From: Lingula anatina
Taxonomy: Eukaryota > Animalia > Brachiopoda
Direction of reading: 5' to 3'
Length of the DNA: 64,000 nt
Assembly (NCBI GenBank): GCA_051362555.1
Contig: CM120640.1
Location: forward strand, 41,146,788 to 41,210,787
The first letter of the stretch is position 1. Each line of letters starts with the position of its first letter. Below the pieces are notes generated by a model, which saw nothing but the letters and a program-made list of their open reading frames with translations, was not told the DNA's origin and did no database searches. The position numbers were made by a program, and so were the translations under genes. Shown piece by piece: positions 1 through 64,000 of the stretch.

Positions 1-1347
1 CTTAGGGCCTGTTTGATAGGCGGCTTCCTTGTGTAAGGTACCATAAGGGAGCTGTTGTGGCACGGGTGATGTGGGCATATTGAGGGATTTGTTATGTTGA
101 AAGATGTTAGTATGTGGATGGAATGCCACTTTTTATGTACTTTTTTCCCTTGGTATTTCCTGTATACAGCAAACAGTACCTCTTCTACAGGTATACATTG
201 GGGTAATCCTAAACATCGACATGGTTGTGATAAAAAACAGTTTCAAGATCACGAAATACACAGACAGTGCATCTTTGTTTTTTTTTTTCTGCTTTTCTTT
301 TTTTGAAAAGGAAAAAAAAACAGCGCTCACAACAAATTATATCTTTTCTATATGATTGTTACCTTTTTGTTAAGCTCAGAACAAAGAGAACAGAAGTGAT
401 TAGGAGAAAGGACAATATATATGTAGATTTTCTTTTTAAGCTTGACTTTTGTTGGCAATATGAGATTCTTTTGTAGAGTTGAGATGTGAACCCTTCAAAA
501 AAGTTTGAAGTATTCCAGTATAGCTGCCAAAGATGAGTTACAGACTCACCTCTGTACACAGTATATAGTCTCAAGGTGGAGTTGATTAAATAGAAAGTAT
601 TTCACTCCAAAGATACTCAGGAGAAAAAAGAGAAAAAAATCTTTACATTTGAATGGTTAACTCTAAAAGTAAAATGCATGTAACTTGTTATCAGTTTATG
701 ATCATTCATGAAAAAATAGAGACAGGTTGTATAATATGTAAGTTTTTCAAAAGTAATGCTCAGTAATAACTTGCATCTTCAGTCATTTTTTGGTTAATTT
801 AAGACAATAATTATTTCTCAAAATTACTGGTCAAGAGAAGTTTTGCAAACCATACAGTATTGCCTATGTAATTTGCTATTCGTGGTGGACTGTTGACCTT
901 AAAATGCTTTAAAAAAACATGGATTACAGTCGATTCTACCAAATCAGTGTTGACACCATTAATTTAAAGTGTTGCCACTGTTGAGGTACACACCAATTGA
1001 ACTGAATCAGATAAAGCCTCACATCAAAATAAGCAACAAAAAATTCCCTTTTTTCAGCCAGTTTTTACTAGACCAGAGAATTGGAATTATAGACCAGTTC
1101 AGCAGTAGGGAGACACAATATCACATGATGGTTTGTGTGTGGCCTGAGACCTCTGGTGGTTTTTCCTCAAATTTCTTCCTAACCAAAAATGGGGTTTATC
1201 TTCTTCCATTCTGATGAACTTGTGCAACTTTTTTCTGTTCTTATGTAAGGAGTTGAAGAAATGTGTTGTTTGCTTACAAATTTTATATACCACACCTAAC
1301 ATTTTCAAGATGACCCTCTAGTTTTCCTAGTTATGTATGTGTTACAC

Positions 1348-1570
1348 CCCATTTCCATAGATTTTTAGATCGATCTTTCCCTGTCGGGAGTCTAACTAGA
1401 TTACTGTCAGCTTGGCCGGCTTAAGCGTCTGTCCCGCCTACTAAAAGCTGTAAGGGGGTAATTAACTATGGTGCCCGCTCGGCTGACTGCAATTTAGCGT
1501 GAACCCCCAGGGATTTAGGTCAATCTAAATCTTAATCTCTAGATTGATCTAAATCTTTGGGAAAGCACCC
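1348..1570. mobile_element. MITE family A, copy 1
   Basis: Imperfect TIRs TTCCATAGATTTTTAGATCGATCT / AGATTGATCTAAATCTTTGGGAA; inverted homologous copy at 56882-57093. Confidence 0.8.
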
Positions 1571-4500
1571 TTAGATGATAAAAACAGGTAACATTATTTA
1601 TTTCCAGAAACCTAGTTATGAATACTTCTTATTTTAACTTTTTTGGTCAGTTTGATCAAGTTGTATGATGAATGTACATCTATATAAATCCTTACTACTC
1701 AAGGCTAAACACAGTATAGGATACATATAGATGCAGCCGAATATGGTTTTCATATTGTTTGAAGCATTCAAGTTTCATTTGTAGGTACTCTTTTTTTCTT
1801 TAATGGCTTACAAAGTGGTGTTGAAAAAGCTGTCAGTGAGCATTTCCTGGTCTCCTTTTTCTCTAGCAGCCTTTTTGCTTTCTAGCATTCCCTAAATTGA
1901 CAAAACAAAACATGACTTATGCATTCTGGATTAAAAGTTTGTGATAAGGATTTGATGGTGTATTGCTAAATGTTATGTATGCTGCCTAGGTTAAATGTTT
2001 GTGTTAATACTATCATAATTTATTGCTAAAAACTGTGATTAGTTTAGTTTTACAGATGTTTGCTATTTTAAATTAGTTAATATAACCAGCAGGTAAAATT
2101 ATTAACTTTGTTTTATGAATCAGCAGACAGATAAATAGATATGAAAACCTCTATAAATACAAAAATTCACCATGTGGATAGTAATAGTAAGTAGGTTCCA
2201 CTTGGTGGCATTATCATGGACTTCATTAGGAGCAAAATACCACATGGTTAAACTTACACCATTGCCAAGCTGCAGATGTAACCTTCTCCCCAAGTGGAGG
2301 GTTCCTCCTCGTTTCAGATCTCCTCAGATTGGATCTGACGTGAAAAGAAGGTTTTTCATCCCCCGGGAACATTTTAAGGAGACATAATGTCAGAATCTAA
2401 TGTGTGAAATGTTACTAGTTTACCAGTTCAAACGTTTTTTTTTTAATGCAGTAGAAATGATCAAGGTACTAGCTGTTAATTTTCAACATTGAAAAAAGAA
2501 ATCTGAAGTATGTAGGAAAGGGAATGGCATTACCTTATGGGTGAAGTTGTTCCCACATTCCGGTATAATTATTTTTAAAAAGAGAAATTGAACATGAAAA
2601 AAAAATACACTTTACAAATTGATGGCATCTCAACCAGTCTGTGGATTGGTAATTGCATTTTACCATTAATCTCTCCTTGCCTTTTAGGTTTCACTTTTAT
2701 TATCAAATGGCAGATGTGTTTTGATCTCCTGTGGAACAGATTACCAGAATCCTTTTAAATCTGTGTGACAAATGAATGTTTTTCATTAGTTGGCATGGTG
2801 TAAAGTTGTATTTTAGCTAGAGAATGTCCTTGCTGTCACTAATGAGATGTTTTTATCAAAACCCTTGTAACTGAAGAATTCTTACTGTTACCCCCTTCCC
2901 TGAAAGAGAGAAATCTGCAAAGCACTTTTTTAAAATCTTTTTTGGTAACACACTGAAGTGTTGCATACTTGTGTTTGTGGTTGAAATAAGAAACTGTGTC
3001 CAGGAAGTTCACCAGTAAATATTATTATTTCATTGGATTTCCCTAATTTTTCTGCTCAAAGTCTATTTGTCTGAAGCTTGTATGTTCCTGCAGCTTTATA
3101 GACAGCACCTAGTGCATCACCGAACAATATTTTCATCTATGATCAAATTTTTAGGTATGATTTGAATGTGATGTAGAAAGGTACATATCAGATATGAATG
3201 AAAAATAGCCATTGAAGTATGCCAAAGATTTTTAAACAGTCTTCTTCTGATGCAAGTATAAAAGTTCTTTCAGTTGAATGCTACTTGTCAGATGCTTTCG
3301 TGTTTCAAGGTCCTTCTGTTTTAAAGATTACAAAACAAAGTTTCTTGCCAAGTGCTCATGTCAGAAAGATGGGTTCTATATCAGTGGGCTGAAGTGTTTT
3401 ATTCAGTTTTAACATTTGGCAATGGATAGATGTTTTTGGAAACTTGTAGACATAAAGATACCTGCAGAAGCCAAGATTTCTTTTATCTCTTGAAAAGGTG
3501 TCTGGCAATGATGCCAAGTTTTTAAGTCTTGAGTGCAATGTAGAATTTAACCATGTGTTGTCTAGAAAGGAGAAATTGTTACTTAGATTGAATACGGTTT
3601 TACTTTTATTTGTATTAAGTGGGAAACATGTTGTGTGAAATACAGTGTCGATACCTGTCGACTATGGTCTTTCCTCAAATGAAACTCAAGTGAATTTCAA
3701 AAGATGAGGATTTAACTAAACAGTTATTTGTTTCAATGCTGTTTTAATTAGCAGTTGAGTACCGTAGTGGATTCTAAATTGAATGGCAGCCTACCTCTTG
3801 GTCCAACATTGCATGCCATGGTTTCATATGATCTGCACAAACAACTAAATACTTAAAATTCTGTGTAAAAGGGAACTTGCAGTAAATATCCAGAGAAATA
3901 ATAGCTAAGTGCAAACCCCCTGCTGGTACTCCTATAGGTATAATTAATTTGTGTGAGCTATGGTTACTAGCCTGGGTTGGATTAGGGAGGTGATAGGCAG
4001 TTAAGTAGTAATTAGATCCCCTGAGATAAACAGGTGTTAGACTGGTCATTAGGGTCATCTTGGGTCAAGAGATTGTGGACATGTCTGTATACAGTCACCT
4101 TAACAGATACATCGGACACTTAGAAATATTCTTTGAAAAAATTGTTTAGGATTCTTGTAATAATTTGGTTGATTTTTTTTCTCTCTTAAAAAATAAAAGG
4201 AAGACAGTCTTTGAGAATGGCTGTAAGTAAAACATAAGGGTTTTATTACTTTGTTTTTTGATCAGTTTTGCCATGAATAGGAAACTGCCAGTCTTTGGTA
4301 AGTTTAGTTAAGCACAAATCTCACTACTTGAAAAGTTATTTACTTCATTGCTCTTGTATAAAAAATCTCACAGAATGTTATGTTAGAGGTTGTGAGGGCA
4401 GGGCAGAAAGTCTGTAATTTAAGAGAGTTCGGCACATTTTACTATCAGATATCAAGAGGAGCCTGTTAAAGGTTTTTGTTGCAGTGCTTTTGTACAGTTT

Positions 4501-5008
4501 TTACTTTGTTGCCTTATGCTGGCAGAGGATTGATTTCAGAAACAGCTTTCTACAAAGACGGTACTATTTTTTTGAAGAATAGCAAGGAAAAATACAAAAA
4601 TTAGATTTATGAGAGTTGATGTCATGATGGACAAAGACCCTTTTAATATTTGAATGGGCATCGATTGTCTACCATGTCAAATTTAAGTAAAAAAGTTGAT
4701 TGATGTTTCAGAAAATTGGTTCCACTTTGAGGAAAAAAATTAAACTGACTTCACTCTAAGAAGACATTACTCAGTTTCAGGTCATAAAGGTGTGTGTTCA
4801 CACATGACTTTTGTGGACTGAAAATGGCCTACACTGTGAATCATACAATGAAGTTACAGGGAGCCCACTGACAATGACAAATTGACATTACTTTTCCAAA
4901 TGATAAAAAGTTAAAGTATATGATTTGATTTTTTTACTTAACCTTCCTGTAGGTACAACATGTGTACTAAAACATTTTGTGACTGAAACCTTTTTTTCTG
5001 TCTTTCAG

Positions 5009-5161
5009 CAGCCCGTGGTGAAGAGCAGTGCACATGTCCTTTGAATCGTTTCCAATGCGAGCCGGTGAACAGTGGGGAATGCACATGCATCCCTAAGCAC
5101 TGGGTGTGTGATGGAGATCATGATTGCGAAAATGGAAATGATGAAGCTCCTGGAAAATGTG
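5009..5161 (+). CDS. LRP4: LRP4 exon, LDLa repeat 1
   Basis: tttcag|cag acceptor and G|gtaag donor; [45 protein letters not shown]. Confidence 0.92.
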
Positions 5162-8100
5162 GTAAGAATACGCGGGCATGTATGTCGGCACATGCCCAGT
5201 ATAAATGTGCTCAAATGTTGATTAAGTACTGAATCTTTTAAAACTGTGGTAAACCTTTATGGAAATATTCTTGTATTGTCTTGCATGGTGATTTTACCTT
5301 TTGGTTTTTTAAACTGACAACAAGTGAGAAAAAATGAAAGGAAGAATTACTGAATGTAGACATGTGAAACAATATTTTTAATTTTTTTACTTTTAAAACT
5401 ATTTTTTCTAAATTTGATGAATAGGCAGTTGCAGAAAAAAGTGATGACACTTTTTATCAAATGTCAGATTAAGTTAAAGTCATGACACCAGCTCAGGATA
5501 TATGTCCTTTGTGTAGAAGATCAAATAGGTTGTAGATGCCTACCGTCTTGTAGAGAGCCAGTGTCCAAGTTCAGCTCAAGTTCATCTGATCCATCACTTG
5601 AAGATAGAACATCTGTAAGGCATGCGTTACAGGTGTGGGTTTGTGCTTTATCATGTCCTGCCATGTGGACCACTGGTGTGCAAACCAATGAACAGTTTTT
5701 GTTTGCATTATGAAATATGTAGTGTCCAGACACATGAGTTTAGATAGCAGTAAAGGTATCTTGTTTTTGTAATCATTTTGTATCATTTCCCCAATCAGCC
5801 TTATCCCCCCTGCCCCCACACCTCCCCTCACTCCTTCCTCTTTTCTGCTACTAATATCTAATTTTATCTGACATGATCACCTTGTGGATAGATACAATTA
5901 ATGTAGTATTTCAGAATCCTTACATACAATTTTAAGCACCATTGACTCTACTGATTTCAGACATACATAAGAAAAATATTCAGGAATCCTTTAAGTCAGC
6001 CGTTAAGTAGCATCTAGGAATCCTAATATTTTTCCTCTGTCAAAGCAAACTATTTAGAGAAGAGACAAGGTGTCTGCTTACATACGTCATGTTTTGCCTT
6101 ATCGCTCCCATCTCAAGTTGATGTTTCTTTTTAGCGGCATGTATTACGAGTCTGATGTCACCATTTTGAGGAAAATGTCTTTATATCCAGACTTGTGTCT
6201 CTTTATCAAATTGGTTTACGTTTATCTGAACATTTTCAGAAGATAAAGACCGAAACACATGCAATGATGTTGGGGTGAAGTATTAGTTGTATCATATTCA
6301 GTTTAAGTGTATATTTCAATAAAATCAATGAAATCAAGTATTCTGGAAATTGCTGATGAAGGAAAGTTCTGGTGGCCCTGGCTGTATGTGGAGAAGCTTC
6401 ATCCTGCTGAATGCATTATGTTTTCTTGTCAGTCTGATTATTTGATTTTATTCCATGAGGACATGGGTTTTTCAAATTCAGTGTCCTTTCATATCAAAAG
6501 ATCTCTAACATTTTTGTCTCTGTTCTTTCATATAACTTTTATCACCTCTTCAATATGAAAAGGAAAAGAAAAAAAGAAACATGCAAAAAATGCAAAGACC
6601 AAGGACACTTTATCAACTCAAGGACAACTTTTGCCTGGAAAAAGGGTGATATATCCCTCTTGAAACATTCCAGAAGGTGATGAAGAAAATGGCTGTCAGG
6701 ATCCAGAGACTTGACAGAGATGAGCATTGTGGAAAATTAAATTCATATTCTGTTTTTTCTCAATAAAATTCATATTCTGTTTTTTCTCAATATACCATAA
6801 TAATGCCTTTAAGAAAAAGTGAAACCCTAACATATGTAGCAGTGTTAGGTGATGTGCTGTTCATGACAGTACAACTAGAATAAGGAAAACCTTGTATATC
6901 ACACATACTGTTAGTGCTGTATACCAGTCTTAGGCCCATAGCCAGAGGGGTTTGGGGGGGGGGGGGCGGGGGTTCAAAAGAACCACCCTTTTTGTCAGAA
7001 AAAGGTCAATTCTGAGTAAAATTTGATCTAGGTACACAAAAGTTTTATTGTAAAAGGTCCACTTTTTTTTTTTGAAAAAGAACCCCCTCCCCTTTAAAAT
7101 TGCTCGCTACGGGCGGGCCTGGGTCTTGATCATTATTCCCCTTTTCACAGCCTTGCTGATTGAAGGGGAACTGGAATGTTAGTGATGGTAATACAGCAGC
7201 ATTTGAAGAGAGAGAAAGTAAGGTCAAGTGGGTTAGAGCTAGTACAAAAGGAGGGGGGAGAGAGTGTTTGTTGTTATTGGCTTGGATTATTGTAGATTGA
7301 TATACCTATAAAAACACTGGCATGTAATCAAAGTGCTGCCATTGTTTTGGCTGTGGAGAGCAGGTGGTGTTGTTTGCTGAAAGTGAGACTTCACTGAGTG
7401 CTCATCTACGGATCAGATTGAGTGGAAAGAAAAAGAAAAATCTAAACCTGGGGAACTCGAACATGATGAAAAAAATGTTCTATAATAATGTTGCAAAATT
7501 TTAAGTAATGTTGGATTTGAGAAATTTTTGATATTTCAGATGCATATTGGAACTGAAATTGTATCTCTATTGAGCTGTGTTTCATGCTAGTTATATTGGG
7601 AACACATTCATTTATTAAGTCTGGAGCAAATAGTAACATCTTGGCTCAGAGTACTAACTGTAGTATACTTTGAGTTAAGTTATACAAAATCAGCTGACAT
7701 CAGTAATCAACCCACATCTTTTCTGTTGATTATTTGACAAACTGGTCTCTGTGGTCAGTACTGGTCAGATAGATTGGAGATATGATGGTCAAGCTGTCGC
7801 CAGACAGACGTCTTTTTTATCTGAAACATTTGACCAAAGGTCAGTGTATCTGATCATTACCATGTCACTTGTGCTGTGCCATGAAAATTATCACATCACG
7901 GTGGTGAATATGTATATTTATTTTTCTCTATTTAATTGTCTTTTCTTAAATTACAGGGGATTTGAAATATAGAAACTGGCGCAGTTAGCCCAAATGTTCA
8001 CACTTTGTTTGCCATAGCACATTGGTGACATTGATAAAATGCACTGTCCATTATGAAGATGGCTCAAGAGGACTGACTTGATGGTCATCTTGAAGGCTGA

Positions 8101-11100
8101 AATGACCAGTGCTAGACATCAGACCTGACCCTGATGTGTCTTCTTCCATAGGAATTCTAATCAGAGTAATTCTACTCCTGCCAGACCTGTTTTTATGGCA
8201 GAACATCCATCAGAAAAAAAAAAGATTTGGATAAGGTTCAGATTTTTTTCTCATCTATTTTCTCCTTGGATGTGGTAATGTAAATGGCTGAAATGTAAAC
8301 CTGGCATTTAAGACTGGTTGCAAATTGAGTTCAATTAATGACATGTATTATGAATTTAAAGTGGATGAATCCATAGTAATTTTATACCAATGACTCAAAG
8401 GCCCCTAATGATTACTTTAGTTACAATGGAGTGATGTGTGAACTCATCCTACACAGGTTTAATTTGATATCAGATGTATCTATCAAGTAACATTCTAAGC
8501 AATACTCTTCCTGTTGAGCAATCTGAATTTCTTACCAGATATGAAATTCAGTGGATTGAATGAAGCTCAAGTGGGAAATTAAAAAAAATGAAATCATTTC
8601 TTTATTCATACTCCAAATATTTCGTTACTTCAAGGTGGTCCCGTTTATGGCAGAGGGCTTGTCAAAGTCATTACACTAACACTTCATGCTTCCCCAGCAT
8701 CTTTTTTAATGACTTCAACTGAAGTGATGTGGGCTCACTTGTTGTCATTATGCTCTTTGTCCACCCCTTTACACACCACACAGGGGTGACAGATAGATGT
8801 TAAAGGGTTACCAGTTTGGTGACAGGAACACTGGCAGGGGCATTTATGGCTCTACACACATGAGAATATGATAGGACTTTTCTTTAAAAAAAAGCCACCA
8901 TGAATAGTTTGCCATATACACATGACTTGATAGGATGCAAAATTGCTGTGTAAGGCAGGTGGCCCTGTTTGCTAGCTAGATAGACAGTGATGTACAAGTC
9001 TGCTTTATTGGAGACCTCTTGAAAAGATTTTGAGGAAATTAATCAATGTAGTCTTAAAGGCATTCTTAAAGGCCAAGTGATGGTGCTTGTAGTTGTGAAT
9101 GATAATTTTGAACACCACATACACAGCAAATTGTATATATCAGTAATATGTGTGTATATGTACTACAGGGAGAAAAGATCAGTTCAGGATTGTACTGACC
9201 TAAAAGACTAGGTATAAATTATTAAACTGACTGAACTTGTTTATTCATAGAAATAGATAATATATATAATAATATAGAAATTAGGCTTTGACTCCATTCT
9301 TTGTCATCATTATTGTAAGTCTTTTCTAAAATTCTTGGCCACCAAATTTCCATTTCTAAACACTCAAAGGTTGACCAGATTCAGCCTAGCACAACTACTT
9401 TACAACTTCAATCCTCATCACAATTAATTTTACACTTAATCAGATTAATTGCCTATCTCCTATATACCATATCGTGCTTATTTAATCCACCTATAACACC
9501 CCCTGTGAAAGGAGGGGTGAAAGTGGTCATCCTGTCCCCCTCCCCGTCTCAGTGATACTGTGCTGTGCTGATCCTCCTCAAGATGTGGACATTACAGATG
9601 AGAGGAGAGTAATCCCGCCATGTCTCCTTACACATGACTCTGGAGTAGGGCCCTGAGTGTTGACAGGTGAGGGTTTAGGGAGGTTTGACTATAGAGCTGC
9701 TGAATTAGCCTTTTTCATCTTTTCCGGAAATTGAAATTGCATTGTGGGAAGGGGAGCCCTGCTACGTCGAAACACTTACAGCGGTGCTAAAAACCATGGC
9801 TGAGTTTACGTGCTTTTTGTCCCGCTACTACAATAACAGTAAGCGAGATCGACACATGAGGTTTAATAAGTTCCCAACAAACCCGTTAGAATGAAAAATA
9901 TGGTAGAAAGAAAGGAAAATTTAGCAGGTTTGGATCAAAAGCAGGGCACCGCGTTTGCGCTGAGCATTTCGAAGGCGGGAAGAAAAACTATAATATTAGG
10001 AGATCAACGGTGCTTTAATAAAAAACAGAAATGCTTAGTTAAACAACGGATATAACGAACTATCGGCAAATAGAACTCGGGGGTAAAAAATGCGAGAAAA
10101 AAAATTATAAAGATTTGAAGTAAAAAATGAAGAATAGGCCGGGGCCTAAAAATTAAGAAAAGACTTCAAGCATGAGATTATGGAAAAAGAAAGTAAAAGC
10201 TGTGAAGTTTTACACGGGGGTTCTACTTACAAAAAATTCAAGAACTTTCACGCCTTTTTGTGTAACAACAAAGAGAAGGTTTGAAAAGTTTTGTATGTAA
10301 TATCCTTTTTGTGTGTGTTTTATTGATAAGTGATCATTTTAAATGTTGTAGGCCCATCACAGGTTTTAGTCTCTAATAACCCTTAGCAGGGTGGGTTCTA
10401 TTTTTTTAACGTGAGACGTTAATAAAATTTATATTATTATGTATTCAATCCCGTATACGTATTACTGAATATTATCAAGATCAACAGAGACATACGAAGA
10501 AGAAAGTACATCGGCTCTTGTTGAACGCGTTATCGGCGAAATAAAAAGTTATTTATTTCTGAACTCAATGACAAGAGAATTGGAAAATACAAAAAATGCA
10601 GAAAAGCCTTTCTGTAAGCTACACGTACATAATACATGTATGGTAAAGACAAAATGGATAATAAACATAATCCAACAACGTATTTGTAAAGTAATACAAA
10701 TATGCTTAGTATTAAAGTAGGCCTACGTATATTTAACTGTCTTAGATAGTTGAAAAATTTGAAATGTGTGGGAAACACTTTATTTGAATGATTTAATTGT
10801 GTGTGATTGAAAACGATGAAAATACGCATGAAAACATTTAAAAATCAAATAATTTGGCCTCTTGCTACAATTTTGTTTTTGTTTCAGTTTGACCAAATGT
10901 TCATACTTGTCAGACCGAAAGGCTGACATTTTTTACCTGTCGTAAATTTTGTACATATAGGCCTACTAGAGTAAGACAAGGTAAACTTTAATTATCGTCT
11001 GGGAAAGAGTCGAGAATTCCTGTCTCACCTATTTAACACTTAAAAGGTTTTAATTACAGAGGAAAGGTCGTAGTTGTGGCCGCTCGCCTTACCGAACAAT

Positions 11101-14100
11101 TGAACAAGTAACACCTGATGCCTTATCAGGTACCAAACGATTTAATCAGTTCACCGACGAACGATCTGCGTGTCAGTTTTACCTGTATACACAGTAGCTA
11201 CGAGTCAAACAATGCAGAAAATCTTTTCATTTTATCACTTTAAAAATCTCTTAAGATATCCTTCAAACAAGACGTAAAAATCGTAATGAATTGACACTGC
11301 CGGTACATGAGGTGATATCGCCACAGCTTGCATATATACATGTACAAAATTGTGAAGAGGTAGGCCTGCGCACCTGTCCACACTCTTGAAAGCTGTGTAC
11401 GAGTCTACTGGCTTTTTTATTTTACACATGTATATATAAAAAATAACGAGTCTCTTTCGCATATCTTTATTATCGGAAGCATTTAAAAGAACTCCGAAGC
11501 TTTAGTTCGTCATCACTATTGAAAGTACAGCCAAGGCTCGGACGCTTAGGTGAAGTCTAGTTGCAAAGCGCATCGTATTTAAACTGAGAAAGAAAATATT
11601 TAATTGCTTGATTCTCCGTCCAAATAGCTGTTTCTTGCCTACAGTTTACGCATTTCTGTGCTTCAGCCACCTTTTTAGTTTGTCAGAAAGCAATGCACGC
11701 TTCATACGACCTTTTTATATGCGCACCTTGTACATCATCTACACCTAGCATTGCCATGCTGGAAACAGCAGAGGACCACTATGACCCCTGTGGCGCGCGG
11801 TTCCTGTCATGCGCACTTCGTATTTCCGCAAAAGATGAAAAAGGTCTATACCAAATGAGAAGATTACCTCATTGCCTCTGCTTTACCTAATGGGCTGAGG
11901 CTTGCACCCTGGGTTTCAGGGGCTTGTAAACTGTGGATGGGTGTGCCAAGGATGGAGGTGAGTTTCCAGTGATCTTTCAAACTCGGGGTGGAGTCTGGTT
12001 GACAGGTAGATGACTTATGGGTCCCTGAATTAAGTGCAGGAAATGATTGGTCTAGTAAATTATTACTTCCTTGGTATAGCAGTATTCCTACTGGTAGATA
12101 TGCTGTGGTTTTCCCTTTGTTTTATTATTACTTCCTAATCGGTGTTATCTGGATTAAGCAGGGATGTGATGATGTATGTTTACCTGCCATCTTTTTATCA
12201 GATAGAATCTAATTATTTTTTGATTAATTTATACTGATAGGTTAGCTTGTGAGGAATTTGCCTTTATCCCAGTCCACCTGCTTGCATTTTATCATCAGTC
12301 TTTTTGTTTTTGTGTATAATCTGTATTTCACTATTTCAAATATGCTATCCTCTGAAAGTATATTTTTCTCTTTGTGAATCTGTTCACAAAGTGGTTGTGC
12401 ATGAGAATTTATGAAAAAATAGATTGATCCATGTAGCTTTGGAGGAAATGTTTAGACGAAACTCATTCGTAAAAGAGAATACAAGGATATCCGGCTGCAC
12501 TTTGAAGAGATATCAAGTGCGTTTTTATAGCCTGCCCGGGTTCATTGTTTTACAAGAGAATCCAATTCATTTACAATAAAAAACAGGAAACTAGAATCGT
12601 TACTAAAAAATTTTACAAGGTGAAATGAATGGAAGTATGATTGATGGGTGTCCAAGGTAAAAAAAAAGCTGCAGTAACCCATCTTCATGAAAGGTAGATT
12701 GATTAGCTGTCCATCTAGGATATTTCAAGTAGAATGACTGCAGCGTTACATGCTAATACAGATAGCATCCTAGGGTGAGACCACACAAGTTCGATATCAG
12801 CTTAAATATCCTGTATCTTCTTTAACACCACTCCGCACAATCAGAACAGCAACCACACATACTATTGGAGATAATAAGCAACTCCAAATGTTTTTTCTAT
12901 AAATTTTGACATGATAATCATTCAACAAGCAGGGCTGTGATTGAGTAGAAATTGCTAATCTAATCATAACAGGATATTTTTTTAATGGGTCTCTCTTCAT
13001 GGTGTAGGCTCTTTTGTTATCTCTGGGTTACAGGTAGATGTACAGGGGCGGGTGATATTGTGGTTCCTGCTGATAACACGATGTCTAGACTGTTACTTCA
13101 GCCTCCTGTGATGATGCTTTTATTATTAAATATAATATGTTTGCATATCTGGAAGATGTTGATATGACAGCTGTGTCAATAACAAGTGGGTGTCTGGATG
13201 TACGCCCCATCTTGTGATATTAAGTGTTTTGAAGAAATGGTGAAATTATGAAGATTGATAAGACTTTTTCACTCTCTCTTATGCTAAGATTGTAAGGCTT
13301 TTTTACACCCTCAGTATCAAATGACATTGAAAAAGATAAACTTTGAAACACGTAAGGGTAGACACACACTGAGATATATTTGATTTTATCATGTAAAGAA
13401 ATAAACTGACATTTTTTTAAAGGATGGGAATAGATCAGTAACAATTTTTATTAAAAAAAAAACTGATTTTGGTGATAGGCCATAATGAGGAATAAAAACA
13501 CAATTGGGGACAGTTATAGCTAATGGACTTCAGGAAAATACAGCTTGCTCAGCGTCCTCTTCTTCTCTACTCTAGATCCCCCTACGTGTGGAGCAGACCA
13601 GTTCAAGTGTTCCAATGGCAAGTGTATACGTCAAGACTGGATATGTGACGGAGATAATGACTGTGATGACCGCAGTGATGAGATAAGCTGTGGTAAGATA
13701 GTAAAGAATGTTTTGACAACTTAATTGACATGTATTCATGTTCTTGACTAACCACTACTTTTGTTCATTCATTTTTAGTGTTGTTATAGGACTATTTTTC
13801 CATATGTTGTATTTCCAGCTAAAGCCCACTCATTAGACAAAGGTTACATCTTCGTATTAAGAATCAGAATGTCTTTAAATAATATAAAATGGCAATACCA
13901 TTTTATTTATTTAGTAAAATGGTACCAATTCGGAAACACATGGGTAACCTACATCTTTTGATCTATCAAATCTTTTAGTTTGTCAAGCTATCCCAAGATT
14001 TTCAGTATGTCAGATGGCATTAGTATGTAAGTTTAGAACTTGGAACTTTGCATCTCTCTGTTGGTCTGTTATTTTCAGTGTAATTTGTCAGTAAACAGAC

Positions 14101-17100
14101 ATGAAAAATGGACAAAGTAGGTCCCCTTAGCCTGTGAAAATGTTTAAATGTCAGAGCCAATATAGATCAATCAAGGTTTCCCATTTAAGTTTGATTTTTG
14201 TCGACCACATGTCCTTGTGAAATGCAACATTTTACCTTTAATGTAGAGTTTGACCCATCAGTTCTTTATAGATCTCTAAAATTATAACCCTACTATTAGG
14301 TTCATAAATATAAATGTCAATCTACTCAGGATAATGAATGAATGCATTTTAATTGACCTTAAGAGCAACTTTTACGCACATTTTGAAGCTTTATTTAATG
14401 TCATTTCAGCAGTAATTATACACAAAGCATTCACATGTGTTGTAGTTACAAGATCTTCAAATGATTGTAACAAACTTGCCAAGGCATGTACGCTAATTTT
14501 TTTTATCTCTTTAAAGAACACAAGAACTGTACCTCAGATCAGTTTCGATGTCAGAATGGTAACTGTGTGCGTCAACACTGGAGATGTGACGGGGACGACG
14601 ACTGCGGGGACAATTCTGATGAAATCTGCCGTAAGTATGATATTCAAACGAGAATATGTTTGTTACCATCTTTTTTCATTGGGAAATAAAAAATATGAGT
14701 TTTGGAAGTGATATCATGAAATAACTTTGTGGGTAGAAAATATCCATAGTATTTATGACTTTGGATCAATACTTATTAGACCAATAGATTGTTTAAGTGA
14801 TTTTTCCAGTACTAGTAGGTAAATCAGATTTTATGAAAAACTGCTGTTTTTCACATGATAGGACTTTTTTTAGGGGCACTTCATACTTTTGAAGCATTGC
14901 TGAGGGTGTTGTTGAACTGTGAAATGAGTTCAGCAGAAGTAAAATTAAATACTAGGTTTTGTAAAATTTTCTTTTGTTTGTGTAGACAAGAGGTATAAAG
15001 TTCTAGTGTGCTGTTGTCCAGTGTCGAATCGCAGTCCAAGATCAACATGTCACTTGCATTTAAATGATGGGGATTGGCCACTTCAAGTAGAAATGAAAAT
15101 ATGCTACAGTTATGTAGGGTCTCTTCAAAAACAGGAGAGATAAAAGCACTGCAGGAGTTGTGTAGGCACTCGTTACACCTTGCAAACCTCTCGACAAAAA
15201 CAGCCACTTGATACAGAATTACAGGTCTTCAGAAAGTATTAACTTGCATAATACTTAAAGAGGCAGACTGGAATTTGGAAGGGGTATTCAAGCTTACCTT
15301 ATAATTGATCTCTATGTACAGTTTGAATTCACTGTTTATCGTATTTGAATTGGAATTGTCTGTGGGGAATGCTGAGCCATTAAGAAGGCATTTATACACG
15401 GTTTTGACGACCAAAATTGCTTGGTTGCTTGTAGTAATTTGGAGTACGTACAATTTTTCCTTTTTTCAGAGAGAATCTTTGACAGGTGAAGGTTGTTTTT
15501 AGAGTATTTTAGCTGTCAGTCACTGCCATATCTGTCACTGAGATGAGGCCATTAGACTGAAATATGGCTGGTATTCTTGTCATAATGATAGATCCAATAG
15601 CAGTTGATGGGCATAATTCACCAAGACTGACATAAGCCATGAAAAAGCCCTTCGCATGAAAGTCCCCCCTTCCCTTTAATCCTGATTTCTATAAAAGCTT
15701 TGAAATTGTGATATGCCACATCTGAATTTCACCGCTTTCTAAATGATTCATTTGATTTTAATAAGCAGCATAAACTAATATCTAAATCCAGTTTGAACTT
15801 ATCCATTAACTTGAACTTTTGTGAGGTGATGAGAAAGCTGCAAGGCACATTTCAGTTAACTGTGATAAATTTGTGTGCAGAAGGTAGCTTAATTATGATA
15901 GATTCATTTAACAGCAGACATCCATGTCTTTTTAACGAGTTACACATATGTTGTGCTTCTAAATATGTATGTTTCTACACCTGATTTAGAATTGAAGGAA
16001 ACACATTTGCAGCTTAGCATAAACTACTATAAATCATAGCAGATCTTTCTCTTTATTGAGTAAGGTTTTAAAGTAAATACATAATAGACTCAGAGCATGA
16101 TTGGTAAATCATAAATTCATACTTCTAACCAAAATATAGTCAGAAAGCACATATGAATCAGATCACCCACACAAATTACAGTCTCAAATAAGCTATATTT
16201 AAGTAAGACTTCATGAGAATTTAGTTTGGTAAATGCCACATTTTTATGGTTAATTGCTTAAAACAGCTTTTGTTGTTCTTGTTAAGTCCTGAATTGCATG
16301 ACTTGACGAGTTGAATTGAGGGCAGAGCATTCAGCAATCTGTCACATCATTTTTTTCAAAACCAAACATTTTTCATATTTGTATAACCTGCATATAGTAA
16401 ATGTGCACATAGATAGTATCTATAATTTCAGAAAAAAAATCACAACAAAAGATATTAAGTGTTTCACTCAGGTGTAAATACAGGAAATCATACTTCTATT
16501 TACATTTCCTTTCATATCTCATTTTTTTGATAGGGCTGTCATTATAATGGATGGGAAGCACATTTTTTACGTTTACCTCACCTGTCAAATTTGTGAAAAG
16601 GTGTGCCACGGTTTTTGTACTTGAACTTCTTCAGTTTTTTCTAAAAGTAAAGACCATGTAAAAGGGTGATGTTACACCTCATCATCTCCTCATTTCTAAA
16701 ACCCATACTGCATTAAATTGGTATCTGACTACCAACTCCATCACATTTATTATTAAAATACAGAGTATAAGTTACATAAAAATCAGTTTGATGAAGGTAT
16801 CATTGGACTTCCTGTTGAGAAATCCTGTTTTTTTTCATTGTTGTTGCTTAAAAAAACATTCAGACTTTTTCTGGTATAAGTTCATCAATCAAGGTAGATT
16901 TCTAAATAGCAAAGGTAGATAATGAAAGGTTAACCTTGTTATTTATACTTTTTTCTCTCTCTCTTTCAGCTGAACACCAAACATGTCATCCAAATGAGTT
17001 CCGCTGCTCAGATGGTACTTGTATCTCATCAACATGGCGCTGTGATTTTGATGAGGACTGTAAGGGGGGAGAAGATGAACATGATTGCAGTGAGTGTTTT

Positions 17101-20100
17101 AGATTAGATGACTTGATTCTAGAAGACATTCTTGAGACAAATTGGCATTGTATAGTATGTGTACTCTATTTTACTAAAAATTGTTATTACTATTACAGTT
17201 ATAATTGTGATTGTGTGGGTGCACATGTGCAAGTTTTATTTTTGGTCAACTTCTAAAAATGACAAAACTTGTTTGTATTACATACACATTACACTAGACA
17301 GATTAAATAAGGAATCCATTTCTCCTCTTACAGCTGTTTCGCCACACAATTGTACAAAGGACGAGTTCCTGTGTCCAGAAACAGGGCGTTGCATCTTGCA
17401 CTCCTACCGCTGTGATGGAGAGAATGACTGTGGGGACTGGAGCGATGAAAAATGTGGTAGGTGTGCCCACAGAGTTTATTAACAGAACACCTAACACACT
17501 CGTATAACTAGCTTGTTATTTCAACCAGCAAATTTTTGTTCATTGTTGGCATTTCATTAAAACAGTCTTGCATTTATTTATTGTAAAGACTTGTGTAGCA
17601 GTTCACACCATTTCCTTTTATGTCTGAAACAGACTTGCCTTGGGCCTGAGACTGCACGTATGAACTGAGAGAAATAAAGATTCAATACTCTGTTGTAGAT
17701 AGCCGGCCATCTTGTGGTGATGGAGAGTTCCAGTGTTCTAGTGGGATGTGTATCAATGGAGCCTGGGAGTGTGATGGAGAATATGACTGTCCTGATAACT
17801 CTGATGAGCTGCATTGTCGTAAGTTCCATCTAAATACTAACACATTTACCTTTTTAGCAAGACCATCAAGGTGAAAAGTAACTGAAGTTCTTATTCAAAT
17901 GTTTTCAAGTCTGTAATCATCCATCTTGCCTAGATGATATTTTCTTTGAATTTCATCCTATTATGATGGTCTGTTTGCCAGCCTTGCTGTGTAGTTTCTT
18001 GTATACATGCAGTAAATGAATTGTCTTTCCTACATGTTCCTCTTTTTGTAAGATTATCACAAACAAATTAACAAAGATAGTAGTTTGCGTAATTTTATGA
18101 AACTTTGGCTCATGAATCATCATAAAAAGATGAAAATATTTTATTCTTTGAAAAATTTTCAAGACATATGTTGATTTCAGCTAGCCCAAGCTGTGGACTT
18201 GGTCAGTTCCAATGTGTATCTGGACTCTGTATAAGGGACATATGGCGCTGTGATGGGGAGAAAGACTGTAGTGATAACTCTGATGAAGTTGGGTGTGGTA
18301 GGTTTTATCTTTTTCTACTTGCAGGAGTTTCTTTTTTTTGGGGGGGGGGGGGGGCATGTACATGTTAAGTACATGTTATTGTAAAAAAAATCTACATGCT
18401 CTAATAAGCACAGGCATATCAAGTTTGAAAACACTGTTTTTTACTATTTTATTTGTGAAGTAGGCACCCTTCACCTGACATTTAGCTTTCCCAGAGTATA
18501 AAGATGACCATAGGGCTATTAAGTCAATTTTTAAGTGCCTGTCAGTGAAATTACCATGCCTGTGGCTCAGGCACTGGGATTTGGAAATCTCTTCCCTGGT
18601 GCAATTGATAAGCATTTTGCATGTCTCTTTTGTTGTGATGCTTTTGATGAAATTATTTGAACTACTTTTATAGTGTTCCGTTATCAGTAAATGAACCAAA
18701 GGTACTTATTAACTGAGCCATTTGTATGATTTCATGGATATAGATATAATTGAACATCAAGTGCAAGCTGTTCTCGTGATTAATTAGGATAATGATAATA
18801 AAAACAGTGAATGGTTGTCATCATGATGTTAGTAATAATGTTAGTAATAATGCAAATGGTAATGATCATAGACGTAATCTTGGTATCATTCTATCCATTT
18901 TTACCTCCAGTCTATAACAACACTCACTGTGGCAAGGGTCAGTTCCGGTGTGACAATGGTCAGTGTATAGGGAGCAGCAAGGTGTGTGATGGAGAAGACC
19001 AGTGTGGGGATGGGTCAGACGAAAAGAAGTGCAGTAAGTTTGTGCAATTTCTCTCATAAATCTGTGCTCCCCAGGGAGATGAAAATGTCTGCAGCAAGTC
19101 TGAATCAGGGCAAAAAAATATGCCAGGAATATTGTGAGCTATTATAAACTGAGACATGGTAAAGTGCAGAATATTTACTTTTAACTTTGATTCTGAAGAA
19201 ATTCAGGTGAATCTTTTCAGGTGAATTTTTGTTATCATTTTTTGTTGTAATTTTCAGGTAAATGGAAATAGAGAGGAAAATGAAAATGACACACAACAGA
19301 ACACTTTTGAAATAAGCCTTAAAATGTAAAGGTTTGTTGTTTTTTTTTCTATTCCAGTCTCTCCAGCCAGTTGTTCTGCAGACAATGGTGGATGCACTCA
19401 GAAGTGCACTAATACCAGGATGGGGGCCAGGTGTACATGTAATGTAGGCTATGACCTCATGATGGACAAGAAGTCCTGCATAGGTTAGTCCAGCACTAGG
19501 TTAAATGAATTTTTTATCTTAGTATAAGGGCAGTTATAATTTGGTGTATGGAATGTTTTGGCCCCTTATTTTGCTGTAATAGTTTAAGCTGGACATGGTT
19601 TGATGGTTTCAACCAATAATTACTTTCAGTTCAATTTCAGTAATAATTTTCAAACATAATAAGAATAAAAAATTGCACAGTTTTGTACATAACAACTATT
19701 CTTGCTCAATATATGAAGTTAGGTGAGATAACATGAAGTGTTTTCATTTTAGATGTAAATGAGTGTGAGATTGAGGGCAGTTGCAGTCAGTTATGTCACA
19801 ATACCATGGGTTCATTCCGCTGTTCATGTACCAGAGGTTATGAACTCAAACCAGATGGCAAAGGATGCAAGGCACTAGGTGAGTTGAAATACATACATGT
19901 GTAGGATATGCTGTTTTTTTTTATAATTAGTTGTTTTGATAATTATCAGACCAACAGTTTGCAGATTGGCTATTTTTATTCAGCTAGTTAAATATCCACC
20001 TAGAACTGCCACCATATGTAGAATCAAGTATATTGTATCCCATTAATAGAATTTGCAGTGACTAGTATCTCATTTTCTCATTTTAGTGAGACTGTGGAGC

Positions 20101-23100
20101 AATATAAAAATGTCACTTAAAAATGGCAGGATATCACAGAGCTTAATGTAAATTTTGTTTCTAGGTGGAGAGGCTTACCTCATCTTTGCCAACCGTGTTG
20201 ACATCCGCAAAGTTCTCCCCGACAAATCAGAATACACCTCAATCCTGGCAGGTCTGGAGAATGCCATTGCTCTTGACTTCCACCATGATCTGGGCATGGT
20301 GTTCTGGTCTGATGTCACTCTGGACAAAATCAAGAGAGCTTACATCAATGGGACAGATGTCCAGGATATAGTGGACACTGGTCTGGAGAGTCCAGGGGGT
20401 GTTGCAGTGGACTGGATACATAATAAATTGTTTTGGACAGATTCGGGGACGTCCAGGGTGGAAGTGGCTAATCTGGATGGTAGTCAGCGTAAAGTGTTGC
20501 TGTGGGAGAATCTGGAGAAACCACGGGCTATTGCTGCACACCCAGGCCAAGGGTAAGATGTGCACAGAGAAAATTAAATTTAAAAAATATCCTGTAGATA
20601 GTTTTTAAAACACATTTATAAATGAAACCAAGATATTGTTTGGAATTATTTTTCTTACTAAAGCAAAACAATTCACAGGTAGAGCCAGAATGATTTTTTT
20701 TTTACTGACTACTCCCTTCTTTTTTTAATTTTAGGACTATATTTTGGACAGACTGGGGTCAGAGGCCCAAGATTGAAAGGTCCACCATGGATGGCTCATC
20801 AAGAGACATTCTGGCAGAGGAGAACCTGTTCTGGCCCAATGGTCTGGCCATAGACTATGCTGCGGACAGAATTTACTGGGCAGACGCCAAGCATCATGTG
20901 ATCGAGTGTGCTGACCTGGATGGAGCAAATAGGAGGATAGTATTGGATCAGGGTAAATAGAATTATTATACAGTGTTTCATTTGTACTTGGGTTTAACTG
21001 AAGTACAAATCTGTTCATTAAATGAAATTTAAAAATAAAGATCTACTATTGCTATGCAATAACTATAATAATAATGAAACGAAGACCTTATTTTGTTGGT
21101 ATTTGTCATAATTTGCAGAGATCACTCTGTTCCAGGTCTTCCACATCCATTTGCTGTGACATTGTTTGAGGATGAGCTGTATTGGACAGACTGGCATACC
21201 AAGAGCATCAAGAAGGCAAACAAATTTAATGGGAACTCTGTGGTAACAGTGAGGAACAGGCTGCACTTCCCTATGGACATTCACACTTTCCACCCACTGA
21301 GGCAGCCTACTGGTGAGATCTTTTTGTGTGAATTAACACATTTTAAAGTTTTTCTTTCATGGTGACTCTTTAATGCTTTGAAGAAATTAAACATATGATT
21401 ATTATCATAATTTTTTCAGTCTAGAGACATTTACAAAATTTTATTTGATTCACAAATGTTTCTTAAGAAATTCTGTATTAAAAACTCTACAATGACTGTT
21501 TTTATTGCAACAGTTGTGGAATATATTTTAATATAATAACCTTTTATAACTATTTGCACAGCTGTGAACAGGTGTGGCATGAACAATGGTGGCTGCAGTC
21601 ACCTGTGTCTTCCAAACTTAGACACCTATTCCTGTGGATGTCTCACTGGCTACAGACTGTTGCCTGATAACAGGTCATGTGCACAAGGTGAGGGGACTCA
21701 TCAACTAATTTTGTCAAGAAAAAAACTTTACTGAAAATTTTCAGTTGTTTTTATTATTTAACAGAAATTCACCTTAAAGAATTTGAATGCTTACTCAGAC
21801 ATACTGAAACTGTCGGTCCGATCGGTCATGACCGGCAAAATTTGTCTTAACCGGTAAAAAATTGGACTTGGTCGGTCCAAAGGACCGACTGGAGTTTTAA
21901 GAACCACAACTTTGAATTTACAGTAATCGTTCGACATACTTCACTAATAAAATTATATAAAACCCAAAGCGTTTTCCCCTTCCATTTCAATCCGATCACA
22001 TTCACAAACAAAGTAAGCTACCTAATTGTAGTATCCGTCTCAAACGAATAGGGTGATTTTGGGCAAAAATCCATTAGGTCCGGCAAATTTTTCATTATTC
22101 CCGGTTCAAATGTCTGGCCATTTTGAAAAGTTTTCAGCATGTCTGCTTACTCAAATTTACCTGAGAGGATTTTTAATGCTTGCTTACTTATTTGATGTCC
22201 AAAATTTGAATCAGATTTTATAGCATATTATATCTTTGTTTTCAGAAATTGAGAAATTCCTCCTGTTCTCTCATCAATCAGACATCCGTCGTATTTCATT
22301 TGACACAGAAGACAAGACCGACATAGTTGTACCTCTCAGCAACGTGCAGGGTGCCTTAGCATTGGATTGGGACAGTCGGGATAAACACATCTACTGGACT
22401 GATGTTAAAATGGAAACTATCAATAGGGCATTGTGGGATGGATCATATGATGAGGTAGAAATTAAAGCTATATAAATTTATGGTAAAGAAGTTGCTAAAA
22501 GGGTGTGCCAAAAGAATTGAATAATGTCAATTTTTACTTCTTTTCCCACTTTTGCAAAACTTTCATTTTTATTTGTCATTCAGATTTTTTCTCTACTATC
22601 AAATAAGTGTTTTAAGAATCTGAATTGAAATTTTTATACCCAGAAGACTTAAAAATTATAAATAAAGAATACATTTCCCTTCAAACTAAGACATAACAGT
22701 TTAATTAAAGGAAAGACTTGCCTTGTGGCAGGTCAAATACAAATCTGTTAAAAAAGAAAAAAAAAAGATGTTAGAGATGAATAACTTTTATCATCTCACC
22801 CAACTTGTTATCACTTAGATAATAGTTGGCAGCAGTCTGGAGAGCCCAGCAGGCCTGGCCTTGGACTGGGTGACTAGGAAACTCTACTGGACAGATGCAG
22901 GCACCGATATGATAGAAGTCTCTAACCTAGATGGTACTATGAGAACAGTACTGGTCTGGGAGGACCTGGACAAGCCTAGGGACATCATTGTGGATCCTGC
23001 ATCAGGGTGGGTCTAAAGAGATAATATGCCATGAGTTACCATTGTAGATCTTTTGTTAGAGGGAACGTAGAGATGTGATATACCAAGGGGTATCACTGTG

Positions 23101-25342
23101 GTAACTAAGGGTCAGTCTGGGAGGATGTGGCCATTTGTGCCATTTGCCTTACGGTTAAAATAGATGATAATTTTTGTTAATTTTGTAAACTTATTCTGTA
23201 TATTTCTTATAAGGTACATGTATTGGACAGATTGGGGCAGGCTTCCTAAGATAGAGCGTGCAGGAATGGATGGCCAGAACAGGTCCATACTGGTCTCTCA
23301 GAACTTGACCTGGCCCAATGGGCTGGCCATTGATGTCCAGAGCAGGAGGTTGTATTGGGTGGACGCTGGTCACCATGTCATTGAGCATGCTGATCTGGAT
23401 GGCTCTAATAGAAAAGTAAGCCCTGGAAATTGTGAAATGGATGCACAGGAAGGTGCCCTACCAAACAAACAGTATTGCATCAGAAAATCCTTCTTGGGTT
23501 TTTGAGATTGGAGACTACTATTGAAATACATAAAGGCATATTTCATCTATTTTCATTGGTGAACATTTTTTGTTGACATTGATTTATTGTTTGCAAATTT
23601 AAGTAGTATCTAATTAAATCAACCCCATCTTCTTAATATAAAGTACATTTCTGTTTATCACATTTCAGATCTTGCTGGCAAGTGAAGTACCACATCCATT
23701 TGGCCTGACAGTGTATGAAGACAATATTTATTGGACTGACTGGCAGACAAAGAGTATTCATGTTGCTAACAAACTCACTGGAGGAAACAGGAGTGTGCTG
23801 GTTCAGGGCCTGGACAACCTCATGGATATCCATGTGTATCACAAGGGCAGGACTATGAGTAAGGTTCCCTCTGGTGGAGTTTAATTTGTTGGATAGAAAA
23901 TAAAATTTGGATAAGAGTCTGTGTGTGGGGGGGAGGGGGGTATTATATTGAACAGGAGCAGGATTTTAGATTTATTTACTTTTACTTTTTTGTTATTCAT
24001 GGTAAATATTGTTCCTGAAAAATGTAAAAAAAAAACACAAAAGTAATCTTAATCCACATAACAATGAAATATTTTCCTCTGATATTTTAGTCCCAAATGC
24101 TTGCATGGTAAACAATGGAGGTTGCAGTCACCTATGTCTTCTTGCCCCTCCTCCCAGTACTCACACTTGTATGTGTCCCACTGGAATCCACCTGTTACCA
24201 GATGGCAAGACATGTCAGCCAGAACTGAACCAGTACATTATATTTGCTCGTAAAACAGATATCAGGCTGATCTCCCTGGACGTGCCCTACTATGCTGATG
24301 TTGTACTGCCTATAGAGGGGCTGAAGAATACTATTGCACTGGATGTGGATACACAGGAAGGTAAGTGTGATGTATTGAGATGTGTCATACATAACCAATT
24401 GTAATCAATGGATGTGGTAGTTTCATGGGAGTATTTTTCATTTATTTTGAAACTTTTAGTGAAAGAAGTCTGATGAGTTGTTTTCCGGCATATTTGTAAT
24501 TTTATTTCAACTTTGTGTCTAATTTTAGTCAATGTATATTTTAGTACTGGTTCCTCTCCAAATAGAATGATGTTATTGAATTTTCATCTTTGTAAATGTC
24601 ATCTGAATAAAATTTTGAGTAAAGAGAAATCTTTCATGAGAGTTTCTCTTTTTCAGGCAAAGTATACTGGGCTGACATTGGCCTTGACAAAATCCAGCGA
24701 AGTAACTTGGATGGTTCTGATGTAGAAGATGTCCTGACTCAGGGCCTGAAGACCATGGATGGCATTTCACTGGACACTGTGGGTCGTAAGATATACTGGA
24801 CAGATACTGGACGTAACAGAATTGAGGTGGCCAATCTGGACGGCAGCATGAGGAAAGTCCTCTTCTGGCAGAACATAGACAATCCTAGAGCTATAGTGGT
24901 AGACCATAACACTGGGTAAGTGACTAGAATATGCCCTCCTTTTTTTTCTAATCTAAGTATTTTGTTATCAAAGAAAGCTTATACATTGGCCATTTTTAAG
25001 TGCTCATTTTCAGTTGAATATTTCTATTTCCTGGACAATGTGACAATTTTGGTTATACATAGATTTTGCCTATGAGAAGAAGTCAATAATAAACAAGTCT
25101 TATGTAAGTCCATTCAAATTAAGCACATTAAAACATTTTTTCTGCAGATACATGTTCTGGGCAGACTGGGGTAGTGACCCAGTCATAGAGAGGGCTGACA
25201 TGGATGGTGAGAACAGACAAGTACTGGTCACTGACAACTTGGGGTGGCCAAATGGACTGGCACTGGACACAGAGAATGCCAAGATCTACTGGGCAGATGC
25301 CAAAACTGAAGTAAGTTATTTCTTTTAGATACAATTTATGCA

Positions 25343-25387
<45 letters not shown>

Positions 25388-28300
25388 GCAATGAATGTGA
25401 AGAGGAACTTAGATACGTGTGTTGAATGCTATTTTCCCTTCTTGTAGATGCTGGAGTGTTCAAACCTTGATGGCAGTAACCGCAAAATAGTTGTGTCAGG
25501 CTTACCCCATCCTTATGGCTTGACCATTTTGAATGACCATGTATATTGGACAGACTGGCAAGCCAAGGCCATCAAGAGAGCAAACAAATTAACTGGGGTG
25601 GATGTAACGGTTATTCGTGAAAACATGCCCGGACTAATGGACTTGCATGGAGTACAGAAAATGGAGCAAAAGGGTAGGTGGCATAGGGTTAAATCTGTGG
25701 TAAATAAAAGCCACTAAAATAACATGACTATCATTCTAAGGTGTTACAATGTTCTTACTGCTTTTTTCATCGACATGCATTACTACTGCTTGATCTTAGG
25801 CTAAAGTGGAGTAATATTCCTTAAGTGAAGGCAAACTTTTGAGTTAAGTTCCCATTTGAAATCTGCCCTTTGGTATATGTCTTATAAAAAAGTTGATATA
25901 ATCTGCAAGTACATGACAAGTACATGATGACAGTTTTATGCTTGGTGACAGTTTTTGCCCATTTATTTGACAATAGATTCATAACCCTGAAATATAAAAA
26001 ACTAGTTGATCTACCATTGCAAGGAGCCACACTGAGAGTTGATTTTGTCAATAACATATAGGTACCAGCAGATGTGGTTCTTACAATGGAGGTTGCAGCC
26101 ATCTTTGTTTACCTAATCCTGGAGGTTTCAGCTGTGCCTGTCCCACTGGAATACTACTGAAGCCTGATGGAAAGACATGCTACAATGGTATGTATTGCTC
26201 TCCATTTGGTACAAAACAAAATAAAGATTGCTTGTCAGATATACATGCATTTTGATACAAGATTACCCAGAAAAATAAAATAAGTACCAAGTTTTAAGAT
26301 TGCTTTGTTGATGATGTGAACTGACATATCAAAAACTTTTTCCTTAAGGTGTAAGTCATTTGGCGACATTAAAATATATGTATATGTACAATTCTTTTAA
26401 ACATATGTCCCTTGTAGGTAAAAATGTATTGGCAATATAAATGATTAAACTTATTTCTTGGCAGTTCCTACCACCTACATGCTGTTTGCTAGCCGTGACA
26501 GTATCCAGCGTATCTCCATGGACACACCAGATAGCACAGAGGTCTTCCTCCCCCTACCAGACCTCAGCAATGTCATAGCTCTAGATGTGGACTATGCTGA
26601 CCAGAAACTCTACTACACTGATGTACATCTTGATGTCATAAGGTGGGTGCTGGCAAAGGGATATAAATTGTAATTAAAAGATTTGTTTTTCAGTTAAGTT
26701 TGTATTATAGATCAGTGATAATTTATTGAATTTATTATTTTTTTTGTCTGTTAAATATGACAAACTTGTGAGCAAGGAATGTGCTGATCAAAAATAATAA
26801 TAACATTTTTGATATTCTTATCAGTCGAGTCTTTTTGGTACTTGATGTAAAAATATCATTGGGTTGCTGTTATGGTTCTTCCAGGAGGTCTAACTTGAAT
26901 GGCACTGGTGTTGAGACCATAGTGAGCTCTGGACTGACCACAGCAGATGGCCTGGCAGTGGACTGGCTAGGGAGGAACCTGTATTGGACTGATACAGGTA
27001 CTGGTCACCCTGCTGCCTCTCGGTCAAATAGAACAGGTGATATAGGCATGGACAGCCACAGCATAGAGGGACAAGGGAACTTGTACTAATCTCAGCATTC
27101 ATTCTTATGATATGCTTATCTAAAGGAATTGAAGTCTTAAAAATAATTTTAAATAGGCAGTGCTTCTGGTGGTGGGAGTCCATTTCCTATATTTTGGTTT
27201 ATATATGCTCAAGGCAAAGGTTGATGGTCTCTTTTGGGTTGTGGTTGTGGACTAACTTTGGAAATTATTAAGACAGGAATGTTATATTTCCATGGGTATT
27301 TAAGGTCATATTGGTGTAGTTTGGTCATAATTGTGTTCAGATGTGACCAGGTGTCCCAAACACTTTCATGGATACAGGTTTAGTCTTCAGACCAGCTCAC
27401 TAACTAATGATAACTAAATGACCTGTACACAGAATATGGCACAGCTAAGTTTCATAGGTCAACTTGGCATTTACTGTAAGTAATGTAACGTTCTATGTCA
27501 CTTATGCATTGAAGAGATCCAATCTTTGCAAGCCTATCTGATTAATTCGTTTTTCATATCCTGTTAGTGATTTAATCGTAATATTTTATCTATCAGGTCA
27601 CAACACAATCCAGGTGTCTAGACTAACAGGATGCTGCAGAAAAACTCTCATTAACACTAGGTTGGATGAACCACGAGCGCTGGCAGTATTTCCTGTTAAA
27701 GGGTAAGCTTCACATTTTTTTTAAACGTAATATACAATTTTAAACAAAGTTCAATGAACCAAAATAACAGGAAAACAAGCAAAAATGTCCTCTTCAGGTC
27801 TTGAAGAGAGAATTTTGCAAAAGCAATTAAACCTGGGTTTGAAATAGGTATCCCACCATTTCTGTATTACAGTGGAAATTATATACATTTCTTCATCTTC
27901 CAGGTACATGTTTTGGACAGACTGGGGCAACACTCCAAAGATAGAGCGTGCCTTTATGGATGGCACTAATCGCAGGGTTCTCGTCAACACAGAGCTAGGC
28001 TGGCCTAATGGACTGGCACTTGATTATGAAATGGAGAGGATATTTTGGCTAGATGCAAAACTGGACAAGATTGAAACTTCTGACTTAAATGGTGAAAACA
28101 GAGTGCTTCTGATAAGTGGAACGCAAGGGGTGCTTGACCATCCATTTGGCATCACTGTGGTAAGTCTGATTGCATCCTTTTCATATTGGATAAAATATTT
28201 GATAGAGCTGGCATTTCAATGGTTGGGTGAACCCTCAAGATAACTACCTAAAAAAATAGATCTTTTCAAAATTCTGATAATAGTGTATTATGTTCATATG

Positions 28301-31004
28301 CAACAAAAAAAGAATAGAACAAAATTTTTATGTATTAATGAGAAAATTCTATAACATCAGTAAAAAAAAAAACAAATAAGTAAATAAATGGGCCATCAAT
28401 TATACATTGGGTCTTATCATAATTGGTTTTAGTTTGGAGAGCATGTATACTGGACAGACTGGCAGACACAATCTATAGACAGAGCCAACAAGAGAACTGG
28501 GAAGAATCGAACTGTCATCAAAGATAACTTGGAAGGTCTGATGGATGTGCTGATTGTTTCTCCATTAAAACAGAGTGGTGAGTTGCATGTTTTTAAACAT
28601 ACCGTGTATAGCTAATACATTCAATGGGGGTGTAATCTAAAATTGTAGAGTGTGAATGAATAAATAAAGAGAATAAATTTTTTAAACAATCCCTTGAATT
28701 TAAAGATTTGTGTCAAAGTAGAGCATATCTTTTTTTTAACTGATTTCAAATGTTCTGATTGATAAATTGACTAAAATTCATAAATTCTGTATGTGATGTG
28801 TTGATCTTGCTCCAGGTACTAATGCCTGTCACATGAATAATGGAGGGTGTTCACACCTTTGCCTGGCTAGACCAGATGTGGGCTTTGTGTGTGCTTGTCC
28901 CACGGAACCAGACGACAGGCCTTGCTCTACAGGTAATGTGCACTGAATTATTTCAGTCACTGTTTGGTTGAGTGTAGCTATTTAATAGTCATATTTACGG
29001 GTTATATTGTATGAAGTTATAAATACTCAGAATAAATAAGAATAATTTAAAACTGAAATCCAAAGATATGTTCAAGAGATTGCCCCTTTCCATTCTTTAA
29101 TTTTTAAACCCAATTGATTTTCCTAATAGAAAATATGAAATATAATGAATAATTTCCCTATGTAATTTTCAGTGCCAGGGATATATATAGTAGATCCTAC
29201 AAAGAATAAAAAGTTTGACTATGGCAAGGAGTGGAATGTCCCTCCTGCTATACCAGATACTCTACCAGATACAGGGCAACATGCAGATGGGTATGAAAAC
29301 ACACTCTTATCAAAAAACATAACCAATTTCTTTTTTGACTGTTTGATGTTGGATCAGGTTAGTCTATGGTTGGTGAAATAATATGGATTATTTTCCAACT
29401 AAAAAGGCCATTTAAATTTGATGCTGGATTTGAACTTTTTAAACTGGATTCAAGTAAAGTGGTAGTTGCTTCCACGATTTTTGTTTATTTCTAGTTTTAC
29501 ACAATAATTTACATTTATTATATCTTGTGCATTAGGTGCTCTGAAGAAGACTGGCGGCATGGGCTATGTAGTGCAGACAGTAAGTATATATGCTTATTCC
29601 TTGTTATTTTTATAATGCCTTTTTGTAAAATTGCTTTTAATAAGGCATTACTTAAACTCATAGTGATGTGTATGTGTTTTAAAAGGAAGAAAATAGAATG
29701 TTTTTGAATATCTCTTTTGTATCTTTCATCTCTTTGTTTTTGTGTTGTTGTTGGATAAGTATTTTTGGTGAAATTCATTGAATTTGATTTAGATTTCAAT
29801 GTGCTGTTTGTATTTTCCAGACAGTGGAGTCCATGCTGCATATATTTCATTAGCAGTTGTTATTTTACTCATTCTTGGAGGAGCTGTGATATTTCTATTG
29901 ATCTGGAGGAGGTAGAGTACAGCATTATTATTACTTCTTATCCTATTTATCATAATAATATTTGAAATATTCTTTCGTTACTCACATTACATCAAAAGAT
30001 GAGAAGCCATTCACATTTGTAATATTTACACTTCAAATTTTTTCAAACTGGATCTTTTTATTACACATTCAACAGGATCAAGTTAAGATATAATATGTGA
30101 AATACATGCGTGGCTTACACAAGTGGAACTTACATACTCTGTAACAAGTGTTGTATTAGATTGGACAAATGATGGCCAGCTTCGGGTCAAAGGCACAATG
30201 CTAGTTACAGCATGTCTAGGCCTTTTGTTCATCTAGTCATCCATAGTATTTTACATGGTATTAACCAAACAAATAATCATCAATGGAAAATGGTCTGCCC
30301 TGTTATTTGATATTAATATTTTCCCCTTTTACCACTTCCTGATAGGAAAAAGAGAAGAGAAGAAGACTCCATATCATCTGAGGCAAGGCTTACCTTTTCT
30401 AACCCAACATACCATAAAACTAGTGATGAAAGAATAAATATAGAAAGAAGAACAAAACCTTGGCGTCTCTTTAGATATGACACTGCTGAGGTAAGTTTGC
30501 CTTGCTCTTTACCTGATACATTCAGCTGATAATCTTTTTTTTTCTAGTTTATTTCAAGCTGAATTCTCACTATTTTTGAGTCCATCTTGTACAGCTAGCT
30601 GGCTCACTTAGCCTGGATCTTGTATTAGTGGGCATCTGTACAAGATTAGAACTATATGTAACAGTCTCTTTGTACATCCTTTGGTATTAAAAGATGATAG
30701 AAAATTCTGTTGGTCAGGAAATTTGTTCCGAGTTGAATTCTCATATTTTCTGTTTTAGGAACGCCTGTCTATGTTGGCTCCACCAGTTCCTCCAAAGCCA
30801 AAGGAAAACTTAGCCTCTCAAGAAGCAGCAGCATTAATGAAAGCAAAAGACAGTGACTGTGATTGTGAAGGTTGTGAGACGCCCCCTCCAACCCCACCAG
30901 AGAGAATAGACAGTAAAAATATATTCATTCAGGATGAAGTGAAAGATTCTAAAGACCCACGTTTAGAAGATGACACATATGAACCAGTGGAGACTCAGAT
31001 CTAG
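5009..31004 (+). CDS. LRP4: Low-density lipoprotein receptor-related protein 4 (5'-partial, 34 coding exons)
   Basis: GT-AG exons with consistent phases: 5009-5161, 13576-13692, 14517-14630, 16970-17089, 17334-17456, 17699-17818, 18181-18297, 18911-19033 (8 LDLa repeats, the first with the LRP4-type GECTCIP); 19358-19483, 19753-19878 (EGF); 20165-20552, 20735-20952, 21136-21312, 21562-21687, 22246-22454, 22819-23006, 23214-23415, 23669-23858, 24091-24360, 24657-24915, 25148-25310, 25448-25673, 26062-26187, 26465-26642, 26885-26997, 27597-27702, 27904-28159, 28433-28577, 28816-28932 (4 YWTD propellers each followed by EGF); 29173-29290, 29536-29579, 29821-29911 (TM), 30346-30490 (LTFSNPTY, NPxY), 30759-31004 (ends ETQI*, PDZ ligand). 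The architecture matches LRP4 as recalled. Confidence 0.95.
6739..6792. repeat. 27-bp tandem duplication
   Basis: AAATTCATATTCTGTTTTTTCTCAATA twice. Confidence 0.9.
6931..7121. mobile_element. MITE-like element with (C/T)AGGCCC(G/A)TAGC termini
   Basis: TAGGCCCATAGCCAG at left, CTCGCTACGGGCGGGCCTG at right; internal GGGGGTTC.. / AAAAGAACCCCC inverted pair. Confidence 0.55.
9796..10564 (+). pseudogene. Internally deleted THAP-HTH-DDE transposase remnant
   Basis: 9796 [35 protein letters not shown], frameshift, then [35 protein letters not shown] (to 10018); 10202 VKFYTG then [13 protein letters not shown] after a frameshift; 10520 [15 protein letters not shown] (Harbinger-type catalytic E motif). 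Confidence 0.75.
10806..11757 (-). pseudogene. Second-ORF remnant of the ISL2EU-like element (SAP-like N-terminus, possible YqaJ exonuclease fragment)
   Basis: ATG at 11757: [17 protein letters not shown], frameshift, [24 protein letters not shown]; weaker KLKQKQN..RGQII....FIVF near 10890-10806. Confidence 0.5.
13576..19033 (+). CDS. LRP4: LRP4 exons for LDLa repeats 2-8 (one phase-1 exon per repeat)
   Basis: Seven exons each encoding Cx4FxCxxGxCI...CDGxxDCxDxSDE-like modules. Confidence 0.93.
19358..28932 (+). CDS. LRP4: LRP4 exons for EGF repeats and four YWTD beta-propellers
   Basis: Repeated YWTD/FWTD/YWAD motifs, WPNGLA(I/L)D, HPFG(L/I)TV and [12 protein letters not shown] modules across 21 spliceable exons. 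Confidence 0.95.
21796..22145. mobile_element. MITE of 350 bp with 6-bp TSD
   Basis: TIR CAGACATACTGAAA / TTTCAGCATGTCTG; CTTACT duplicated on both flanks; CpG-rich interior with repeated GACCG/CGGTC motifs. Confidence 0.8.
25343..25387. repeat. (TTA)n microsatellite
   Basis: Directly visible. Confidence 0.95.
29173..31004 (+). CDS. LRP4: LRP4 juxtamembrane, transmembrane and cytoplasmic exons
   Basis: [13 protein letters not shown] small exon, hydrophobic [24 protein letters not shown] followed by RRKKRR, FSNPTY, C-terminal ETQI then TAG. Confidence 0.88.
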
Positions 31005-31898
31005 CAACATTGAGACTCGTTTCAGCAGCACCCTTTTTAATGGCTGCTGAAACATAGGGAATATTTATAAAATTTATTTATTATTTATAATTTTTGTGTA
31101 CATTTTGTAAAAAAAAAGATCAAATATCTTCCACTGCATTTGTGCCATATATGCTTAACTTTGTGTACAAATTTTATCCATGTAGTGCATTAAGGGACCA
31201 ATCGTAGTTCTAAATCAAAAACCATCACTGTTTGTTAATGAGAGAATTAACTTATATGTAAAAGTGTTTGAATATATGCATTGTTCAGTGCAATTTCAAG
31301 TTAATTTATGGTGTGCTACTATTTTAGTAATTGGTACATTATATTGGACATCCAATAGTTACTTTCAATGTCATTTTAATACATGGTAGCATGTATGTAT
31401 CAGTTTAACTGTGAAGCTTTTTTTTTCTAATTCTTGTTCTCATTCAGCACAAATAAATTAGGGTGCAATTTAAGGCTGAATTTTTACCTGTTAAGACCTC
31501 TAGATAATGAACATTGCTACAACTTTTATAATTTTTGCCAAAATATTTTGAAGTAACTGTAAGATTTTATAGCAAACATTTTTACTTTTATTTTTAAATT
31601 GAAACTGTATAACTGATAAAAGTATGCACAATGAGTACTTTTCTCTTTCAGTTAAGAGGATGTGAATGTCTATGTACATTTAATACTAAATGAGATAACC
31701 CTAAAAGGGTTAAACAGTGAAAAGGATGCAGATAAAATAGATGAGTTGTCTGAGACACTACTCAGTGTATTCATTTTCATTATAATGAAAACGCTCCAAA
31801 GTTCTATTGAAATTGTAACAGTGCTATCCTGTAAGATCTAGTCATTGAGCGTTGTCTTTCAAAATGAGTGTTATATTTGCCTTATGCTTTAGGGATAC

Positions 31899-31904
31899 AA
31901 TAAA
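31899..31904 (+). promoter_or_regulatory. Candidate LRP4 polyadenylation signal
   Basis: AATAAA about 0.9 kb after the stop; other AATAAA/ATTAAA candidates exist (about 31452, 32111, 32185). Confidence 0.3.
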
Positions 31905-32883
31905 GTATGTCATACATTGTACCTCCAAGCGTTGTTAGGTTAGCATAACCGGGTAATTAATTTATGTCTGTGTTCAATATTGATATCTGAAAGTGTGAAC
32001 AAATAGTTTTTTTTTTCAAATGAACTTTTTTTGTGCAGATAATGTTCAATTTTTTCTAAGTTACTTAATTTACAAGTTATAGATCGGCATAAAACATTTT
32101 ATATATACATATTAAAGGCAATCTGTTTATCTGCTGTTTGAATGCATTTGTATTTTGTGTCAGTCTGTATATATTTTTATTGTTATTAAAAATAACATTT
32201 TTAAAGAATGGATATTGAGTTTTGAGTTATTTGACTACCAGCCATATCACATTCAACATCTAAATAGTTTAGGAACATACTGGTACTTTATGTACATGCA
32301 CGCACAGACTTGAAATAAGTTCAGAATCTTTTAAAATTTCAAAACTGAACTGTACTTCATGGAAATTAAGATAAAAACAACCATAAAAACATCCTTGGAC
32401 AAATAGTGTCAGCTTTTATTCATTTCTGCACCGCACTTATTAATGTGCAATTATTCTGGATCCCACTCTCCACCAAACTGCTAGATTTTAGGCCTAGCCT
32501 GGATGATTCCTATTATATACGTCTCCTGTCTCATTCAAGTAAGCACATTTCTTTACTTTGTTGTTTCATAATAAAAGCTGTGTTTTATAAGATATATATA
32601 CAGTAATATTTAAAAGAAAAGATCAAACAATAACATTCAACACTGTCAATGGTGATACAGTTCTACAGTTTACTTGTACTCGTGATTATTAAAAAAAAAA
32701 TCTTATAACTAGAGGGTATTGATGTAGAGACCCGTTTTGGCTGCTGTTTTCTTTTTAATTAGGTATTTGTGGATGAAAAAAGGGTGAAATTGTTTGCAAA
32801 ATCTGAAACATCAAGTCCACAAATTTTGAGTGTCAGTTTATTGTACATCATACTAATATATTATATTCTTTTTCAATATAAAA

Positions 32884-33051
32884 CAGGGGCGGATTTAGGC
32901 CGTCTTCTGGGTCTTCCGGAAGACGGTCAGATTTTCAAGTTTATACTGTCGGGCATCTAATATTTTCTGTTGGAAGACGGTCAAAAATGGAGGATGGATC
33001 AACAAAGATAATTTGAAAGACTGTCAGAAAATATCTCTAGATCCGCCCCTG
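32884..33051. mobile_element. MITE family B, copy 1 (upstream of RMC1)
   Basis: TIR CAGGGGCGGATTTAG / CTAGATCCGCCCCTG; TAAAA 5-bp duplication on both flanks. Confidence 0.85.
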
Positions 33052-33096
33052 TAAAAGGTGGGGGAAAAAGTGCTCTAAAAATTGTCTGCAATATCT

Positions 33097-33125
33097 CATC
33101 GTCATCATCATCATCATCATCATCC

Positions 33126-33172
<47 letters not shown>
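33097..33172. repeat. Compound (CAT)n(TAT)n microsatellite
   Basis: Directly visible. Confidence 0.95.
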
Positions 33173-33174
<2 letters not shown>

Positions 33175-33570
33175 AGCACGATCTTTATTCCTTGTGGAAA
33201 CTTGTTAAATGACATTCTTCAGACACCTGAACTCGCTGCGCTATTTATTAGGAACTGGCCTGTGTTGCCGTTTTATTTTTCAGTGTTGCTCGTGACCTGT
33301 GATGCCGTTTCCGCTATCTTCTGACCTGTCCTGCCGTTTCCTCCTGTGCGAGCCTGCCTCTTCGGAGGCGTGAATTGTCCACAATCTGATCTCCATATAG
33401 AGGAGAGTATCAAAAGAAAATAATGGCAGAAGCGGACTCAAAAAGTTCAGGGGTCCATTATGTTCAATTATCAAAACATCCAATCCGTTTTGAGCCTGTC
33501 AGTCAGCTAACAAATGTATTCTTCGATGAAACAAATAAGCAGGTGAGTAGTATCGTCTGTGATACGCCTG
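33175..33570 (+). promoter_or_regulatory. CpG-rich promoter/first-exon region of RMC1
   Basis: CpG density is clearly higher than in surrounding host DNA; TGCCGTTTCC direct repeat at 33303 and 33332; brackets the ATG at 33423. Confidence 0.6.
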
Positions 33571-36500
33571 AATGAGGCAATAATCATTTGCACTTTGAAA
33601 ACAAAAACTACTCTGACAAAACAGTAAAACTAGCACATTGCTGTTAAATCACTGATGAGGGGAATTATTTAATTTTATTTTGAGAGTCTTGCAAACGTAG
33701 ATCAGGCCACATATCAGAATGCTATAAACCAGTCGTGTTCTGATATTTATTTCTTGTGTTTAATTATTTGTAAGTTCATCCTAATACCAAGTTGAATTAC
33801 ATGTATTTGAAATAGTGTATTGGTAATAAACAGTATAAGAGAAAGAAACAAAAATAAGTAAAATATGTTTCCATATCAGGTTTTTGCAGTGCAGTCACAA
33901 GGTGCTACGGGGGTTGTGGTGAAAGGTCCAGATGATAAGACAAATATAAATTTTAGGTGAGTATATACTGTATATACTATAGTATTACATTGTTTGTTGA
34001 ATAATGTTATGTTGCTGTTACACATACTTGATTGAAATAACAATTAAAAAGAGCACTAAGATTTCACTACACCTTGACATTTCAGTGTCATTGAGTAGAG
34101 AATTGCTGACTGTAGCCATCTTTTACGTGACGTTTTGGGCTACTGCAGTTTGTGTTTTATTCCGAATATTCATAGTACTTACAGTTTAATCTTCATATTG
34201 TTTTGTCAAAGCAGTTCAATTTATAACCACAGGTTTTCAAAAACTAAAAGCCGTAGGTGAGCATGATATTATCATGTGCATTTACTTTGTAACCCTGTCC
34301 CATAAATATAAATAAGAAATCTGTGTCCTTTCCTGCTTTCCTATAATGCTGATAATTTTTGTCTGATTGCTTCTTTTACCAACTCTATATTGAATCAAAA
34401 TTGCTGTTATTCCTAACTGCAGTACTGTTTTGCCATCACATGGATTTAACCAGGATCTGGCACATTATGTACCCCAAGGTTTTTTTTTCTAGATTTGGGA
34501 CTAGTAAAAAGATATGGGCTAAGCCACTTTGTTCTAAGATAATAGGCCCTTTTTTCATGAAAATACCTCAATCCATTTTCCAAATGGAAATCTTCTAACC
34601 AACCATTACACCTATAAATACAATTTAAAACACCAAAGCATCCAGTATTTGAAAAATGTAAAAGATTATTAAAGAAAAAATAACTGTAAACTAGTAACTG
34701 AGGCTTACATGCCAGTTGTCATGATATAGATATGCCACTGCATTATTCAGACCTTCCCTTCTTAAGCAGTTAAGACATTAGTAATAATAATAATTACCCT
34801 CTCCCCAATTTTTATCTGATTTATTATCAACTGTTATCAGTTGGCTTACTAACTGATCCATGAAATCTGTTTGATAACTGATATTATCATAGTTATATAC
34901 TAGTATGTAAAATGTGAAGGTAACTGCCTTAGTCTTCACTCCTTTGTTTGATTGAAAAATAATAACACCTCTGTTGTACCATGAAAATATTTTTTAATAA
35001 ACGAAACATAATATTTTAATTTTCCTATTTATTTGCAGACTATTTATATTTTTAATTAGATTAAAAATTTTTTTTTACATCAAGCAACCAAATGTTTAGG
35101 GTCAGTCTGAAGTATTACCATGATAAATATGGCCATTATTATTTTCAGAATGGAAGACAGGGGAGAAGTGATATCTATCAAATTTTCTTATGACATGTCA
35201 GTTTTGGCAATACAAAGGTCGCAGAAGTCAGTGGTGAGTTTAAGAAGTTTCTGTAATGGTCACCTTTACAAAAAATTTAAAAAATGAAGAAAGTGAATAA
35301 AGATAATAGATTTTCTTTCATATTGAACTTATGTGTTTTTAAGCTGTATTTCTTCATTCATTTACTGTGGGATCTGACAAAATTTCATTTGCTAGAATGG
35401 CCTTGACAGGACTTTCAAACTTTCTATTTTCAGGAATTCATGAACTTTACAGAGCACTCAGACAGAGTAGAATATTCACAATCATGTCGCGGCAAAACAA
35501 CCAATATTATAGGTTTCCATTGGACAGCTCTAAATGAGATTGTATTTGTCACAGACCATGGTATTGAGTATTATCAGGTGAGTGAAAATTGCAGCCAGGA
35601 TATTTGAATATTTTTGGAATACTCCTAAATGAAAATTACAGACAAAAGGAATTTATTGATTATAATGGTAGTGGATACATTCACTTCGAAATGCCTGTAT
35701 AATCCATTCTCTTTGGTTTAATGATATGTGAATATTAATTGTATTCTGTTGTTTATTTTAAGCAAAGCATTTATTAAGTTTTTTTTTTAATTTCACAATA
35801 TATTTCCTTTCATTAAAATAGGTGATTCCAGAGAAGAAAACACTGAAGTGCCTTAAGAATCAAAGCGGTCAAGTGAATTGGTTTGTTTGGTCGGTAAGAC
35901 AAATTTTTCCTTTACTTCATATCAGTAAGTTTTATATATTAAGTGCTTCCTTTAGTGCAGAATTTTTTAAATAATTTATGCCTTCATATTTATATACACT
36001 AGGAATTTCCAATTTTGTATGTTGGAAGAGACTAGATGAATTTTGGAACTGATAAAACATAAGTATTCCAAGAGAGATAAACTAAGAACAAATTTAGTGT
36101 TATCATTTGGTGCATATCTTCAACCATAAAGGTTCTTAACTCTGTATTTTTATTTATGTTTTAGCCTGAATCTGCTGTGATGCTACTTTCATCAGGGCCT
36201 CTTGGAAATATCATCAATCCTTTCCACTTCAAGGTAAAAGAGTATTAGTTGTTTTGAGAATAGATTATACATGTTTTGTGTTTTGAAAATCTCCAAATTC
36301 ACAAAACAACTGAGTTAAGAAAAATTAAGTAAAGACTTCACTTTGTTATAGTGGTAAAAGAATGGAATTTTTTTTCTTTAAGTATATAGATCTCATTTAT
36401 CATATTTTAATATCAAAATTAATTCCTTTGCCTATTGAAGACAAACACTACAATTTGATAATCAGAAATTACAGGTATAAACTTGTTCAGTATCCAACTC

Positions 36501-39098
36501 CAAGGGAAGTGACCCTTAAATGACCCATTATATGTTCTTTAATATTCACATTTCTTCAAGATACCTAGTTACCATAGCACAAGCACACTGTTAGTAGTGA
36601 TTAAATTCGTATTCAATTGTTTTAGTCTGGTCAACTGTACAAACTTCCTAAGTTTGAAGTGGACCTGCCTGTGATCCCAAAGCCTCCAAAGTTAGTGCTA
36701 CACGAGAGAGATGTCACAATGGCACAGATGTAAGCTTCAAATCATTTACTTTATCTGCAGAATTCACAACAAAGTTGATCTGCAGACTAACACATCTGTG
36801 GATCAAATGTTATGACACACCCACTTCAAAGCATGTGGCATAATCCCCTGATAGACACTGAATAGATTCCCCATGGGGATTATGCAGCAAGCTTTGTAGC
36901 TTTCTGTTAGTCTGCGGATCAACTGTGTTGTAAATGTGGCCTTAGATTTTTTTTCACTCAAGTTGGAAATGGTTCTAGACAAATCTGTGTCTCTTAAGAC
37001 TGATAATTTTTATGTGAAACTTTTGAAGAGAACAGGACTAATGGTACATATAGTTGGGGCACATGGTCACTGACATTTAGTTCGAGCATGTTATATTGCA
37101 GGTTTCTAATAATCACATTGAGCATGTTGAATATTGTTTGCTAGGCATTGTAAAATCAGTCTGATAACATGATTCAGACATTTTTGATTCTGAGGATGGA
37201 AAGAGTTTCATTTGAGTTCACATCAGCAAAATCATTATAAATACCATGTGGTGAGCAGCTTTTTCAAATTTAGACTTATGGCAATTTATGATCCATTTCG
37301 CATATTATATACTGGTGAAAATGTAAGTTCTTTTATGTTTTCTTTGTGGCAGCTATGGTGTACTGTACATATGTGTCCTAAGACATCACACAGTAGCTGG
37401 TAAACTGACTGCAGAAATAGTGCTGTATCACCTTCAAAGGTAAGTGCTACCTGCATTAAGCACAGCAGTCAATTGAACATGTTAGTATAAAAACTGGACC
37501 AGCCATTACCATAGTTAGGTGCTTTTTAGAAGTTTAAATTGTAATTTGAGATAATGAAGAAAACTGATAAAAGGATGGTATTGATATCTTACTGTCATTG
37601 TTTGATATTTTTAATTGTTTATGATATGCAGGTTTAAACTCAAGATTTATTATTTTAGGGAGAATCCAGCAAGGAGGTCCTGTGTGCTTAGGCTTAACAT
37701 GAGTGGGAGGTTTGCTGTCAACCTTGTGGACAATATCATCATTGTACATCATCAAGCATCTAAGGTAAAGTGGGCAAGAGTCTTTGTTCTCTTATTTGAT
37801 TTTTGTCAATAGTCAAATAGTGTTAGTATTTAACAGGATTTTTTAAAACATAGATTTGGATATTATTATTTAAATCTGTTCAGTAATAAATTGATGAAAG
37901 TAAATCATGATTTTTTTCATGCTCCAAAAAGTTGACTTCCTACCCTTAAAAAACTTTTGCTGGAGCATCAAATTTTGAAAATCAAACAATAATGAATAAG
38001 AACAGAATTGAACAGGGTCAAAATTTCACTCTCTGAATCCTGTGATTGCAGACATCCATGTTGTTTGACATAAAGTCAGGAGGGGAATCAGATGGTTATG
38101 TTACATTTTATGATCCACTGGTCCCAGCTAGTCCTATTAGACCATTTATGATCAGAGCTCCATGTAAGTACATTGGTTCTGGGTTGATTCTTCACACTAA
38201 GGACAAATAAAGATATAATTGTCAAACATTTGGCCCTAACTTAGTAGTATTATCAATTGTTATTGAGTTTATGATAATATGGAAATATGGAATGTAATTT
38301 TGTAAGGGTATGAATGTATTTGTGCTCCATTTTAGTGATAACGTGAGAATTAGCTGATATTTTTGTACCAAAAGATACGTCTTTCACATATCAAAAGTTG
38401 TTCTGTTTTTAAATAAGCACTGTATTAGCCCAACTTAAAAAAAGGTTGGTGTTAGTTTATGAATATTTATACTTTTTATTGTGTCTTTTGGAAATATTGT
38501 TGTTCATTGGAATTTTCCCATCCTTAGCCATACCGGGTCAACCTGGAGCAGATGGACAGAAACACGAGCTGGAACTTTGTATCCTTTCCACAAAACATTA
38601 AAAGTTGCATGCAAACTCTAAATTATTTGTCCATGGTTCTTGTGATCAAATTCTTTCATGTTGAATACATGGAAGATCGATGTTATGTTTTCACTTTGTG
38701 TGTGTGTGATTTTTAACTTAATATTGCCTTTGAGAACCCTTCTTAACCACCACGGCAGATTCTCCAAATTGGATAGTATTCCAGCCCAATATACTAATTG
38801 ATGCCAAGCTTGGATACATGTGGTACCTGAAGCTGTCTCTAGAACCCATTGTCAGTTTGATTGATGATAAGGTAATGTCACCATGGATCGTGTAGCACTG
38901 ATGGTGACTTTTTTCATAGTTCTGATAGTGAATTGCCTAACTGAATATTTGTATCTCCCCAAGACATTGATTTGTCAATAATGCTAGAAAATACTGATCT
39001 GAAAACTCAAAATAAAATCAGTTTTGTGACAGAAAGCATGTTTTTGCAATTTACCAAAATGGTTAAGAAAAATGGAATTTTGGAATGAGTTTGAATTT

Positions 39099-39145
<47 letters not shown>

Positions 39146-42100
39146 TTCATTCAGACACATTGTTTGACCTATTGTGTTCAAAATCGTTTAAATTTAAAAT
39201 TGATTGTCACGATTCTTATTTTAGGTGAAGCTGATAGACTTCTTGCTAAGAAGGAAGGACAGTAAGATGGTGATACTGAAAGTGTGTAAACAAATGATGT
39301 TACCAGACTCCCAGGCCTCCTTACCTGTTATAGCTCAAGTCTTTGACCTCCTCAATGCAGGGTACAGAGAATATCTGGATAAAGAGATCCAGGCTCAGGT
39401 GTGCAGTCTATTTTTATTTAAATTTTGAAGAAGTTTGAATGCTTTGTTCTTCTGTTATTTTTAAGAGTATTTTTTATTTTATGAGCAGCCTACTCATAAC
39501 ATGAAAGAGACATTTCTGACCAATTCCTGATTGGGAGCTTTGTATCCCATTCTGAATTTTTGAATGAATGTTGTTTTATCAGTGTGGCTTATTTTCTTGT
39601 AAGTTAGTTGTAACACTTTTGTTTTCATGTTTTCAGGTGGTAGTACCATCCCTAGGATCAATACTTGATCACCTTGTACCTTATACTGGGGTAGTGCTTT
39701 TGAATTTGATTCTTCTCAATATCTTCCAACACCCAGATACTTACTTTTCTCTGAACAATTTATGTTTCATTTTATTTGAAGAGCTTTTTTATAAAAGAAC
39801 TACATATTCATTTCAGCGACAATGCCATTTGATTACTGATATAATTGATAAGACATGTCTCCAGTCCTTATTCCTATACTCAGTCTTAAAATTGAAATTG
39901 ATTGCCCAGCAGTCCAATCCCTTTACTTACCCTTTTTTTTTCAATCTAACCATATAAACTGCCTAGGTATGCATGCATATATGCCTTTCTCCTGCTTTTA
40001 AATGCATTTTATGTACTTCAAATATTTTAAAAAGATCTATTTGTACATAGTACACATAAAGTAGTAGACAGTGATGTGCAAATAAATCACCTTATTGCAT
40101 TTTATGTTAAAGGTAAACACTGTTCTTATTGTAATTGTAAAATTAAGAAAGCAAAGAAAATTGTTTTATTATAATTATGTAAACTGTATTTGCTTAGAGG
40201 TATTAATCAGCAGGTATATTTCATGTTGTGACATTATTGTATTTTTCAGGCATCAGAGAGCACACAAACTATGGACAATCTACGAGGCAGGAAGGCAATT
40301 ATAGACCAGTCTGATATGTATACACACGTTTTATCTGTGTTTGGAGATAGCAAGGTATGACTCTTTAACAGTCCAGTCTGGTTTCATATTTCTTTCTTGT
40401 TTGACTTAGATTAATTTTTTTTTTCAATTAGAAAAAAATGATTTACTTTTAAGGCTGCTATCTTAAAAGAACCTCGTTACTTCACTAAAGAAAACACTGA
40501 AGTATATATAGTAACATGCAGTCATAATGTTTTCACACCATTGCACACAGTGTTAAACAGAGAAGTTTGTTTGTTATTTTTATTACTTACATATCAAAAT
40601 TTGCCAATTCTCCTGTTTCAGAACATTCACTTCAAATTCATAGTGGCAACCCTGGTGGAATACATCCGCTCCCTGAACCAGGTGTTTATCCCAGTCCAGC
40701 ATTACCTGTATGAACTGGTGATCAACACACTGGTACATCACCACTGCTTTTATCAACTGCACCAGTTCCTGCAGTACCATGTGCTCAGTGACTCTAAGCC
40801 TCTGGTAAGATATAACTGTCAAAGCCTGGGCCCTATCCCACAAAAGAAATCTTTAATTGATTGTAACTCAATAGAAAATAGTGACTGTTGGTGTAAAATG
40901 CTGATCATTTCTTACTTTTTATCTGATAGGTTAGGCCACACTTTTTTAATTTTATGGATGACATCCTGCGCGCGCACGGATTTTCGCCCGTTCTCCAAAA
41001 AAAAAAAAAAAAAAAAGCCCCCCCCCCCTCCCCCAGCCCCCAACGAAGTCGGTTGTCGTGAACGTTGTTATTGAATTTGCAAGGAAATGAGCTTTCTGCG
41101 CATGCGTATTTTCGCCACGTGGAAATGCGGCTACTTTGCTGTCAAATTCATCTCTAGGATTACTTTCAAATTACACAACAATAAAAGTCATAAAGAGAAC
41201 AGGCGCCATCGTTTTGGATTGGTATGCCATTGATATTGGGCATGGAGATATCACCTTTTTACAATTGTGCGAAAGGCTGGCGGCGGCCGAAACATTTCTG
41301 TGACATTCTGTATAAAGCAGCACATTAATACCAGGTTTTCTGTAGCGAAAAAAGGGTCAACAAGGGCGTCGAGGTATTTGGTGGGCTGAAGGTCGGACAG
41401 GCCACCTGACAGTTTAGCTGCTTCGTGTGAGTTGAAGTTGACAAAATGGCATCGTCTGAAATGACCTTTAATAGATTTGGTAGTATTAAGCATATCTTTG
41501 CATCATTTTTTAAACATTTCTGTGAAGTGTTCAAAATGTTTTAATATTCTGAGAATACAAATAAAGACACACTGTTTGATTGATATTTGTTTTATTGATT
41601 GCTATACCAAATGAATGCATGAAATAACCTTAAATAGATTTGGTAATATGAAGTATATCAATTCATGACTTTTTTTACATTTCTACGACGTATTCACAAT
41701 GCTTTAATATTTTGAGAGCATGGATAAAGACATATTGTTAGTTTGATATGTGTTTCTGTGGTTAAATTTGTGTTTCCAGCTGTGTACTGACAGCATTCCT
41801 TTACTTAAGCAGTTTTTTTTTTTTTGGACTGTTTTTTTTTTTTTTTTTTTCGCCCTCTCGCACCGATTTTGGGGTACTCAGAGGATGTCATCCATAAAAA
41901 TAAAAAAGCGTGGCCTTATTTATTTTTCCTATAGTGGACTTCAACCGATTAATTCTTGTGTCCTGAAGATTAAAAAATAGAGAGAAACGTGTTTAAAGTA
42001 TAAAAACATAATACACAAGTTAATACTTGAAAATTAACTCGAACATATTATTTAAAATGCATGGATAGCAATTGAGATGTTTTATGAGTCTTCTTTTTAT

Positions 42101-45100
42101 TTTTATGTACAGACACAGATGTGTCTGTACATATAGCCATCATCTGCATCTGTCGTCGCCGTCGCCGTCGTCGCCGTGCACTTTTACCGATAACACGATA
42201 AGTGGAAAACTGTTTTTTCTTTTGGCTTGAAACTTACAGAACTAATGAATATTCATAATACGCAGGTCAAGTTCGAAAATCAGCATGATCGGGTCACTTA
42301 TAGGGAATTTATGCTGTTTTTTCACTTTTTTCAGCATAAATGAAGCACCGATAACACGATAAGTGGAAAACTGTTTTACTTTTTGGCTTGAAACTTACAG
42401 AACTGATGAATATTCATAATACGCAGGTCAAGTTCGAAAATCAGCGTGATTGGGTCATTTTTATGTACAGACACAGATGTGTCTGTACATATTGCCATCA
42501 CCTGCGTCTGTCGTCGCCGTCGCCGTCGCCGATCATGTCGCCGTCGCCGTGCACTTTCAGCGTTAACACCATAAGTGGAAGGCAATTTTACTTTTTGGCT
42601 TTATATTTACAGAGCTGACTAATATTCATAAAATGCAGGTCAAGTTCGAAAATCAGCATGATCGAGCCATTATTGTAGAATTTATGCTGTTTTTTCACTT
42701 TTTAGCATATATGCAACACTGTTAACACATTTCAAGGAAAACCGATAGGCCTGTTGTCATGAAACTCACAGGAGTAATCAATCTTACTAAAACGCAGATC
42801 AAGTTCAAAATTCGGCATGATCGGGCCACTATTTTAGTAGTTATGCTGTTTTTTCACTTTTCAGCATATATGCAACACTGTTAACACATTTCAAGGAAAA
42901 CCGATAGACCTGTTGTCATGAAACTCACAGGAGTAATCAATCTTACTAAAACACAGGTCAAGTTCGAAAATCAGCATAATCGGGCCATTATTTTATAAGT
43001 TATGCTGTTTTTTCACATTTCCTCAGATTCAATTTTTAGGCATGTTAACAGTCTCATTATTTAACTAATAAGATTCGTAAAAGTGTTTGTTTGACATTTC
43101 CTGCATCTTTACAACATTGTTAGTTGATTATGTAAAAATGAGGGTAAACTTGTTATCATGTATTGTATAATAGAGTTTCAAAAATGGAAATAAACTCATA
43201 TCATTGCAGTTTGTCAGATTCATTCATTCACTATGTTCAGAAACTCAGAATGGAGGAAATTGGACATTAAACACTGTTCTATTGATCTTTTTCCCATCTC
43301 ATCAATTTTCTTAGTTGATCATATATAAATGGCAGTAAATTGTTAATTTTGTTATATGTTAAAAAATTGTTAAAAATGGAAAAAAACACATTTCAGGACA
43401 GTGCTGTCTTGTCTACATTTTGGCATTTTCAAGGTGTGACTTTGAAGTTCCTTGGGCCTGAAGACCTTTGCTAGTCACATTTTCTGAATATCCATGATAC
43501 TAATATTTTATTATTAAAAATTGATGGTAATTATCCTGTTAAACATTATGTAATATTGCATCAAAATTTGAAGACCCCTATTTTGGACACTGCTCCCATG
43601 ATGACCATTTAAGGAAAACCATGTCAATTACTGTTCTCAAACTTACAGGAAGAAACATGGGACTTAAATAAAGCTTCAGTGGGCAATGCAGTCTATTTGG
43701 TAAATTTTTTTGGCAGTTAATCAGTTTTTTGTGAAAATTTAATTTTTCACATATTGGCATTTTCAAGGTGTGACTTAAGAACCTCCACGAGCTTGAAGAC
43801 CCATGCTAATCACATTTTCTGAAAATCCATGATATGGATCTTTTATTATTAAAAACTGATGGTCATTATGCTGTTAAGCATTATGTAATATTGCATTAAA
43901 ATAGAAGAAAACACAATTTTGGGTGCTGCTGCCATGATGACCATTATGGGAAAACCATGTTACTTATGATTGTCAAACTTTCAAAAAAGAAACAAAGGAC
44001 TAAAATGCAGCCTGAGTTGGAAAAGCAGTCTAATTGGCTTCTTTTTCTGGAAGTTATACATTTTAGTGAAATATTCATTTTTATCATGTTGGCATATTCA
44101 TTGTGGGACTCAAAGCTCCCATGGACATGAAGCCAAATGGTAATCAAATTTTTTACATGTCCATGCTATTTATAGTCAATAATCAAAAATTGGTGATAAT
44201 TATTCTGTAATTTATTATGTAATGTTACATCAAAATTGACAAAAATCTTTTTGCACTGCTACTACAAACATTATGAAAAGAAAACTGTGTTACTTATTAT
44301 TATTTTCAACTTACAAGTATGATTTGTAGGATTGGCATGCAGTTCAAATAAGAAAACCAGCTCAAATGGGTTATCATTTATTATTGAATTTAAGCAGTTT
44401 TATGTGAAATTTTTATTTTTCTCATTCTGGCATTTTCAAAGTGTGAACTTAAACTCCCATGGGCCTGAAGCCTTACGCTTGTTACACATTTCACTTACAT
44501 TGGTATTACCTATTGAGCATAATTAAAATTTGATGTTGAATTTGCAGTTAAGCATAATGTACTTTTGCATCAGAATTGACAGTAGCCCGTTTTGTGCATT
44601 GTTATTGTCTGCTTTTTGTCTGTACATTTGACAGCTTTGCTGCCTTGTTAGTGAATTTAGGCTATTTTTTCTCTTTTTTCAGCATAAATGCAGCACCGAT
44701 AACATGATAAGTGGAAAACCGTTTTGGCTTTTGGCTTGAAACTTACAGAACTGATAAATATTCATAATACGTAGGTCAAGTTCGAAAATCGGCATGATTG
44801 GGTAATTTTTTAGTGAATTTGGGCTATTTTTTCTCTTTTTTCAGCATATATACAGCACCGATAACACGATAACTGGAAAACCGTTTTGGCTTTTGGCTTG
44901 AAACTTACAGAACTGATAAATATTTATAATACGCAGGTCAAGTTCGAAAATCAGCATGATCGGGTGACTTGTAGGGAAGTTATGCTGTTTTTTTTTTACT
45001 TTTTTCAGCATATATGCAGCACCGATAACACGATAAGTGGAAAACCGCTTTACTTTTTGGCTTCAAACTTACAAAACTGATGAAGATTCATAATCCGCAG

Positions 45101-47524
45101 ATCAAGTTCGAAAATCAGCATGATCAAGCAATTTTTAGGGGAGTTATGCTATTTTTTCACTTTTTTCAACATATATGCAACACTGATAACACTATATAAG
45201 AAAAACAGATAGGCCAATTGTCATTATACTTACAGGAGTGGTCAATCTTACTAAAATGCAGGTTGAGTTGGAAAATCAGCATAATCTGGCCATTATTTTA
45301 GAAGTTATGCTGTTTTTTCACATTTCCTCAGATTCAATTCTTAAGCATGTTAACAGTCTCATTATTTAACTAATAAGATACGTAAAAGTGTTTGTTTGAT
45401 ATTTCCTGCATCTTTACAACATTGTTAGTTGATTATGTAAAAATGATGGTAAACTTGATATCGTGTATTGTGTAATAAAGTGTCAAAAATGGAAATAAAC
45501 TCATATCATATCATATTGCAGTTTGTTAGATTCAATCATCAACTATGTTCAGAATCTCAGAATGGAGGAAATTGGACATTTAACACTGTTCTATTGATAT
45601 TTTTCCCATCTCATCAATTTTCTTAGTTGGTCATATAAAAATGGAAGTATACTGTTTATTTTGTTTTGTTTAAAAAGTGTTAAAATGGAAATAAACCCAT
45701 TTCAGAACAGTGCTGTCTTTTTTACAGTTTGGCATTTTTAAGATGTGACTTTGAAGTTCCATGAGCCTGCAGATCTTTGCTAGTCACATTTTCTGAATAT
45801 CCATGATACTAATATTGTATGATTAAAAATTGATGGTCATTATGCTGTTAAACATTATGTAATATTGCATCAAGATTCGAAGAAACCCCTATTTTGGGCA
45901 CTGCTCCCATGATGACCATTTAAAGAAAATCATGTCACTTACTGTTATCAAACTTACAGGAAAGAAATGTGGGTCTAAAATACAGCTTCAGTAGGCAATG
46001 CAGTCTGTTTGGTAATTTTTTTCTGGCAGTTAAACAGTTTTTTGTGAAAATTTAATTTTTCACTTATTGGCATTTTCAAAGTGTGACTTTGAAGTTCCAT
46101 GATTCTGAAGACCTTTGCTTGTCATGTTTTCTGAAAGTCCATGTTACTAATATTCTATTAAATAAAAATTGATGGTCATATATGCTGTTAAGCATTATGT
46201 AATGTTGCTTCAAAATAGAAGAAAACACAATTTTTGGTGCTGCTGCCATGATGACCATGATGGGAAAACCGTGTTACTTATGACTGTCAAACCTTAAAAA
46301 AAGAAACACTGTACTAAAATGCAGCCTGAGTTGGAAAAGCAGTCTAATTGGCTTCTTTTTCTGGAAGTTATACATTTGAGTGAAATATTATTAACTTTTT
46401 GGCATATTCATTGTGGGACTCGGAGCTCCCATGGACATAAAGCCGAATGGTAATCAAATTTTCTACATGTCCATGCTATTTGTAATCAATAATCAAAAAT
46501 TGGTGATAATTATTCTATAATTTATTATGCAATGTTACATCAAAATTTACAATAATCTTTTTGCACTGCTACTGCAAACATTATGAAAAGAAAACTGTGT
46601 TACTTATTATTATTTTTAACTTATGAGAATGATTTTTAGGATTGGCATGCAGTTAAAATTAGAAAGCTAGGTCAATTGGGTTATCGTTTATTATTGAATT
46701 TATGCAATTTTGTGTGAAATTTTCATTTTTTTATTCTGGCACTTTCTAAGTATAAACTTGAACTCTGATGGGCCTGAAGCCTTATGCTTTTACTTTGGTC
46801 GGTGTTACCTGCTGTGCATAATTAAAATATGATGTTGACTTTGCAGTTAAACATAATGTATCATTTCATCAGAATTGGTAGTCTCCTATTTTGTGCATTA
46901 TTGTTTTGTGCTTTTCTTAAGATGTGACTTATGGGCCTGAAGGGTTTTTGAGAGGGTCAGTCTGTAAATTTCCCTTGGGTTTCACTTAGCTAAGCTCTGA
47001 GTTATAAAGTAATTTGCCTAATTGATTATTAATTCAATTCAATTCAATTTATTTCTGTACTGGTACATAGATTGTCATGACCTTGTACAATATGATATAC
47101 TAATGATGATACAATACAGTTAGTGCATTACCATCTTTATATAATGGACATACGTATCAGTAAAATTACTCATAAAATATTCTATCTAAGCAATGCGATA
47201 AACCTTGGTGTGATTTTAAATTTACCATAAACATACTATAAACATGTTACACAAAAAGAATATGTTTAAACTTAAAACCAAGGTTACATAGCTGTTTAAA
47301 ACCAGTTTGATGACATGGATAATTACGACTAATGACAATTACATAAGACAGATAAGTAAATAAGTGACACAGATAGGCCATTAAATGATTGGCCATTAAT
47401 AGGCCATTAAATGAGATTACATAAAGCACCTTGTTGATATCTCCCTGTAAACTCCCAAAGGTTAAGCTCTCTGCTAGATTAATAATAAGGAAGCAGTGAT
47501 AATTATGGAGGTAAATTATGCAGG

Positions 47525-47582
<58 letters not shown>

Positions 47583-49777
47583 ACAATTGCTGCCTGGGCA
47601 GAGGTCTGCACTCTCGGAGTGCTTTTCTAGTTTTGTTTATTTTCCTTAATAACTTTTTTCTCAAACACTTGCATTTGTGATATTTAACCGCCTGAAGCTC
47701 TGCACATTTTCTGTATTTCCACATAAGCAGTTGTATGTTATTTATGTTTTCAAACATTATGTAATATTATTTTATGCAATGTTATCATTTTTCAAATATT
47801 GAGACTTTCATCATGTGACTTTGGTCTCTCATGGTCCTGATACTGTAATCTTATTGAAGGGATGGATTGAGACCATCTTCTGGGTCAGCTTCCAGAAGAC
47901 GTTCGGATTTTTAAGTTTATATTGACTGATATTTTTTTTTCTGTTGGAAGATCATAAAAATAGAGGATGGATCAACAAAGATACTTTGGAATACTGTCAG
48001 AAAATATCTCTGGGTCAGCTCCTGTTATTGACCATGTTACCTGTTGTGCATGATTAAAATTCAGTGTTGACTAACAGTGCTATTATAAGCATTATTTATT
48101 ATTGCATCAAAATTGGCAAAATGACCTATTTTGCATCATTATTTTCTGTTTTTTGTCTGTACATTTGACAGCTTTGCTGCCTTGTTTATAGATAAATCTA
48201 AAAGCAATAACAACGATTAAAGCAATAGAAATATTCATCTTTCTTTATTCACATTTGTTGCAGGCTTGCCTTTTGTTGTCATTGGAAAGTGTGTATGCTC
48301 CTGCACACCAGCTGGCTCTGGATATGCTCAAGGTAAGGTCACTATGTTTAGAGGTCCATATGCTTTGGATTAAACCTCAGTGATTTTTGATTTAAATTTT
48401 ACTGCTATAGTTCCATCAAATACATTACCAGAAAAAAGCTGTGTTTATTGACTTTTAGATTTTTTTCATAGACGATTGTAGTCCAGTCAAACATGATAAA
48501 CATGATAAACATTTCATATCAAATTTTAACTATACTAAATTAAAAAAGCAGTTAGACAGGGCATTTAAGATTTTGAATAAATGTCTTTCACTTTTTTAAA
48601 AAGAGATTAAACACAGCCAATGAAGAGATCATTGAAGTATTGCTGTCAAAACACCAGTTGTTGTCTGCCTTAAGGTAGGGCATTATTATTATTGTTATTA
48701 TTATTATTGTTTGATTGCTGTTTATTGGAAAATATACGTTTTTCCTTGTCTAAGTTAACTTAATGAAAAGTAACTGAAATTGAAAAAGAAAGTTCTTACT
48801 GGTAACAGTAAAATATAAACAGTTATAATGCTGAGAAATGTATATGCAACATATTTCTGTCTCTGCATTTTACATTTCCTTGTTCTTATTTATGGACAAA
48901 CACACACTCGGCTGTCACCTTTATTGAATAGTAAACGATTGTCGTAAAATCGCTATATGATTTTAAAACCTGGTGCATAAATTTGAAAACCACCTAGAAC
49001 GACCTTAAACTGCCACATTAATCTAATACAATGCAAAAAAAAACCTATCAAAAGTGGTTAAAGCATTCAAACCTAATGTCGTAAAGTCCCCATATACCCC
49101 ATAGAGATAATAAAATATAAAATTGACAATCGTTTACTATCCAATCAAGGTGACAGCAGAGCGTGGACAAACATAATACTGGTCTGTATTAGAATTGTTT
49201 TAGCTGAAAGCTTAGTAAATGTGACATAGGAAATCAAGTGAAAACTGTCATGCACAACCAACATCTTGCCTCCAGGTTTATCCGCAGTGTGGGTGTGGTG
49301 GACACAGTGTCAGCAAGGAAGTTCCTAGAGGCAGCCAAGCAAACAGGGGACAGCATGCTGTTCTATACAGTGTACAAGTTCTTTGAACAGAGGAACATCA
49401 GAATGAGACAGGTCTCCAAGTTTGCTCCAGGTCAGTTTTCTCTCCACAGTCACCCTTTCCTCAATCCAACCACACTAACACCACCATCTTCCCCAGAATT
49501 AAATAGTATAGACTCAAAAATGTTGAAATGTGTCCAGTTGCTCTTTATACCAGGTAAACAAATCATCATTAGCATTGCCTCGCAATATAAATTCATCAAA
49601 TCTTCTACATTACCAATATTACATGCACACATTTAAGTATGTAAAGCCATTTTACTGAACAGAATTATAACAGTTCCCTCACATTTTCCAACTCCAGGTG
49701 AGCACTGTGAGCCCTATGTCAAATATTTTGAAGGACTTTTTGGAGCAGATGCCTTAATGCCTTCTGTGCCCTCCTGA
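33423..49777 (+). CDS. RMC1: Regulator of MON1-CCZ1 complex (RMC1/C18orf8/MIC1), complete, 19 exons
   Basis: Exons 33423-33542, 33880-33956, 35149-35233, 35434-35577, 35822-35893, 36165-36233, 36626-36729, 37353-37439, 37659-37764, 38052-38163, 38528-38578, 38759-38871, 39225-39398, 40250-40354, 40622-40804, 48264-48332, 48604-48674, 49276-49430, 49698-49777. Translation includes NVFFDETNKQVFAVQSQGATGVVVKGPDD, GRFAVNLVDN, FYQLHQFLQYHVLSDSKPLACLLLSLE and VSARKFLEAAKQT, motifs recognised from RMC1/Mic1. Confidence 0.94.
36762..36942. mobile_element. Fold-back palindromic MITE in RMC1 intron 7
   Basis: ACAACAAAGTTGATCTGCAGACTAAC pairs with GTTAGTCTGCGGATCAACTGTGTTGT; inner GCATAATCCCC pairs with GGGGATTATGC. 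Confidence 0.7.
38579..38758 (+). other. U12-type (minor spliceosome) GT-AG intron in RMC1
   Basis: Donor GTATCCTTT matches the U12 consensus; branch site CCTTCTTAAC about 11 nt before CAG; no polypyrimidine tract; splicing restores ELEL-Y-SPNWIVFQP in frame. Confidence 0.9.
39098..39151. repeat. (TTTA)n microsatellite
   Basis: Directly visible. Confidence 0.95.
40934..41915. mobile_element. Non-autonomous PIF/Harbinger-like transposon (982 bp)
   Basis: About 34-bp TIRs GGCCACACTTTTTTAATTTTATGGATGACATCCT / AGGATGTCATCCATAAAAATAAAAAAGCGTGGCC; TTA on both flanks (TWA TSD); CpG-rich. Confidence 0.85.
42459..44648 (+). mobile_element. Helentron/HINE-like family 1, inner copy nested in the outer copy
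   Basis: Complete 5' head and 3' tail; removing it rejoins GATTGGGTCATTT..TAGTGAATTT, matching the intact repeat unit near 44796-44820. Confidence 0.85.
47030..47340 (-). mobile_element. Possible 5'-truncated LINE 3' end
   Basis: Minus strand ends AAATAAATTGAATTGAATTGAA (poly(A) signal plus short tandem tail); no convincing ORF. Confidence 0.3.
47527..47580. repeat. (AT)n microsatellite
   Basis: Directly visible. Confidence 0.95.
47856..48024. mobile_element. MITE family B, copy 2 (decayed, nested in Helentron)
   Basis: Collinear with 32884-33051 (GAGGATGGATCAACAAAGATA, CTGTCAGAAAATATCTCT); TTATT 5-bp duplication on both flanks. Confidence 0.8.
48903..49165. mobile_element. MITE of 263 bp with about 41-bp TIRs and 8-bp TSD (hAT/P-like)
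   Basis: CACACTCGGCTGTCACCTTTATTGAATAGTAAACGATTGTC / GACAATCGTTTACTATCCAATCAAGGTGACAGCAGAGCGTG; GACAAACA on both flanks. Confidence 0.88.
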
Positions 49778-50806
49778 CTAGTGCAGGAATTAAAGCACCT
49801 GCAGGAGCTGGAAAAACGACTGGATTTATTTTAAAGAGCAACTGTTACCTATTTATTTGTGGCAGAAGTGACAACTGTAATGTAGAGAAGCTAAACAGAG
49901 AAGTCATGTTTCTGGTTATAACTTTTAGAATAATTTTGCTCAAAATTAAAGACATTAATAGGAATTAAAGACTTTTTGTGGCAGGAGCTTGAAATAACAA
50001 ATTTGAAGAAAACAATACACATTTTGGCAAAAAGAAACTGACAGCGATCAAGATTCTGTGAATATGCAATGGAATTGTTACTACTCCCTTTGGTATTAAT
50101 AATTTTTGTTCATGGAAGATTCTATCAAAGCTTCCAGTGAGACGGACCTATTCAATGAATATGAAGTCTCAATTATTTAAGTGGCAGACAGCCTGACCAC
50201 AAGAATAAATACTGATATGAAAATTTAATAATAGCTAGTACCAGTGCAAAGTCGTGAAGGAAAAAAATCAATTCCCCTTCGGCAATGTTGAGCTGGAAAT
50301 TCATTGCAAGATTATAATACTGTAGTGATTGTTTGGTGGAATCACTATCAGATTGTAAATATAGACATAGGATTGGCTGCAGGAGTTATACTCCCACTAA
50401 TGATTGTAATTCATACAGCAGCAATATTACTATATTTGTAGAGGCTGGTATGCATCTTTGAATAATTTGGTATTAAAAAGGTTATTCTCTAAAGTTTTTC
50501 AAAAGCAAGATTTTGATTGGTAAGTTTCAGTTTTTGAAAAAGTAAAACATGTTCATGGTGGTAAAATTTGCAAATTCCTTCCACAAAACCATTTAAGAGA
50601 AAATCTGTTTGTTAAATTCTCTTTAGTGATTTATATGGGATCAATATCTGAACCATTGTGAATATTATTATTCTGTAAATGGACTTGAGATAATAAATGC
50701 AATGTCCAGTTTTAAGATGGGATTATTATTTTGCATTTCCAATAATGAGAATATTTCAAAACAGAAATTTTATCCAACCTTATATTTCAATGTGACAAGT
50801 GAAACA

Positions 50807-53537
50807 TTTTTATGTACAGACACAGATGTGTCTGTACATATTGCCATCACCTGCGTCTGTCGTCGCCGTCGTCGCCGATGGCGATGCCGATGCCGATGCC
50901 GATGCCGTGCACTTTCCTTGTAAACACAATAAGTGGAACACAATTTATTTTTTGCTTTTATATTTACAGAACTGATGAATATTCATAAAACGCAGGTCAA
51001 GTTCGAAAATCAGCATGATGGGGCCATTATAGTAGAAGTTATGCCGTTTTTTCACTTTTCAGCATATATACAACCCTGTAAACACATTTAAAGGAAAACC
51101 ATTAAGCCTGTTGTCATGAAACTCACAGGAGTAATCAATCTTACTAAAACGCAGGACAAGTTCGAAAATCGGCATGATCGGGCCACTATTTTAGTAGTTA
51201 TGCTGATTTTTTCATTTTTCAGCATATATGCAACACTGTAAACACAATATAAGAAAAACAGATAGGCCAATTGTCATTAAACTCACAAAAGTGGTCAATC
51301 TTACTAAAACGCAGGTTGAGTTCGAAAATCAGCATAATCGGGCCATTATTTTAGAAGTTATACTGTTTTTTTCACATTTCCTGAGATTCAATTCTTAGGC
51401 ATGTTAACAGTCTCATTATTGAACTAATAAGATGCGTAAAAGTGTTTGTTTGACATTTCCTGCATCTTTACAATAATGTTAGTTGACTATGTAAAAATTA
51501 TGGTAAACTTGTTATCGTGTATTGTGTAATAAAGTGTCAAAAATGGAATCAAACTCATATCATTGCATTTTGTCAGATTCAATCATTCAGTATGTTCAGA
51601 ATCTCAGAATGGAGGAAATTGGACATTTAACACTGTTCTATTGATATTATTCCCACCTCATCAATTTTCTTAGTTGATCATATAAAAATTGCAGTAAACT
51701 GTTTATTTTGTTTTATGTTAAAAAAGTGTTAAAAATGGAAATAAACCCATGTCAGAACAGTGCTGTCTTGTTTACATTTTGGCATTTTCAAGGTGTGACT
51801 TTGAAGTTCCATTGGCCTGAAGACCTTTGCTGGTCACGTTTTCTGAAAGTCCATGTTACTAATATTTTATTATTTAAAATTGATGGTCATTATGCTGTTA
51901 AACATTATGTAATGTTGCATCAAAATTTGAAGAAACCCCTATTTTGGGCACTGCTCCCATGATGACCATTTCAGAAAAACCATGTCACTTACTGTTTTCA
52001 AACTTACAGGAAAGAAACATGGGACTAAAATACAGCTTCAGTAGGCAATGCAGTCTGTTTGATAAATTTTCTGGCAATTAAAGTTTTTTGTGAAAATTTA
52101 ATTTTTCACATATTTTTCAGCTTATATGCAACACTGATAACACAATATAAGAAAAACAGATAGGCCAATTGTCATTATACTCACAGCCACAGGAGTGGTC
52201 AATCTTACTAAAACGCAGGTTGAGTTTGAAAATCAGCATAATCGGGCCATTATTTTAGTAGTTGTGCTGTTTTTTCACATTTCCTGAGATTCAATTCTTA
52301 GGCATGTTAACAGTCTCATTATTGAACTAATAAGATATGTAAAAGTGTTTGTTTGACATTTCCTGCATCTTTACAATATTGTTAGTTGATTATGTAAAAA
52401 TTATGGTAAACTTGTTATCGTGTTTTGTGTAATAAAGTGTCAAAAATGGAAATAAACTCATATCATTGCAGTTTGTCAGATTCAATCATTCAGTATGTTC
52501 AGAATCTCAGAATGGAAGAAATTGGACATTTAACACTGCTCTATTGACATTTTTCCCATCTCATCAATTTTCTTAGTTGATCATATAAAAATGGCAGTAA
52601 ACTGTTAATTTTGTTTTATGTTAAAATTGTTAAAAATGGGGAAAAAACATTTCAGAACAGTGCTGTCTTGTTTACGTTTTGGCATTTTCAAGTTTTGACT
52701 TTGAAGTTCCATGGGCCTGAAGACCTTTGCTAATCACATTTTCTGAATATCCATAATACTAATATTTTATTAATAAAAGTTGATGATCATTATGCTGTTA
52801 AACATTATGTAATATTGCATCAAAATTTGAAAAAAACATATTTTGGGCACTGCTCCCATGATGACCATTTCAGAAAAACCATGTCACTTACTGTTCTCAA
52901 ACTTACAGGAAAGAAACCTGGGACTAAAATACAGCTTCAGTAGGCAATGCAATCTGTTTGGTAATTCTTACTGCCAGTTAAACAGTTTTTTTGTGAAACT
53001 TTAATTTTTCACATATTGGCATTTTCAAGGTGTGATTTGAAGTTCCACGGGCTTGAATACCCATGCTAGTCACATTTTCTGAAAATACATGATATGTATA
53101 TTTTATTATTAAAAATTGACGGTCATTATGCTGTTAACCATTATGTAATATTGCATCAGAATAGAAGAAAACACAATTTTGGGTGCTGCTGCCATGATGA
53201 CCATTATGGGAAAACCATGTTACTTATGATTGCCAAACTTTCAAAAAAGAAATACAGGACTAAAAATGCAGCCTGAGTTGGAAAAACAGTCTAATTGGCT
53301 TCTTTTTCTGGAAGTTATACATTTTCAAAGTGCGAACTTGAACTCCCATGGGCCTGAAGCCTTATGCTTGTTACACATTTTACTTACATTGGTATTACCT
53401 ATTAAGCATAATTAAAATTTGATGTTGAATTTGTAGTTTAACATAATGTACTTTTGCATCAGAATTGACAGTAGCCTATTTTGTGCATAGTTATTTCCTG
53501 CTTTTTGTCTGTACATTTGACAGCTTTGCTGCCTTGT
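50807..53537 (+). mobile_element. Helentron/HINE-like family 1, third copy between the convergent RMC1 and ELOVL genes
   Basis: Same 5' hairpin, microsatellite and 3' TGTCTGTACATTTGACAGCTTTGCTGCCTTGT; about 0.9-kb internal duplication. Confidence 0.85.
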
Positions 53538-55487
53538 AATAATACTGTAATTTATATAATAAGGTTTCTTTTTTGTCACACAGACACACAACCAATATAC
53601 AAAATAAACATAGAACATGCTTGTAAAAGGGGCCTATAATGCTAAAAATATATTGAAACAATGGTTTTCAACACAAACATCTGCTTATCTTGACAGATTG
53701 AGGTATCATTAATGGAAGGTCATAGAAACATTGTTGCAAAGTCAAACGGATTAAACTGGAAATTCAGGTTAAATAACTATAAGAATTTTATATTTAGATG
53801 TTAAAACAAAAAAATATGACAACAAATTATGTCAACGATTTTCATTGTAGCTGTGTGTTGAATATAAAAACAACCTGAATTTGAACATTTTTAAGTTGTG
53901 AAGCATACATTCTGTGTGTACAAATTATTTTAAGTAGGACATTGAACTATTGTGTGTTCTGACAGAGCATCTTAATCCTATATTCTTTAATTCAATTTCA
54001 AGATAAATTATCTAATTAAGGATTTAAAAAGTTGGCACTTTCTGCTGGATTGTAAACCAAGTATTTTACACATGTATGTAGGTGCAGGTGCCTCTGTGAT
54101 AATACCAGTTATGTTGGTCTTTATCAACATAGACTAGCCTAAGAACATTAAAGGCATATTAAAGAGATATTTTGACTATTCATGCATGTCTAGTTAAAAT
54201 TATCAAAAATGGAAAAGAACATACAGTTTAATTGTAACAAATTACCATAAAACCACTTCTATACAGTTGAAAAAATGAACATTTTATAAAATTCTTCAGT
54301 GACTTAGTAATTTATAACAACGTCTATTGCAACTATATTAACAAAACAAATGGGGCACACTATCATATCAAAGGTTTTAATGAAAAATGGACCCATAGAA
54401 AGATAAAGCAGAGATCAGGGGTAATTACCACTTCAAAGCAAAGTGATTGGACAATTCCTGGAATCCCAGACTTTTCAGTCCCGTCCCATTTGCAAATGAT
54501 TCCACAGCATGAACTATATAAATATAATGGAAAATAGCATGGAAATGAAGATAAAATGCCTTAAAATATGGCACAACTTGCACTTATTGTTTTAGTACGA
54601 GACAACATGAAATATAAAGCACTTACAATTGTTGCAAATGTAAAGACTAGTGGAATTCATTAATTGGTACTAATTTAACTGATACATTTGTACACATATA
54701 AAAGTTCTATTATATCACAGCAAATGAAAATTACAATAATTATATCCAATGTACATCTAAACATTGAAATGTAATCAACCAGCTGTAAAAATAACTTCTG
54801 CTGACCCATTAATATGCAAGCTGAATGCAATCTTTAAAAAACTGAAAAAGGGATGTCTAATGAATTTAACCAAGTAAAACAAAATATACTCCTTCATTTA
54901 TCATGAATATGTGTCCATTCTTGTTTGAAAAAAAAAAGCAGTAGCAACAGTTGCAAAGCAGTGACAACTGACAAGTGACAAACTTGTTACTTTAAAGCAT
55001 GAAAAATTCCTCATAAAGACAAAAAGTCTTACATTTCTTACCAAAAGATGTCAAATCCATGAGTTCCTTCCTCTAATATCTTCACTGAACAATAAACATG
55101 ATAAACAAATATTACAAGAAGGTCACGCAGGCTACAGGTCAAGCATATGCCCATCTTTGCCCAGTGCATGTAAATGTACAAGGGCAAGACACCCTTTAAC
55201 ACTGTTTTGTTTCTGACATTTTATCTGCCGAAACCCCTTTAAAATGTTCTTACACACACCCAATGGGACTCAATAACAACCATTAGTTGCATTCTTTCCT
55301 CTCAAACAGTCGAAAAATTTAAAAAATCAAAAATAATGCCACCAGTGCTTTTGTTTTACACTGTAAATTCTCAACAAAATAGAGGTGATATTTTAAGGCA
55401 CCATAATTTTTCCTACAGAAAAACTTACTTTTTGTAAGTGGTTGAAGCATATCAAAAACACTTAAGTTTTAACAATGTATGAAATCA

Positions 55488-58400
55488 TTAATCAGCTTTC
55501 AGAGAAATGTAGCCATTCTTAATATGTCCATCGCCTCCTTTGGCATGCCCATTTGTAGCACCATTGCTATGATGATCAGTTTTTATATGGATTCTCTTCT
55601 TGAAGAAATAGGCATGAACATAGAAATTCATGAAAAGAATCAGCATGAGAACCATGTAGCCAGTCAGGAGGTATTTTCCCCATGCTGGATAGTGACATTG
55701 GTTTCTAAATGAGTTAAGTGTGTGGCTCAGAGTGATACAAAACTGTATCTGAAAAATAAATCATGAAAAATTATAGGACCTGTATTTCATACAGATATTT
55801 TGGGAATATAAACATTTTACAAATATTTATCTAATATTAAATATCAATACCATGGTAATTCTTATGGCACTGACAGCAAAAGACAGAAAAGCAATAAAAG
55901 TGAAATTTTGTTTGGGGTTCATAAATATGATGACTGTATGCTTATGTCTATAAACCTGATACCAACTACCTACCAGCTGGAATTTTGTGATGTATTTTTT
56001 CCACCAGAGATGTTTTCTTACAGAAGGTATGGCTGACAGTCCATAGTAGAGGTACATCACAACATGGACTAGGCAGTTCAGGCTGCTTCCATGGGATGCT
56101 GAAGAAAAAAGGAGAATTTAAAATCAAAAATACACAGAGGCTAGGCACTTTTTTCTAAAAAATTAACTGATAACAAGGAAAATCAGTGATACATATTTTG
56201 AAATGTGTTAAACAAAACTTGGCCACAAACTTCAAGGGTGTCGTATGTTATTTTTTCTCAATTTACATTTAGCAGGCCATCAAGTTAAAAAAAGCCTCCA
56301 AAATTAAAAAAAAAAAATAAGAGGAAAATATTAATTTAATTGCTAAAGTACAACAAAAATAGCAATTATTCCATAATAAAAATGACATCCCCAATACCCC
56401 TGAAGTCTTCATGGTCCACCACACTTGTCTTTATTTACTTATATTTAATGACACAATAACATTGCTACAACAAGCTTTTAGCTCTAGACAATATATGGAT
56501 TATACATGTACCAAAGTATTTAGAAGCTATATTAACAAAGTGATAGATTTTTCCAGGGAAATTTTTAAAAAAATCTCCAGAAATATAAAAAGACAGAGAA
56601 AATGGAAGATTTTTGGAATGTAATGCTCTAATGTTTTGATTGACTTGGAGCTGTAAAGTGTAACTGGAATGGAGGCTACTGATAACTCTTTCAAGGCCTG
56701 ACTTGACCCCACCTGAAAATGCACCAATATGGGGAGCTGTCAAATTCCAAATGATGTTCATATCACAAAACATACAGATACTCAAATGCTTTCATATCAG
56801 CATGAAGTGTGCTCTAGATATTCCAAGCATCTCTCACTTCATCTGAGTTAAAGCCTGCTTAGCTTATGATGATGACTATCACCCCATTTCCATAGATTAG
56901 ATCAACCTACTTTAGATCGACCTAACTCCCTGGGGGTTCACGCTAAATAGCTGTCAGCGGGGCGGACACGAAAGTTAATTACCTCCTTACAGCTTGTAGT
57001 AGGCGGAACGGACATTTAAGTCGGATTATCTGAAAGTAATCTAATGAGACTCCCCGCGGGGATAGATCGATCTAAAATCTATGGGAATAGAGCCTATTAC
57101 TGCTATCTTTTTGTGTATGATAAATGATGATTGAGTGGTACACATAAAAAAATCAGATAATTTCATAGACTACCAAATCATTTCAGTAGATAAAGTTATT
57201 TATAATGAAAGCAAAATGCAAACAACTTCTGATGACCTTGAAATTCATTAGAGATATATACGTTCGAAAAAGTTATTTGAGTGCATTATTTAAAGTCTTA
57301 TCGTTATGTCAAATGCACTTTATCCCCAAAATATCACTGCACTTTGAAATGATATAAAATTGGTTCATGAACGTGGCAGCAGGTATCAAGTAGCCAGTTT
57401 TCACCCTGTAATGTATATACCATATGCACACTACTTTAGTGAAAAGTATACAGTACAGTAGGTGAAAAAATCTTTACAGCAGGGGCATTAGTAGTCTAGT
57501 TCTTTGATTAGAATACAGTTTCGCCAGACAATATTAATTAGTTGATTTTTGAGTGTGACTGACCCTTATTTTGAGGAATTTTTTTTTTCAAAAGGAAAAA
57601 GGTATTGGTTGGGTAAATCAGAAAATTAATGAGGTACCCGCAGAAAAACCAGACTGCTGTTATTTTTATACCCTCACTGTACGTGCATGTCATTTCCTCC
57701 CCCTAAAGTTTAATTTAAATAGATCATAAAATTCAGCAGCTATGCTTGTTACATGTTTTAAAAACAAAAATAAATTTTGTCTATCAATTCTGCTCAGAGA
57801 GACACTGCTTGTTAACCAGTTTATCAGATTTCCAGTCTCTTTTTCTATTATGCAGCATGTCTTGACCTCTGCTAGGAATTTAGCTTCCCTGATTTCTGAA
57901 ACATGGTCATTGTACCACCAGCGTTAGCGCTGGCGGTACACATGGTTTCGGTCCCGTCCGGATCGTTCCGCCGGCTCTGCCGGCTCCGTTGGCTCCGCCG
58001 GACGGCTACCGTTACCGCTTCTCCTCCTAGACGGTAAGGGCCCCCGTACCCATCTCATGGATTTAGGTCACCTATAATCTCAACTCGTTCCACGTAAAAT
58101 TTGGGCTTTGTCGGTATTGGGGTCTGGGTGTGGCACTCATTGCAATGCACCCTTGTCTAAAAATGGCAAAATTAAATGCTAATTATCTACCCTACAGAAG
58201 GAGTTATGGGAAAAATTTCTATAGACGGCTTTCCAAAAGTCATATGTGTAGATTTCAAATATACCCTTGGATTTGACCTTTGACCTCTACTTCAAGGTCA
58301 AATGGGCCAAAATTTAAAAAAAAATGAAATTTTTTACGAAAAAAATTTTTTTTGCCCTGTTATTCAGACACCACACAGACTTAACCAATAATATTATTGG

Positions 58401-61400
58401 AAAGTGTTACCCTTCAGGTCATCTTTCATCTCCATGAATTTGGGGTCAATCGGTGCATTTTCACGGGAGTAGCGGCCATAAGATACCAAAACTGAAAACT
58501 GTCTCTAATTTGGGAACTGTTAATGCTAGAGACCCATTCTTTTTTGCATTTTGTAGAGCATGTAAAGCCCAACACTGGAGGTGGTCTCGGTTTTTTTGTA
58601 TTCCATACGGTTTTCGAGTTACGCTGTATCAAAAAGTACATATTGGTGGTAAAAGCAAAATGTGCAGTACGGTAATGGATAATAAATTTTGAACTCTGGA
58701 AAAATAAAACATAAGGCTTGGCAAAGCAGACAACTTGTGTTCAAAAATGACATTATTTCATCAAATTTGAACTTCTGAAACTTCAGAGCACCTCCTATTT
58801 CAAGAATTTTGACCAAAATGACATTTTCTTTATTTTAATTAATTTTTTCTGTACGAAATTTAAGGCACATTATGGTAACTCCAAAATTATAACATCTAGT
58901 CCCTTATATCTCCAAAACTGGCAGAGATAGGTCCATAGTTACTATTGAAGTTGAATAGGAAGTCATATACTGGCAATCTTACTATGACCTGAAATTGACC
59001 TTTGACCTACTTTTCACCATGAACTGAACTTTGCAAATTTTTCTTCCCTTTTATCTCCAAAACTGGCAGAGATAGGTCCATAGTTACTATTGAACTTGAA
59101 TAGGAAGTCATATACTGGCAATCTAAATGTGACCTTAAAATTGACCTTTGACCTACTTTACACCATGAACTGAATTTTGCAAATTTTGCTTTCCTTTTAT
59201 CTCCAAAACTGGCAGAGATAGGTCCGTAGTTACTATTGAACTTGAATAGGAAGTCATATACTGGCAATCTATATGTGACATTAAAATTGACCTTTGACCT
59301 ACTTTTCACCATGAACTGAATTTTGCAAATTTTGCTTTCCTTTTATCTCCAAAACTGGCTGAGATAGGTCCATAGTTACTATTGAACTTGAATAGGAAGT
59401 CATATACTGGCAATCTAAATGTGACCTTGAAATTGACCTTTGACCTACTTTTCACCATAAACTGAACTTTGCAAAATTTGCTTCCCTTTTATCTCCAAAA
59501 CTGGCAGAGATAGGTCCATAGTTACTATTGAACTTGAATAGGAAGTCATATACTGGCAATCTAAATGTGACCTTAAAATTGACCTTTGTCCTACTTTTCA
59601 CCATAAACTGAACTTTGCAAATTTTGCTTCCCTTTTATCTCCAAAACTGGCAGAGATAGGTCCATAGTTACTATTGAACTTGAATAGGAAGTCATATACT
59701 GGCAATCTAAATGTGACCTTGAAATTGACCTTTGACCTATTTTTCACCATGAACTGAACTTTGCAAACTTTTCTTCCCTTTTATCTCCAAAACTGGCTGA
59801 GATAGGTCCATAGTTACTATTGAACTTGAATAGAAAGTCATATACTGGCAATCTAAATGTGACCTTGAAATTGACCTTTGACCTACTTTTCACCATGAAC
59901 TGAATTTTGCAAATTTTGCTTCCCTTTTATCTCCAAAACTGGCTGGGATAGGTCCATAGTTACTATTGAAGTTGAATAGGAAGTCCTATACTGGCAATCT
60001 AAGTGTGACCTTGAAATTGACCTTTGACCTACTTTTTATCATGAACTGAACTCTGTTTATTTCTTTCTCTTTTAACTTCAAACTTGACAGAGATAGGTCC
60101 ATAGTTACTCTTGAACTTGAATAGGAAGTCATATACTGGCAATTTACTGTGACCTTGAAATTGACCCTTGACCTACCTTACGAAGAACTTAAATTTGATT
60201 GTACCATATATATTTTTTGCAATAGTTTAAAAATTCTTGTTGATTGCATTTTTACAGCTTGTCAAGCACAAAACTGGTGGCTGTGTCCCTTATTTTGTGT
60301 ATGTGGGGGTCTATACGAATGCGTTTGCTCCAGCTGGTGGTACAATATTTGGAGGCGGTATCGCCTCTCTGATCCTCTAGTTTTATTCACCTTCATTGTG
60401 AGTCCTAACACCCAAACACACATTGTTGGCTAGACAGGCCCCAAATCCTGGGGACAATTTTGGATACAAATAGAGTATTGTAAATACTGTTAAGTTTCTA
60501 AAACTAAATATCATTTCTATGAAATCTAAGATGAGATGACTTCATTTAGAAAAAATATGGTCAGGTGTGCATTTTATGCACCTGCTGGGAGTTTAGCAAT
60601 GTTCACTGTTGATCTTGAAGCAAAAATTAAGACGGCTAAGGAGTTCAGCCCCCCAGGATACAACAATTACTCAAGACTAATCCTCAGAATAACTTGACTT
60701 GCAAAAATAAATATAGGATAAGCAGGGATGAGATTTTCCCAGACTTTTGAGATTGATGCAGATCTACAATTAAGACTCTGGGGGTGGGGGGTAGGGGTAA
60801 ATTTCGTCCATGCCTCTGCCCCTGGACCCTGTAGAGGGCCTCAGCAGCCCCCTGGACCCCACGCCAAATTTTCAAAATTCAGTCCCATCCCTGTACAAGT
60901 ACTAATTATATAAGAAAGAGATATTATATTTGTTCAAAAGCATTGTGATTGTAGGGAATAATTGGGTATTTATAGGTCTTTAGGGCATGAAATCATATTT
61001 TAATTATAATTTTTGTTTGGTAACTAATCGTTGTCATCAAGGCCATGTATACCGTATTTTGCACATATATGTTTTCATACTCTCATAGAACATTTATGCC
61101 ACTGATAATTTTTTACTTAATCATTGTAGCTTTTGACAAAGATATATTTTATGTGCATTAAGCTGTTTATAGAAAAGAACCCAGACAAAATGTACAACTA
61201 TAAATGTCTATGTACCTGGCTGTCATCTTATCTGGCACACTGTAGATTTAAAGCATGTCTTACTGGTTTATTATGCCATGAGCAAATAATATGCTATCTG
61301 CTTTGAAAACCCGTCAGCCCCTCAGGTGTTTTTGAAATTACTTGCTGTTAAGATCCACTTTGCAGGTATTATAGCCACATGTGTCAAGCTTCAAGTGAAT

Positions 61401-63877
61401 GAATGAGAATGACATATTGCACACAGGTGACAAGCATCTGATATTAAATAATACACAGTACAATATGCAGCTGTCTTCCATGACCCACAGTAAATGAAGG
61501 AACCTCCTACCCAAAACCCCTGCGACCTGCATTCATGTGGTATTTCCACTGAACTTAAATTTAAGTGACAAACCTTCTCCATAAGCTAAGATAAAAAGAT
61601 GTACCCTTCTGCCATTAGGATTCAGTAATGAATGTCATCTCAATTTTCATAAATCTACCTAGGGTAGATAAAAAGATGTACCCTTCTGCCATTAGGATTC
61701 AGTAATGAATATCATCTCAATTTTCATAAATCTACCTAGGGTAAAAGCACAAATATAGGGGTCCCTCCCACAATCCTTATATATATACTTGTGTGTGTGT
61801 GTGTGTGTTTGATGAAAATTTATGCTCTCATAATTCAATTGCCCTACCTCATCCCCTTTCAACAAAAAATATTATAATAATGAGTTATTTGTACAAAAAG
61901 TATTGTGTTCAAAAATATTAATTTTGTACATTATGATCCCATAGAAATACTTAGTGAATGGTCCAACTTACACAGGCCTCCTGGTGCAAACACCATGACC
62001 CACCACCATATATTTAACATAGAGATGTGATGAAACCAGTGGAGAAAGGTAACCTGGTCATTCTTCTTCCTCAACACCATTAACACAGTGTCCATCAGTT
62101 CTATGGCTTTGGAGAAGAAGTACCACCATAAAACTTTGGCAACCTGGATAAAAAGAACATTGAATACTTTATGAGCAAACACCTTTCCTAGCTAAATATC
62201 AAAATCAAAAAACAATCTTCATGTCTGAACTGTTTATTTACCAAAATGCTTACATTTCTTTTGACAATAAATTATTGCAACAGAAATGTCAAATACTAAT
62301 GCATGATTTTAAGTTTCTATAAATTAGTGCCCAAAAACAATTTTCAAAAATATGTTTCAAAAATAGTTTTGGCATATCAAGGTCCACGCAATACATAGTA
62401 CTTTTTCTTACCCTCAGCTCTTTGGGATCGTTCACATCTACAGTTTCTACATCGTATTCTGCACAAAGCAGGCCATAATTGGCAGCAAAGGAACTCAAAA
62501 ATATCTGCAAAGAAGAAACAAGTGACCAAAAATTAGCTAAAAGTTGTCTGTTTCAAAGAGTGCTATTTTACAGGGAACTGCCTTTGGAAATCTTGTAAGG
62601 AATTTGCAAAGTTACTTCAAATTCAATAAAATCTATATTGGATTTTGGTACTATCACTCAACTCACTAACCTTCTAATTTCTACCAGGCCCACAGATTGA
62701 TTTTTCACTAGATATTCACAAATATGTCTCAAGATAAATGATGGTACTTTTCTGCACTGTGCATCAGAGAAAAGTGCACATAATTATCTGCCACTTTGTA
62801 GAGGGTGCTAATCTTCCAGGGGTCCTTACAATGTCTTAGCACTTATGAACAGCACTCTAATGAGTTCTAAACTCAAACATAAAACAGCTACATGCATTCC
62901 TTGGAAGTGCAATTTTTGAGCAGGGATAGTTATTTTATCAATACAAGAAAAATAAATGATCTAAAAAGCAACCTGGAGAAAAAATTGAAGGATTCAAGAA
63001 AACAAAAACCCTGTTTACTATCCCATTAAGTGTGTTGTAATAAAAGAAATAGAAGAGGAAAAGTAATAATAATCCCACTGCCAAACATTTGTGTAACAGA
63101 TTTGCCAGAGATGTATTGATCACATGGAATTCATTACCAACAATTTTCCAGCAAAAACTAATTTTTATTTTATTTAATAACCAATTATTAAAAGACATTC
63201 TTACAGACTATCATGTTTTTAAAGTTCTTTTTGTACTTTCTGTACAGCAAGGTAAGACAAATGATAAAAAACAAATATATCAAATTTGGCAAAAAAAGGT
63301 ATGTTTAACTTGAATTTGAGAGAACCCTAGATCGAGACTCAATTAAGAACATTTAAGTATTTATCCAAAGTATTTTCACTGGATAAAATACCTCCAGCCT
63401 AAAAGTTTATTTCAGTGAGAAATGAAATACTACATATACATGTAGATCTATAGTTGTTTGCTGTTAGCTAATGGCCAATCTGGCAAAGCTTTCACAAATA
63501 TGGTCCTACATGTATAGTGTAAATGAGGTCGGATATGTGTCATGCATTCATATACACAAATAAATCTCAAACCTCTTTTAAACTTTGAGGTTGTTCACAT
63601 TTGTGGATTTTTTTATTCCACCTGGGTGTGCTACGAATAACCATTATATCACCCATCATCTATGACATATTTATGATATCACTTACCTCAATCACCATGT
63701 AAGCAGACAAAACAACCAGACCCATGTTGTATGCTACCAGCAACCCTTGCACTTGCAATGGCTTTCTGTTTTTCATGAATACTGGTCCAAGGTATACAAA
63801 TGCTACATATAATACTGTGATAAGCCAGACATTGTAAGGTGAATTTCCTATAAGAAGCCAGTCTTTTGTTCTTGGGT
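55488..63877 (-). CDS. Elongation of very long chain fatty acids protein, Elovl2/5-like (5'-partial)
   Basis: Minus-strand exons 63877-63687, 62504-62412, 62143-61972, 56098-55974, 55748-55488 splice in frame: DPRTKDWLL..., [34 protein letters not shown] (HxxHH box), [47 protein letters not shown], ending SLKAD*. The ELOVL family is secure; the 2/5 subfamily is inferred. Confidence 0.92.
56882..57093. mobile_element. MITE family A, copy 2 (inverted relative to copy 1)
   Basis: Shares GGGGGTTCACGCTAAAT, CCTTACAGCTT and GTAGGCGG cores with the reverse complement of 1348-1570; imperfect TIRs. Confidence 0.8.
57910..60381 (+). mobile_element. Helentron/HINE-like element family 2 in ELOVL intron
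   Basis: 5' TTGTACCACCAGC-GTTAGC-GCTGGCGGTACA hairpin, GC-rich CCG microsatellite-like tract, central tandem array, 3' sub-TIR GCTGGTGGTACAAT, hairpin GAGGCG-GTAT-CGCCTC, CTAGT end into a T run. Confidence 0.85.
58905..60177. repeat. 146-bp tandem satellite array, about 9 units
   Basis: TCCAAAACTGG recurs at 58911, 59056, 59202, 59348, 59494, 59640, 59786, 59932, with a diverged unit at about 60077. Confidence 0.95.
60723..60893. mobile_element. Short MITE-like element
   Basis: TIR CAGGGATGAGA / TCCCATCCCTG; GC-rich interior; TSD not clean. Confidence 0.55.
61589..61742. repeat. 77-bp tandem duplication
   Basis: AGATAAAAAGATGTACCC...CTACCTAGGGT twice with one mismatch. Confidence 0.92.
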
Positions 63878-64000
63878 CTGGAAAATAGCAAGGAAACTAT
63901 TAACTGTTCATTATACTGACCTGGCAGCACAGAAAATTTTGCAGTAAAAAAAAAAAAGTCTAAAAATGAACAACTTTCTTCTTTAGCCTTAAGTTGGCTA

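Follow-up and report, generated by a model that had tools for sequence, protein, structure and literature searches.

ISL2EU is described as a group within the PHIS superfamily (Han et al. 2015, PMC4482050; Han et al. 2014, PMC4122938), and its hallmarks are an AT target-site duplication, a THAP-HTH-DDE transposase and a second ORF coding for YqaJ (PMC4482050, PMC4122938, PMC9179366). The available portions of PMC4482050 and PMC4122938 hold no mention of a THAP11-type THAP domain, an HCF-1 motif or an SBS2-like end motif. Embryogenesis requires THAP11/Ronin, which is also a disease gene; it is the SCA51 gene (PMC13631171), and its F80L substitution is described in a cobalamin disorder. A 2023 paper traces Ronin to a P-element ancestor (PMC10329844), and the available part of a 2026 review of THAP proteins mentions P-element likeness alone (PMC13631171). 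THAP9, related to the P-element transposase, and HARBI1 are likewise vertebrate genes domesticated from DNA transposases (PMC5753468, PMC3424704); THAP9 keeps a P-type catalytic domain and HARBI1 the Harbinger DDE domain, whereas THAP11 would be a domestication of ISL2EU that lacks a catalytic domain. No link between THAP11 and ISL2EU was found in the open literature, as distinct from Repbase reports, subscription papers and supplements; the link is also absent from the available text of PMC10027918, PMC3424704, PMC5753468, PMC10824691, PMC13228809 and PMC7786948, and in the available portions of the literature surveyed no human gene is credited to ISL2EU. The link set out below is real; it is apparently unreported.

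The window, the whole 64-kb stretch of Lingula anatina DNA analyzed here, contains a previously undescribed non-autonomous ISL2EU element at 9706-11847. This stretch is best explained as a dead, internally deleted copy of an ISL2EU element with a THAP11-type parent transposase, and vertebrate THAP11/Ronin probably descends from the front half of such a transposase. The element and its surroundings comprise the following features.

4987..5229, plus strand: stop-to-stop frame containing the LRP4-like host gene's upstream LDLa exon (domain search)
9704..9705, no strand: left target-site duplication, AT (empty-site joint)
9706..11847, no strand: non-autonomous, internally deleted ISL2EU-type DNA transposon, 2142 bp (2.14 kb) (empty-site joint, depth)
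9706..9740, plus strand: left TIR, with first bases more decayed than those of the right TIR (inverted-repeat pair, end alignment)
11813..11847, minus strand: right TIR, beginning AGACC (inverted-repeat pair)
11848..11849, no strand: right target-site duplication, AT (empty-site joint)
13524..13721, plus strand: stop-to-stop frame containing the LRP4-like host gene's downstream LDLa exon (domain search)

The element sits in an intron of the LRP4-like gene, between LDLa exons near 5100 and 13640, and the best PDB match of this host gene is LRP4. The TIRs are about 35 bp long, with a core pair at 9709-9740 and 11813-11844 that is 84% alike by inverted-repeat detection. Contigs from three of four DNA runs of the same organism contain an empty-site joint from 9703 to 11848, which skips 2144 letters and has two letters that fit both sides; the element is therefore placed at 9706-11847, flanked by AT, and is missing from this site in other haplotypes, making it a presence/absence polymorphism at the LRP4 intron. 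The flank at 9300-9703 is itself highly polymorphic, with 15 differences in 404 bp (run X1). Read depth over the whole element is approximately 70-300 times that of the flank in run X1; depth does not equal copy number, however a depth this far above the flank indicates a multi-copy family. Elsewhere in the window, 42100-53540 holds large nested repeats, both tandem and segmental, which reach 2 kb in length and are 75-94% alike; they lie within an RMC1-like gene (Pfam RMC1_C at 40442-41071 and 49208-49633) and extend past it. At 58900-60200, units of about 146 bp that are 89-94% alike are arrayed in tandem.

The 2-bp AT duplication and the TIRs are common to ISL2EU and this element, and so is a transposase with THAP, HTH and DDE regions, of which the window copy keeps colinear remnants and its closest relative has all three. 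The copy in the window differs from described ISL2EU in being internally deleted, in having ends that begin with AG rather than the usual GG, and in its target context, which has the A on the left but A instead of T on the right (AT-A) of the preferred A-AT-T; YqaJ is seen only in relatives. The full A-AT-T context is found in the related loci L013 and L034, and the ends of the window element align with those of other ISL2EU elements. The assignment to ISL2EU is supported by the AT duplication together with the related elements that carry a convergent YqaJ ORF. Three other identities were rejected: PIF/Harbinger proper needs a 3-bp TWA duplication and a Myb/SANT second ORF, whereas the duplication here is the 2-bp AT and relatives have YqaJ; Kolobok elements have a TTAA target duplication, not AT; and P elements would carry Tnp_P_element behind the THAP domain, where the relatives carry DDE_Tnp_4.

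Within the element, the coding remnants are arranged in the order of a transposase.

9796..9903, plus strand: N-terminal half of the THAP domain, transposase residues 1-36, with mutations of the second and third Cys in its CC-x3-C start (translation, alignment)
9908..10039, plus strand: C-terminal half of the THAP domain, together with its basic tail (residues 45-88), following a 20-bp deletion and with stops from 10016 (alignment)
10097..10260, plus strand: end of the coiled coil and FYTG region, residues 185-236, frameshifted (E 0.01, 0.11)
10520..10582, plus strand: C-terminal DDE piece, residues 465-490, with VERVIG and the last catalytic E (E 0.09)
10590..11780, minus strand: expected position of ORF2 (YqaJ nuclease), remnants by eye and not significant (controls)

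The ATG of the N-half at 9796 lies 90 bp inside the left end, and this half is broken by stops at 9892 and 9904; the C-half runs from 9908 to 10015 in a different frame, as 4 bp stand in place of residues 37-44 of the Lingula relative, and this net loss of 20 bp accounts for the frameshift. Each half alone matches only the THAP11 structure 2LAU among 177,635 PDB sequences (E 0.012 for the N-half, 1.5e-7 for the C-half); this likeness to THAP11 is beyond chance. The N-half alone has no Pfam match, and two word-based protein searches with the THAP remnant returned no matches; read through with an X at each break, the domain scores 27.1 bits, above the Pfam THAP cut-off of 23.9. The Lingula transposase maps colinearly onto the element through residues 1-36, 45-88, 185-236 and 465-490; the later pieces are weak alone (E 0.01-0.11), with the piece at 10520-10582 reaching E 0.002 when searched in the element alone. 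None of the 19 non-THAP fragments of the element, nor either of the pieces at 10097-10260 and 10520-10582 by itself, matches Pfam, and a viral sequence collection holds no relative of the element. SAP-, SWIM- and YqaJ-like remnants of ORF2, picked out by eye, were rejected as 8 of 141 control windows score as high. An earlier note, made from the sequence alone, had proposed that frameshifted, stop-broken THAP peptides occupy 9796..10018, about 100 bp inside a TIR of a transposon within LRP4; all of this is borne out. Its further statement that they lie upstream of Harbinger-type DDE remnants is correct as to the colinear pieces, but these are small and without a Pfam match, and the element is not PIF/Harbinger proper.

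The copy in the window encodes nothing functional: the HTH and most of the DDE core are deleted, and the HCF-1 motif and most of the coiled coil are also lost. It is a broken, multi-copy, TIR-flanked sequence in which the THAP part is followed by FYTG and DDE pieces, and not an intact single-copy ORF of a host gene. Other copies keep residues lost here, with Gly3 and Cys11 present in DNA contigs and both Cys codons in three RNA reads from other copies. Loose read ends translate to the segment deleted in the window copy; in run X12 they are the Lingula transposase's own residues, on both sides of the zinc-binding His. Nearly all first mates of run X12 are on the minus strand, which in most stranded libraries denotes a sense transcript. 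RNA reads over the THAP part are few (58, 10 and 8) and in two of three runs mostly less than 95% alike, so transcription cannot be ascribed to the window copy; among the datasets listed as containing the stretch, none is recorded as RNA.

A search with the C-half against 1.84 billion representative proteins gave nine matches at E<=1e-3: seven THAP11-type N-terminal THAP domains, one multi-THAP brittle-star protein, and one repeat artefact without a THAP domain (P0004), which was rejected. The best real match is a Lingula anatina transposase (72%), whose cluster-mate contains THAP, HTH_Tnp_4 and DDE_Tnp_4 over 511 aa; a 608-aa Ixodes transposase contains the same three domains. Related transposases in ticks fall into clusters with 37, 12 and 6 members, some of these proteins recurring unchanged at several loci, and the catalytic D-D-E is retained in all five full-length THAP11-type transposases. 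The layout in the Lingula and tick relatives is THAP, linker, D/E-H-x-Y, coiled coil, FYTG, HTH and DDE; THAP11 matches the first four parts and ends before FYTG. The protein P0007 of Amphiura filiformis (938 aa) has four THAP domains of intermediate likeness to the THAP11-type group and no DDE, and is possibly an independent domestication. A transposase fragment from Rhipicephalus microplus (P0016) bears the NCBI name 'THAP11-like', which shows automatic annotation already taking such elements for THAP11 by mistake.

Thirty-three metagenome loci were collected, including one fish THAP11 and many ISL2EU elements. These elements carry a related THAP domain and a convergent YqaJ ORF, and YqaJ was found in all six nuclease-like ORFs tested from related loci. 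The wider related ISL2EU group has the same THAP-coiled coil-FYTG-HTH-DDE layout. L013 is a complete ISL2EU element with 67-bp TIRs and A-AT ends; L034:1694-4096 is a 2.4-kb deletion derivative of animal-type ISL2EU with 58-bp TIRs, on a contig filed as a bacterial MAG, which is likely due to host contamination of that genome. L018, L020 and L029 represent an ISL2EU family with introns in the transposase and a D-H-T-Y motif; the insertion in their THAP loop has a THAP11-like length and a different sequence, and the family is possibly a deeper branch of the same lineage.

The likeness to THAP11 extends to the parent transposases and beyond the THAP domain. Among PDB sequences, THAP11 is matched at 116 bits by the full-length Lingula transposase and at 114 bits by that of Ixodes, compared to 13-15 bits for THAP2 and for 2JM3, which we take to be the C. 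elegans CtBP-type THAP; a profile of seven transposases with no vertebrate row scores 149 bits with THAP11 vs 25, 22 and 14 (THAP1) with the other solved THAP domains. Human THAP1-10 and 12 and the Drosophila P-element THAP were compared by this PDB score where solved, outside the trees. Identity to dog THAP11 is 58-70% for the THAP11-type transposases, 46-59% for 11 of 13 other ISL2EU THAP domains and 33-43% for outgroups. THAP11 and the THAP11-type transposases both have a seven-residue THAP loop that most other ISL2EU THAP domains lack; among the latter, only L018 and the frameshifted L026 have an insertion at the loop; F80 is invariant across THAP11 and the parent transposases. The HCF-1 motif (HBM) is defined as D/E-H-x-Y, and the HBM and coiled coil are described as common to most human THAP proteins (PMC13631171). 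D/E-H-x-Y is present in all eight THAP11-type transposases, followed by the THAP11 coiled coil in register; HCF-1 binding is predicted from this motif. An HMM of 104 vertebrate THAP11 C-termini gives these eight 4.5-25.2 bits, from D/E-H-x-Y onward, with six of them beating all 200 shuffles; the 13 other ISL2EU proteins score at most 3.1 bits, and three unrelated THAP proteins at most -0.3. The motif is not exclusive, being present in L018 and in the P-type loci L032 and L033 as well; the THAP proteins at L032:1914-2501 and L033:106-750 (the latter of P-element type) suggest that HCF-1 motifs may be widespread in THAP transposases of different superfamilies. A match to the THAP11 coiled-coil structure 5AJS (E 0.11) was set aside as not specific, being no better than that of unrelated coiled coils. 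In comparison with THAP11/Ronin (2LAU, 5AJS), the parent transposases thus agree in the seven-residue-loop THAP, F80, D/E-H-x-Y and the coiled coil, with order and register preserved; THAP11 is without FYTG, HTH and DDE, and the copy in the window is a piece of a pseudogene carried by a mobile element. Shared ancestry of THAP11 and these transposases is well supported and considered highly likely.

The direction of descent is less firmly fixed. The mixture-model THAP tree and the THAP-only AU tests used a set of 42 rows, with 10 left out as near-duplicates or, for one row, as frameshifted. Under a mixture model the THAP tree places vertebrate THAP11 in one clade (92/95), sister to a Lingula/JGI/ENA/window group (87/80); plain LG+G4 yields a scrambled interior with Lingula nested inside fish. 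With the HBM-coiled-coil block added, and with outgroups, L018 and the window row left out, vertebrates group with the THAP11-type transposases (99/98) and with the Lingula group (94/96); the transposases are monophyletic in 2% of bootstraps and vertebrates fall inside them in 98%. In the THAP-only tree the grouping of vertebrates with THAP11-type transposases is not the best topology (AU p 0.47). AU tests do not reject all transposases as one clade without vertebrates (p 0.20), vertebrates with P-type THAP domains (p 0.31), or the THAP11-type transposases as one clade (p 0.11 and 0.16), and a DDE-domain tree does not recover Lingula and tick transposases as a resolved clade (24% of bootstraps). 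The direction from transposon to gene is only inferred, as AU tests reject no alternative rooting; it is nonetheless the more economical direction and likely the correct one. The earlier note had proposed that THAP11 may descend from an ISL2EU-like lineage still alive in invertebrates: the grouping and the living lineage both stand, the latter through multi-copy tick transposases with intact D-D-E and the Lingula THAP-HTH-DDE protein, with direction resting at the strength just given. It had also regarded the remnant as THAP11-specific rather than generic THAP, which agrees with 114-149 bits for THAP11 vs 13-25 for other THAPs; its interpretation is supported because the best matches resemble THAP11 far more than they do other THAP domains and the fuller-length relatives possess the THAP-HTH-DDE fusion.

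Two other histories would produce a similar relationship. An old bilaterian THAP11 ortholog could have donated its THAP-HBM-coiled-coil part to an ISL2EU transposase; the root position left free by the AU tests and the failure of the DDE tree to join Lingula and tick transposases are compatible with this capture, and DDE-less invertebrate THAP11 orthologs could lie beyond the best 120 of 462 matches listed, most of which are vertebrate and among which THAP11 is found from sharks to mammals. Against it, the entire surrounding ISL2EU group has THAP11-like THAP domains and the common layout described above, all invertebrate matches listed that exceed 130 aa and have a single THAP11-type N-terminal THAP show FYTG/YYTG or DDE motifs, and vertebrates sit inside the transposases in nearly all bootstraps; capture in this direction is considered unlikely. 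The origin from a P-element ancestor asserted in PMC10329844, by which the likeness to ISL2EU would reflect only the common ancestry of all THAP domains, is kept by the AU test that joins vertebrates to two P-type THAP domains, a result attributed to the very long outgroup branches. THAP11 is however only 33-39% identical to P-type THAP domains, far below its identity to the THAP11-type transposases, no P-element THAP occurs among the PDB matches listed for the transposases or the profile, and the ISL2EU lineage is the only one with which THAP11 has the loop insertion and the in-register homology of the C-terminus in common; a P-element source is therefore judged highly improbable, and domestication of an ISL2EU front half is preferred to both histories.

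A separate question concerns a motif at the element ends that resembles the binding site of THAP11 itself.

9738..9757, minus strand: SBS2/M4-like (THAP11/ZNF143) motif, 14 of 17 positions, ACTAC module decayed, at an offset as in related ISL2EU ends
11801..11812, plus strand: weaker SBS1-like core near the right end, pattern fitted post hoc, 9 of 17 positions against SBS2

The inner end of both TIRs of L034 has a 14 of 15 match to the Ronin-binding motif of PMC10329844 (two matches, 0.07 expected), and matches with at most two mismatches are also present in L004, L005 and L027; there are none in the 64-kb window at this threshold. For the paper's 13-mer with two mismatches, 3.35 matches are expected per 64 kb. 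Scored with a 17-position SBS2 pattern modeled on PMC3627581, the upstream regions of ISL2EU loci reach 13 or more in 7 of 24 cases, in one orientation throughout, several loci lacking the end; the left end in the window scores 14 and the right end 9, and background tiles score at least 13 in 7 of 440 cases. The pattern was picked after L034 and L002 had been seen, near-duplicate loci reduce the sample to about five independent families, and 8 of 35 loci were left out of the scoring because their upstream DNA was scant or missing or the start of the THAP domain was unclear. A degenerate pattern covering both ends (3 matches vs 0.27 expected) was fitted post hoc and is not counted as evidence. 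The left ends of L002, L004, L005, L008, L011, L013, L017, L019, L027 and L034 share a cassette of TGACGTCA, GC-rich and SBS2-like words, with ATGGCG at the start codon in some; it resembles a housekeeping promoter.

The SBS2/M4-like motif of these left ends may be a site for the transposase or a host ZNF143 promoter element, and the two readings are considered evenly matched. As a promoter cassette, with a ZNF143/Staf site beside CRE-like and YY1-like words driving two convergent genes, it would explain the presence of TGACGTCA and ATGGCG in the ends, presumably CRE and YY1 words. Both ends of the element lie upstream of an ORF, and the window keeps the ZNF143 half of the motif while the ACTAC half is decayed; ZNF143 is reported to bind a nearly identical 29-base motif (10.1101/2024.05.13.594008). 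Decay runs the other way in L034, the right end of L013 and L017, which keep the ACTAC module as the ZNF143 tail decays, and different families place the motif at similar distances inside the end. Published work has THAP11 binding the ACTAYR module (PMC5006282) and, in vitro, its THAP domain on its own binding both SBS1 and SBS2 (PMC3627581), which favors a transposase site; a promoter cassette has an equal chance of being correct, and this bears on the end motif only.

The window copy makes no working protein and, from what is known of the family, was likely moved in trans by the parent transposase. The parent would bind the ends via its THAP finger, likely pair them through its coiled coil, and cut with its DDE domain, leaving AT. 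Under domestication from ISL2EU, one transposase copy would have lost HTH-DDE before the split of sharks and bony fish; the truncated copy, cut before FYTG, would then have been kept as a DNA-binding, dimerizing, HCF-1-recruiting transcription factor. A more tentative hypothesis takes the SBS2/M4-like motif, which lies 31-42 bp inside the ends, for the THAP site of the ancestor, passed on as the promoter motif of THAP11. The fullest version, in which THAP11/Ronin is a domesticated ISL2EU front half that inherited its THAP finger, HCF-1 motif, coiled coil and DNA motif alike, the ultra-conserved M4/Ronin motif at the promoters of vertebrate housekeeping genes being an old transposon-end site and promoter looping a reuse of end synapsis, is a speculative extension that we hold to be possible yet somewhat doubtful.

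If descent from ISL2EU is true, THAP11 would be a human gene derived from ISL2EU, and a superfamily different from that of the P element would be named as its source, with living relatives; close relatives of the THAP11-type transposase are still multi-copy with intact catalytic residues in ticks. The shared HCF-1 motif and coiled coil suggest that HCF-1 recruitment and dimerization predate domestication, and the finding bears on why THAP11 and ZNF143 recognize nearly the same promoter motif.
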